Source: Zootoca vivipara
Lineage: Eukaryota
Assembly: GCF_963506605.1 (NCBI RefSeq)
Contig: NC_083277.1
Coordinates: 9,672,001 to 9,736,000 of the forward strand
Length of the DNA stretch: 64,000 nt
Direction of reading: 5' to 3'
Shown: positions 1-64,000 of the stretch, piece after piece
How the letters are laid out: every line of letters begins with the position of its first letter
Position numbering within the stretch: position 1 is the first letter of the stretch
Position numbers and translations under genes: made by a program
The notes under the pieces: model-generated
What the model was told of the DNA's origin: nothing
Databases searched by the model: none
The model's input: the letters and a program-made list of their open reading frames with translations, nothing else

Positions 1-233
1 AGACAAAAACATTTCTCTCTCACCAGGATTTTAAACTATCTATGGCCTTTATGCATGGGAGGGATGTTTCATTGTATTGCTTAAAATGCTGTAAGCTGTT
101 TTGAGTTTCTCTGGCAAAAAAGCAACCGGTAAATTTAATAAAAAGAACAAAATAAAGCAACACACAAAGTGGATCGCCTCCAAGCCCAACCCACACTCCT
201 TCTTTCGATTTGACCGCCATTGAGGCCTCTCAC

Positions 234-944
234 CTGCTGCCCGCATCTCTTGCCGTTTTGCCGCCCCAACAGGAAGCCTTCTGCCAGGGCCACCGCCTGG
301 GCACAGCTCTCTGGCTTGCTCTCGCGTACCCAGCTCTGCATCTCCAGGGGCAGGATAATCAGGAACTGCTCCAGGATCACCAGCTCCAGGATCTGCTCCT
401 TGGTGTTCCTCTCCGGCTTCAGCCACTGGCGGCACAGCTCCCGGAGCCTTTGGCAAACATCGCGGGGCCCTTTGGCCTCCTGGTAGCAGAAGTGGCGGAA
501 GCGCTGGCGCTGTGTCTCTGGCCGCAGGGCCCCCTCACTCGTGGCCTCCTCCTTCATCTTCATGAAGGAGTCCAGGCTTCGGTAGACCTTCTGGGCTTCC
601 CCGCCGAGGCCCGGCACAGCCTGGGTCACCCAGCCACCCCTCGGCCACTGCCCGGCATTGGCGACACCTTGGAAGGAGGCCTGGATCTCCTTGGCCTCCT
701 CTCCGGAGACGGGATGAGGCTGCGATCTGGAGTCTGGGGCCTGCACGCTCTGCAAGAACTGCTGCCACTGTGTCTCCCAGTGCTGCTGCTGCAACCCCTC
801 CTCTGGCTCCCGCTTAATCTGTGGTGGGAGATCCTTGCTCAGGAACGTCCCGGTGCTCCCCACATGGACCACTTGCGGGGCTCTCTTTCCTTCCCCCTGC
901 ATCCCCTGCCACAATTTGGAGCCGGCCATGTCCTGCGCCTCCAT
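234..944 (-). CDS. Gene 1: SCAN-domain coding exon of a SCAN-ZNF-type gene; downstream exons lie left of the window
   Basis: SCAN motif [50 protein letters not shown]...[14 protein letters not shown] in aaaATGg context at 944, acceptor ttttgctctgcag before 1101, donor CAG|GTGAGA after 234. Confidence 0.9.
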
Positions 945-2048
945 TTTCAGAGGTTCTGGGGTGCCTGCAACCAGCTGCGTCCCCCTGCTTCTCTTTCAGA
1001 CTATTCCAGTCTCCCACTTCCAATGGGGGACAGCCTCCAGTGTCTTAACCCTCTAGAGTTAAGGGGCTTCTCTTGGAGTCACAATCAAGGGGCAGTGATA
1101 GCTGCAGAGCAAAAGAACATAAGGAGTGGATTTGTAAAGACTTTCTTTTTCTGGCTAAAGTGTTTGTAAAAGCTGAAAATCAAAAATTAAAATTAAAAAA
1201 GGAAGAAGAGTCCTGCTCTGGTTTACAGCACATTGAAACATCAAATAAAACAATCCAGGGCAGGCATAGGCAAACTCCAGCCCTCCAGATGTTTGGGACT
1301 ACAGTTCCCATCATCCCTGACCACTGGTCTTGCCAGCTGGGGATGATGGGAATTGTAGCCCAAAAACAGCTGGAGACCAAAATTTGGGAGACACTGGGTT
1401 ACAGTGTCGGAAAAGGACCTGAGAGAATCCCCACCCAGTCATGAAGCTCACTTGGTGACCTTGGGCCAATCACAACCTCTGTACCTACCTCACAGGGTCG
1501 TTGTGGGGATCAACTGAGAGGGGGAGGTGAACCATGATGTACTCCTTGGATAAAAAGGCGGGATATAAATGCAACAAACAAGCTCTTCTGCTTAAGAAAG
1601 CTGGTGGGGGGAGCCAGATGGAGATGTCAGTCGCATCCAGAGATCTCCACATGGTCATGACTCCTCCATGAATTTATCTAATCCTCTGTTGAAGCCATCC
1701 GAGTGTCACTGCCTGCCAGACTACAGCTCCCTACCCCACTGGTTTTCGGAGGAGGTGGGCAAAATCTTGCCTTTGCAGGTTTCCACCCTTACTAACAAGA
1801 AGCCACAGATTTGGAGGTCAGACCCAAGCGAAATTGAAGTGTGCCCCCCCTCTCTCTCCACCCCCCCCCCCGCGTATTTTTGCATCTCTCAGCAGGCTGT
1901 TCTCCTCTTCCCCTCCCCTCTCGCCTTGCAAAAGCGGTTTCGCCCTTTTGCAGCCCGGGGTTCCCTTTGCAGCAGCTGCTGCTGTTCCTTTGTGCTGTGA
2001 AATTATTTCTAACCTTTCAATGCCCACCCCTCCACCCCCACTTTTTGC

Positions 2049-2168
2049 ACTCACCTCTCCTTGGCTGGTTTAGCAATCCTGTCTGCACTGTGCATGGCCC
2101 AGGAATAAGGGCACTTCTGATCCAGACTCACTCATAGCAGCCTGAGAAATATATATTTATATTTCATT

Positions 2169-2221
<53 letters not shown>

Positions 2222-2373
2222 TTATTTTAAAAAGCCAGTTTCCCACCAGGGCTCTCTTAGAAAGTGGGGGGGGGTGTTTGGGGGGGGAGGAAGTGGCTTC
2301 ACAATTCCTGATACTTCCCTTCTGACATTGCCAGGCGTTGCTAGGAATCGCGGTTGCACTCGGTAGATTTAAC
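2049..2373 (-). promoter_or_regulatory. Putative promoter and non-coding exon 1 of gene 1
   Basis: Donor GAG|GTGAGT at 2049-2054 (plus-strand actcacctctcc, as at 23819) and the shared motif CTAGGAA-N20-TTTAAC at 2341-2373. Confidence 0.55.
2172..2222. repeat. (TTA)n microsatellite
   Basis: Read directly from the sequence. Confidence 0.95.
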
Positions 2374-2582
2374 CTTTTCCAAACAGGCCTGGGCTGGTTT
2401 TCTTTGAGTTTTCTCGTGCAAGAACAGAACAGGGCTGGGGAATCCTGCGGCCCGCGGGTCGTCAGATGTTGCTTGGACTACAGCTCCCAGAATTCCTGGC
2501 CATTGGGCCATGCCTGCTGGGAGCTGATGGGAGTCGTAGTTCATTAACATCTGGAGGGCCACTGGAAAGAGCTGCTCTTAGG

Positions 2583-2718
2583 CAGGCATCCCCAAACTTC
2601 GTCCCTCCAGGTGTTTTGGACTACAATTCCCATCATCCCTGACCACTGGTCCTGTTAGCTAGGGATCATGGGAGTTGTAGGCAAAAACATATGGAGGGCC
2701 GCAGTTTGGGGGTGCCTG
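2583..2718. mobile_element. hAT-type MITE (~136 bp, palindromic)
   Basis: Terminal inverted repeats (TIRs) CAGGCATCCCCAAACT...AGTTTGGGGGTGCCTG; 8-bp TSD CTCTTAGG at 2575-2582 and 2719-2726. Related copies at ~1261, 3507, 3641, 4541, 21199, 21587, 24360, 35374 and 62800. Confidence 0.9.
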
Positions 2719-2875
2719 CTCTTAGGCATCTATCCCTCCCTGCATCAGTATTGGATTCGAAATTGTTTTTGGAGATGAAAGCGGTTTTTACATATATATT
2801 TTTAATCATTGTAATGGTTTCAATATACAGTACAGTAAAATTGTGTCATTGCTTTTATTGCTGATGCATATTATG

Positions 2876-3220
2876 GGACCCAGGTGGCGCTGTGGTTAAA
2901 CCACTGAGCCTAGGGCTTGCTGATCAGAAGGTCGGCGGTTTGAATCCCTGTGACGGGGTGAGCTCCTGTTGCTTGGTCCCAGCTCCTGCCAACCTAGCAG
3001 TTCGAAAGCACGTCAAAATGCAAGTAGATAAATAGGAACCACTACAGCGGGAAGGTAAACGGCGTTTCCATGTGCTGCTCTGGTTTGCCAGAAGCGGCTT
3101 TGTCATGCTGGCCACATGACCTGGAAGCTATACGCCGGCTCCCTTGGCCAATAATGCGAGATGAGCGCGCAACCCCAGAGTCGGTCACGACTGGACCTAA
3201 TGGTCAGGGGTCCCTTTACC
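2876..3220 (+). mobile_element. Sauria SINE, near full length
   Basis: tRNA-like head GGGACCCAGGTGGCGCTGTGGTTAAACC...GGTTTGAATCCC and tail GGTCCCTTTACC. Confidence 0.85.
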
Positions 3221-3506
3221 TTTTTTTTTATTATTATTACAGTATTTAGATTTCATTTGGATGAATTTAAACCTGCTGCCACCCTGCAAAAGGAGTATGT
3301 CCTAACTCCTGAGGATACTATTCTGACAGAGCTACAATTCTCAAGGTTTCCTGTGAAGAGATATTGACTGTTACACCACTCTGGGGTTGTAGCTCTGTGA
3401 TGGGACTAGAACATCTCCTGGCAATTCCCAGCACCCTTAACTACAGCTCCCAGGATTATTTGGAGGAAGACATGGCTGTTCCAAGTGATATCACAGTGCT
3501 TTAAAC

Positions 3507-3788
3507 CAGGCATAGGCAAACTCCGGCCCTCCAGATGTTTTGGGACTACACCTCCCATCATCCCTAGCTCACAGGACCAGTGGTCAGGGATGATGGGAGT
3601 TGTAGTCCCAAAACATCTGGAGGGCTGTGTTTGACTATGCCAGGCATCCCCAAACTTCAGCCCGCCAGCTGTTTTGGACTACAATTCCCATCTTCCCCGA
3701 CCACTGGTCCTGTTAGCTAGGGATCATGGGAGTTGTAGGCCAAAACATCTGGAGGGCCACAGTTTGGGGGTGCCTGGCCCTATGCCTG
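3507..3788. mobile_element. hAT MITE with a second MITE (3641-3776) nested in its right TIR
   Basis: Outer TSD CTTTAAAC at 3499-3506 and 3789-3796; the inner copy interrupts the terminal ...ctatgcctg. Confidence 0.8.
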
Positions 3789-4389
3789 CTTTAAACGTAT
3801 GGTGTGAATGTGGCCTGTATCTTCTCTCTGCTACTCAGAATCTTAAATCATGACTTAAGTCATCAACTTTGCCTTCCCACAATGACAGCACTTACACACC
3901 ACATTTCCTTCTGTGTGGGATCATTCTTGTGGGGTGAGGCTCTGGCTTTCCTGGATTCATTGCCTTCTTCCTATCCCCCCTTGCTGCCTGAGTTTGGGTG
4001 GGTGGTTGGGAAAGACGGGGTCTTTTTGAGCGTGGCACCATTCGCTGTGGAATGCCCTCCCAAGAGAAACAGATGTAGCTATGCCACTGCTCACTGTCCA
4101 TCACACAGGCTTTTTCAGAACATTTTGGGGATGGGCAATAGCATTCACAGCTTTTGCTCACCAATGTGGAGTGGTTCACTGCTGCATAGTAATTCTGTAA
4201 GACTAGTTTTATTTTAAAGCTTTAATTGTTGAAAATTACTTTAGTTGCCTTGATTTCCACACTCCCCATCCCCAAGGAAAGGCATTTTTAATATAGCCTA
4301 AATATATAAAATAAAACTTACTGACACTTTCAAGGCACAAGCTATGCAACCAGTGTTATAACCTTTTTTCAGTACTGTGAGGATTTTTA

Positions 4390-6180
4390 TTTTTAGGGAA
4401 ATAATTTTTATTTGATTTTACAATTTCATTCACATTAAAAATCACAGATAATTTAAAAAATACACAAGATTCTTCTTAATCTCAAGACCTCCCCCCCCCG
4501 TGGGTTCTTTAGTTAACTTTTTCAGCTGCATACTATAAGTCAGGCATCCCCAAACTGCGGCCCTCCAGATGTTTTGGCCTACAACTCCCATGATCCCTAG
4601 CTAACAGGACCAATGGTCAGGGATGATGGGAATTGTAGTCCAAAACACCTGGAGGGCCGAAGTTTGGGGATGCCTGCTATGTCCTCCTAATTTTCAGCCC
4701 TCCATTGTACCCAGAGTCTATGTACTGTAACATTACAAGAGTTATTTAAGACCTGCCAAAGTGTTCAAGTGTTTACAGTGGTCTGTCAAGTATAGTATAG
4801 TTTTCTCCCATTCTTTGCTTGTTTGTTTTGTTTTTTCTCCCATTCTTTGTTGAAGTTTCAATCCTTCTGGTTTCTGATTTTCCCCGTCATTTTTGCCATC
4901 TCTACATAAGCCAATAGTTTGCTCTCCCAGTCCATTCTGATAAGGACCTTGCTTTCTTTACAACCATGGGCGAGCAGCATTCTTGCAGCTGTCGTAGCAT
5001 ACATAGACAATGTTTTCGGTATCTCTGCACCTACAATTCCTAGCAAAAAGGCTTCTGGTTTTTTTTAACAAACATGATTTTAAACATTTTTTTCAGTTCA
5101 TTGTATATCATTTCCCAGAATTCCTTTATTACTTTACAATTCCACCACATATGGTAAAAGGTGCTTTCCTTTTCTTTACATTTCTAGCAAATATTTGAGC
5201 TTGTCCTATACATTTTTGCTAATTTACTCAGCGTTAAATACCAGCGGTACATCATTTTCATATAGTTTTCTTTTAATGTATAAAAAGGTAAAGGACCCCT
5301 GACAGTTAAGTCCAGTCATGGACGACTCTGGGGTTGGGGCGCCCATCTCGCTTTACCGACTGAGGGAGCTGGTGTTTGTCCACAGACAGTTTTTCCGGGT
5401 CATGTGGCCAGCATAACTAAGCTGCTTTTGGCGAAACCAGAGCAGTGCACGGAAACGCCATTTACCTTCCCGCCGGAGTGGTACCTATTTATCTACTTGC
5501 ACTTTGATGTGCTTTCAAACTGCTAGGTGGGCAGAAGCAGGGACCGAGCAATGGGAGCTCACCCCATCGCAGGGATTCAAACCACCGACCTTCTGATCAG
5601 CAAGCCCAAGGCTCAGTGGTTTAGACCACAGCGAATTTCAAATCCTCTCTACATATTTTTTCCCCATGCTGAAAGCTGTATGTTATATCAAAAATCCCTT
5701 GCCGATTGTATCATATCCAGTTTAACTTCTTCATCTTTAGTAAACCATTCCAATAACAATTTATACATTTCAGAGTAATTTCACATTATTCTCCAACAAT
5801 TATCTCTCAAACCTCGGTATTTCATTAAAAAATCCCTTTGTGTTTTAAAAACATCTCTTTAACTGGTGATACTGTAACCAATCCGTTAAAAGATCTCTTA
5901 TATCCTCATTTTTTCCCCAATTTCAACTGGTGCTATTCTTCTACTAATAATTCCTTATATGTTGCCCAACCCTTTCTCATATTCAATTTTTTCACATAAA
6001 TCGCTTCTAGTGGGGAGAGCCACCATGGGATTTTCTGCTCCAAGAGATTTTTGTATTTCTCCCATACGACATATAGTGACTTTCTTACTAAATGGTTCAG
6101 GAAATCTCTCTGTACTTTGACTTTTTCATACCATAAATATGAATGCAACCAAATCTATTATTGTTACCCTCCAAATCTAA
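4390..6180 (-). mobile_element. Decayed L1-clade LINE ORF2 3' fragments, interrupted by a MITE and a SINE
   Basis: Peptides MYATTAARMLLA...WESKLLAYVEMAKMT and KIPWWLSPLEAI resemble ORF2 C-termini of non-mammalian L1s; A-rich minus strand. Confidence 0.55.
5286..5632 (-). mobile_element. Sauria SINE, diverged
   Basis: Reverse complement of the 2876-3220 family. Confidence 0.8.
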
Positions 6181-6282
6181 AATATCTGTATTTTGTAATG
6201 TTATCCATTCTCGGGGCCAGCAGGACACCTCATAATATAACCTTAAATCTGGCAGGGAAAATAAAATTATTATTATTCTTTA

Positions 6283-6603
6283 TTTATTTATTTATTTATT
6301 TATTTATTCTCCACCCTCCCCAGTCAAAACCGGGCTCAGGGTGGCTAACACCAATAAAATTACAATAAAACATAAAAAGCAATTAATTAAAATACAGATT
6401 AAAATACAATATTAAAATTTAAAATGCAGCCTCATTTTAAGTAGTCCATAAATCCAAACCATGAGGGAGGAAAAACACAGGGGTCAGACTAAGGCCAGCC
6501 CAAAGGCCAGGCGGAACAGCTCTGTCTTGCAGGCCCTGCGGAAAGATGACAAATCCCGCAGGGCCCTGATCTCCTGTGAAAGAGCGTTCCACCAAGTTGG
6601 GGC
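6283..6603 (-). mobile_element. L2-clade LINE 3' end, split by the provirus and continuing at 17936-17970
   Basis: Rejoining the flanks gives a minus-strand RAFSxxAPxWWNxL-type ORF2 terminus, followed by an (AATA)n tail. Confidence 0.65.
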
Positions 6604-8054
6604 TGTTATAAGGGGCAGGGTAAGAGGAATTTGCCCCCATGCATTACGAGACTACCAATGTACAGAGAGGGGACAGTTTAGCCAGAGAGAAGCCATTTTC
6701 TTGACTTCATGGTTCAAAAGTCAAGAGAAGCCTATTCTGCCGTATCAAGGTAAATTAATCCCCTGCTGACCCAGACAGTTCCTCCAGACCTCTTGGAAAA
6801 CACACGCACCCTTTTACATAACCCATTGCTAAATCCTGTCTCACACCCACATGGAAACTTGCATAATCGCACCTCCAGCCAGATAACCAAAAACGATAAC
6901 GATCACCCATTCTCGGAACTTCCACCCTCCCAAATCCCCGCCTGAGGTGCCCTCCCTTGTACTTTTCATGACCCAGATTCAGCTGAACCATGGACCTTTT
7001 TAAGATATATATATTTATCCCTAATAAACTATTCCGTTGTTCCTTTAGTAATGTTATGGTGTCCTCTATCATGTTACCCGATGCATCTCCCTATTCTCTA
7101 CTCTGTATGAAACTGTATCTATTTACGAAACCGCAATAATATAACCTTGCACTGATACCTTGAACCTTTCTATCAAATTGTACCTGTTTAAAAAATCCTG
7201 CCATCCTGAAGAATTAATTGTTTGACTCTACTATTTGCAAAGGTTTCCACTTATGCACCCTTCTAAGCTTTTAGTTCGTTGTCCTTGATAAAATGTTATA
7301 AGCTGTCAAACATCGCTCTGAACTGTGAACGTTTTACCGCTGTTAGAATTGTATCCTCTCTGTGTATTATTAGTTACTGTATAATATCTTCTTCTTCTTT
7401 AACTTTAAGTGTAGTCTTTTCTCTCTATTGCAAACGTTGAATATTTGTATAAACTTTGTTGCAAGTTAATAGGCACCTCTGTGGCACAACATATTTTACG
7501 GACTGTTTCCACTTCTTCTTGATACCACACTGCCACCTAGCCAGTCTAAAAGAGCACGACTCAAATACACACTTTCAGTGAGAACAACAATTTTATTTGA
7601 TAAACAGGTGTTATCAACAATCTTCCCACATCCGCAGAGTCTTCCTGTCAAACAATAAGGAGACATGCATAATCATTACCTGGACTATCACCATGATATC
7701 TTACATCAAGAATTCCATCAACCCCTTTGTCCTCTCGCGATTACCCCCTCCCAGAACCCATTTCCCCACCTTTTATGCAATTCTGTACTATTGGAAATGA
7801 AACCTATAAATTTGTGAAGCTTCCTTTGTTCGGGGTCCCTTCACTTCAACTTGCTTGTGTGGACGGATCGCTATTGCAATAGCTTTATTATTTAATTAAT
7901 AAAGTACCTTGCTTCGTACGTCCTGGTTTGGCCTCTGTTATTTGGTAGGCAGGAGACGCTCAAACTTCGTCTGCCTGCCAGGATACCTGGACTCTTCCTG
8001 GGTCAAGGATCCACTTAATTCTAGGACCGTGTAGCTCTGCAAATTTTTACAACA
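6604..8054 (+). repeat. 5' LTR (1451 bp)
   Basis: TGTTATAAGG...TTTTTACAACA; TATAAA at 7805-7810, AATAAA at 7898-7903; direct repeat of 16481-17931 (offset 9877). Confidence 0.97.
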
Positions 8055-8057
8055 GTT

Positions 8058-8075
8058 TGGCGACCACTTCGGGGA
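8058..8075 (+). promoter_or_regulatory. Primer-binding site, tRNA-Arg(UCG)-like
   Basis: TGGCGACCAC starts 3 nt after the LTR and matches the first 10 nt of the Arg(UCG) PBS as I recall it (TGGCGACCACGAAGGGAC); the centre is mismatched. Confidence 0.7.
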
Positions 8076-8965
8076 CCCAGTTTTGCCTTGAGCTCCGGGT
8101 TCACTGAGGAAGGGGAGCCCAGCGCGCCCTTGCCTCTTTTGCAGGGGGGTAAACCAACCTCAGGACCCGAGGCGCTTGGTAGTAATTGAGAGTCCAAGCG
8201 GGACCCCCAGGACGAAGCAACGTTTAAAGGGACAAGGCTGTTTTTTCTTCAGGAACCAGTGGGAAGCTGGAGACAACGGGATTCGACTGAAAGGATCGGT
8301 CGTGAGTATTAAAAGGGGACACGCGGTGGGCTGATTACTGCAGCAACTAAAATTCTAAAACTTCACTCTTCACTGTTCTCTCCTTTTCTGTTTCTTATCT
8401 TGGGCTCTAGTTGCAGCTAAGCTGTAAAGGCATAAGGGATAAAGAAGAATTAGAGCCTTTGGGATCCGTCCTTTCGTTAAACGAAATACCCAGAAGGACG
8501 GACCCAGCTCGCTCCTGCCAATCTGCGCAGGAGTTCTGAGCAATCTACCCAACCTTTTTTCCGTATTCCTCTGCTCTTAATCTTCGGGTGAAGCCGCCCC
8601 TAGACACCCCCGATCCCCACCGGGAAGTGACGGGGTTGTTCTAGATCGCAAGGTCACCCGTTCTTTTCAAAAAACCTTCCTTCCAAGGCTAACCACCCGG
8701 CATTGCGTGGGCAAGCGTCCAGGGCAGGTAGTCTTTCTATTAGATTGTAAGAGGCAGGAAAGTTGCTGCAGGACCCTAGGCAATTGATGACCAGAAGGGG
8801 GTCCTTAGGTATCAAGCTGCACCAGGCCGCCTAGTAGTTAGTGCACGCGAACGGCAGGCAGGAACACCACAAGGACGTGGGGGTGAGTCATAGACTCGGG
8901 AAGTTAAGAGTGTCCAGGAACAGGGTCGGGGACCCAGAACTGCAGTATAAAGAGCCAGAATAAAC

Positions 8966-10883
8966 ATGGGTGCGCATAATTCAAAGGAATTCCTGTCCCA
9001 GACTCCCAGCCGTGGCAAAGCTCAATGGAAGCTTCGCCAAAGTGGGGACTCTGAGGATGAAAGCCCATTACAATTCATATTCGAACATTGGCATGAATTA
9101 CCTGGGGTGGAAAAACTTGACAAAAATCGGCTAAAAAGACTCTGTCAGAAAGACTGGATCCGCGTCACTGCGGACCATCCAGAGGGGGAAAAATGGATCC
9201 CGAGAGGTTCCCTTAATGCCCAGCGAATCTCTGCACTAAGAATAACACTGGAAGACCAATACCCCTTGCAAATTCGATATCTCAACTTATTTGAAAAGGC
9301 AAAAATCCTTCTTAAAGGGACTGAAGGTCCAACAGCCCCACAAATGCCAGTAATAACGGAAAGGAGTTCAAGACCCCCACCGTACCAGGAAACAATTATA
9401 GAAGAGCCGGTAGACCAGCTCTGCAGCCCTGCCGAAGCCCCGGCACCATCTCCTTCTAACGCAAACAGACAACGGGAGGCTGAGGTCCAAGACTCCCGGA
9501 GTGCAGTGGAGGGCGGATCTGTAACTCCTGCCATGCCTAGTCTAAGTCCAGCACCTCAGGGCAACCTCGAAGCCCGAATTCCTGCTGAAGTACCCCCCCA
9601 GCTAAGTCCTGTTGCTAGCAGAACTCGTAGTCGTGACCCAGAAACCAATTTAGTGGAGCAACTAGTGACAGTTTTATCGGAATTAAAGGGATCGTCCACA
9701 AAGGAAAGAGACCCCATAGAAAAGGAACCAGAGGCTACCGAGAAAACCCAGGGACAATATCCCTTAAGGTCAGTCCCAGTTTCAGATGGGACGAACTTCG
9801 TCTATTCCCATGTTCCCTTTTTAACCTCAGACCTACTGAATTGGGCTCAGCAGATGTCGACCTTAAAAGACAATCCTGACATGTGCTATCGTAAAATTGC
9901 CATTATTTTTTCTACTCATAATCCCTCCTGGGCAGACGTACACATGCTCCTGAATGGTCTTTTTAATGAGCCCGAACGGGAGGAGATTTTAGAGAAAGCA
10001 ACAGAAGCCCTAAAATTACCTGATGTCCAACTCAATAAACCTGCAGGGATCGAGCCTCTAACTGCAGCCCAACTTAGAACCGAACCAGAATGGGACTATA
10101 ACACCACGCCTGGGATTTGGTATCTGAAGGCGTTTCGAAAAGCCATCTTACATGGGATAAGGCTCGCGGGAAAAAAATCTACAAATTGGACTAAGATCAG
10201 GGAGGTAACCCAAGAACCTGATGAAACTCCCACCGCCTTCTATACCAGGCTAATAACCGCCTTTCGAACATGGGGGGGGGATCGATCCTGATACCCCAGA
10301 CAACCAAGTAGTGGTGAAAAGCTTCTTTAAAGACCAAGCTTGTCCAGACATCAGAAAATTCCTCTCCCTCCAAGTAGCCTATGAAGGGAAACCCATGAGT
10401 GAGATCCTCGGGCTTGCGAAAACCATTTATGATGGAAGGGATGAGAAAAAGAAAAAGGAGGCAAGGAAGGAAAAGGAGGACGATGCTAGAGTCCTCGCCT
10501 TGGCTTTGAGTGCAGCCAGTACCGCATATAACCCCCAACCTAGTTACCCCTTCAGAAATTCAAAGGCTCCCACACAACCTAGAGGGATGAACGCACATGC
10601 AAATCGACAAGCCTCTCCTTACCAAAGGGCTAACAATGTCCAGCATCGAGAGACCACCTCTCAATGCTTTTTCTGCAATCAAATAGGGCATTTCAAGCGA
10701 AATTGTCCATTATTCTTAAATACCGTGGCACCAAAACCAGCTCTAGGGATGGGATCCAATGCAGCACAAAACCCTAACCCGATAGCGCCAAACCCTTTCC
10801 AGAATCAGCGCCCATTCCAACTACCGCTGGAATTTAACCAGGAGCAAATGCAACCCACTCTTAATTCAGAGACTAACCAATGA
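8966..10883 (+). CDS. gag: Gag polyprotein (~638 aa if the one extra G in the 10272-10280 run is removed)
   Basis: MGAHNS myristoylation motif, PTAP and PPPY late domains, major homology region (IREVTQEPDETPTAFYTRL), single CCHC knuckle CFFCNQIGHFKRNC. ORFs 8966-10291 and 10311-10883 join by deleting one G. Confidence 0.93.
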
Positions 10884-13800
10884 CAATTAAACGGGGATCC
10901 TTCAAACCTTGCCCTGGTATGCCCGACAATTGCCTTATCAGCCCATGACCCCATATGCACAATCACCATAGATGGCCATGAGTATCAGTGTTTACTAGAT
11001 ACAGGGGCAACTTTCTCAACTTTAAACGACAGTCATCTGAGGTCCAGTCAGCAAAAACAACGTATAATGGGCATTGATGGGATCCCCAGGACATGCGCTC
11101 TTTCAGAGCCAGCGAAAGTAACGATAGGGCCCCTGACTGCTGAGCACTCATTTCTACTGACCCCGAGCCCTGTCAACCTACTAGGGCGAGACCTACTATG
11201 TAAATTACAGGCAACTATAACTTGCAGCACTGAGGGTATCTACCTCCACATGCCAGAAGAGGCGGCAGTCTCCTTTCAAGGCATTTTAAAGGAAGAAAAC
11301 CTGACTGATTTAGAAATACCAACCCCTCTGATTGACAAGGTACCAGTTCACCTATGGGGAAATACTAATACCTCTGTGGGACTCTTAAAATCGGCAGATC
11401 CCGTTGTTATTAAATACCGCACTGATGTCCCATACCCCTCCATCAAACAGTACCCCTTGCCGCAGGAGGCAATAGAAGGATTGAGGCCAATGATACAGGA
11501 TTTTATGGATCAAGGCATCCTTGTTCCCTGCGTCAGCCCATGCAATAGTCCACTCCTGCCGGTACGCAAGCCATCACCCCCGGGTGCCCCAGTTAAATAC
11601 AGGCTTGTCCAAGACCTCAGAATTATCAACAACTTTGTGATACCCCGCCACGCCATCACCGCCAACCCTAATACAATTTTGACCGGAATCCCACCAGATA
11701 GTACATATTTCAGTGTCATTGATTTATGCTCCGCCTTCTTTTCCATAAGAGTGCATGAGAAAAGCCAATTTCTGTTCGCCTTTACGTGGGAAAAAGGACA
11801 GCTGACTTGGACTAGACTCCCACAGGGATATGTAGAGAGCCCAACAATTTTTGCTTGTGCATTGCATAGGGACCTACAAGACCTCTCCTTTCCTGCTGGC
11901 TCCTCCCTTTTAATATATGTAGATGACTTGATAATTTGCTCCACCTCCGCAACTAATTGCCACATGGACACCGTCCATCTACTAACCGCCCTTGCCGACA
12001 AGGGCCACAAGGTCTCACCAAAAAAACTACAATATTGCCAAACTGAAGTAAAATACTTGGGCCACATAATTGGCCACGGAACAAGAGCTTTGACAACTGA
12101 AAGAGTAGATGCTATAGCTAAGGTTCCCCTGCCAAAGACCAAGAAACAGCTCCGCGGGTTTCTAGGAATGAGCGGATTTTGCAGGTCATGGATCCCAGGG
12201 TATGGAGAATTAACCAAACCCCTTGTAAAGATGACTAATAAGGACGAACCAGAACCCCTTGAATGGTCCAAAGAAAGCCTACAAAATTTTGAAACTATCA
12301 AAAGGGAACTGAGGTCCGCTCCAGCCTTAGGATTGCCAGACTACCGTCTCCCCTTTTCGCTGTTCGTGCATGAACAGAAAGGGGTAGCCTCCGGAGTTCT
12401 GACACAAACCTTCAGAGGCCAGGAACGTCCTGTCGCCTACTACAGTATTCAATTAGACCCGGTAGCTAAGGGGACTGTAGGTTGCCTCAGGGCAATTGCT
12501 GCCGCTGCGGAATTAGTGGACAGAGCCCTAGAAATCGTTCAAAATCAAGAACTAATCCTAAATGTACCACATGCTGTAGCCACCTTGTTAAACTTACGAA
12601 ACTGTCAACATTTTAGTAACGAACGACTAAATCAGTACGAAGCTGCCCTGCTCACACCATCCAACGTGCGCATTAAAAGAGTCAATACCCTAAATCCAGC
12701 CACCCTACTGCCTCTGCCCGACGACGGGACCCCCCATCACGATTGCACCTTAGCAGTCCGCTTGGCCGAAAGGCCACGGGAAGATTTAGACCACCTTCCC
12801 TTGGAAAACCCAGATATCTCAATCTTTACAGATGGAAGTTCCAAGGTCGTGGCTGGAACAAGACAAACTGGGTACGCTGTGGTAACACACGACACCATCC
12901 TAGAAGCTGCACCTATAAACCCGCGCTACAGTGCGCAGGCAGCTGAGCTTATTGCCCTTATCAGAGCTTGCGAATTGAGTGAAGGCAAGCGCGTAAATAT
13001 CTATACTGATTCCAAATATTGTTTCGGACTGGTACACGCTACGGGTACCCTCTGGAAACAGAGGGGATTCCTAACAGCTGCAGGAACACAAATCTCTCAC
13101 GCACCGCTAGTGAAAAGACTAATGGACTCCATACATTTCCCGAAGGCCATCTCAGTAATACACTGCAAAGTACACACAAATGGCACGGACTTTGTCTCCT
13201 TAGGGAATAGTATTGCGGACGCCGCTGCCCAGAAGGCAGCGGCCATGAGAGGGGAAATGTATGAAAATGAATTTCAAGCCATCTTAGTTCCAGCCGATGT
13301 AGACTTCAATCGAATGTATCGCACCGCTAGTGTAGAAGAAATAAGCTCATGGCAACAACTGGGGGCACACCAAAGGGACAATGCGTGGGTTTTGCCGGAC
13401 GGACGTCTAGCAATGCCTAAAGCCTGGGTACCCCGCCACCTCCGGGTTTTACACAATTTCACACACTGGGGAGCAAACCGCCTAGCAGACAGCATCCTTA
13501 GGCATTGGTATGCCCCAGGTGCACACCAATTTGCGAAGGCAGTATCCAAAAATTGCACCATCTGCGCCGGATTCAACCCAAAACAAGAACCACGCAAACC
13601 ACCAGGGTCTAGACCTTGGGCATATATACCCTTTGAAAGCCTACAACTAGATTTTGCAGAACTCCCGAACTGTATGGGGTTTAAACAATTACTTGTCATA
13701 ACAGACCGACTTTCAGGTTGGCCAGAAGCTTTTCCATGCAAACGAGCAAATGCTCAAACCGTTGCCAAAATCCTCATGCAGGAAATAATTCCCAGATACG

Positions 13801-14690
13801 GAGTTCCACGTCGATTAGACTCTGACCGTGGGACACATTTCGCTGCAGAGGTAGTTCAGTCTGTCACCAAGGCATTTGGAATTAAATGGGAACTCCACAC
13901 CCCGTACCATCCGGCCTCTTCAGGTCAGACGGAGCGGATGAATGGACTTATAAAAACCCAATTGGGAAAAATCTGTAAGGCTACCGGGCTAAAATGGATA
14001 AATGCTCTTCCGTTAGTCCTACATAATATTCGTAGCCAGCCGAGAGGACTCTTGAAACTATCTCCCTATGAACTCCTGTTCACCAGACCCTCCCCGACTC
14101 ATACCACCCAACTCCCCGTCTCTGAGCTAGAGACTGGGGAAAACGAACTGACTGTATATGTTACACAATTACAACGACAACTAAAGAAACTACACCATTA
14201 TGCAGCAACCTGTCAGAATGTTCCCCTTGATGTCGATGCTCACTCCTTCACGCCTGGACAGTGGATTTGGGTTAAAACTTACAGGCGAGCCACCTTACAA
14301 CCCCAGTGGGAAGGACCCTACCAGATTCTCCTGACGACCCCAACTGCAATCAAGGTCTCTGAACGTTCTGCCTGGATTCATCACACCTTCTGTAAGTCCG
14401 CACCAAACCCCAACGACCTGGGTGACGTTGCAAGGACCTCCCCATCTTCCATCAACTCCACCGAAGACACCGTCCCACTCGACAATCCCGCGCCAGCCAT
14501 CGAATCCCCCCAAGACCCTCCCGAGGAACCCACCTCGATCCCAATAACAGCCAAGGAAGGTGACCAAGGAGACCTGGAGAAGTGGATGTCAAAGATCCTT
14601 GTAGTACCTGAACCAGACGACCCAGATCATCCACCCATACGAATGCAGTTCCGGAAACAGAAATGCCACGACACCGGGAGCGGGACCTGA
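10884..14690 (+). CDS. pol: Pro-Pol (protease, RT, RNase H, integrase), intact and in frame with gag
   Basis: Frame is open from 10884: LLDTGA protease, LPQGY/YVDD RT, FTDGSS RNase H, HHCC plus D-D-E integrase (LQLDF, LDSDRG, QTERMN) and a GPY/F module (WEGPY). Confidence 0.97.
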   Translation, partial: QLNGDPSNLALVCPTIALSAHDPICTITIDGHEYQCLLDTGATFSTLNDSHLRSSQQKQRIMGIDGIPRTCALSEPAKVTIGPLTAEHSFLLTPSPVNLLGRDLLCKLQATITCSTEGIYLHMPEEAAVSFQGILKEENLTDLEIPTPLIDKVPVHLWGNTNTSVGLLKSADPVVIKYRTDVPYPSIKQYPLPQEAIEGLRPMIQDFMDQGILVPCVSPCNSPLLPVRKPSPPGAPVKYRLVQDLRIINNFVIPRHAITANPNTILTGIPPDSTYFSVIDLCSAFFSIRVHEKSQFLFAFTWEKGQLTWTRLPQGYVESPTIFACALHRDLQDLSFPAGSSLLIYVDDLIICSTSATNCHMDTVHLLTALADKGHKVSPKKLQYCQTEVKYLGHIIGHGTRALTTERVDAIAKVPLPKTKKQLRGFLGMSGFCRSWIPGYGELTKPLVKMTNKDEPEPLEWSKESLQNFETIKRELRSAPALGLPDYRLPFSLFVHEQKGVASGVLTQTFRGQERPVAYYSIQLDPVAKGTVGCLRAIAAAAELVDRALEIVQNQELILNVPHAVATLLNLRNCQHFSNERLNQYEAALLTPSNVRIKRVNTLNPATLLPLPDDGTPHHDCTLAVRLAERPREDLDHLPLENPDISIFTDGSSKVVAGTRQTGYAVVTHDTILEAAPINPRYSAQAAELIALIRACELSEGKRVNIYTDSKYCFGLVHATGTLWKQRGFLTAAGTQISHAPLVKRLMDSIHFPKAISVIHCKVHTNGTDFVSLGNSIADAAAQKAAAMRGEMYENEFQAILVPADVDFNRMYRTASVEEISSWQQLGAHQRDNAWVLPDGRLAMPKAWVPRHLRVLHNFTHWGANRLADSILRHWYAPGAHQFAKAVSKNCTICAGFNPKQEPRKPPGSRPWAYIPFESLQLDFAELPNCMGFKQLLVITDRLSGWPEAFPCKRANAQTVAKILMQEIIPRYGVPRRLDSDRGTHFAAEVVQSVTKAFGIKWELHTPYHPASSGQTERMNGLIKTQLGKICKATGLKWINALPLVLHNIRSQPRGLLKLSPYELLFTRPSPTHTTQLPVSELETGENELTVYVTQLQRQLKKLHHYAATCQNVPLDVDAHSFTPGQWIWVKTYRRATLQPQWEGPYQILLTTPTAIKVSERSAWIHHTFCKSAPNPNDLGDVARTSPSSINSTEDTVPLDNPAPAIESPQDPPEEPTSIPITAKEGDQGDLEKWMSKILVVPEPDDPDHPPIRMQFRKQKCHDTGSGT

Positions 14691-14831
14691 AACCCCAGTT
14701 TTTGTTTTACCTTCCCTTTCTCATACCACCTTCCCAAAACCCAACCCAGTTTTCCCACCCTCCTCCCTTATCTTTCTCAAACCCAAAAACCACCACCCCC
14801 TCCCTTCCCTAACTGTATCGTGTCTGTCGAG

Positions 14832-14853
14832 TTCTTTCTTTATTTTTATACAG
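14832..14853 (+). promoter_or_regulatory. env splice acceptor
   Basis: ttctttctttatttttatacag| lies 25 nt before the env ATG; candidate donors GTGAGT at 8302 and 8883. Confidence 0.7.
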
Positions 14854-14878
14854 ATTTTCGCCTCTGCCAACCCGTGAG

Positions 14879-16448
14879 ATGGACCGGACCCTGCTCCTGG
14901 GATACTGTCTCGCCTTCATCACCTACGTCGCAGCCCAGCAGCTCAATTGTGGAGAAAATCCTTCTGAGTTCTTCTTCCTGGATCATCGGACCGTCGACTC
15001 CTCTGACCCTACTTCCTTGAACAACCTTGGAGACTTCAAATTCTGCCTTCCCGGAACTAAGAGGTGGCTACCACATGCCTTTCGACCCCAACTGCGAGGC
15101 ACCCAAACCTGGGAATTACTTATAAGGTCTGCCTCCTTCTCTATATTGGGACGTGCTTTCTTTACCCTTGACCATTCCTGGAACCGGTTAACTTGCCACA
15201 ATGGAACTTCTCATCAGACCCAATGGGGCACCACTATTAAGACTTTTGACCCCGCAGAACAAGGACAAGGACTTTGGGGGGAATACACGGACTCTATGCA
15301 TTATGACTTTTGGACTTATGGATTCATGTGTACCAATCCATCCACTGCTACGACCATTCAAGGTATCTGCGTTCGAAAATTTTGTTGTATATGGGACATA
15401 GGGACGGCATCAACCTGGGAAGGAAATAGGTATGTCGAGGGATGGTTACACTCAGTTGGAGGTGGGGCTAGTACGGAATGGGACCATGTAGGACCCCAGA
15501 GATGCGGGGGAGTCTCAACTGACCTACACTTACTCCACCGACAGGACCCTTTACAGCCCCTCGGCACTGCCCCTAGAAACGTCAACCTTACAGGACTTCC
15601 CTTGCCCCCGCGCATTTCCGATATCTCTGCATGGCAAAGTAATACGTACGTCCAGCTCCTTCAGCGGGCTATTCTGGCTCTGTTCCTCCCGAGGTTATAC
15701 GTGGGTCAGTATTCACATGAGAGGATCCTGCTTCCTCGGCCACATACACCCAGGGTTCCGGGTAACCCAGGACTTACCTACCGGCCGCTTGAGAAACAGG
15801 AGGTCCCCGACTACCCCGTTAAAACCTAAGGCAAAGGCAGAGACCTGGCTCCGCGCAGTGTTCCCAGCCTATGGGGCTTTCTCGAACCATATGGACATCT
15901 TAAAACTAACGGATATTTTGTTGCGGTTCATCAATGAATCTGAGGCCGCCACGCTAGCAGTGTTAACAGAACTCACTCAGGTCCGATCCCTCTCTATTCA
16001 GAACCGCTTGGCTCTTGATCTCCTCCTGTCAGCGCAGGGCGGGACCTGCAAGCTCATCGGGGCGGAGTGCTGTATGTATGTATCCGATCAGACCCTGAAT
16101 ATAACAGCACACCTCCGAGCCATCGATTCCCTAACAAAAGATCTCCACGAGGTGCAGAATGAAGGGGTCTCAGACTGGGATATCTGGTCGTGGCTTCCCA
16201 ATGCCTCCTGGCTCAGGGAAATCGTGAAAGGCACCCTTTTTCTAGCTCTATCTTTGATCCTCCTCCTTACCTCCCTTTGCTGTTGCCTCCAATGTTTCCC
16301 GGCTATGTTAACTCCCCGCAGACAAAAGCCCTCCCCAACCTCCTTTCAAGCTCCGTTATGTCCTTCCCCTGAGTTCCCCGAGATAGTACCGATGTTCCAC
16401 CTTGGGAGTGGGGAGTACATTACCCCGGTGTGCGGAAATAATTTTTAA
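14879..16448 (+). pseudogene. env: env, frameshifted and apparently internally deleted near 15665
   Basis: Signal peptide MDRTLLLGYCLAFITYVAA. The second frame has GLFWLCSSRGYTW...GSCFLG, furin site RNRR, immunosuppressive domain QNRLALDLLLSAQGG, CX6CC (CKLIGAECC) and a TM anchor. No CXXC in either frame. Confidence 0.88.
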
Positions 16449-16468
16449 TTACTTAAAAATTAATCCGC

Positions 16469-16480
16469 AGAGAGGGGAAA
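16469..16480 (+). promoter_or_regulatory. Polypurine tract (PPT)
   Basis: AGAGAGGGGAAA directly before the 3' LTR. Confidence 0.9.
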
Positions 16481-17931
16481 TGTTATAAGGGGCAGGGTAA
16501 GAGGAATTTGCCCCCATGCATTACGAGACTACCAATGTACAGAGAGGGGACAGTTTAGCCAGAGAGAAGCCATTTTCTTGACTTCATGGTTCAAAAGTCA
16601 AGAGAAGCCTATTCTGCCGTATCAAGGTAAATTAATCCCCTGCTGACCCAGACAGTTCCTCCAGACCTCTTGGAAAACACACGCACCCTTTTACATAACC
16701 CATTGCTAAATCCTGTCTCACACCCACATGGAAACTTGCATAATCGCACCTCCAGCCAGATAACCAAAAACGATAACGATCACCCATTCTCGGAACTTCC
16801 ACCCTCCCAAATCCCCGCCTGAGGTGCCCTCCCTTGTACTTTTCATGACCCAGATTCAGCTGAACCATGGACCTTTTTAAGATATATATATTTATCCCTA
16901 ATAAACTATTCCGTTGTTCCTTTAGTAATGTTATGGTGTCCTCTATCATGTTACCCGATGCATCTCCCTATTCTCTACTCTGTATGAAACTGTATCTATT
17001 TACGAAACCGCAATAATATAACCTTGCACTGATACCTTGAACCTTTCTATCAAATTGTACCTGTTTAAAAAATCCTGCCATCCTGAAGAATTAATTGTTT
17101 GACTCTACTATTTGCAAAGGTTTCCACTTATGCACCCTTCTAAGCTTTTAGTTCGTTGTCCTTGATAAAATGTTATAAGCTGTCAAACATCGCTCTGAAC
17201 TGTGAACGTTTTACCGCTGTTAGAATTGTATCCTCTCTGTGTATTATTAGTTACTGTATAATATCTTCTTCTTCTTTAACTTTAAGTGTAGTCTTTTCTC
17301 TCTATTGCAAACGTTGAATATTTGTATAAACTTTGTTGCAAGTTAATAGGCACCTCTGTGGCACAACATATTTTACGGACTGTTTCCACTTCTTCTTGAT
17401 ACCACACTGCCACCTAGCCAGTCTAAAAGAGCACGACTCAAATACACACTTTCAGTGAGAACAACAATTTTATTTGATAAACAGGTGTTATCAACAATCT
17501 TCCCACATCCGCAGAGTCTTCCTGTCAAACAATAAGGAGACATGCATAATCATTACCTGGACTATCACCATGATATCTTACATCAAGAATTCCATCAACC
17601 CCTTTGTCCTCTCGCGATTACCCCCTCCCAGAACCCATTTCCCCACCTTTTATGCAATTCTGTACTATTGGAAATGAAACCTATAAATTTGTGAAGCTTC
17701 CTTTGTTCGGGGTCCCTTCACTTCAACTTGCTTGTGTGGACGGATCGCTATTGCAATAGCTTTATTATTTAATTAATAAAGTACCTTGCTTCGTACGTCC
17801 TGGTTTGGCCTCTGTTATTTGGTAGGCAGGAGACGCTCAAACTTCGTCTGCCTGCCAGGATACCTGGACTCTTCCTGGGTCAAGGATCCACTTAATTCTA
17901 GGACCGTGTAGCTCTGCAAATTTTTACAACA
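16481..17931 (+). repeat. 3' LTR (1451 bp)
   Basis: Same length as the 5' LTR; the ORF track gives identical translations in both copies; no difference found in spot checks. Confidence 0.97.
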
Positions 17932-18045
17932 GGGCCAATACTGAAAAGGCCCTGGCCCTAGTAGAGCCGCCTCTATCCTTAGAATCTATTAATAATTTTT
18001 GTTTTATGCTTGGCTTCTTCTCCTGCCAGATAAATTTTGAAATAT

Positions 18046-18902
18046 CTACTGTGCTGTGTGGATTTTCTCATGTGCACAAAGGTCTGACTTCCGAACGAAT
18101 GTTTTCCCACAAAGGGCGCACTTGTATGGCATCTCCCTCATGTGTATTATCTCGTGTTTTACAAGTTTGGACTTTATAGGGAAGCTTTTCCCACATTGCA
18201 GGCACTCATACGGCTTCTCCCCTCTGTGCTTCCTCACGTGGTTGTTCAGGTAACGCTTTTTGTCAAAGCTCTTCCCGCAGTCTGAGCACTTGTACGGTGT
18301 CTCCAGTGTGTGCAGCCTGACGTGTTCCTGTAAGACTGAACAATCAACAAAGTTTTTGCCGCAGTGAGAGCACGTGTACAGAGACTCTCCTGTGTGGATT
18401 CTCATGTGCTGCATAGAGCCTGAACTGCAACTGAAGTTTTTCCCACTGTTAGAGTAATTATACGTGTTCCACAATCCTGTGTGGGTTCTCTCATGTGCAA
18501 GAAGGCCCTGCGTCTGAATGACACTGTTTCCACAATAGAATGACAGGTATGGCTTCTCTCTGATGTGAATGCTCTGCTGTACCATAAGGTCTGAACTACG
18601 TTCAAAGTTTCTTCGACAGTCAGACGATGCTTTTTGTACCTCACTACACTCTATTCTTTGTGATTCAGCGGATTCTCTCTCCTCTCTGCTAACTTCTGCA
18701 TTGAAAGTGGATTTTTCCACCAGACTACTCTCATAGCTTCTCTCTTGATCATTCAACAGCCCTGGCTGATTCTCAAACATCATTCGCTTTTGATGGTCAT
18801 GGAAATCCTCATCTCTTCCCAAGCAGGTATTGCTTGCTTCTCCTTGCACAGAATCTTCCTGGTGGAGGGTATTTGTCTCATTCTCCAATACCCGCTCATT
18901 AC
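18046..18902 (-). CDS. Gene 2 last exon: spacer, 3 degenerate and 4 intact C2H2 fingers
   Basis: Acceptor attcccacag| before 18902, phase 1 and in frame with ORF 18046-18888; CxxC...HxxxH repeats with TGE/GEKP linkers. Confidence 0.9.
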
Positions 18903-19135
18903 CTGTGGGAATAAAAAAATCCCAGAGAATCTTATCTGTTCTGGAGTGATTGTTCCAAACAGAAAATCAACAGAGTTTAGTATCAGAGCTGTTGCAGGCA
19001 GAATATCTGAGAATATTCTCTTTCCCCCCTCATAATATGAGAATTAAAGTATTCCACTGAAATTGTGTAGTCGTAGCTTCAGCGCAGACAATAAAAAGCA
19101 CTTCTAATTAAAATTTAAAACTTAAGGCAAGGCAA

Positions 19136-19541
19136 GCTGGACCATAAAGAAGGCTGATCGCCGAAGAATTGATGCTTTTGAATTATGGTGCTGGAGGAGA
19201 CTCTTGAGAGTCCCATGGACTCCAAGAAGATCAAACCTATCCATTCTGAAGGAAATCAGCCCTGAGTGCTCACTGGAAGGACAGATCCTGAAGCTGAGGC
19301 TCCAATACTTTGGCCACCTCATGAGAAGACTCCCTGGAAAAGACCCTGATGTTGGGAAAGATGGAGGGCACAAGGAGAAGGGGACAACAGGGGACGAGAT
19401 GGTTGGACAGTGTTCTCGAAGCTATGAACATGAGTTTGACCAAACTGCGGGAGGCAGTGGAAGACAGGAGTGCCTGGCGTGCTATGGTCCATGGGGTCAC
19501 AAAGAGTTGGACACTACTAAACGACTAAACAACAACAACAA
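19136..19541 (+). mobile_element. BovB (RTE clade) LINE 3' fragment in a gene 2 intron
   Basis: RVPWTPRRSNLSILKEISPECSLEGQILKLRLQYFGHLMRR, (CAA)n tail, near-TSD aaggcaaggcaa/aagacaaggcaa. Confidence 0.85.
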
Positions 19542-20502
19542 CAAGACAAGGCAATGGCTGCTGGCTTAGTTTATGAGAGTCTTTTTTTATTTTAAAGGAT
19601 TAGAGAAATTCATGGAAAACAGGTTGGTCATGTTGTACTGGATCTCTCTAGGCAAATATTGTCCAGCTCTGAATATCAGATGCTAGAGTAAAAAAATAAA
19701 TACATGAACCCCCAGAAAATAGAGGGCTGAGGCCTATAAGCCCAGTTTAAGGAAAGGTTACAGCTTTTAGGACTTTTAGTTTACAAGAAAGAGTAGTAAG
19801 GGAAGGAATGTGACTGTGATATGGAGAAAGTGAAGAGAGACATTTTCCACCTTATCTCATAATACTAGAACCTGGAGAAATCCAATGAAATTGAACAAGG
19901 GCTTGTGGCTATGAGGGGGTTGAGTGACAGGGGAAGTGCCGTGGTGAGGGAGAACTGTGGACAGGGGTGCCAACTTTAATAAAATATTGGGGGTTCAGGT
20001 AAGCCCCACATAATACACATAATAGATCACATGATGCAGTGCACTACTCCATTTGAATGGCAACGCCCATCAACTTGGGGGGACACACCCCTAAAATATT
20101 TTATTGGGGGACCAGAGGGAGCTCATCCCCTAGGAGTTGGCTCCTATGTGGAGGTTTGGTGAGGAGGAGCTTAGGGGTGGGAGACTTTGGCATGGAATGA
20201 GCTAAAGTGGAGGGTAGGGGGGTGAGCAGAGCTTAGCATGAGTGTCACCCCCTAGAAGTAGCAGCAGCAACAATGATGGGATTGTTGGCACCCGTCTGTC
20301 TTGGGAGGCAATGGAGGAGTCCGCCTTGAGGGGTGAAGTCAACTTGTCGGAAGTTGCAGCGCCTGATGTGGCTGTAGAGACCGATGTGGGATAATGATAA
20401 TAATAATAATGATGACAGACAAGTGCATATTTGCCAGAGAGGTGAAAAGAGGAGTGAGAGGAGAAACAGCCTCATGAAAATCTGAGCATGGTGAATCCTT
20501 AC

Positions 20503-20632
20503 TCGGCAATCTCGTCGCATCACTCTGCTCGTCCGCAGCTTCTCTGAAGACCTGCCCAGCCCAGGTGTCCTGTGGCAGAAGCTGGCCTGCCTCAGAAGGA
20601 CCGGCAGACATCACCGCAAAAGGCACAGGTAC
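20503..20632 (-). CDS. Gene 2 middle exon (130 nt), degenerate KRAB-A-like
   Basis: gtttcag| acceptor, |GTAAGG donor, phase 0 to 1, open frame VPVPFAVMSAGPSEAGQLLPQDTWAGQVFREAADEQSDATRLP joining the SCAN and finger exons. Confidence 0.75.
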
Positions 20633-20834
20633 CTGAAACAGCAGTGAGGAAGATCATGAACGGAAGAGGCCATATGGCTTCCGCCAGCGTGAAGTTGGAT
20701 AACAAGTAATGGTCCGAAGGAACCCGACATGACATACACTTTCTGGCCACCAGGATCTGGGCTAGAGCCAATCCCTCCAAATACATTGATTTCTATGGGT
20801 TACTTAACACCCAGACACTTGAAATAGCAAATTA

Positions 20835-21160
20835 CCGTATTGTTGTGAATATAAGCCGCACCTGCAAATAAGCCACACCTTTAAAATTCAGTGGCTTGGA
20901 GGAGGCTTGGGAGCTGCAGACGGGATGTGCCCAGGCTGCTCTTTGGGGAGGGGGGGGGCACGTCTCTTCCCTCCATTCCGACGGCTCGGGGGGGAGACGC
21001 TTGGGAGTGGCGGGCTAGCTGGGCGCCGTTGTCCTGCACTCCTGGGCTGCTTCCTGGAGGGCGGGGGGACTGCGGTGTAAAGTTGTGAATATAAGCCACA
21101 CTTGACTTTTCACCATTGGAATTTGGGGGGAAAGTGCGGCTTATTTTCGGGTCAATACAG
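20835..21160. mobile_element. Tc1/mariner-pogo-type MITE
   Basis: TA-flanked, imperfect TIRs CCGTATTG/CAATACAG; similar element at 60073-60225. Confidence 0.65.
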
Positions 21161-21586
21161 TAACTGATAGAAATCCATTTCGGCACTATATCACAGACCA
21201 GGCTTCCTCAACCTCGGCCCTCCAGATGTTTTGAGACTACAATTCCCACCACCCCTGGTCCTGCTAGGTAGGGATCATGGGAGTTGTAGGCCAAAAACAT
21301 CTGGAGGGCCGAGGTTGAGGCAGCCTGTCATAGACACCATATGCCAGCAGGTGAAGAACTGGATGTGTCCAGCAGTCTGGATACTTATCTCCCCCTCCCA
21401 CCCTGCAGGCCAAATCTGACAGGTAGGCGGGGCTGCCCACCTGTCAATCCCTCAACATCACAGTGACATGATGAGGTGCACACACATGCAGCCGTGTGCA
21501 AGCTCTAACAACCAGGTGATCGTCATTTGCAAACGCTCACCATTAGCTGACCACAAGCCCAATGGAGAGTCCTGGAAGGTCTAAAT

Positions 21587-21722
21587 CAGTCATCCCCAAA
21601 CTCAGCCCTCCAGATGTTTTGGGACTACAATTCCCATCATCCCTGACCACTGGTCCTGTTAGCTAGAGATGATGGGAGTTGTAGTCCCAAAACATCTGGA
21701 GGGCTGAGTTTGGGGGTGCCTG
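21587..21722. mobile_element. hAT MITE
   Basis: TSD GTCTAAAT on both sides. Confidence 0.85.
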
Positions 21723-21771
21723 GTCTAAATGAACCAGCCAGAGAGAGCTTCCCCACTGCAGAATTTCTCAC

Positions 21772-22497
21772 CTTCTGTTCTGGACCCTCCATCTCGTCCC
21801 GGCCCAAGAGGAATTCCTCCGCCAGGGCCACCGCATGGGCACAGCTCTCCGGCTTTTGCTCCCTGACCCAGCTCTGCATGTCTCCCGGCAGGATGCTCAG
21901 GAGCTGCTCCAAGATCAGCAGCTCCAGGATCTCATCCTTTGTGTGCCTCTCAATTTTCAGCCACTGGCCACAAAGCTCTCGGAGCCGGCCATAAACGCCT
22001 CTCGGACCCTCCGCCTCCCGATAGCGGAGTTGCCTGAAGTGCTGCCGCTGCTTCTCCCTCGCAATGGCCTCCCCTTGCAAGATGGCCGCCTTCACCTTCC
22101 TGTAGTCTCCCTTGTCCTGGGCACTGAGGCCGCTGAAGGCCTGCTCAAGGTCTCCGCTGAGAGCCGGCAGGAGGAGGGTCACCCACTTGTCCTGAGGCCA
22201 CCGGCAGGCTGAGGCTACTTGCTCAAAGGAGGCCAGGAAGGCCTTAGCATCCTCCCATGCTGAGGGCTCCTCAGATATCTGTAGGTTCCTGCATCCTGAG
22301 TTGGGGGCCTGCAGCATCCTCAGAAACTCCTGCAACTGGGCTTCCCAGCGTTCCAGCGCCCCTTCTTCCGGCTCACGTTTTATATAATGGGAAGGTGTCC
22401 CAATAAGGAACTGCCCTCTGCCCCTGTGATGTGGGGCTTTTGCTACACCTTCCATTTCTTCCCATGCTCTGGAGCCTGTCACATTTCGCATGTCCAT
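21772..22497 (-). CDS. Gene 2 first coding exon: Gag capsid-NTD-like region plus SCAN (whole protein ~570 aa)
   Basis: SCAN motif RQHFRQLRYREAEGPRGVYGRLRELCGQWLK...; donor AAG|GTGAGA after 21772; acceptor tgttag| before 22674. Confidence 0.92.
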
Positions 22498-22975
22498 TTT
22501 GAGAACCGGACTGCCCCTTCCTCCGCCTCCTCCTCTCGTTTTCTCTCCCGTCTCTTGTCAAAAATGGAGGTGGTCCAAGACCCTCAAGGGGGTCTGCAAA
22601 ATCAGTAGAAGTGGTTTATTTCTAAGTGACGACCAGAAATTCTCAAGCCAAGCCAGCGAGGGAGGCTCTTCCTCCTAACAGCAAGAAACAAAAAATAAGT
22701 GAGAGGAAAGAGTGCTCATTTTATTTTTTTGCTTGTTATTTTGTTAATGTTGTCAATATTGTTTTATAGATTATGACTGCTGTAGTACTTTGTGAATCCT
22801 ATAAGACTTTTGCTGTAATTGTGCTGTTTTCTTCAGGTGGTGGTGGTGTTAATAGTGTTTTATATATTATAATTGTTTTACTGATTATTTTTAATTCTTT
22901 TGCTGGTGATTTGTTATTCATTCTATATGGCACGTATTTGTGATATTGTTGTGTTATTGTTATTTATCTATCCAT

Positions 22976-23105
22976 GGGATAGCTCAGCATGAGACTCTTA
23001 ATCTCAGGGTTGTGGGTTCGAGCTCCACATTAGGCAAAAAGATTCCTGCATTGCAAGGGGTTGGGCTAGACAACCCTCGTGGTGCCTTCCAACTCTGTGA
23101 TTCCA
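22976..23105 (+). mobile_element. tRNA-derived short SINE (Squam3-like); other copies at ~39122, 41175 and 57290
   Basis: TAGCTCAG...GGTTCGAG head followed by the CCTGCATTGCA...CTTCCAACTCT tail. Confidence 0.6.
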
Positions 23106-23152
23106 TTGTTCGTCAGCTGCTTTGTGATTCATTTGAATGAAAAGTGGCATAA

Positions 23153-23342
23153 AAGGGCCCCTGACTATCAGGTCCAGTCGTGTCCGACTCTGGGGTTGCG
23201 GCGCTCATCTCGCTCTATAGGCCGAGGGAGCCGGCGTTTGTCCGCAGACAGCTTCCGGGTCATGTGGCCAGCATGACAGAGCTGCTTCTGGCGAACCAGA
23301 GCAGCACACAGAAACGCCGTTTACCTTCCCGCCGGAGCGGTC
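23153..23342 (-). mobile_element. Sauria SINE 3' half
   Basis: Matches the reverse complement of ~3040-3220. Confidence 0.75.
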
Positions 23343-23818
23343 CAATTATAACAAATCAAATCAATTGAAGAGGACGAGGAACTGGCTATGGCACTGAGAC
23401 TGACCTGAAAGTGGCCCAGGATTGGACAAATTCATGGAGGTAAAGGCTACCGGTGGCTACAAGCTATGATGACCATTGTCTGCAAGAATGCTGGGGAGAG
23501 TGGCTCATGAGGGCTTTCCAAGAGGCATCTGGTTGGCCACAGGGTGCTGGACTGGATGGGCCACTGCCCTGATCGAGAAGGGCTACTCTTATGTTCCATA
23601 GAACCTCCAAGGCCAGAAGCAGGCTACCTTTAAGTTCCTGATGAGGAACCGCTTTTAAAGGTGAACTGGCTTTTAGCTTACTCTGCCCACCTTCAGCTCA
23701 GCATCCACGTTCCCTTTTTTTGGGGGGGGGGAGCAGGATTTCTCCTACTTTACCTGCAATTTCTTTTTTCTCTCTGCAGCACTCTGGAACTAATAATAAT
23801 AATTATTATAATAATACA

Positions 23819-24074
23819 ACTCACCTCTCCCTATAAGCACCACCAATTTGCCTGGGCAGCGCCTGCTGCAGTTCCACAATGCTTTGACAAAGAAGGAAGG
23901 AGGAAATTTCAAAAGTCAGATTCCCACCAGGAAGAGGAGGGAAGAAAGGGCACCGGAAATGACTTCACCGAGCACGTTTCTTCCATAACAAAGAAAAAGG
24001 ATTCCTTCTTCCCTTCCTCGCCTCCCCCCTCAATTTCCTTTCTAGGGATCAGAGCAGAGCTCGATAGGTTTAAC
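23819..24074 (-). promoter_or_regulatory. Putative promoter and exon 1 of gene 2
   Basis: Donor GAG|GTGAGT at 23819-23824, ETS-like CCGGAA, shared motif CTAGGGA-N20-TTTAAC at 24042-24074. Confidence 0.55.
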
Positions 24075-24600
24075 CCTTTGGGTGAATTTCTCAACTTAAA
24101 AAAAATGCCCCTCTGTGATTTGCTACAGAACTGGATTACATAGTACATACTATGCATTTAAGACCCATTTAAAGCACATTCAACACCCACCCCCCAAATT
24201 CTGGGAACTGTAGTTTACCCCTTCAGGGAGCTACAATTCCCAGCACCCTTAGCAAACTACAGTTCCCATGATTCTTTGGGGGGTTGACCTAGGAAGCTGG
24301 GGCAGGAGATGGGTGAAAGAGGAGCTTTCAAGCAGAGGGAACCAAATTATCCTCCAGCTCAGGCATAAGCAACCTTGGCCCTCCAGATGTTTTGGGACTA
24401 CAACTCCCATGATCCCTAGCTAACAGGACCAGTGGTCAGGGATGTTGGGAATTGTAGTCCCAAAACATCTGGAGGGCCAAAGTTGCCTATGCCTGCTCCA
24501 GATCCTCTGCACTAGAGCCCTCTGCTGGTCCAGCTCAGGGAAAGGCCCTCTCATCACTGCACGATGGCCTCTTGTTTATTTATTTCCTAGATCCATAAAT

Positions 24601-25412
24601 GGGACCCAGGTGGCGCTGTGGTTAAACCACTGAGCCTAGGGCTTGCTGATCAGAAGGTCGGCGGTTCGAATCCCTGTGACGGGGTGAGCTCCCGTTGCTT
24701 GGTCCCAGCTCCTGCCAACCTAGCAGTTCTGTAAGAGAGAGGGCTTGCAGAGAGCAGCCCACTCTGCTTACTTCCATCAGATGGGAGAGCAGCAGCAAGT
24801 CTGGGAGTTCAAATCAGGAACAGGAAGGGTTAAGACGGGTCCAGGGCTCTGCAGAGTCCTGGTGGCTCAGCTCCAGGTTGGTAGCAGGGAAGCAGGGGAG
24901 GAGCTAGCTTCAGCAGGGGCTGGAAAGGAGGGAGGAGAGAGAACGGCACCTCAGGAGCCTGGTTTGGGACCACGGAGGACCCATAGAGCAAGGAGGAGGG
25001 GCGTTTGGAGTCTTAAAAGGGGGGTCAGAGCCCACGAGACGCCATTGTGGGCTTCTGCCCCATGCAGAGCAGACATGATTTGAGACATCTCACCACTGTA
25101 TATAGCATGCACAATAAAACTATGAAAATCCAGAGGATGTGTGGAGTGCTTACTCGGGAGTAGCCAACACCCCATCTGTGACAAGTTCGAAAGCACGTCA
25201 AAGTGCAAGTAGATAAATAGGAACCGCTACAGCGGGAAGGTAAATGGCGTTTCCATGTGCTGCTCTGGTTTGCCAGAAGCAGCTTTGTCATGCTGGCCAC
25301 ATGACCTGGAAGCTATACGCCGGCTCCCTCGGCCAATAATGCGAGATGAGCGCGCAACCCCAGAGTCGGTCACGACTGGACCTAATGGTCAGGGGTCCCT
25401 TTACCTTTACCT
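24601..25412 (+). mobile_element. Sauria SINE split by a solo LTR
   Basis: Halves 24601-24729 and 25184-25412 rejoin into a copy of 2876-3220. Confidence 0.9.
24730..25183 (+). mobile_element. Solo LTR (454 bp), probably Gypsy-type
   Basis: TGT...ACA ends, 5-bp TSD AGTTC (24725-24729 and 25184-25188), AATAAA at 25113. Confidence 0.85.
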
Positions 25413-26890
25413 AGAACTATAAATATGGATCCGACTCCAACCCTCTGCAATGGAGGAATATTTAACTTAACATGGGGCTCGAACCCATGGCCCAGAGATA
25501 AAGTCTTATGCTCTACCGACTGATCTATCCCTGTTTGTTCTCCCACATCTTAAGGGCCGCATTCAAAACCATACATTTAAAGCATGATTACCCCACTTTA
25601 AATAGCCAAGTCTTCGACCCACAAAGAATTCCGGGAACTGTAGTTTTCTTCAGGGTTCTGAGAGTCTCCAGGCAAGACCCCTATTCACCTCAGAGAATTA
25701 TAATTCCCAGAGCTGTTTAATAACCAAACTGTCTTCCAGGGAACTCTGGAAATTGTAGCTCTGTGAGGGGAATAGGGGGTCTCCTAACAAACTCTCATTG
25801 TCTTTAGCAAACTACAGTTCCCAGTATTTTTTTTTACTCTTTAAAGTGGCAACATAGCGCTTTAAATGTGTAGTGTGGAGCCAGACATCACCTAAAGGGT
25901 CTCTCATCCTTCAGGATAACTTCAGAAAGGGGACTTGCCATCAAAGTGGCATGATTGCGAATTAAAACTATACTGACAAGCCCTAAGAAAAAATGCTGGA
26001 ATTATCCATTTTCCCCAACCTATTATTTATTATGGATTTATTCATCACCTTACATATGCATAAGGCAACTTCCATTAAAAAAACCACGATTCAAACATAT
26101 TGCATTTTAAAAAAACCAAAAAACAGCTCGGGAACAGTGTATTTGTTTCTTTATTTTAAAAATGACGTCACTTAATTGTTCAAACCTCTAAGTGATTTAC
26201 ATGGAACATAAGATGCAATTAGCAGCCAAAGTCAGAAGTCAAAAACAAGTTGACATAAAAAAAACCACCAACCCACCACACCCAAATATTTATGTATTTA
26301 TTAAATCAGAAGTTAAAAATACATGGTTGGCATTCACTTTCCCTCAGAGCAGACCTATTAAAATGAATAAATATGACTAAGTTAGTTCCATTAACTTCAG
26401 TAGTCGAATACCACCATAGTGGAACTATGACATTTGCTCCCGCAGGAGGCAGTGATGGACAACAAAATGGATGGCTCTAAAAGATCGGACAAATTGACTA
26501 GGCCATCAGACGGCTCTTGTCCTGCTTGCAGGTTTCCCACAAGCATCTTGGTGGCCACTGAGAGAACAGGGTGCTGGACTAAGATTGGCTACTGGCCTCA
26601 TCCAGTAGGCTCTTCTTATGTTCTTAGCAGCTGAAGGGCCACCTATTAGCATACCGCCCCCCCTTCCTCGCTCCCCTGGCCTTAGTAAGTGATGGTTCCT
26701 GTGCCATAGGATTTCCCCAATCAATGCTACTTCAGGGCGTATGCTGTTCGGGGTGCACTTAGGGGTACTTGTTCTTAGAGACATGAATTCATTTCCCGGG
26801 GGTCATGATAACTGCATGCCACCTCCAGCATCAGAAGCCACATGCCTCTGGTTGACACTAGTTGCTGGGAATCAACAATTGGAGGAGGGC

Positions 26891-27497
26891 TGATGGGCTT
26901 CCCGGTGGCATCCGCTTGGGAAACAGGATGCTCCAGTGGTGGGAAGAAGACCCAGAGCCTGGGGAGTGGTGGTGGGACAACAATGAGCGGTCAGAGGGAG
27001 AAGACTGGGAAGAGGAGGTGTCAGAAGCTGAGGAAGCAACAGGGCTTAGTGAGCTGGGTGAGGCAGAGGCAGAGAGCAGTCCAGAATCGGGCAGAAGCCG
27101 AAGCAGGAGGGTGGGATGAGGGAAGCCAAGAGGCAGAGAAGGGTCAGGCTGGGGAAGTGTCACGGGTTTCTCCCCCTCCTGCTGTAACGAGCTCCCTTTT
27201 CCCCTAGTTTCCCAGAACCAAAAGAGGCACAAAAAGGGCGGAGGAGAGAGTGGTGATGCACAGACTCAGTCTTCAATTGCTTGGGGGAAACCCTGGAGAG
27301 GAGGGGACTTAGGCAGCTATGGGGAGGCAGGAACCTTCAGTCTCGACAACTGCTTCATGGGAGCAACACCTACCAGGGAGGAGTTGCTGTGCTCATTAGG
27401 CCTGACACTCTACCATGTTGGTGCAGATCATGTTTTTGCTATTAAAGAGTTAATGGCAACTTGCACAGTGTGATTTACTGCTGGCTCGCTCCTGACT
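26891..27497 (+). mobile_element. LTR-like repeat, same family as 60602-61498
   Basis: Purine-rich body and 3' end ...AAAGAGTTAA...ACTTGCACAGTGTGATTTA...CTGAC are shared with 61440-61498. No TSD seen, so the ends are approximate. Confidence 0.6.
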
Positions 27498-27830
27498 CTA
27501 TGTTCTCGTGAGAAAGGATAGATTGCGGTTGGTGGGACAGTGCCCCATTCGCCCTGGCGGACTAGTCTCCACTGGCACCAACCCTTGGAAATAGGACCAT
27601 CTAGACAAGTGAGCTGGCAAAGTGGCTTAGTAGGCTTCTTGAGGCAGAGCACTTCCCAGTTGCCATGGTCTGAATCCCAGCACTGCACCACTTCACTTCC
27701 TAGAGGGGCTCAGAGTAAAACCTCCATCCGCACCCGGGAAAATCCGCACAGGAGGAGACGATCGTGCAGAGACCCGAGCGACTGCTAAAGGTCCAGGACT
27801 ACCAGAGTCCGGGGCGTTTGTTCCATGTTT

Positions 27831-28648
27831 CTACCGCACGTGGATTCTCACGTGGGCCTTCAGTTTCGAACTCTGGTTGAAGCATTTCCCGCACTCGCTG
27901 CACCTGTACGGCTTCAGGCCCTTGTGTATCCGGACGTGGGCGACGAGGCTGCCCTTGACGTTGAAGGTTTTCCCGCAGTCCGAGCACTGGAAGGGCTTCT
28001 CCCCCGTGTGGATCCTCTGGTGTCTGACAAGGTCGGAGTTCATGCCGAAGGACTTCCCGCAGTCCGAGCACTCAAAGGGCTTCTCCCCCGTGTGGACCCG
28101 GTGGTGGCGGATGAGGTCGTAGTTCATCCGGAAGAACTTGCCGCAGTACGAGCATCCGTACGGCTTCTCTCCCCGGTGAATCCGGTAGTGCCGGAAAAGC
28201 CCGTACTTAGTGCTGAAGGATTTGCCGCAGTCCAAGCAACCGTACGGCTTCTCCCCCGTGTGGGTCTTGTGATGTCGGATGAGCTTGTCCTTTGTGCGGA
28301 AGGCCTTCCCGCACTCCACGCATTTGAAGGGTTTCTCTTCTGCCTCGGTCCTCTCGCTTGCCTTGGAGTTAGAAGTCCGTCTGTATCCGGTCAGGGTCAC
28401 AGGCCTCTCCCCGGTAAGAAGTCCGCTCAGTCCTTGGTAAAGGCCCACGCTAGGAATGAGCTGATCCATCCTCTGCCTCGGACAGCTTGCCTGTTGTTGC
28501 CTCCACAGCCCACACAGACCCTCATTCGATCCCGCCCGCTTGCAGTCCTTGAGTCCGTTGGCTCCCTCTCTCTCCTCCAGCATCCCATGTGGTTCTTGCT
28601 CAGAGCTTTCTTGCCTGTGATCCTCTTTCTGCATCGCATACTGCTTAC
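27831..28648 (-). CDS. Gene 3 last exon: 6 C2H2 fingers
   Basis: Acceptor cttccttcag| before 28648, phase 1; six canonical fingers with TGEKP-type linkers. Confidence 0.92.
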
Positions 28649-28717
28649 CTGAAGGAAGAAGGAGAGAGATGAAATATAAAGAACGTCCATACCTTAAGTA
28701 CCGTATCAGGTATCGTA

Positions 28718-28930
28718 CCAGCCACGGGGCCTTCTCGGTAGTGGCGCCCGCCAAGTGGAATGCCCTCCCATCAGATGTTAAGGAAATAAACAACTATCTG
28801 ACTTTTAGGAGACATCTGAAGGCAGCTCTGTTTAGGGAAGTTTTTAATGTTTGATCTTTTACTGTGTTCTTAATATTCTGTTGGGAGCCGCCCAGAGTGG
28901 CTGGGGTAAAATAAATAAATAAATAAATAA
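28718..28930 (+). mobile_element. L2-clade LINE 3' end (partial second tail at ~29107-29235)
   Basis: AFSVVAPAKWNALP...FRRHLKAALF followed by (AAAT)n. Confidence 0.75.
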
Positions 28931-29241
28931 GTTTATCACCACTTCCCATACAAAACAACCCGGACCCTGTGCTTGTCAGCTGAGGCCCTTCTTTATGTAC
29001 CCCCCCCCCCATCCAGAGACGTTCAGAGGGTGGCAACAAGAAAACGGGCCTTTTTTGTGGTAGCTCCCCGACTATAGAATGATCTACAGTTAGCATGGAG
29101 TAATCCCTGTTTAGGGAAGTTTTTGATGTTTGATGTTTTATTCTGTTTTTAATCTGCTGGGAGCCGCCCAGAGTGGCTGGGGAAACCCAGCCAGATGGGC
29201 AGGGTATAAATAAATCATTTATTATTATTATTATTACTTAC

Positions 29242-29365
29242 CGCCTGAGCCAGCATTTCCTCCACACTCATGTTTCACCACATTCCAGATATGCCTGCCT
29301 GCATCTCCCAAAGTAGTTGCCTCATCCGGGACATTCACAACCACCTTCTGAAAGAGACCCGGGCC
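29242..29365 (-). CDS. Gene 3 middle exon (124 nt), degenerate KRAB-A-like
   Basis: gtttcag| acceptor (alternative in-frame acceptor at 29347), |GTAAGT donor, phase 0 to 1, GPGLFQKVVVNVPDEATTLGDAGRHIWNVVKHECGGNAGSG. Confidence 0.7.
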
Positions 29366-30213
29366 CTGAAACATCAAGGGTCACGTTGTTCTATAATTTG
29401 TGTTATTCACAGCATTTAGACACACTTTGTGTAGACCAGTGTTCTTCAAGCTTAGGTTCCCAGAAGTTGCTGGAATACAAATCCCATCATCCCTCGTTGT
29501 TGGCTAAGCTGACTGTGGATGATGGGATTCGTAGTCCAAACAACATCCAAGGCCCAAGTTTCGAAGAACACTGTGATAACTGGGCAAGATGTATCAATGG
29601 TTTGACACGACATAAGGTAGCTTCCTTTGGTTCTTGATCTCGCTACCAGCTATGGATAGTTCAGGATTCCCAGGATGCAAACAGCCTCCTATAAGGATAC
29701 TTGGTTTAAATGTCTGAAGTTGTTTTAACAGACAATGCAAACATAACATATATGCTGCAGGAGTCTCAGCATGCCTTTGGAGACAAATCCTGCATCATAT
29801 AAATTCAATGACAGGAGAAAACTCTCCCCCAGTTGATTATTTTTTATTTGATTGAGGGGGAAATATCTGCAAAACAGCAGCCTTTAACAAACAAACAAAC
29901 AAACAAAAGCAACCCTTGTGATGGCAGCCAGAGCAGTCTGGGCTCGAAAGTGTAAAGATTATCAGGTGCCAATTATATGGGAATGCCTATGGAAATGTCT
30001 TGAATTTGCAAAAAGGCACAAATCAATTGATTTGATCCCTAAGAGGAGCGGTATATTTTACAACACAACATTTGTTGAGAGGTGGGCATTTTTTTGTGAA
30101 TCACTGCGACACAAATTTTGGAAATACTAGACTGGAAACTTTGTTGACTTTAATTTGCACATATTTCGAAGTATACATTATTATTAAAAAATAAATAAAG
30201 GAAACAGCCTCAC

Positions 30214-30963
30214 CTGCTCTTCCCAACTCCCTGCCTCTCCCTGAGCCGGCAAGAAATTCTCCACCAGGGCCACCGCATGGGCACAGGTTTCGGGAGCCTG
30301 ATCCTTCACCCGACTCTGGATCCCTTGAGGCAGGACATCCAGGAACTGCTCCAAGACCAGCAAGTCCAGGATCTCCTCTTTGGTACGTCTCTCCGGTTTC
30401 AACCACTGGCGGCAAAGCTCCCAGAGTCGGCTGCAGGCCTGGCGGGGACTCTCAGCCTGGCGGCAGTGGGACTGCCTAAAGCGTTGCCGGTGCCCCTCTG
30501 TGCTGAGGGCCTCCTCCTCCTCCTCCTTCACTTTGGTGTAGGGGCCCTGTTCTCTTGGATCGAGTTTGACACTGATCTGGTGGCTCACCCCGTTGAGGAT
30601 CGGAAGGCGGTACCCTTCTTTTGGTGGCTGGCTGGCTGCAGTGATGGCCTCAAAAGGGGCTAGGGAAGTCTTCAGGTCCCCCCAGGGAGCCATTTCTGCC
30701 AGCTGTGAGCTCCCCGCCTCAGAGTGGGGTAATTCCATTGCCTTGAGGAAGGCCTGCCACTGGGCCTCCCAGACCTGCTGCAGGCCCTCGCACCCCGCAG
30801 CTCCCGCCTGAGCAGCAGTGTGGGGTTTCTTCCTCGGTCCCTTGGATCCCATCTCAGACTTGGGACCCGCTGGGTCCTTCCTCTCCACTTTCACTTCCTG
30901 CTCCAGCGCTGCTTGGAACCGGAGATCCGGGGCCGGCGACTCCCCCTCCCTCCCTTCCGCCAT
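30214..30963 (-). CDS. Gene 3 first coding exon with SCAN domain (whole protein ~563 aa)
   Basis: RQRFRQ...[33 protein letters not shown]; donor CAG|GTGAGG after 30214; acceptor before 31197 is homologous to that of gene 2. Confidence 0.9.
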
Positions 30964-31302
30964 TTGGGAACTGGGGCTCTTGCAATTGGGAAGGGTAGTA
31001 GATGGAATCAGAACTCAGAGCAGCCCTTCCGCCCCTGAGAGCTAATGCAGGAGAGGAATCCAGCCTATCGGATTAGTGCGCCCAGCTACTGCGGTATGAC
31101 AGGGCAAGTTCAGAGGGATATAGGGCAGAGCTATCTCCACAACGGCGCTTAGGAGTTACCCTTGGCCGCCGATGGGATATCCAAGCGCTTCTTCCTCCTG
31201 TCAGAAGAAAACAAGAGCAATCTGGTTAAGTTGTTTCAAACTGCTTTTAATATTGTTGCTGTAACTCACCCTGGACCTTAGCGTGAAGGACAGGTAATAA
31301 TA

Positions 31303-31341
<39 letters not shown>

Positions 31342-31726
31342 CAGAACGTTTCCCTGCAAAGTAACAGAAGTGGGGAGCTCTGGAAAGCACATTTTTTTGT
31401 GAAAACTCTCTGGAGTCTAGCTTTTTAAAACTGCCTTATCTTAACAGCAACCTGAGAAGGTAGGATAAGCTGAGAGATGGTGACTTACCCCAGGTAGGCT
31501 GGTGAGCTTCAGAGGTGAAGGGGGAACTGGATGTCAGTTTTGAGTCCAGCGCTTAGCCACAACATCACACCAGAACTGGTAATGCAAGCAGGTGAAAGTA
31601 ATGCAAATAATAATAATAATAATAATAATAATAAACAATAATGAACATAAGAACATAAAAATAACCTGCTGGATCAGGTCAAAGATCTATCTAGTCATAA
31701 AACTGTAGCATTGGAAGGGAACTTAA

Positions 31727-32104
31727 AAATGGAAAGAGTAATGCTGATGGTCAACAGAAGAGGTTTAAAGATTCTCTCAAGGCAAATCTAAAAATATGTA
31801 GTACCGGTATAAACACCAACAACTGGGAAACACTGGCCTGCGAGCGCTGCAATTGGAGAAGAGCGTTTACCAAAGGTGCCATGGGCTTTGAAGTTACTCG
31901 AACTCAGGACAAAAGGGAGAAATGTGCTAAGAGGAAGGCACGCTTGGCAAACCCTCACCATGATCAACCCCCGCCCGGAAACCTATGTCCCCACTGTGGA
32001 AAGACGTGTGGATCCAAAATTGGTCTCCACAGTCACTTACGGACTCACTGTTAAGACTGTGTTCATGGAAGACAATCTTACTCAGCTACCAGTGACTGCC
32101 AAAG
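31727..32104 (+). mobile_element. RTE-clade LINE 3' fragment (second copy at ~58998-59295, minus strand)
   Basis: WETLACER...CPHCGKTCGSKIGLHSHLRTH C-terminus. Confidence 0.7.
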
Positions 32105-33049
32105 AAGTCCCAACATCCTGTTCTCACAGCAGCCAACCAGATGTCCATGCAAAGCTTGAAAGCAGGACTGGTTCACCAGAGCAGAGTTCTCCTCACTTGC
32201 AATTCTCAGCAGCTGATCTTCAGTCATCCTGCCTCTGACTGTGGAGGTAGGAAATAGCCGTCACAGCTAGTAGCAATAGATAGCTTTATCCTCCACGAAT
32301 TTACCTAACCCTTTTTTAAAGCCATCCAAGTTGGTGGTTATCATTACAGCTTGTGGGAGGGAGTTCCACAGATTAACAATGAGCTGTGTAAACGAGTCCT
32401 TCCTTTTGCCCGTTCCGAAAACTCCAACATTCCGTTTCATTAGAGGCCCCTGACGTCTAGTGTTACAAGTGAGAAGAACCGCTCCAAGCCCCAATTTTTC
32501 TGCAAAATGCCTAATTTTACACACCTCTGTCATGCTTCCTTCAGACAAGGCACCTCTCCCAGCCCTAACAGGAGATACTGGGGATTGAATCTGGGACCTC
32601 CTGCATGCAAAGCAGATGCTCTACCCACTGAGCTGCCGCCCGTCCATATTTGGGGGGGGGGTTGTTGCAAGAGACCGAAAACAGTTGCCTTTTTGTGGGG
32701 GAGGGGGAAATCTCTCTGCCTGAAGCTATGAGAGATGCTGGCAGTTAGAGCAGACTAGGGTAGAATCTACACATGGATAAAAACCGTTCTGAAAAAGTGT
32801 CACATTGTATATTGCACTTAAAACACACTTAAAATGTTTTATTTGTGGCTGTATAGCTGACCCCATAATCACCAACCTGGTGCCCTCCAGATCATAGAAT
32901 CATAGAACGACAGAGTTGGAAGGGACAACGGGGGACATCTGAAGGCAGCCCTGTTTAGGGGAGCTTTTAATGTTTAACAGATTATTGTATTTTAATATTT
33001 TGTTGGAAGCCGCCCAGAGTGGCTGGGGAAATTAATAATAATAATAGTA

Positions 33050-33100
<51 letters not shown>

Positions 33101-33703
33101 CCAACCCCCTGCAATGCAGGAATAAACTCAGCTCAAGCATCCATTACAGATGGCCATCCAACCTCTGCTTAAAAACCTCCAAGAAAGGAGAATCCACCAC
33201 CTTCTGAAGGGAGTCCATTACAATAGTGAGCTGGATGGCAAATGCTTTAGCTGACAGGACAGTTTGCAACGTTAAAGTAGCAATTAATAATCGAGAGCCT
33301 ACTTTCCAATGGGTTTTTTTAAAAAAAAATGTGAACACACACAACCTCCCAAGGGATTTTGGACTGACGGAAGTTGTAGCCCAAAACGCCTGGAGCTGAA
33401 GACACCAGGTTGGCGAAGGCAGGGGCTGAAGGGACTAGCAATTTGACTTCTACATAGAATCGCAGAGATGGAAGGGACCCTGAGGATCATCTAGTCCAAC
33501 CCCCTGCAATGCAAGATATGGCAGGTTACAACCAGAGCCAGTCTCCCCAGTTTCCTATCCCGGCTTAGGTGGAGGGTCTGCAAGGTTCCTTCCACCCTCC
33601 AACCTCTTTGCATCCCCACGCTCCGCCCCCCCCCATATAAAAGCTGGAGATTTTATACACTGTATATATATCTACGACATAATTTCTCTTTTTGCACCCT
33701 CGG

Positions 33704-33909
33704 CTCACCGCTGCTTGGGTTTCACCAGCCTCCAACTCCCGCCTACATCCAGAGAGCCATTTTGCTTTCCGGATAGAGGGGACGGAAAAGGCACGGGCTC
33801 CCCCCCCCCCGACCTCTCTATGGTAGCGACATCCCACCTACTCCCCCCTCCCCAAATTTCCACCCTCCCCTTCCTCTCTAGGAACCCGATCTCGACTGCT
33901 GGATTTAAC
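33704..33909 (-). promoter_or_regulatory. Putative promoter and exon 1 of gene 3
   Basis: Donor GCG|GTGAGC at ~33704; shared motif CTAGGAA-N19-TTTAAC at 33878-33909. Confidence 0.5.
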
Positions 33910-34054
33910 CATTACATGGGTCAGATCCCAGGTGGTTCTTTTCCTGCCTGTTTCACGGATGCGTTTTGGCACATGGGTTTGTTTTCGTTTGCATTTCACT
34001 ACAGAGCATCTATACTGCTTGTTATGATGCCTCCTCCAAAAGTGTTTTAGGTAT

Positions 34055-34057
<3 letters not shown>

Positions 34058-34134
<77 letters not shown>
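34058..34134. repeat. (GA)n microsatellite
   Basis: Read directly from the sequence. Confidence 0.95.
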
Positions 34135-34140
<6 letters not shown>

Positions 34141-35373
34141 CAGGTGCTGCAGTGAATCACAGAATCGTGGAGCTGGAAGGGATCACCAAGGGTCATCCAG
34201 TCCAACCACGGAAGTTGTGTCCCGGTTTGCAAACTTTACCTCAGTCTAAGAACAGAATCCGAAAGGTGGGAGGCCTCATTAGGGAAAGCGTGCCTTGGTT
34301 TAAGAACGGTTTTGGTTTAAGAACGGACTTCCGGAATGGATTAAGTTCGTAAACCGAGATACCTCTGTATTTAAAAAGTCAGGATTACAGGGCTGCACTA
34401 AATAAGGCCTCCATCTGCATTGTAAATTTAAAGCTGTATCATCCCACTTTAAACAGGCATGGCTTCCCCCAAAGAATCCTGGGAACTGTAGTTTGTTAAG
34501 GATGCTGAGTTAGGAGACCCTGGCTCACCTCTTACAGCTACAATTCCTAGAATTCCCTGGGAAGAGGAATTGACTGTTAAGCCACATTGGGAAGTATAGC
34601 TCTGTGAGGGGAGCAGGGTGTCTCTTGACAACTCTCAGCACCCTCAACAAACTACAATTCCCATGATTCCTTAGAGGAAGCCATGATCGTTTAAAGTGGC
34701 ATGGTAGTGCTTTAAATGTATAGTGTAGGTGGAGCCTAGGACCTGGGGAAAGCTCACCGAATCTGTCATTGTGTCTCTCCTAGCCTGACCTACCTCACAG
34801 GGTTCTGAGCTTCTCAGAAGAAAGGACGGGGGTAAATAATATGTTTGTGTTTGTTCCTGTAGGCATTTGCCTGGTCTTTAGCTTGAACAAGAAACATTTC
34901 ATGCATTTATACAAAGACTTAACATTACCCTCTTGGCATCTGACCATTAAGGTGCTTTAAGCCCAGTGTGAGGCTCTTGTTAGGATCCAACTTGCCTCAG
35001 ATCCATCCTTGTTGTTCAGCAACATCTGGAGGGCCAACTCCAGGTTCAGATGCCATAGATCTCAGAATATTAGCTGTCTGCCAGGGATTGCTGGCAGCCT
35101 GGTTCACACATTACTTTAAACCACAATTAAACTAAACTATGGTTTAAACAACAGGAGCTTTGCTCCTCCCCCACCCCAGCTGCTGCTAGGGAAACAAACC
35201 ATTGTTCCGGCTCACTGTTTGTTTCCCTCAAGCAAACCATGAGTGGTAAGCCAAGAACAATGGCCCCTCCAGGCATCCTCCCTATTGTGCATTCTTGATT
35301 ATTTCTGCTCATGATGGTATTGGGTAAACACGATCGCATCTTCACTTAAGCTTACATCTGCAAAGGTTTAGGG

Positions 35374-35508
35374 CAGGCATCCCCAAACTTCGGCCCTCCA
35401 GATGTTTTGGACTACAATTCCCATCTTCCCCGACCACTGGTCTTGTTAGCTAGGGATCATGGGAGTTGTAGGCCAAAAATCTGGAGGGCCGCAGTTTGGG
35501 GGTGCCTG
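35374..35508. mobile_element. hAT MITE
   Basis: TSD GTTTAGGG on both sides. Confidence 0.9.
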
Positions 35509-36542
35509 GTTTAGGGGCAGACATACTGTTGCATATGTAATACCACATTTACACGAATCTACAGTCATTGCTTCCCTTTTGGAACCCTGGGAACTGTAGT
35601 TTTACGAGTGCTGGAGATTGTGGCTATATGAGGGGCCTCCTACCAGCTCTCAGCACCATGAACAAACTACAGTGGATGGACAAAAGCTCCCATCAGCCCC
35701 AGCCAGCATGCCCAATGGTCAGGGATGATGGGAATTGTAGTCCAACAACTGGAGGGCCACAGGTTCCCCCAGCCCACGCCAGAAATGTAAGCTACATTCT
35801 CCTTAGTCAGTGAAATGGTCACTCTCCTCCTGTTTTTCCTTCGGTTCTTCAAAGTGGCTGGAGGTTTGTTTGTTCTTTCAAGTTTTTTTCATGTCTACTC
35901 AGAGGTAAAGACCACTGAGCGAAACAGAATATTTTTCCACATACGTGTGTAGAGCAGAGCTTTCCAAACTTTTCATGTTGGCGACACACTTTTTAGACAT
36001 GCATCATTTTGTGATACAGTAATTCAGTTTTACCAGCGGAGGTTAAACTAACCCTTTTCCAGCCCTGGGGGAAGTGTGGTGAGAGTTTATGCAACACACC
36101 TACACACTGCAGCCAACACACCAACAAGTTGCAACACACCGTTTGGAAAGCTCTGGTGTATAGGATTGCAGACTGATCGCTAGAATGACCCTTGATATTC
36201 ATAAAAAAGGAAGAAACCTTTTAATGGTGTTACAGGACATATTATACCCAATTATTTAATGTAACATCTTTCCTGTGTCAGCTATGCAATGAGGTGCCAT
36301 CCAATTTCTCTTTATCTAAACTGAACTAGATTGTGTCAACGCACACACGCTCCACACAAATGACAAATTAAAACAGGTAAGATTTTGGACGTTACATAAA
36401 ATTGAACCAATCACAGCAAGTACCTGTTTGGTAACATACAAAACTGAGTGAAAAGCAAACCTATTTCAGTAAGCAAGTCTTGTAATATTAAAAGCGTGTG
36501 TGTCCCCCAAATATGTAGCCTCAGGGCTTCCTCACCATAGCA

Positions 36543-36727
36543 CAGGGGTTCCAACTTGAATAAAACATGGGGGAGGCAGGTTAAGCCCTGCCCCACATAA
36601 TTGATCACATGATGCACACACCATTTGAATGGCAATGCCCATCAACTTGGGGGGGGATTTGGCCCCCTGAAATATTTTATGGAGTGGGGAGCGAATGCAC
36701 CTTGGCCCCTAGAAATTGGTTCCTATG
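36543..36727. mobile_element. hAT-like MITE (related copy at ~19960-20148)
   Basis: Imperfect TIRs; near-TSD CCATAGCA/CCACAGCA. Confidence 0.6.
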
Positions 36728-37171
36728 CCACAGCAATATCAGGAATACCTTAGAAGTCGTCTAAAAACCACCAGTTGGTCATTTCTAACAAGACAGACAA
36801 TACTTGAAATGTTTAGCAAAATATCTAAATTAAGTCCAGATGGAATCACTGGTGGCACAACAGCTTCAAACCATAACCTCTCCTGACTCAAGTAACAGCA
36901 GTCCTCAGGCTGCTTTCTCCCTTCTCCTCTCAGGGAAAGGTGGTTCTCCATTAGCCCTTGTGGTGGCGTTGAGGTGAAGGAGCATATGGAAAGAATTATG
37001 ATCTGATCCACCACAGAAAAGTTACTTGTTTCCTAATAAGTATCCCTCATGATCTCTTTCCACAATCAGAGCATTTAAAATATCCATCCTTCTGATGGAT
37101 ATTATCTGATGTGACATCCTCATTCTTCCTCTGGGTTATTTCCTCTATAAAGGCCGATATGCAAATGTTTG

Positions 37172-38866
37172 TCACAACAGGGCGATTTCATAGGAGTTCT
37201 CCTCAGTGTGGACTCTCTTATGCTGGCTAAAAGCAAGAGGGTCCGTGAAACTTTCCCCACACACCAAGCAAGTCTGTGGCTCCTCCTTCTCCTCCTGTGT
37301 GTGTGTTTGCATGTGCTTGACAAGAGTTTTTCTGTGAGCGAAGCTCTTCCCACATTCCGAGCACTTATGAAGCCGCTCTCCTGTGTGGATCTGCTGGTGT
37401 TGGAGGAGGCGAGAGCTGACGCCAAAACTTTTCCCGCAATCTGCACATTTATAGGGTTTCTCCCTCGTGTGGGTGAGCTGATGTCGGATGAGGCAAGAGC
37501 TGAGGTTGAAACATTTCCCACAATCCGCGCACCTGTACGGCTTCTCTCCCGTGTGGATTCTCTCATGTACAACAAGGCTCCCCTTCTGACTGAACGTTTT
37601 CCCGCACTCCGCGCATCTGTAGGGCTTCTCTCCAGTGTGGGTCCTCTGGTGCCGAACAAGGTCGTGTTGTATAATGAAGGATTTCCCACACAGTGAACAC
37701 TCGTAGGGTTTCTCCCCCGAGTGGAACTGTATGTGCGACATGAAATTTCCGATCCAGCGGAATCTTTTGCCACAGTCTGAGCATTCGTACGGTTTTTCTC
37801 GTGTGTGAAGTCGCTGGTGCTCAACAAGTTTAGAGTTCACACTGAAGGACCTCCCGCAGTCCAAGCATTTGCATGGCTTCTCTTTCGTGTGGGTTTTCTC
37901 ATGGGCTACAAGGTTCCCTTTGAGGGAGAACTTTTTCCCACACGCTGAGCATTTGTAGGGCTTCTCGCCCGTGTGGCTTCTCACATGTGTGACCAGGTTG
38001 CACTTCTTGCTAAAGCTTTTGCCGCACTCGGAGCATTTGTACTGAGTCTCCCCCGTGTGGGTTCTGTAATGCCTGATAAAGTCAGTGTTCATACTAAAGG
38101 ATCGGCCGCACTCCAGGCACGTGTACGGTTTCTCCCCTGTATGGTTTCGGCGATGTCTGACAAGATCAGCATTTTTGCAGAAGGACTTCCCGCAGTCCGA
38201 GCACTTATAGGGCTTGTCCTCGGTGTGGAGTCTCTGATGAATGACAAGGTTCCCTTTCTGAGAAAAGCTTTTCCCACAGACCGCACAGGCGAATGGTTTC
38301 TCTCCAGTGTGCATTCTCAAGTGAGCAACCAGGTGGCTCTTCGTTCCACAGCTCTTACCACAGTCCGAGCATTCGTACATTCTGTCTCCCATGTGGGTTC
38401 TGTAATGCCTAACGAAGTCAGAGTTCATGCTGAAGGACTTTCCGCAGTCGGCGCATTTGTACGGCTTCTCCCCAGTGTGGTTTCGGTGGTGCCTGGTGAG
38501 GTCAGCGTTCTTACAGAAAGACTTCCCACATTCTGAGCATTTGTACGGTTTCTCTTCCATGTGGATCCTCTCATGGACCGCAAGATGCCCTTTCTGAGAG
38601 AAACTCTTACCACACGCTGAGCATCTGTGCGGTTTCTCCCCCGTGTGGGTTCTCTGATGACTAATAAGGTGAGAATTCATGCTGAAAGACTTTCCGCAGT
38701 CTGGACACTTATGTGGTTTCCCTTCCATGTGGGTGCATGTAGACCTTGGAGAGTCCATCTCACATTCGGTCAATGCCACTTGCTTGTCATTTTTCTCGAT
38801 CTCCTCCTTGGCTGTGATGGCATCTAAATCTTTAAAGTTTTTTGCACACAGAATGGGCTCATCCAT
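37172..38866 (-). CDS. Gene 4: 564-aa protein with 18 C2H2 fingers, no SCAN or KRAB
   Basis: Uninterrupted ORF; candidate acceptor before 39003; in-frame TAG upstream of the ATG. Confidence 0.9.
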
Positions 38867-39572
38867 GTCAATTTCTGGAGGCTGTTGCTTTCTGCCTTCA
38901 CTCCATGCTGAGGGACCCTCTCTTTGGTAGATGTCCTAGTATGTTTCCTTAGCCAAGGGCTTTTGTGCACATGATCCTGGCCATCTTCTCTGCTCAGAGT
39001 TTCCTTATAGAAGAAAGAAAAATTCCTGAGTGAGTCTTAAATCTGAAGGTTGTAAAACCGAAGGTCCTCCAGATGTTGCTGACTACAGCTCCTGTCACCC
39101 CTGATCATTGGCAATGCTGATAAGCTCTGTTGGTAAAGCATGAGACTCTTAACCTCAGGGTCATGGGTTCAAGACCCACGTTGGGCAAAAGATTCCTGCA
39201 TTGCAGGGGGTTGGATCTTTGTGGTCCTTCCAACTCTACAGTTCTATGATGCTATGATGGGAGTTGGAGGCCACATCCACACTATACATGCTGTGGCCTC
39301 TTTCAAAGAATCATGGGAACTGTCCTCTGCTCATGGTGGGGTGAGCTGTTAGAGGAGACCCTCTATTCCCCCCCCACAGAACTACAATTTCCCGAGCAGT
39401 TAAAACAATCAATCCTCCTTCCCAGAGAACTTGGGAAATTGCTCTGGGAGGTATTTCCAAGTTAATATGCGTAGGACCAACTTGGATGGCTTTAAAAGAG
39501 GGTTAGGTAAATTCAGGGAGGATAAAGCTATCAGTAGCTACTCACCCTGATGGCTATGCTTTGCCTCTAGCC

Positions 39573-39883
39573 CAGGGGCCAGCAACCTTTTTCAGCCGTG
39601 GGCCAGTCCACTGTAGTGGGCCAGACTATATTTTGAAAAAATAATAATGAACAAATTCCTATGCCCCACAAATAACCCAGAGGATGCATTTTAAATAAAA
39701 GGACACATTCTGCTCATGTAAAAAACACCAGGCAGCCCCCACAAATAACCCAGAGATACATTTTAAATAAAAGCACACATTCTACTCATGTAAAAACATG
39801 CTGATTCCTGGACTGTCCGCAGGCCGGATTTAGAAGGCGATTGGGCCGTATCCGACCCCCGGGCCTTAGCTTGCTTACCCCTG
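39573..39883. mobile_element. hAT (Charlie/Buster-like) non-autonomous element
   Basis: CAGGGG...CCCCTG ends, TSD CTCTAGCC, internal ~70-bp tandem duplication. Confidence 0.85.
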
Positions 39884-40009
39884 CTCTAGCCAAAGACAGA
39901 ATGCCAATTGCTTCACAAGTGCTTTTGTGTGAGTGGCAGTTGCCCTTCAGAGCTTCAGGCAGGGGACATTCCCAGCCCCCCTGGGATTGACCCTGGTGCC
40001 TTCCGAATG

Positions 40010-40181
40010 CAGGCCCGCCTCTAGGGGTAGTTTTGGTGGCGTGCTGCGCCAGGGCGCCGGGCCAGCAGGAGGGTGCTGCACGGCAAAGCCGCGCAGAAGC
40101 CGTGCTGCGCCCGCCCACCAGGGCGGGGGCCGCCGGAGCGATCTTCGCGCCACGGCGCCCGACCGGCTTGAGACAGCCCTG
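40010..40181. mobile_element. CpG-rich hAT MITE
   Basis: TSD TCCGAATG at 40002-40009 and 40182-40189; imperfect 15-bp TIRs. Confidence 0.8.
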
Positions 40182-40874
40182 TCCGAATGCAAAGGAGATG
40201 CTCTTTCTCTGTTTTCTGAGCTAGCACCCTTCCCCTCCTGATGCTTTGGACCTCAATTCCTATCAGCCCCAGTCAGCATGACCAGGGATCAGGAATGATG
40301 GGAGTTGTAGTCACAACAACATCGCCTGGCTGTGAGTCTTGAAGGCCACTAGCTGCAAGGCCCTTTCCACTTGGCCTAGGGGGCAGGGCCCAGACTCACC
40401 AGCTCTACTAAAGAGACGCCTGGTGAGACTGGAGGGACATCGCTATGCCTGACAACAAACCCCTATTGGATTCTTTTGCCCCATCTTTTGGCAACTGCAA
40501 CCTACCTTATATATCGGGAGTTTCTAACCCTGATAAGGAGCACAGGACGTTGCCTTACACCAAGTCAGACTACCGGTCCGCGTAGCTCAGGACAATGACT
40601 GGCAGGGTCTCTCCAGGGTTTCAGGCAAGGGCCTCCCCTAACCCTACGAGGATGTGCCACTGGAGCTTGAACCAGGACCTTCTGCATGCAAAGCAGATGC
40701 TCTGCTACTGAGCGACGGTGGGCTTACAAAAGAAAGAGGGGAGAGAGGCGCCTATTCCTTATCCATATGAAACCAGAATGCAGTTCTTTCTCCTCCTTAA
40801 TTCGTCCCCTCCAGACCCCCGTCCCCCGTCCCCGTCCCCTCTTACTCTGCATTGCCTAAACAGGCTCCTGCAAG

Positions 40875-41026
40875 GCAACTCTCCTCCTCCTCCTCCTCCT
40901 CCTGCAGCTATTCAAAATTTGCCCTCCCCTGGACCAAGGAGGCGGGCCAGGAAGAGGCCCTTTCCCCATTTGCCTTTCCTAGCATCCCCGGGCCCCTCTA
41001 GGAACAAGCCTCTCTCTCGCTTTAAC
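40875..41026 (-). promoter_or_regulatory. Putative promoter and exon 1 of gene 4
   Basis: Paralogous to 49920-50043; GC box; shared motif CTAGGAA-N16-TTTAAC at 40998-41026. Confidence 0.6.
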
Positions 41027-42050
41027 GCCTTCTGGAAGGCTGCATGGCAAAAAGCTCACCGCGCTGCTGGTGCTGTCACTTTGTGCCCTGTGCTAGTTTG
41101 TCTATGGCTTGCCCCCCCACCCCACCAAAAAAAAACCCAAGCAAAATTCAGAAGTGCTGGTTTTGTTTTGCTTTAGCTGAGATTCCTGCATTGCAGGGGG
41201 TTGGACTAGATGACCCTTGGGTTGCCTTCCAACTTTACAATTCTATGATTCTATGACCCTCTGGGCTGCATGAGCAGTTTCTCGCCTGTGTATACAACTC
41301 TGCAGCCAAAAATGCCCTAACATCTTGCATCACAAGCAAAAGGTGAAATTCTAGGTTAAAAAAAAAACCTTTTGTGGACCTAAGGCACCTAATTAAGATT
41401 CACAGCATTTATTTGTTAGATAGATAGATAGATAGATAGATATTGAATTTATGTACCATCCTACACCTGGGCGTCTCAGGGTGGTTTACAGAATACAGTA
41501 GATAGAAGATAGGCTGGCAGGCAGGCAGTTAGACAGATAATAGACCCTTCCTACAAGAAGCCCGAGGTGGCATAAATGGTTCATGATCTGCCCCAACTTT
41601 ATCCACTCAGCAACCCTGTGAGGTAGGCAAGGCTGAGACTCTGCATCTGGACCAAGGTCACCACTGAGCTTCATGGTGTAATGGGGTTTTGAATACATAT
41701 CTCCAAGGGTTCCAGTACTGTATTACATAGTCTTTGGGGGGTGGGGCTGCGGGGAGACAATCCTGGATTGACCAGGTCTGCCAATGTTGCAAAATGTTGT
41801 GAAATGACTTTACTTAAAAATAAAAGTGGATCAGCATCATAAACACACTTCAATATGTCACCACTTTAGTGCGGTCGTAATTTAAAGCTGCAAATTCAAA
41901 CATTTTATGACCTTTTCGTAACAATTCTTAGAAGTTCATACTTAATGAATTTGATAAAATATCAGAATAGAGATATGTAGCATGAATCATTTTTGCTGGT
42001 TTTAGATGTTTTGCCTCCACAGATTTTCAACTTTTGATATTATTTAAGCC

Positions 42051-42102
<52 letters not shown>

Positions 42103-42194
42103 TTCATTGAGCTGTCTTGGAAGGCAGGATATAAATAACCATATTGATCAGATGCATATAAATAAATAAAGGACACAATAAAGTGAGATGGTGT

Positions 42195-42472
42195 TGTAAG
42201 CCAAAAATGGCTTATCTTCTGAGTTTACGGCCGCCAATAAAACTCAGACACAAGAGGAGTTAGGAGTCCATTGTTGTTTATTGCAAAGCAATAGGTTACA
42301 GTCGAATCTTTTCGCAAAACTGTAACCCTGCCCAAGGGTCCGGGCAGGGGTATTTATGAGTTTCAAACAAAGCATTTCAATTTCCACCAATCATATACCT
42401 CATTTCATGTTTAATACACATGCACAATAAGCATTGCTGACTAAGCTTTGATTCCCACCATGATCAGTTACA
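42195..42472 (-). mobile_element. Probable short solo LTR (~278 bp)
   Basis: TGTAA...TTACA ends; on the minus strand ATTGG, CATAAATA and AATAAA occur in promoter order; TSD uncertain (GTGT, offset by 2 nt). Confidence 0.6.
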
Positions 42473-44178
42473 CTGTGTTAGTATGCATGTTGGGAATAGT
42501 CCCCAAAAACACAGGCAAGAATTCTGGGGCGGGGGGAAGATACAACTCCAGTCCAGAGCGCTGCTGGATCCAACCCAAAACCTCTCGAATCCTGCATCCT
42601 GCTTCTCACCACAGCCAGCCAGCCACAAAGTCCTCTGCATTAAACTGTCGGAGGCACTAATTCTTCTGAATACCAAGTGCTAGAAACTGCAGGAGAGAAG
42701 AGCCTTGTGCTCAGGCAGGTCCTGCTTGCTGGTTTCCCACAGTCATATTGTTGGCCACCATGAGAACAGGATGCTGGACTAGAAGAGCCTTTTGCCTAAT
42801 CTAGAAGGGCTGGTCTTACTTTCTTAGGTCCACAAGGGCAAGGGGGGGGGGCATAATGACAACAGCCTCTTCCCCACTATATGCCCAGCAGTTGGTTCTT
42901 AAGAAGGGGGTGCCTGGCATTTCCTCAAAATCTGTACTAGATAATTATGTTCATCTGACATATCTGGAAGGGTGCAGGAAGTTATTAGAAAGTGACCAGT
43001 GGAAAGTGGGGAATATTGTACAAAAACCTGAAGGTAAGGACTGGATTAAGACCTTTAGAGCACCTAAGCACTTACAAGATTCTGGTGCCCCCATAGATAC
43101 CCAATTCAAACTATAAACAACAATAAACCGTTAAAAAAAAAATCCGAAATGAAACAAAGCCTACAGTAAGATGGAAAATAATGTTTATTTTTGCATACTT
43201 CCACTTTATATTTATTTTTTATTGTTGTATATATAGTATGCATTTTTTCCCATTTGTTGCGGGAGCCTTCTTTGTGCAACCTGGTTCAGCTGCACCATAT
43301 GACTACTGTAATGGTAAATCCAGCAATGGAAAATTTCTGTAATGCCTCCCTAACCTCGACACCCTACGCAAAGCCTTATTTTGCTTAATGGTTAATCCAG
43401 CCCTGGTTGGGGGTGAGGACCAGCCCTAACTTCCCCTCAGCTGGCTTTGCACTTCCTTTTTCTCCTTGCCCTTCATGTATTTCCTTGCCGTCTCTTTACC
43501 CCGGCCTTGGACACTCAAAATGTGTTTTTCCCTACTCCTGTGATTGCAATCTGTTTTGACTGTTTTCCAGAATTTTAAATTGTTGTAACCTACCCTTGGT
43601 CCTGCTGTTGAAAAGCAAGTAATAAATGACCGGTAAGAATAGTATTACTATATTCAATAACTTGCCAGACCAGTCAGAATTGATGGTGCCAATTTCGCCT
43701 TCCACATTTTAGTGATAATTCTTTTTGCTGCTTTCAGCAAATACGAAACCAGAGCCAGCTACAGCTACAGCTCCACTACAAACCCTTGTAAAATAATAGC
43801 TCAATAATATTATTTTTGGACCGTTTGGTAATAAATACCTGGTCATTCCAAGATAACATTTTGGACAGTAAAGCAATAAGTTTGAATTATCTATTAACTC
43901 CAAAATATACGTAAACAGCCTGCGTGTTGACCACCATATCATCAACATATATCCTGTGCAGTATGTGTGTGTATGAGAAATTCAATAAAGAATCAGATAC
44001 TGTTGATATTGCACATATATATATATATTCCTTCCAGCCTACAGATATAATTTGTGGTGGTCTCCTAGCCCAGATCCATTTCTAGCCTTCCAAAGCTAGT
44101 TCCTGCTGAATAACTCTCATTCATTTTCACACAAATATTTCAGTTTTAAGATCTATAATTTCATCATTATAGAACATA

Positions 44179-44379
44179 CAGTTGTACCTTGGATCCCAAA
44201 CGCCTTGGTACTCGGACGTTTTGGCTCCCAAATGCCACAAACCCAGAAGTGAGTTTGCGAACATTCTTTGGAACCCGGACTTCCTGCAGCCAATCAGAAG
44301 CTGTGGTTTGGTTTCCAAACATTTTGGAAGTCGAACGGACTTCCAGAACGAATTCCGTACGACTTCCAAGGCACGACTG
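44179..44379. mobile_element. Tigger/pogo-like MITE
   Basis: TA-flanked TIRs CAGTTGTACCTTGGA/TCCAAGGCACGACTG. Confidence 0.8.
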
Positions 44380-44801
44380 TATTTTATTATGGCTATGCTC
44401 TGCCTCCATTGTTGGAGACAGTAAATGCTTCTTGACAGCAGTTGCTGGAAGCGGCAGCAGAGGAGGGTGTTCTCCTGCTCAAGTATTACTTTGCAGCTTT
44501 CCCAAGGGCATCTGGTTGGCCATTGTAAGAACAGGATGCTAGACTATATGGGCCTGATCCAGCAGCCTCTTCTCATATTCTTAATACCAATTAATCTTTT
44601 CTTACATTCTGATGTAAGAGTTGTATTTCAATTACCGTACCTCCCTTTGGAGTCCACAATTTCTTAATTGACCCCTGCTTATTAAGTGCTTCCTGAAGGA
44701 TCTTACTGCTCTTAGAAAATTAACTGTGCCAAATAAACTACTTTGAGGCTGATGAGAGATTGAAACTTTTTCCCATTAGGAAAATTAATATGAATTGCTT
44801 T

Positions 44802-45139
44802 CATAGCTGCCAAGTCTCCCGTTTTCCCTAGGAAATCCCCGTTTTTCCAGCTGTTCCTAGCTGAAAAAACGAATCCCCCCCCCAGTTTATTCTGGCGTGG
44901 TGGCCATTTTGGAACTGGGAGGAGCATGCTCAGAAGTGACTTTTGATGCTGCTCTGCCCAGTTCCGAAATGGCTGCAGTGCGACTTCTGGCGCGGCGGCC
45001 ATTTTGGAACTGGGCAAAGCAGCATCAAAAGTCACTTCTGAGCATGCTCCGCCCAGTTCCAAAATGGCGACAGCGCTACTTCCGGTCTGCTATTTCCGGC
45101 CCGGTCCCTTATTTCTCTGACAGCTACTTGGCAGGTATG
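44802..45139. mobile_element. hAT non-autonomous element 85 bp past the gene 5 stop
   Basis: TIRs CATAGCTGCCAAGT/ACTTGGCAGGTATG; TSD ATTGCTTT; internal alternating inverted subrepeats. Confidence 0.88.
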
Positions 45140-45224
45140 ATTGCTTTGCTCTGTGTGCATTCACTTGTGAGGAAGACAACTATAGCAATCATGGATCAAC
45201 CCAACGCCTGCTTCCAGGGGATTT

Positions 45225-47062
45225 CTATGGTTTCTTCACTGAATGGGCTGCCAAATGTTTGAAAAGGTTCGTTTTACGAGTGAAACACTGACCGCAGTCC
45301 AAGCACTTGTATGGTTTTTCTCCTGTGTGAGTCAACTGGTGCCGAATAAGTTTTGAGCGTATACCAAAACATTTCCCACATTCAGAACACAGAAACGGTT
45401 TCTCCCCTGTGTGCATTTGCTGGTGGCGGATCACAAGGTAACTAAGGCTAAAACATTTGCCGCAATCGGTACACTTATATGGTTTCTCCCCTGTGTGGAT
45501 CCTCACATGGACAATGAGGTCTCCTTTCTGGCTGAAGCTTTTCCCGCACTCAGAACACTTGTACGGTTTCTCTCCTGTGTGCATTCTCCGGTGTTTAGTA
45601 AGCTCAGAGTTTGTATTAAAGGCCTTATCACAGTCTGAACACCGATAGGGCTTTTCTCCACTGTGGTTTCTCATATGAATAATGAGATTTTGCTTGTAAT
45701 TGTAGCTTCTGCCACAGTGCAAGCATCCATAGGGTTTCTCATACGTCTGCGATTGCTCCCCTGAATGGACGATTATATGTTTGAGAAGGCCATCTTTCCG
45801 GCTAAAGCTTTTCTTACAGTCCGAGCATTCATATGGTTTCTCGCCCGTGTGGGTTCTCTGATGTCTAAGGAGATCAGAGTTCATAACAAAGGATTTCCCA
45901 CAATCCAGACATTCATATGGTTTCTTCTCTGAGTGGAACTGCAGGTGTGCTGCGAGTCTCCCTTTCCAGATGAAGCTTTTGCCGCAGTCTGGACATTCGT
46001 ATGGAGCGTCTCCCGCATGGAGTCTCTGATGTGCAATAAGTTTGTAGTTTGCTTGGAACGATTTGCCGCATTCCAAGCATTTATACGGTTTCTCTTCTGT
46101 GTGGATTCTCTCGTGAAGAGCGAGGTTTCCTTTCCGAGTAAATTTCTGCCCACAGTCTGAGCATTCGTATGGCTTCTCCCCAGTGTGGATTCTCCTATGT
46201 GTGGCTAAATGAGATTCTTGCCTGAACCTCTTGCCACAGTTCCAGCAGTCGTAAGGTTTGTTTTCTGAGTGGGTTCTGTAATGTTTAAAGACTTCCGAGT
46301 TTGTAGTGAAAGATTTCTCGCACTCTGAGCATTTGTACGGTTTCTCCCCGGTATGGGTCCTGGCGTGTGCAACCAGGTTACATTTCTTATTGAAGCTTTT
46401 GCCGCATTCTGAGCATTCATGTTGCTTCTCTCCTGTGTGGGTTCTGAAATGTATAATAAAGTCAGAATTCATGCTGAAGCTTCTCCCGCACCCTGAGCAC
46501 CGATACGGTTTCTCCCCTGTATGACTGCGCTGGTGTCGAAGGAGGTCAGCGTTCTTACAGAATGATTTCCCACAATGCAAACACTTGTACGGCTTCTCTT
46601 CTGCATGGATTCTCTCATGCATAGCAAGATTTCCTTTCTGAGAGAAGCTCTTCCCACATACGCTGCATTCATAGGGTTTCTCCCCTGTGTGGGTTCTATA
46701 ATGTCTAATAAGGTTAGCGTTCCTACAGAAGGTTTTCCCACAGTCTGAGCACTTATACGGCCTCTCTTCTGCAATGTAGGAGCTGTTATCACATTCCGTT
46801 GAGGTTACTTGTCCCTCATCCTTCCCTTTTGCCTCCTTGGCTGAGATTTCATCCAGGCCTTTGCTGCTTTCTGAACATCTAATTGTTTTATTTAATATCC
46901 CGCTGGGATTTCCCACCCATTGTCTCCAAACAGCTTCCACCTTCATAATGCACTGGGTATCTTGCTCTTTGGCTGTCTGCGCTGCTGCCTGGAGTGGCTC
47001 CCTCAGCTCAGAGCTCTTCAGCTCTTGGTTCTTGTTAGCTTCCTCATTCAAAGGCTCCATAT
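45225..47062 (-). CDS. Gene 5 main exon: 18 C2H2 fingers, no SCAN or KRAB
   Basis: Acceptor tttccttcag| before 47062; ATG at 47060; intact ORF. Confidence 0.92.
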
Positions 47063-47690
47063 CTGAAGGAAAGAGAGATTCAACTGTGAGTCGACACCCT
47101 ACATCCAGAGAGACAGATACTGAATACGTCCCATACATTTAAAGCACATTTTCATCCCCAAAAAATCCTGGGAACTTCCGTTTGCTTCTCACAGAGCTAC
47201 AATTCCTAGCAGCCTCAATGAATTACAGTTCCTGGGATTCTTTGGGGTATGGAGGAGGCTGTGCTTTAAATGACGTGCACATAGCCTTGGCCTAGCGACC
47301 ATGAAGCCTGAGGCAAGGCGAGACAGTCAAGCTACTCTGAAGGGACTATTGCTGAGTGGTATTTATTATTTATTTGTTTTTAAGTACTTTTTATACCAGC
47401 TTTTATACCACTGTCATGGAGGTTCACAATGCTATGAAGTATTAGTATACATTATATCCACACTAAGGGAGCTGCAATGACTGTCCATCAGCTACCAGGC
47501 CACATTCAAAGTCTTTTGTGACACACACATAAAAGCCCTGAATAATTTGGAGGCCGGGTTACCTGAAAGACCCCCCCACCCCTGAAGAGACCCTGTAATA
47601 ACACATCAACGACCTGAGGAAAATTTTATTCGTGACACTGCACCCTACAGAGTATCACAAGGCAGAGCTATTTCTATATCTATTTGATAG

Positions 47691-47694
<4 letters not shown>

Positions 47695-47765
<71 letters not shown>
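47695..47765. repeat. Compound (TG)n(AG)n microsatellite
   Basis: Read directly from the sequence. Confidence 0.95.
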
Positions 47766-47768
<3 letters not shown>

Positions 47769-48410
47769 AGCAAGGGAGGTTTCTAGCTAGAAGTAACTGA
47801 AAGTGAGATTGCAGCCTTGGAGCATGATTCTGCCACAGCTTTTCCTCTTGGAAGTTCCTTGTAGGCATAACCCTTTAGTAAGATTCTGCTTGTATATCTT
47901 TAAATAAAGCCAATGGTACTAAGACGCCTAAAGGCTAAAGACACACCATACATTTAAATCACACGGAATCCCAGAAACTGTAGTTTCCCCATCACAGAGC
48001 TACAATTCCCAGCACCCTTCACAAGCAACAATTCCCAGACTTCTTTGGAGGGAGTCGTGTGCTTTAAAGGTGCTTTAAATGTGTGGTGTGTGTGCAGCCT
48101 GTCTTCGGGGCTCTCAAAGGGGCATTTATTGCATATGGCTGTGTATACACTAAATATTTAGTGCACAGGAGAGACACATTCTTTCCTTCAAAAGAATTCT
48201 GGGCATTGCAGTTTCCACCCCACAGAGTTACAATTATCAGCAACCCTTAACAAACTTCAGTGCCCAGAATTCATTAAGGGAAAGACTGTGCTTTAAAGGT
48301 GTAGCGTTCACACAGCCCTAGTCTCTTGAGTAGCATCTCTTAACAGCTATAAATACTGTGGCATCAGAAAATATTTGAGAAATAGCTGTGAGTTCTTCCC
48401 GTTCCCTTAC

Positions 48411-48552
48411 CTGCACAGACTGCAGTTTGGTCAGGGGACATGAGATCGTCCTCACAGCAAGAGTCTGTCCACTCACCAGCCTCAGACCTCAAGGAAACCT
48501 GGCTCCTTTTTCATGGTTCTCCATTTTAACCTCTTTCATGTTGGGTCTTAAC
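48411..48552 (-). other. Probable upstream exon of gene 5 (may add MSPDQTAVCAD from ATG 48441)
   Basis: Acceptor cagcag| before 48552, strong donor CAG|GTAAGG after 48411; phase 1 matches the main exon. Confidence 0.5.
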
Positions 48553-48646
48553 CTGCTGAGTTGAAGAATTTATTTATTTTATTTTTTTGCTTTATTAAAT
48601 TTATACCCCTCTTCCCAAAGGAGCCCAGGGCAGCAAACAACAAGTG

Positions 48647-48694
<48 letters not shown>

Positions 48695-49920
48695 AAAAAA
48701 ATCCAATCCTGTGGCAGACTGGGAAAGATATTCAGTAGGTGCTGAAAAGACAACAGAGGCAACACCTTTATAATAATCAACAAGAGGGCATTCCAAACAG
48801 CAGGCGCCACAACACTCAAGGCCCAATTCCTTCATTATTCCTCCTCTTTTATTGCTGCATTTATATCCCACCTTTCCCCAAGAAGTTCAAGGGGATGTGA
48901 CCTGTGAGATAATTTAGGCTGAGAGATTGTGACTGAGCCCAAGCTCACCCAGTGAGTATCATGGCTGAGTGGTCCCCAAGGTCTTAGTCCAGCTCTCCAG
49001 TGTGGTATACGTAGTAGTTAAGAGAGGTAGACTCGTAATCTGGTGAACTGTTCCAATTATCTTTTGAGGGACGCCATGACTGTGGCATCCTACCGATATA
49101 AATATAGTGCAGATGAGGCTTGAGTGACCTTCATTCGGTCATGGTCTCTCATTCTGGGGTTCCTCTAAGGGTTGTTGTGAGGATAAAACGGGGGGGGGGG
49201 CTATTGGGTTGTTGTTTTCATTTTTATTATGTATTTTGTGGTTTTATATCTTGATTTTATTCTGTGAACTGCCCTGAGACCCCCGGGTATAGGGCGGTAT
49301 ATAAATTCAATAAATAAATAAAAATAAATGAACACTCCACCACAGGCCAAATATAAATGAGGGAGGAAATACAATCCAAAATTTGCCCCCTCCCTCTAAA
49401 TGTAAGCATCTTAGCAGGGAAATCCTAGATAACGGTAAACAGAGAAAGTTTTTGTAATAGCTAAAGATATTATGTCATGAAAAGGTTTGAGTAAAAACAC
49501 TGTGGAGGTGGGGGTGGGAAGTCAATTTTTGAAACAATGTAATTATTGCTATGAATATTATTGTGAAAATGTTTGATTTTGTTAATATATTGCAAAAAGA
49601 AAAAAACCCAAAACAAAACAGGGCAGTCCACGCAGAAGGAAGCCCCATTGAGTTCAGCTGCATCTACTCCTGGACTTTCAAACAATGGATATCAAGACCC
49701 TGGGTTTCTTTTCTTTTCTTTTTAAACTGCCTGGGAACCGAAGTAAATGCAATGTACTCACTCGGCAGGACTTGGAATGCAGAAGAATAGGAAGGAGGAA
49801 ACCCCACTGCCAACGCCTGTGTTCCGGAAGATCACCCACCTTCACTCCCTAGGTTTGTCCCCTCTGGGCACCCTTCCCTTCCCCTCTTGCTCTGCTTTCC
49901 CTAAATAGACTCCTGCTGTG

Positions 49921-50043
49921 CAACTCACCTCCTCCTGCAGCTGTTCAAAATTTGCCTGGACCAAGGAGGCGGGGCCAGGAAGAGGCTCTTTTCCCATCCA
50001 GCATTCCAAAGCCTTTCTAGGAACAAGCCTCTGTCACTTTAAC
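49921..50043 (-). promoter_or_regulatory. Putative promoter and exon 1 of gene 5
   Basis: Donor GAG|GTGAGT at 49923-49928, GC box, shared motif CTAGGAA-N14-TTTAAC at 50017-50043. Confidence 0.6.
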
Positions 50044-51678
50044 TCTTTTCAGGGTCTCAAAGGTCCCCATCTGCACTATCTATTTAAAGCAGCATTATTC
50101 CACTTTTAATCAGTTACGGCTTCCCCCAAACAATCCAAGTTTTTGTTAAGGGTGCTGAGAGACCCCTATACCTCTCACTGAGCTATCACAGTGGGATTTG
50201 GTTTAGGAGTTTTTGTTGGCGGTCAAGATTTAATTTAGGAGATTATTTTTATTTTTGCTGTGCTTGGTATTTTTATTGCTTTGTGTTTCTTTTGTTATAC
50301 CTAATTTGGAATTACACAAGGATTCATTTTATTGTACATTTCTTGATACACTTCATTTAATACTTACGGCTTCTTAAATTTTGTTATGTTTTTTGTGAGA
50401 GTGAATTGCGTTATTTTTTTCCCTGACGTTGCAAACTATCGAGAGGAAAATTGAGCATTTTTTTGATGTTGCAGGGAAGGTGGCATATACAAATAAAGAA
50501 TTAAGTACGACAAATGGCAACTGCTAAAATTATTCCGCGTCATAGTCTTCTTCTTCACCCCACTCCCAAAAGGCAGGAGTATACAGAGGAGGCATTCCGG
50601 AGAAGGTGACTCAAGATGAATGAAGATGATGAAATGGAGATTAGAATAGCTCAATGAAAATGTTGTCAACCCAGTGTATGGCTGATTTCCATGTTAGGGA
50701 TCATTAGGAAAGATTTTGAAAATAAAGCATCACAACGCCGTCATACAAATCTGTGGTGTGGCTGCATTTGGAGTACTGTGTACAGTTCTTGTTGCCTCAC
50801 CCCAAAAAAAGGCTATAGCAGAGGTGGAAGAGGTTTAGAAAATGACAATCAAAAGGGTCAAGAGGCCAGAGGAAAAACTGCAAGGATTTCTGCTTCTTTG
50901 TTTAGAGAAAAGGCATGGTGTGAAGAAATTTGGCTAGGGATAATATTTCTCCCTCTCCCACAACACTGAAAAGTAGGGGCATCCAATAAAGCAGAAGGGA
51001 AGGCAATTCCAGACAAAGGGAAACACTTCTTCACAAAGTGCATAGTTAAACTAAGGAACTCACTGCCCCAGGAGGCAGTGATGGAGGCCAAGCCCTTTTC
51101 CTAGACAGGTCACCCAAACCTTCCCCACTCTGTCAATTTCTGATGGAACCAGCCCTGACCCAGCTGTTAAAACATTTCAAGACAAGGGATGACAATATAG
51201 GATAGATCCACTCACAAAAACATCTGGCACATTATTACAGAAATAAGCCATACAGAAGCTTTTTTTAAAAAAAATGATTGAAACATGTCTGCATGTACTT
51301 TATTAAAGGGTTTTAATTAATACTGTTTGGCTGCAATCCTCTACCCACTTCCTTGAACGTAAGCCCCATTGTGCCCAGTGAGGCTCACTTCTCAGTAGAC
51401 ATGCCTAGGACAGCAGTTTCAATGAGTATATATTATTTGCTTTATCAAGGATCAGGAACCCACCAGATATTGATAGACATCTACAGTTTCCATCATCTCT
51501 GGCTAATGGATGAGGCAGATGGGAGTTGGAGGTCAACCATATCTGGAGGGCTATAGGTTCCCAATCCCTGCACCACATAAACCACCAACAGAACTCCATT
51601 AGGACTCAAAGATGGGATGCCAATTATGTTACTTGATTTTATCATTAACCAAGGAAATATATGCATACACATGTTTAT

Positions 51679-52003
51679 CATACCTGCCAAGTTCCTTCTT
51701 GAAAAATAAGGGACCGGACCGGAAGTAGCAGACCGGAAGTAGCGCTGCCGCCATTTTGGAACTGGGCGGAGCATGCTCAGAAGTGACTTTTGATGCTGCT
51801 TTGCCCAGTTCCAAAATGGCCGCCACACCAGAAGTCACGCTGCAGCCATTTTGGAACTGGGCAGAGCAGCATCAAAAGTCGCTTCTGAGCATGCTCCGCC
51901 CAGTTCCAAAATGGCTGCCGCGCCAGAATAAACCGGGGAAAAACAAAAAAATCCGTTTTTTCGGCTGGGAACAGCTGGAAATACGGGAGACTTGGCAGCT
52001 ATG
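51679..52003. mobile_element. hAT non-autonomous element (family of 44802-45139); 90-bp relative at 52145-52234
   Basis: TSDs ATGTTTAT and TTCCAACA respectively. Confidence 0.88.
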
Positions 52004-52032
52004 ATGTTTATACGCCTGTGTACATGGAGCAC

Positions 52033-52081
<49 letters not shown>

Positions 52082-52310
52082 TTTATTATTTGTACATCGC
52101 CCATCTGACTCAGTTGCCCGATCCACTCTGGGCAGTTTCCAACACATAGCTGCCAAGTTTTCCCTTTTCTCGCAAGGAAGCCTATTCAGCATAATGGAAT
52201 TTCCCTTAAAAAAAGGGAGAACTTGGCAGCTATGTTCCAACAGAACAGAAAAACACAGTAAAAACATCCCTATATAAGGCTGTCTTCAGGTGCCTTCTGA
52301 ATGTCATATA

Positions 52311-52984
52311 CCGTGTTTCCCCTTTTTTAAGACACCGTCTTATAACTTTTTTTACTCAAAAAAACACACGGTGTCTTATTTTCAGGGGATGTCTTGTACC
52401 TTAAGGCCTCCTCGGAGGGGCCAGGCCACTGGCTCGGGGTGCTGCTGGGCGCTCTGCACGGCACCGAGGCGGCAGGCTGCTGGCTCGGCGCTCCGCCCAG
52501 CGCTGCTGGGCGCTCCGGGCACTCGGCGCTGCAGACCGCCGGTTCCGGCGGCAGGGGGCAGGCCTCGGGCAGCTCTCCCCCCAAAAGAAGAGGCCAGGCG
52601 CTGCAGGGCGCTCCGAGCGCTCGGCGCTTCGGAGCGCTCTGCTCTGCAGCCGCCGGGTCCGTCGGCGGGGCGGCAGGCCTCGGGCAGCTCCCCCCCCCCC
52701 GCAAAAGAAGAAGCCAGGCGCTGCAGGGCGCTCCGAGCGCTCGCTGCTTCGGAGCGCTCCGCTCTGCAGCTGCCGGTTCCGGTGGTGGGGCGGCAGGCCT
52801 CGGGCAGCCCAAAAAAAAGAAAAGAAGAGGCCAGGCGCTGCAGGCCCCTCTGGCTGGCTGGGGCGCTCGGCGGTCTCGCATGGAGGTATGTCTTATTTTC
52901 GGGGGGTGTCTTAGATTTCACTAATGCTAAAAAATGCTGCCATGGCTTACTTTCTGACTACGTCTTAAAAAAGGGGAAACACGG
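52311..52984. mobile_element. Young Tc1/mariner-pogo-type non-autonomous element with GC-rich ~120-bp tandem repeats
   Basis: Perfect 23-bp TIRs CCGTGTTTCCCCTTTTTTAAGAC, TA flanks. Confidence 0.88.
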
Positions 52985-53002
52985 TAGCTGTTTATTTCAT
53001 TG

Positions 53003-53720
53003 ACATCTGATGGGAGGGCATTCCACAGTCACTACAAAAAAGGCCCTTTGCCTGGTTCCCTGTAACTTTATTTCTCACAGAGAGGGAACCACCAGACAAC
53101 CCTCCGTGCTGGACCTCAGTTTCCAGGCTGGATGATGGAGATGGAATGTTCCTTTGGGTATACAGGGCAGAAGCTGCTTAGGACTTTAAAGGTCAACACC
53201 AACACTTTAACTTGTGCTCGAAAACATACTGGGAGCCCACGTAGATCCTTTAGAACCAGTGCTCTATGGTCCCGGTGGCTGCTCCCAGTCGCCAGTCTAG
53301 CTGCCACATTCTGGATTACCTGTAGTTTCTGAGTCACCTTCAAAGGTAGCCCCTCGTACAGCACATTGCAGTAGTCCAAGCGGAAGACAAGCACATGCCA
53401 CTTTGGCGAGACAGTTGTCAGGCAGGTAGGGTCTCAGCCGGGGTACCAGATGAAGCTGGTAGACAGCTGCCGTGGACACAGAATTACAGTAACGTGTGCC
53501 TCCATGGCAGTTGTGAGACCAAATGACCCCCAGGCTGTGCACCTGGTCCTTAAGGGGCAGAGTTACCCCATTAAGGACCAGGGAGTCTGTCACATCTGCC
53601 TGCTCCCTGCCCCCCAGAAACAGTACTTCTATCTTGTTGGGATTCAACCTCAACCCATCAACCGCCATCTCTCCTCCAGATACTCACGCAGGGCATTCAC
53701 CACCCTCACTGGTTTCACAC
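53003..53720 (-). mobile_element. L2-clade LINE ORF2 fragment
   Basis: LRLNPNKIEVL, RLDYCNVLYEGLP...KLQVIQNVAARL, FRAQVKVLVLTFK. Confidence 0.8.
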
Positions 53721-53801
53721 TTCCTAACATTTGGCCTTCTTGAGTCTAAGCATCTCCTACAGTGTAATTTCTCTAATATGCAGTAAAAGTCCATGAACGT
53801 T

Positions 53802-56275
53802 TCAACAAAGTATCTTCTCCCAATAGGAGGATTCCTCCAAGGCTGTCTCTGAGTGGATTCTTCTGTGCTTAATAAGAACAAGAAGATCAGTGAAACTTTC
53901 CCCACATTCTGGGCATTCCTGCGGTTTCTCCCCTGCATGCATTTCCATATGCTCGACAAGATTATTTTTGTGAGGGAAACTTTTCCCACAGTCTGGGCAT
54001 TTGTGGAGCTTCTCTGACGTGTGGTTTCTCGCATGTACCACAAGGTTTCTCTTGTGAGTGAAACTCTGCCCGCATTCCAAGCATTTATACGGTTTCTCTC
54101 CTGAGTGGATTTGCTGGTGCTGAACGAGGTGATAACTTATCCCAAAACGTTTCCCACAGTCTGAGCAGTTATATGGTTTTTCTTCTTGGTGGCTTGCAGT
54201 GTGTTTGACAAGGTTCCTTTTGTGAGTAAAGCACTGTCCGCAGTCTGGGCACTGATAGGGTTTCTCCCCTGTGTGGATTTGCTGGTGTCTAATCAGGCAA
54301 GAGCTCAGACTAAAACATTTCCCACAAATAGTGCATTTGTACGGCTTCTCCCCCGTGTGGGTCCTCTTGTGGGCAACCAGGCCTCCCCTCTGGGCGAAGC
54401 TTTTCCCACAATCGGAGCACTTGTACGGCTTCTCCCCCGTGTGCATTCTCCGATGTTTGGTAAGTTCAGAGTTTGTGTTGAAGGTTTTACCACAGTCTGC
54501 GCATTTAAATCTCTTTTCTCCAGTGTGAGTTCTCCTATGCACAATGAGGTTCTGTTTGTAATTGTAACTCCTGCCGCAGTGCAAGCATTCGTATGGCTTT
54601 TCCTGAATGTGCAGTTCTGTCCCAGAATGGATTACCAGGTGTTTGAGCAGGCCGTCTTTCCGACTAAAGCTTTTATCGCAATCTGAGCATTTATACGGTT
54701 TCTCTCCTGTGTGAGTTCTCTGGTGTCTAAGGAGATCAGAGTTCATAATGAAGGATTTCCCACAAATGGAGCATTCATACGGCTTCTTCCCGGAATGGAA
54801 GTGCATGTGGGCAAGGAGGCTCCCTTTCCGGCTGAAGCTTTTACCGCAGTCTGAGCAATCATAGGGCATCTCCCCAGTGTGAAGCCTCTGATGCTCTATG
54901 AGCTTAGATTTTGCACGGAAGGATTTCCCACAATCCAAGCATTTATACGGCTTCTCTTCCACGTGGGTCCTCTGATGAAGAATAAGGTTCCCTTTCTGGG
55001 CAAAGCTTTGCCGACAGTCTGGACATTTGTAGGGCTTCTCCCCAGTGTGGATTCTCAGGTGTGACACGAGGTGGGCTTCCTGACTAAAGGTTTTGCCACA
55101 GTCCCAGCAGTCGAATGGTTTGTTTCCTGGGTGAGTTCTCTGATGCCTGTACATTTCAGAGTGTGTCCTGAAGAATTTCCCACACTCTGGGCATTTGAAT
55201 GGCTTTTCTCCTGTGTGTATTCTGTGATGTCTAATAAGGTCTGCATTCACACTGAAGGACTTCTCGCAATCCAAGCACTTGTATGGTTTCTCCCCAGTAT
55301 GGCTTCTCTCATGAACCACAAGGTTTCCCTTCTGAGCAAAGCTTTTCCCACAGTCCAAACACTTAAAAGGTTTCTCCCCAGTATGGATTCTCACATGCGT
55401 CACTAGCTTAAATTTCTTATCAAAAGTCTTGCCACAGTCTGGGCATTTATGTGGTTTCCCTCCCGTGTGGGTTCTGTGATGTTTACGAAAGTCAGAGTTC
55501 CGAGTGAAGGATCTCCCACAGTCTAAACATTTATATGGTTCCTCCCCTGTCTGGGGTTGGGGACATCCAAGTACAGTGTTGTGGGGGCAGGATTTATTGC
55601 ATTCTGAGCACATAAACATTTTGTCTTCTGTGTAGATTCTCTCATTAACAGAGAGGTCTCCGTTCTGAGAGAAGCTCTTCCCACAGATGGTGCATCTAAG
55701 TGGGTTTCCCCCTGTGTGCACCTTCATATGCACAAGCAACTGGTTTTTTGTTTCACAGCTCTTCCCACAGTCCGAGCATTGAAACGTTTTGCATCCTGTG
55801 TGGGTTCCATAATGCTTGATAAAGCCAGCATCCATACCAAAGGAGTCCCCAAAGTCCAAAGATGTGTATATTTTCTCCTTTGCAGTATGATCCCATTGAT
55901 TTTCAGAGGTCATACAGGAGGAGTTTCCATCGTCTGAGCATCCATACAATGTCACTGCCGTAAAGTTCCTCCCACAAGTAATGAGGTCTGCATTCTTCTC
56001 TTCTTCTAAAATTACTAGTCCCTTGTCTTTTTCCATCTCTCCCTGGGCCGGGATTTCGCTTTGGTCCTTGAAGCTTTCCTCACCCAGGGTGGACTCATCC
56101 ATTCCCAACCCCAAGGTCTTCCCCTGTTGTCTCAACAATCCATGTTGCTGTTCAGCGGCTTCTGCCTTGGCATGGCACTGAGATAAGGTCTCTTCCAGTG
56201 GCTTCACCAATATCTCAATCTGTTTCTGTTGTTCAGACATTTCTACCTTGAGATTATTCTTCACGTCTCCATTAT
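53802..56275 (-). CDS. Gene 6: 21 intact and ~4 degenerate C2H2 fingers, no SCAN or KRAB
   Basis: Acceptor ccttccatcag| before 56275; first ATG at 56240; intact ORF. Confidence 0.92.
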
Positions 56276-57620
56276 CTGATGGAAGGAAGAGAGAAGACAG
56301 TGTGAATCATGCCTGAAACATGATGACTGATGATAATGTTAACTGAGCTACAAAATAAATCATGTAACAAATCAAATATGAGACTCTGTCCCCTGCTCAC
56401 TTAACTTGTCCACCAACCATCCTCACCAAAGCCACTCTCTTCTTTCACTCCTCACCAAAGCAACACATTAATATAATATAATATAATATAATATAATATA
56501 ATAATAGTATATTGTACAAAAAATATAAAGTAAGCACAAGAGTCACAATCATAATAAAAAAGAAAGGAACTCCTATCATTATAGCTCTTTGGTTACTACA
56601 ATGCACAATCCTGATTATAAGGTTAGTAATTAGACTCCTATTTTGCTCTTGATTTTATAAGTTCCAAGTTTTTACAGCTGCCAAATATGGAGAGATTCCT
56701 GCACATTAGTCTGGTTTGTGTGTGAAATAAAAAGGTGCCACATTCTGTAAAAACCACTTATTTAGCTCTCTCTAATCTCCTCTTGTTCAATGGGATTCAC
56801 ATCTGAATAGACATACATAGGATTGTGGCACATACTCCCAAGTTAGTCTGTACATAATGCGGTCATAGCCAGGCTTATGTCAAAACATGCTGGGAAGAGA
56901 AATTCTTCATATTTAATCCTCCTCATTATCAGTGATATATAATGTCAGTCATACTCTGTATAAAGCCATTAGAATCAATGCCCTAAATAAATCGTTTTCA
57001 ACTCTAACTAACGTTACCTATCAGTCACCCATGTATAAGTATTCTGGATTACGATGTTTTGATGCTGTTTTTCAATGCTGTGCAAAAAAGAAAGAAAGAT
57101 AAATCTAATGACCTTAAATAGTTCAAACCCCAATTGTCCTTTCTCTGACTTCCTACCCCCCCCCCAAAAAAAGCCCAAGACTGCTGAAATTCCTTGTATT
57201 AAAGATGCCATAACCCAAACCCTGTTCTCCTTGGCATGTGGCCACCCTGATTGAAGGGTGCCAATAAACTGTAGTGATCTCATTCACTAGAGAGCTCAGT
57301 TGGTTAGAGCATGGTGCTGATGACACCAAGGTTGCAGGTTCCATCCCCACAAGGGACAGCTGCATATGCCTGCATTGCAGGGGGCTGGACTAGATGATCC
57401 TCAAGGGTCCCTTCCAACTCTGCAAATTCTATGGTTATACCATATCTGTGTTTACTTGGAAGTCAAGCCCCCACCGAGTTGTGGGCTTGATCCTGAATAA
57501 ATACGCGCGAGATTGCAAGCTTATGCACCTTCACATGGAAATGCACCCTACTTAGTTCATGTGGGCTTACTTCTGAGTAGAATACGCAGGGGATTGTTCC
57601 CTCCCACCGAAAACCATAGG

Positions 57621-57948
57621 CATACCTGCTTTGACATGAAGCCCGCTGGGTTCAGGTGGGATTACTCTTGGATAAAATGCGCAGCGGCTTGTTCTGCCTG
57701 ACCCCCCAACCCCTGCACACGTGCCCAGTCGCGTGCGCAAGCGGCATTATCCAGCCGTGTACTTAAAGGCAACGCAGCTCAGCTACGGGAGATCCGCAAA
57801 CACCTTTGGGCTCCTCCGACTTGCTTCTCCCGCAGCCACGGGGTGTAAAAGGGACGAACGCAGACAAAAGGAGCTTCCCCTTTAAACAGCAGAGGAGGAC
57901 GAGAAAGAGACCAGGCCGCTCTAGGAACCGGCGCTCGGTCGATTTAAC
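57621..57948 (-). promoter_or_regulatory. Putative CpG-rich promoter and exon 1 of gene 6
   Basis: CpG enrichment at 57680-57990, candidate donor CAG|GTATGC at ~57621, shared motif CTAGGAA-N15-TTTAAC at 57921-57948. Confidence 0.55.
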
Positions 57949-60601
57949 TCATAGGAGGCGGGTTCAGTTCAGTTCTGCGTGTGGCTCCGTGACTGCCTGA
58001 GCTGAGCTGAATTTTAAAGCTGGGGTTTCTCGTTTTCTCGTCTGTTTATTATTCTGTGACTGTAGCTGCCCTTCAATTTTTGTATGGCTTCTAAGCTGGG
58101 TCACAGTTGCGTGAATTGTTATTTAAAAAGTTAATAAAAACAGAATTGTAGAGTCGGGAGGGAGTCCGAGGGTCATCTAGTCCAACCCCCTGCAATGCAG
58201 GAGTCTCAGCTAAAGCATCCATGGCAGATGGCCAGCCTTTTTTTAAAAAAACAACCCTCTTCCCAACAGAACTAGAAGAAAAGTCTCCTTCAGATTTCCC
58301 ACCATTCCCTGATTATTTACAAGCCAGATGGACAATAAAGACTTGTTTGTTTCAAGCTGCGTTTCTTAATAAGTGCCGTATTTTTATTATTAGCAATTAA
58401 GAGAATTGCAGCTTATATTTCATAAATAAATAAATGTATTTCTAAATACAACTAGCCGTAGTGTCCATTCTACCTTTTTCTGTGTTTATAGTGTGCCCCT
58501 TCGCCCTGGAATCAGTTCACACAAAGGGTGAGCTATAAATATTCTTAATAATAAACAAATCACTACTGAGGTGCCCTCACAATTGTGAAGACCGAAGGTT
58601 GGGTGGTTTCTTTCACTTGAAGGATTTTTATCCAGACTCTCAACCGTTACCAAGACATTTGAAAGGGACCACAGGACTTAGACATAATGTGGTTGAGTTG
58701 GTGTCAAGCAGGTTTCTTTATTAGACAGGAGCATATTAAGCAGCAAGCCCTACAAGATCTCACACCACTTGAGCTGTTGTTTCTTATCTCTGAGGGCTCG
58801 GTGTCTTGTATTTATATTTTACTTCTTAGTGCTGACATGGGCTCTGCAGAGGGCCTGAAACAAATGTGGAAGTCAGGTTGGAATATTTTGATTGAAGAAA
58901 AATTGCTGGAATTCTACACGGTTAAAGTTCCAATTTAAATCAGTATCATCTACTATGAGGGAACAAGCATTAAAAATAGCATAAAGATTATATGAGACCC
59001 CTAAGATTGTCTTCCAAAAACACGGTTTTAACAATGAATCCATAGGTGACTGTGGAGGCCAATTCTGGATCCACACGTCCTTCCACAGTGGGGACATTGG
59101 TTTCCAGGTGGGAGTTAATTACGGTGTGGATTTGCCAAGCGTGCCTTCCTCTTAGCACGTTTCTCCCTTGCGTCCTGAGTTCGAGTGTCTTCAAAGCCCA
59201 TGACACCTTTGGTAAAGGCTGTTCTCCAACTGGAGCGCTCGCAGGCCAGTATTTCCCAGTTGTCAGTGTTTATACTACATTGTTTTAGATTTTATGTAGG
59301 AGATGTAAGGAAACAGGTTCATTCCAATTCATGTGGTGGATTGTGGAAAAGTGTCCCAGTTATGGACTCTGGTCTTTGCAGGAATTACTAAAATGACTAG
59401 ACAGCAATTACTGAAACCTCCAGAATTAGCCCTGCAAACCCTTTCTTGAAACAACGGGTTGTCATTTCAAACCTCTAATTTGTTATATTCTTGCAGCTAG
59501 TTGTTGGTCAATATTGGAAGGACCTATGAGGCTGTCTGGGGCAAGCCACTGTCCACCTACCCTACAACTGAGGTCATACAGGTAAGGGTGGGGCTTGACC
59601 CAAACCTGCCTGGTGAAGCCCCCAAAGCCCCCAAGGACCAGCTGGTGGAGCATTTGAAGTGTTGTGCAAAGCAGAAACCCAGCAATATACAAGATGGTTT
59701 TCCCCTCTTACAGCTGATGCAAAGGGAGAAGGATGTTGCTCAATGGTGGGCTTGGGTGCATTAGAGAGCTCCCTGCAGGGAGAATCTATACACTGGTAGA
59801 ATACCTAATATTTGATTTGCAATGTCTCATTCACATGCTTGCCCTCGGATGTTGCAGTCAGCAAGGGACTCCATGTGCCCATGTGAATATATGAGCATAC
59901 AATCAACTTTTTATTGTGTTAGTATTTGGAAGATCTGGCGGGCTTCATTAGGCATTAATCTAACCAGGGTTTACTTTCTGATACAATGTAGTCTATGGTT
60001 CATAGAGTCACATTTCCTGCTCTGACCTCACTCTTGCACTACAGCTACTAGCTGCAGTTGGACAAACATTTACCATATATTCCGGCGTATAAGACGACCC
60101 CCAACTTTTCCAGTTAAAATATATACTCTCTGTATAAGTAATACGACCCGGCGTATAAGACGGCCCCCAACTTTTGAGAAGATTTTCCTGGGTTAAAAAG
60201 TAGTCTTATACGCAGGAATATACAGTATGTGCTTTCTGAAATTGAATGGAGCATTTGGGGAAATTGACTGTTTGTAAAATTGACTGGGCCATTTTGGCCA
60301 AACAATTTAACATCCTTTGCATCCTGTGGGAGGTTCAGAGAGCAGCTGCATTTAGGATGAGAGCAAGCAGCAGTTGGGGGTGGGCTAAAACATTTAACCT
60401 GTTCATTGTTTCAGGGCTGGAACACAAATAAGTTTCTGCAGCAAGGCTCCATCCTCAAATCTGCATAGCTATGGCACTGCTGATGAAATAGGGATAATAC
60501 CACGGCAGCAATAAGGCAGAAATCACAGCAAATAATAAAAAAACGCCCATTAAATATTCACAGGAATTTATTATAATTCATATAGCCAAAGGGGTAACAT
60601 G

Positions 60602-64000: not shown

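Follow-up and report, generated by a model that had tools for sequence, protein, structure and literature searches.

A UGA-CAA-UUA gag-pol junction with a predicted long-range stem in a young lacertid class I provirus

The gag gene of an endogenous retrovirus in the lizard Zootoca vivipara ends in a TGA directly followed by the CAA-TTA hexamer of TMV, and the same frame continues into protease and the rest of pol. The reading we prefer, and to which we give an even chance, is that of a composite site in which this type I hexamer and a type II-like extended stem jointly set Gag-Pol readthrough. In the ancestral virus, most ribosomes would terminate on the UGA that ends gag, releasing Gag, while a minority, perhaps roughly 5-15%, would insert a near-cognate amino acid and go on into pro-pol to yield Gag-Pol. 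CAAUUA directly after the stop would weaken termination, as in TMV. On the alphavirus model, a stem starting 9 nt past the stop, at the mRNA entry channel of the ribosome, would pair with protease-coding sequence some 180 nt downstream. The stimulation of readthrough by such a stem is taken from published experiments on other constructs, and either element may have been selected.

The provirus lies on the + strand of the window (the whole 64-kb stretch of DNA that was analysed), as do all the features given below. Its 5' LTR (6604..8054, 1451 nt, with TG...CA ends) shows no difference from the 3' LTR (16481..17931), and the pair is flanked by a 4-bp target-site duplication, GGGC (6600..6603, with the other copy at 17932-17935). 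The putative primer-binding-site position (8058..8075) starts with TGG, 3 nt past the LTR. The 5' part of gag (8966..10291) opens with MG and encodes a Gag_p30 capsid up to the G run 10272-10280, where the frame shifts; comparison with a Podarcis Gag-Pol (P0007) places the change of frame at 10275-10279. The 3' part (10257..10883) encodes the end of the capsid, a single CCHC zinc knuckle (10662-10709) and a Gln/Pro/Asn-rich tail, and its final codon is the junction TGA. Pro-pol (10884..14690) comprises 1268 open codons for protease, reverse transcriptase (RT, with YVDD), RNase H and an integrase with MLVIN_C, and its own frame holds no stop, whereas the remaining frames contain 92 and 59. The env gene (14879..16448; gamma-type TM, TLV_coat) is split by a frameshift into two overlapping frames, 14813-15829 and 15492-16448.

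Several lines of evidence bear on the class and age of this element. Its proteins score above the cut-offs of PF02093, PF18697 and PF00429 (Gag_p30, MLV-type integrase C-terminus and gamma-type Env), the best solved-structure (PDB) matches of its RT are the MLV and XMRV enzymes (E about 1e-162), and a Zootoca vivipara record differs from its Pol at two residues. One frame holds both gag and pro-pol, interrupted by a stop that follows the zinc knuckle and precedes the DTG, which is the class I layout (PMC13517186 section 4.1), and the paired TG...CA LTRs come with a short target-site duplication. Judged by its sequence, the element is a young, recently inserted class I (gamma/epsilon-like) lacertid provirus. 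No further provirus copy or solo LTR was found within the 64-kb window, and no relative turned up in the bacterial and archaeal genomes scanned. Since the gag frameshift is upstream, this provirus copy would not deliver ribosomes in frame from the gag ATG to the junction. The frameshift is absent from an earlier description of this DNA made without database searches (hereafter the sequence-only reading).

That reading had singled out the junction itself, and its description is exact: codons 10875-10889 are AAC CAA TGA CAA TTA, with TGA at 10881-10883, the CARYYA hexamer at 10884-10889 and the full readthrough context CAA-TGA-CAA-TTA at 10878..10889. The D of the protease motif LLDTGA is residue 39 of pro-pol, and the stop precedes the DTG (10998-11006) by 38 codons. 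Because the next in-frame ATG (11067) lies beyond the catalytic DTG (10998), Pol would almost certainly be made by UGA readthrough.

The junction combines traits of published readthrough types. As in type I, a CAR-YYA (CAA TTA) stands directly 3' of the stop, but the type I motif is defined as UAG-CAR-YYA, a hexamer that also works on UGA, and the stop here is TGA. The proposal of a tobamovirus-type signal thus holds for the hexamer, which is exactly that of TMV, and not for the stop codon. Of the wider tobamovirus context xxA-stop-CAA-UUA-xxG, the xxA is present while codon +3 is AAC; at the codons flanking stop and hexamer, xxA before the stop and xxG at +3 (the latter in 105 sequences) are all that tobamoviruses keep. 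The UGA stop with a 3' C (TGA C) is that of type II, but it is followed by CAA and not by CGG or CUA. Type III, for its part, has UAG, then a G and a spacer rich in purines, and the junction reads TGA CAATTAAA.

Under the base composition of 8977-14690, the probability of CARYYA after a given position is 0.0030, that of the exact CAATTA 0.00034 and that of CAA-stop-CAATTA 8.5e-6. In pol, 6 of the 1267 in-frame dicodons are CARYYA, and across the whole window 14/5425 stop triplets on both strands are followed by it (12/2678 on the + strand and 2/2747 on the - strand). CARYYA is unremarkable at a random stop and unlikely (about 0.3-0.5%) at the gag-pol stop; all these figures apply to a single junction, where a genome scan inspects many.

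Published reporters indicate what such a hexamer can do. In one, UGA-CARYYA gave about 15% readthrough; each of the six bases contributed, and UGA performed about as well as UAG (PMC4132726). The VEEV UGA with CAAUUA and its own stem gave 10.1% in cells versus 7.6% for the wild type (PMC3159437). CARYYA therefore works after UGA in vertebrate cells (PMC4132726, PMC3159437), and since UGA-CAAUUA yields 10-15% readthrough in these systems, the hexamer very likely acts at the lizard junction by analogy. To speak of convergent selection on it, with one locus as the basis, claims too much. No retroviral gag-pol junction with CARYYA was found in the literature searched, and of the 421 matches to a text search for the nonamer, the 40 listed are by title unrelated and primer-type.

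Related lacertid proteins also bear on the junction. Homologue searches gave 9, 8 and 8 matches and a representative search 394, among the best 150 of which only 7 matches at an identity of at least 63% entered a closer look. In 7 of the 9 knuckle-bearing relatives, Gag ends 100-108 residues after the start of the knuckle. From the 15 related Gags, 8 were dropped before the final residues were counted (6 without a knuckle and 2, P0041 and P0191, that end early in unrelated sequence); the remaining ones have N, H, Y, H or Q as their last residue, with Q in one of five clusters. By these sequences the upstream CAA is not kept among related lacertid Gags. The sequence-only reading had stressed that this codon, too, is the one found in TMV, which is correct but counts for little given the variety of these endings and the mere xxA kept by tobamoviruses. 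Every lacertid Gag-Pol model examined is interrupted in the linker. The relatives' gene models start at the Met after the DTG or splice around the stop, so that codons +1 and +2 are never visible.

The contrast with MLV drawn in that reading also holds, as neither a purine spacer nor a pseudoknot was found and the junction appears to be a natural vertebrate-retrovirus readthrough site unlike the MLV type. MLV is not the sole comparator, however, because epsilon-like retroviruses already offer examples of UGA junctions (PMC13517186). The pseudoknot prediction that the reading had proposed for the region downstream of the stop was run, and a permissive scan, which fires at 27/114 control positions, found no H-type, MLV-like pseudoknot after the stop. 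Rfam had nothing matching 10700-11250 at E values up to 1, and the local fold at the junction has z = +0.85. A local hairpin at 10884-10932 was rejected, being no more stable than shuffles; it would also bury the hexamer.

The idea that the signal is independent of structure is made doubtful by a predicted 13-bp stem with one bulge, a 9-nt spacer after the stop and a 168-nt loop. Its 5' arm (10893..10905) encodes G-D-P-S, and its 3' arm (11074..11087, with the 1-nt bulge at 11078) encodes the I-D-G-I-P segment of the protease. The duplex energy of -22.9 kcal/mol, a test statistic picked after the stem had been seen, was equalled at 2/1320 phase-matched control positions with a span of 260, by 1 control at span 210 and 6 at span 400, and at 0/189 non-overlapping positions. 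In the same positional test no pairing stands out within 160 nt of the stop. Each arm is the best partner of the other within 10480-11520. The pairing probability reaches at least 0.5 in 27/68 folding windows; it is 1.0 in 16/16 of those ending by 11120 and 0.0 in those ending at 11240-11250, and regional stability is unremarkable against shuffles (z from -0.94 to +1.01 across 9 windows). Two Podarcis lilfordi gene models have G-N-L-S in place of G-D-P-S at an equal distance from the protease, and for their G, N and L alike there are codons that could base-pair with those of the conserved P, I and G (the joint background is 0.013, or about 0.13 if only the two changed residues are counted). 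The predicted stem, which probably forms, lies where alphavirus stimulators sit. A hexamer that yields about 15% by itself may nonetheless do without it.

This last point is the core of a reading that we regard as unlikely, in which readthrough, as in TMV, is governed by the UGA-CAA-UUA context alone and the stem is fortuitous or has some different RNA function. The CARYYA of TMV needs no downstream structure and gives about 15% in a heterologous UGA context, the A at -1 and -2 agrees with a known 5' stimulator, and the stem has a fold that depends on the folding window and overall z-scores that are not significant. Yet the stem begins at the known stimulator spacing and ranks in the top 0.1-0.5% of matched positions by strength, and 3' structures are listed for both gamma- and epsilonretroviruses. 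The converse, that UGA-C and the extended stem suffice in a type II-like manner and that CAAUUA beyond its C is chance or a by-product of Gln-Leu, we consider improbable. Chance has p about 0.0003-0.0006 for the exact hexamer and about 0.003-0.004 for any CARYYA, readthrough in vertebrate cells responds to all six bases, selected or not (PMC4132726), and the defining type II triplet is CGG or CUA. To its credit, UGA-C is leaky by itself, ZFERV has UGA-CGA, 44% of Leu codons by pol usage would be compatible with CARYYA given Q-L, and neither the upstream CAA nor the tobamovirus xxG is kept.

It would be very surprising if there were no readthrough at all, with the TGA having arisen by nonsense mutation within a gag-pol fusion, or pol expressed by reinitiation, splicing, an internal promoter or frameshifting. 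This copy does carry other damage (the gag and env frameshifts) despite its identical LTRs, but relatives stop here too (7/9 knuckle-bearing Gags) and no examined lacertid Gag-Pol model spans the linker. At the UGA junction of Candida Tca2, pol expression reportedly depends little on the translation of gag (internal promoter). A reinitiated or spliced pol was rejected here because the first in-frame ATG falls after the DTG, and a protein begun at 11067 would lack the catalytic Asp; the one acceptor-like AG in 10700-11070 precedes the stop. A frameshift through the C_CCU_UUC heptamer at 10793 was likewise rejected, as pol sits in the zero frame and a -1 shift exits it. The composite site remains our preferred reading. 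Its broader version, that a lacertid retrovirus lineage independently evolved the cassette (CARYYA after UGA plus a stem with a protease G-I-P 3' arm) and that both parts were kept across sister lineages, is tentative and somewhat unlikely.

If true, the composite cassette would be the first retroviral type I site and, judging by the reviews consulted, the first in any vertebrate virus, as well as the natural counterpart of a hybrid so far built only in the laboratory. The combination of the hexamer with a probable long-range stem is listed for no retrovirus in the reviews consulted. A review of readthrough covers 24 retroviruses, none of them reptilian, and allows only types II and III in animal viruses (PMC13517186), although two insect viruses carry type I. 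A natural UGA-CAA-UUA junction would show that the Gag:Gag-Pol ratio can be set without a pseudoknot, by a signal regarded as typical of plant viruses, and the lizard junction is a short cassette that bears on whether local context and extended stem add up in nature.

Among known systems, type III of MoMLV (UAG, a purine-rich 8-nt spacer plus a pseudoknot of the H type) does the same job in the same gene layout, but the lizard site has UGA, a spacer that contains pyrimidines and no H-type pseudoknot that we could find. In soybean, SIRE1 is also a retroelement that uses stop-codon suppression, with a TMV-like signal (CARYTA), but it is a plant Ty1/copia element and the junction is pol-env, not gag-pol. 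Closer in host are the epsilon and epsilon-like viruses, class I retroviruses of cold-blooded hosts of which three have UGA junctions: WDSV has UAG-R with a listed extended stem-loop, SSSV UGA-AGA, ZFERV UGA-CGA, RMEV UGA-AGU and SnRV UAG-GGC (PMC13517186). UGA junctions were thus already known in fish and frog retroviruses, while the lizard element is from a squamate and no listed context begins with CAA; for class I retroviruses outside the MLV group, readthrough is unverified by experiment and the cis-elements are unclear (PMC13517186).

The type I viruses include TMV (UAG-CAA-UUA), the coat-protein extensions of pomoviruses and benyviruses, and the insect Providence virus and Aphis glycines virus 2 (UAG-CAA-CUA). 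TMV shares with the lizard site the exact CAA-UUA hexamer and the CAA before the stop, and the benyvirus BNYVV has UAG-CAA-UUA and, past a spacer of 9 nt, a predicted stem; the lizard site differs in its UGA, in its +3 AAC instead of xxG, in being a retroviral gag-pol junction and in a predicted stem that is long-range (168-nt loop) and not compact. With the type II alphaviruses (VEEV, EEEV, WEEV and Sindbis) it has in common the UGA-C, and its predicted 13-bp stem with one bulge, a 9-nt spacer and a long loop would resemble theirs, whereas its triplet is CAA, not CGG or CUA, and its stem is a prediction. The predicted loop is longer than those of VEEV (8-9 nt spacer, 11-12 bp, 101 nt loop) and Sindbis (12 nt spacer, 11 bp, 3' bulge, 154 nt loop). 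In design, the lizard site matches the engineered VEEV construct that joins UGA-CAA-UUA to a stem.

The sequence at 10881-10889 points to a probable type I (tobamovirus, CARYYA) hexamer just after the UGA of a retroviral gag-pol junction, in one defective proviral copy. The codons at 10875-10889 read AAC CAA TGA CAA TTA, and the TGA (10881-10883) closes the frame encoding the CCHC zinc knuckle. Downstream, the gag frame runs on without a stop for 1268 codons, covering protease, RT, RNase H and integrase (pro-pol, 10884-14690); pol has no stops in the junction frame, compared with 92 and 59 in the remaining two. The gag end and its continuation into protease, as described in the sequence-only reading, are thus borne out. 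The base-composition chance at a given site is p = 0.0030 for any CARYYA and p = 0.00034 for the exact CAATTA (per-site figures, uncorrected for how many junctions a scan looks at). In-frame CARYYA dicodons make up 6 of 1267 in pol, and the motif directly follows 14 of the 5425 stop triplets in the whole window. On these figures CARYYA is ordinary after a random stop and unlikely at a single functional one. A second stop-CARYYA, TAA CAG CCA at 14545-14553, lies out of frame in pol and is taken as chance.

The complete provirus (6604-17931) has a GGGC target-site duplication and long LTRs of 1451 nt each (6604-8054 and 16481-17931) that are 100% identical, and is therefore very recent. By its sequence it classifies as a class I retrovirus, gamma- or epsilon-like; its Pfam domains are Gag_p30, MLVIN_C and TLV_coat, and among solved RT structures MLV and XMRV match it best. 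[quoted passage not shown] The integrase C-terminal extension (14400-14690) is acidic and proline-rich and ends in W-x-S-x-I ... I-x-L-x-F, an ending common to the Zootoca and Podarcis relatives. No second provirus copy was found elsewhere in the 64-kb window, and a scan of bacterial and archaeal genomes detected no relative. The present copy is defective: the gag frame changes at a G run (10272-10280), the sole homopolymer of at least 8 in the provirus, and env is divided over two overlapping frames. Identical LTRs together with these frameshifts reflect either a very recent insertion of a defective genome or assembly errors. The junction therefore records the working of the parent virus, not necessarily activity of the present locus. 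The leader from the 5' LTR to the gag start codon spans ~910 nt (8055-8965), with no ATG-started ORF of at least 50 aa on its + strand. The provirus lies antisense within a C2H2 zinc-finger gene cluster with 84-nt repeats (17932-22557 and the rest of the window, - strand), whose ORFs encode 4, 6, 18, 18 and 21 fingers. It sits ~115 nt beyond the stop of the 4-finger ORF (18046-18966, - strand), possibly in its 3' UTR.

The junction stop falls between the zinc knuckle and DTG, the usual position of the gag-pol stop in class I retroviruses (PMC13517186, section 4.1). Reinitiation or a spliced message for pol would cost the protease, because the first in-frame ATG past the junction (11067) is 3' of the catalytic DTG (10998). 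The heptamer at 10793 offers no route to pol, since shifting by -1 there would lead out of the pol frame. The zinc knuckle is present in 9 of 15 related Gag proteins examined, seven of which terminate 100-108 residues after the knuckle start. From stop placement, the late ATG, the -1 frame and relatives stopping in the same region, we infer that programmed readthrough is very likely; that the stop is not read through at all is highly improbable. Seven named Pol models begin at the Met following DTG, related Gag-Pol models splice past the junction, showing neither an X nor an unbroken linker, and the first two residues after the stop are absent from every related protein examined. Public annotation of the related lacertid records P0007-P0033 labels retroviral Pol 'NYNRIN-like' and bridges the gag-pol stop by false introns, so that readthrough sites are hidden from protein-level searches. 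The Gag tail after the knuckle (10710-10880) comprises ~57 Gln/Pro/Asn-rich residues (~90 in related lacertid Gags), and the stop is therefore far from both knuckle and DTG.

Published reporters show CARYYA to be active after UGA in vertebrate cells (PMC4132726, PMC3159437). An OPRL1-CARYYA reporter gave ~15% readthrough, with all six bases mattering and UGA similar to UAG (PMC4132726), and in cells readthrough of the VEEV UGA rose from 7.6% to 10.1% once CAA-UUA was placed after it (PMC3159437). Since the motif works there, by analogy it should promote readthrough at the lacertid junction, selected or not. The proposed match to TMV is only partial. The stop is UGA, whereas type I is defined by UAG (PMC3542737, PMC13517186), and codon +3 is AAC, not the xxG of the conserved tobamovirus context (xxA-UAG-CAA-UUA-xxG). 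The upstream CAA, also put forward as a meaningful match, is not a family trait: the last residues of the seven countable related Gags are N, H, Y, H and Q, the three Q forming one 90% cluster, so that one of five clusters ends in Q. All seven end in a residue with a middle-A codon (background 0.34 per residue). This agrees with the 5' adenine effect already known, although the seven sequences are related to one another and the end of one of them, P0021, may be out of frame.

Pseudoknot prediction over 10890-10960, the range named in the sequence-only reading, gave none. A permissive scan, which fires at 27 of 114 control positions, detected no H-type pseudoknot at the stop; the junction region had no Rfam match, and the first 107 nt fold less stably than average shuffles (z = +0.85). 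The proposed structure-independence is doubtful, as a long-range stem is predicted 9 nt past the stop. Here 10893-10900 (GGGGAUCC) is perfectly complementary to 11080-11087, and the predicted helix lengthens to 13 bp (10893-10905 paired to 11074-11087, with a single bulge), leaving a 9-nt unpaired spacer that contains the hexamer and a 168-nt loop. In favor of the stem, its duplex energy (-22.9 kcal/mol), a statistic picked after the stem had been seen, has few equals: of 1320 phase-matched positions, 1 reaches it at a span of 210 nt, 2 at 260 nt and 6 at 400 nt, and of 189 non-overlapping control positions none does. The arms are mutual best partners nearby. Also in its favor, two Podarcis lilfordi models have G-N-L-S where the window has G-D-P-S, at equal distance from the protease. 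For these residues codons exist that could pair with those of the conserved P, I and G (the joint background is 0.013, and ~0.13 counting just the two residues that changed), an amino-acid compatibility and not covariation. Against the stem, pairing probability reaches at least 0.5 in only 27 of 68 folding windows and vanishes in the longest; in a separate fold set four of five windows give ~1.0 and the remaining one 0.36. Stability does not exceed that of shuffles in any window (z -0.94 to +1.01).

In our best reading, which has about an even chance of being right, UGA readthrough would be set jointly by the CAAUUA hexamer and the predicted long-range stem. The sequence-only reading, correct in its observation and placement and right in part in its interpretation, had the hexamer act alone; the reporters speak for this and the predicted stem against it, and we regard it as possible yet doubtful. 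Alternatively, UGA-C and the stem could drive readthrough with the remainder of the hexamer incidental. The rarity of CARYYA at a single functional stop speaks against this, and it is unlikely. Across the readings combined, a contribution of the hexamer is likely; that hexamer and stem will prove both conserved and functional is possible but less likely than not. The junction quite possibly pairs the hexamer with an alphavirus-like stem.

Among retroelements, SIRE1 has a TMV-like stop-suppression signal. Its use of stop suppression is documented (PMC2194720, PMC2829016), and a fungal element without CARYYA has been described (PMC3441728). PMC13517186 tabulates readthrough sites for 24 retroviruses, with no reptilian virus among them, and says that animal viruses have types II and III only; type I is present in two insect viruses (PMC3542737, PMC5127029). 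Three epsilon-like retroviruses use UGA (UGA-AGA, UGA-CGA, UGA-AGU; PMC13517186), so a UGA junction is not itself new. Full-text literature searches of largely open-access papers, assessed mainly from the hit lists, found neither a retrovirus with a CARYYA junction nor a description of the lacertid retrovirus family; term searches of PMC12690878 and PMC5009743 gave nothing relevant, and 'retrovir' is absent from one supplement file of PMC3159437. The lacertid junction would work like the type I motif but falls outside that class on its stop codon; it departs from type II (alphavirus) in the triplet following the stop and from type III (gammaretrovirus) in every feature. Its predicted 9-nt spacer, 13-bp stem with one bulge and 168-nt loop compare with 8-9 nt, 11-12 bp and 101 nt in VEEV, and with 12 nt, 11 bp with a 3' bulge and 154 nt in Sindbis. 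In the benyvirus BNYVV a predicted stem follows UAG-CAA-UUA, likewise with a 9-nt spacer, where the lacertid junction has UGA-CAA-UUA.

Follow-up and report, generated by a model that had tools for sequence, protein, structure and literature searches.

The window analyzed here is a 64,000-nucleotide stretch of the Zootoca vivipara genome (NC_083277.1, positions 9,672,001 to 9,736,000). On its minus strand lies a SCAN zinc-finger gene of three coding exons with GT-AG ends (Table 1), which splice to a 570-residue product with zero internal stops. The model is based on splice signals and on the matching annotated Z. vivipara protein P0016 ("zinc finger and SCAN domain-containing protein 31-like"), identical at 570/570 residues. 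The peptide that drew attention to the locus is encoded inside an open frame at 21637-22557 (position 22251 corresponds to residue 83 and 21808 to residue 230) and, as a first-pass annotation had stated, runs straight into SCAN within an intact gene. Pfam SCAN matches at E 3.4e-36 and 123 bits (cut-off 27), and solved SCAN structures match the domain at E 3.6e-22. Of the C2H2 fingers, four are intact and two have decayed. Profile searches recovering 15/15 KRAB proteins as a control found no KRAB, whether in the protein or in a six-frame translation of the window; identification as a KRAB zinc-finger repressor was rejected, given that the KRAB-A box was found in neither.

Table 1. Features of the SCAN zinc-finger gene and its neighbors, in window positions.
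Feature	Position	Strand	Evidence or remark
Coding exon 1, residues 1-242, complete extended-SCAN module	21772..22497	-	ATG and GT donor located; identical to P0016
Predicted helix, residues 45-63, conserved in squamate ESCAN proteins	22309..22365	-	Model H9-27, pLDDT about 66-78
Capsid N-terminal lobe (predicted), residues 78-141, four predicted helices	22075..22266	-	
SCAN domain = capsid C-terminal lobe, residues 148-234	21796..22056	-	PF02023; solved SCAN structures
Coding exon 2, 130-nt linker, without KRAB	20503..20632	-	43% identity among orthologues
Coding exon 3: linker, two decayed and four intact C2H2 fingers (18378-18058), stop	18046..18902	-	
Neighbor gene 1: SCAN exon and decayed N-lobe, at window edge	135..995	-	N-lobe 40.2 bits, SCAN 145 bits
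Neighbor gene 3: 557-residue SCAN zinc-finger model, 6 fingers	27831..30963	-	Splice signals only
Neighbor gene 3 exons	30963-30214, 29347-29242, 28648-27831	-	Modelled
Three long finger ORFs (18, 18, 21 fingers)	37172-38935, 45225-47138, 53802-56306	-	

The first-pass annotation had grouped this gene with SCAN-only and finger-only neighbors and a shared promoter motif into a candidate system. Profile searches support the finger-only neighbors, three ORFs within the window that have similar finger runs and lack SCAN and KRAB. The two SCAN neighbors are not SCAN-only, as both retain a decayed form of the segment upstream of SCAN (termed the N-lobe below) and gene 3 is modelled with fingers. A profile for this lobe scores 121 bits in the gene under study, compared with 40.2 in gene 1 and 21.5 in gene 3, where the lobe is strongly decayed and SCAN scores 121 bits. 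The median over 303 host copies is 120 bits, a circular figure because these same copies went into building the profile; the median for Gag-like proteins is 53. Because two of the three SCAN genes in the window have let the lobe decay and kept SCAN, the lobe appears optional for the family. The motif, to which the first-pass annotation gave no name, is presumably ACTACAnnTCCC; 16 of its 25 copies in the window fall inside one interspersed repeat of ~145 nt, which sits mostly in introns and between genes. With decayed lobes, a finger-bearing gene 3 and a repeat-borne motif, the locus has the look of an ordinary tandem array of zinc-finger genes and not of a multi-part system.

Mobile elements are also present. 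A gammaretrovirus-like provirus at 6604-17932 (+) is very recent, to judge from its two 1452-nt LTRs, which are identical over their whole length, and from its 4-bp target duplication. Its pol is contained in a single open frame, whereas gag and env each occupy two frames. The end of its right LTR lies 113 nt beyond the stop codon of the SCAN zinc-finger gene, in the presumed 3' UTR. Fragmented frames at 61743-63843 (+) bear what we take to be a resemblance to LINE reverse transcriptase.

The gene almost certainly belongs to the extended-SCAN (ESCAN) zinc-finger family described in Anolis (Emerson and Thomas 2011, as covered in PMC3406341, PMC4592553 and PMC8321522). It combines SCAN, a contiguous Gmr1-capsid extension and tandem C2H2 fingers in a spliced gene, and nests in a host clade. 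Both it and the Anolis genes place a full-length Gmr1-like capsid domain N-terminal to tandem C2H2 fingers in a lizard, with no defining difference; the Zootoca copy is without KRAB and has only four intact fingers. Searches with the segment gave 593 candidates and at least 201 related proteins, Anolis relatives among them. All of the best 120 of these 201 matches are squamate (geckos, skinks, lacertids, iguanians, anguimorphs, and snakes), at 60-86% identity, the gene's own record excepted; 105/120 have at least two C2H2 fingers and 3/120 have KRAB. A search among long proteins includes, in the best 120 of 163 matches, five turtle proteins and one alligator protein; as best-120 sets, both lists bear on presence and say nothing on absence from mammals or birds. 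The "uncharacterized system" of the first-pass annotation is therefore a published family, for which capsid targeting had already been proposed in print.

A quick tree built on 88 chosen rows places every finger-bearing copy in a single host clade of 54 rows, separate from the retrotransposons (SH-aLRT 99); three fingerless proteins also lie inside it. The gene would thus descend from a single host capture and not from a fresh insertion. The available part of bioRxiv 2025.03.03.638093 likewise reports a single SCAN capture with marked squamate expansion, describes Gmr1-like elements as depleted in mammals and in reptiles other than turtles, and does not use the word "extended". SCAN is placed among co-opted gag genes in PMC8321522 and PMC10516033, the latter excluding SCAN from its analysis. 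Mammalian SCAN proteins (ZNF24, MZF1, PEG3, ZNF174) share with the lizard protein the SCAN domain, a C-terminal finger array and clustered genes, and the lizard SCAN is 46-48% identical to those of ZNF24 and PEG3 in structural alignment. However, solved mammalian SCAN domains match the C-lobe only, whereas the lizard protein keeps the N-lobe and an extra N-terminal helix.

Several annotated relatives have other architectures. Long squamate models with at least two ESCAN modules (P0001-P0015, P0017, P0147-P0152) include some that may be merged annotations of neighboring genes. Elsewhere among squamates, annotations show the ESCAN exon fused to DNA-transposase-type or other non-C2H2 domains (P0024, P0086, P0092, P0107, P0117, P0178, P0180, P0195, P0199, P0213; precomputed Pfam PF02892, PF05699, PF03221, PF03184, PF13837, PF14291). 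A Podarcis lilfordi model (P0051) splices from inside N-lobe helix 4 directly to exon 2, dropping SCAN, and the same donor-like sequence is also present in the window at about 22090 (-); the SCAN-skipping form may be a putative isoform or an annotation artefact.

The origin of the N-lobe was traced by comparison with retrotransposons. A metagenome scan confirmed 5 loci among 166 candidate stretches. Locus L001:386-4801, on a metagenome contig, has an uninterrupted frame of 1471 residues that encodes, in this order, SCAN, integrase, reverse transcriptase, and RNase H; bioRxiv 2025.03.03.638093 gives the same arrangement for Gmr1-like elements. Lizard residues 82-233 align to L001 Gag without a gap (59/152 identical, 39%, E 8e-35), and the upstream segment alone matches at 24/59 identical residues (E 1e-14). 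The L001 Gag region as query returned 7526 representatives at E<=0.001, and a Gag-like set of 79 proteins was drawn from the best 150. Against this set the lizard gene is 35% identical in the N-lobe segment, 36% in SCAN and 5% over residues 67-77, and the N-lobe profile, although built from host proteins, matches 46/46 Gag-like proteins having a knuckle or protease motif. The similarity is far beyond chance and identifies the upstream segment, which is collinear with SCAN, as the N-terminal lobe of a Gmr1-like Gag capsid, as the first-pass annotation had proposed. The gene itself was considered as a Gmr1-like retrotransposon and rejected: unlike L001, exon 1 continues into an intron and a finger exon. 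The two share the collinear two-lobed capsid; the lizard gene has introns, lacks protease, integrase and reverse transcriptase, and carries C2H2 fingers where Gag has a nucleocapsid knuckle.

Conservation was assessed in seven probable orthologues (Zootoca, Rhineura, Hemicordylus, Elgaria, Sceloporus, Python, and Crotalus). Their grouping relies on the tree (SH-aLRT 96) and on linkers and fingers in common, not on synteny. Mean pairwise identity is 78% in the N-lobe, 80% in SCAN, 71% in the fingers and 39-45% in the linkers, with 75% in the N-terminal helix region (residues 39-63). Compared with its orthologues, the lacertid gene has a shorter and more altered finger array. The identity pattern speaks against neutral evolution, although the proteins themselves had been found through lobe similarity.

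Structure prediction gave models with pLDDT of 86.4 and 85.4. Ranks 1-23 of a structure search with the full module are all SCAN or capsid chains, and the N-lobe alone is confidently folded in prediction, with Arc and PEG10 lobes as nearest structural matches at 12-17% identity. A capsid fold is therefore predicted for both lobes, the N-lobe included, in agreement with the earlier proposal. This predicted fold is shared with Arc, PNMA2, and PEG10. These are separate domestications that are not tandem C2H2 factors, and they have been shown to form particles. In the model, N-lobe helix 4 runs on into SCAN helix 1 as one continuous helix. It is conceivable, though in our estimation improbable, that the N-lobe is a structural passenger that folds with SCAN and stabilizes the dimer without a partner of its own. 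The continuous helix would suit such a role, as would the decay of the lobe in both neighboring paralogues and its reported absence from the mammalian form. Yet SCAN folds by itself in five solved structures, the lobe is predicted to fold alone, and over lizards and snakes it is as conserved as SCAN.

The squamate N-lobe has departed from Gag in two respects. Residues 85 and 116 are positive and negative, respectively, in 41/49 squamate rows and in 133/158 host copies, while the charges are reversed in 72/79 Gag-like rows. The strand before helix 1 is also replaced in squamates, within the poorly matching stretch noted above. Ten finger-bearing copies from turtle, alligator or unnamed sources were compared by eye, and nine keep both the Gag charge state and a Gag-like strand. 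A profile of helix 45-63 matched 0/46 Gag-like proteins and 1/8 non-squamate or unnamed host proteins. The Zootoca copy is thus probably further from a working Gag than the turtle and alligator copies. No mention of this remodelling was found in the open literature searched. Turtle and alligator finger proteins P0171-P0175 and P0177 have two ESCAN modules each, retain the Gag-like features lost in squamates, and are better candidates for retained capsid behavior.

This remodelling weighs against co-assembly with Gypsy particles, by which the protein would join Gmr1/Gypsy Gag and spoil its particles or capture their DNA, as RTL8 does on PEG10 particles. The complete two-lobed capsid and its identity to Gmr1-like Gag are compatible with the idea, which has been proposed in print for SCAN together with a prediction that lizard proteins bind Gmr1-like DNA (PMC4592553); RTL8 antagonism provides a precedent (PMC11684626). 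However, the charges at 85/116 are opposite to those of Gag, the lobe is highly conserved across paralogues rather than diversifying, and Gmr1-like elements are reported in the preprint to be depleted in non-turtle reptiles while ESCAN genes expanded. PMC4592553 itself describes experimental evidence as lacking. The poisoning of Gypsy particles suggested by the first-pass annotation is weakened by the lobe remodelling and the reported scarcity of Gmr1-like elements outside turtles, and we regard co-assembly as very unlikely.

Self-assembly through both lobes, going beyond SCAN dimers to rings or lattice patches that would bring several finger arrays together on chromatin, is unlikely in our judgment. 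In its favor, the two intact lobes are collinear and match each other in conservation, the reciprocal swap at 85/116 implies a retained contact, the conserved extra N-terminal helix could aid oligomerization, and tandem ESCAN copies occur in some relatives. However, the 85/116 contact may be intra-chain, and the strand replaced in squamates is of the Gag type; in Ty3, the N-terminal extension may help stabilize three- and five-fold positions (PMC6525542). The continuous inter-lobe helix of the model also differs from the flexible linker connecting Ty3 capsid lobes (PMC6525542). It is interesting to speculate that the charge swap and new N-terminal helix re-keyed the squamate lobes to exclude Gag, that assembly into rings or patches would cluster many finger arrays on chromatin, and that paralogues with decayed lobes would cap or terminate it; we hold this more elaborate proposal to be less likely still.

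A dimeric, KRAB-less chromatin factor that forms no particles is, in our view, the probable identity of the protein. By analogy with the family, the four intact fingers would bind DNA in the nucleus, SCAN-SCAN dimers would form with itself or with paralogues, and, as for SCAN zinc-finger proteins of mammals, the target would be transposon-derived sequence. The mammalian proteins are described as selective dimers anchoring nucleosomes on transposon-derived DNA (bioRxiv 2025.03.03.638093). The retained N-lobe would bind proteins on chromatin rather than build particles; any partners are a more tentative element of the proposal. Protein binding by the lobe is favored by its solved neighbors in fold space, which include Arc N-lobes with bound peptides. 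The direct results are the gene structure, the Gmr1-Gag homology of both lobes, the protein-level conservation of the N-lobe and the absence of KRAB from the protein and window. The alignment of 152 residues without a gap to an intact Gmr1-like element, the single host clade of finger-bearing copies, the prevalence of fingers and rarity of KRAB among the relatives listed, the conservation of lobe and SCAN above the linkers, and the decay of the lobe in two of three window SCAN genes while SCAN stays all support the chromatin-factor account.

The gene is an unremarkable representative of a family known since 2011. The gap that it exposes is that many reptile genes keep a capsid N-lobe as conserved as SCAN; the open literature searched contained no test of the role of the lobe or of ESCAN assembly. 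The window offers a natural series of intact, partly decayed, and strongly decayed lobes, and the turtle and alligator copies retain the Gag-like state, which makes a test straightforward to set up. Should the lobe drive assembly, capsid geometry would serve a large transcription-factor family in organizing chromatin.
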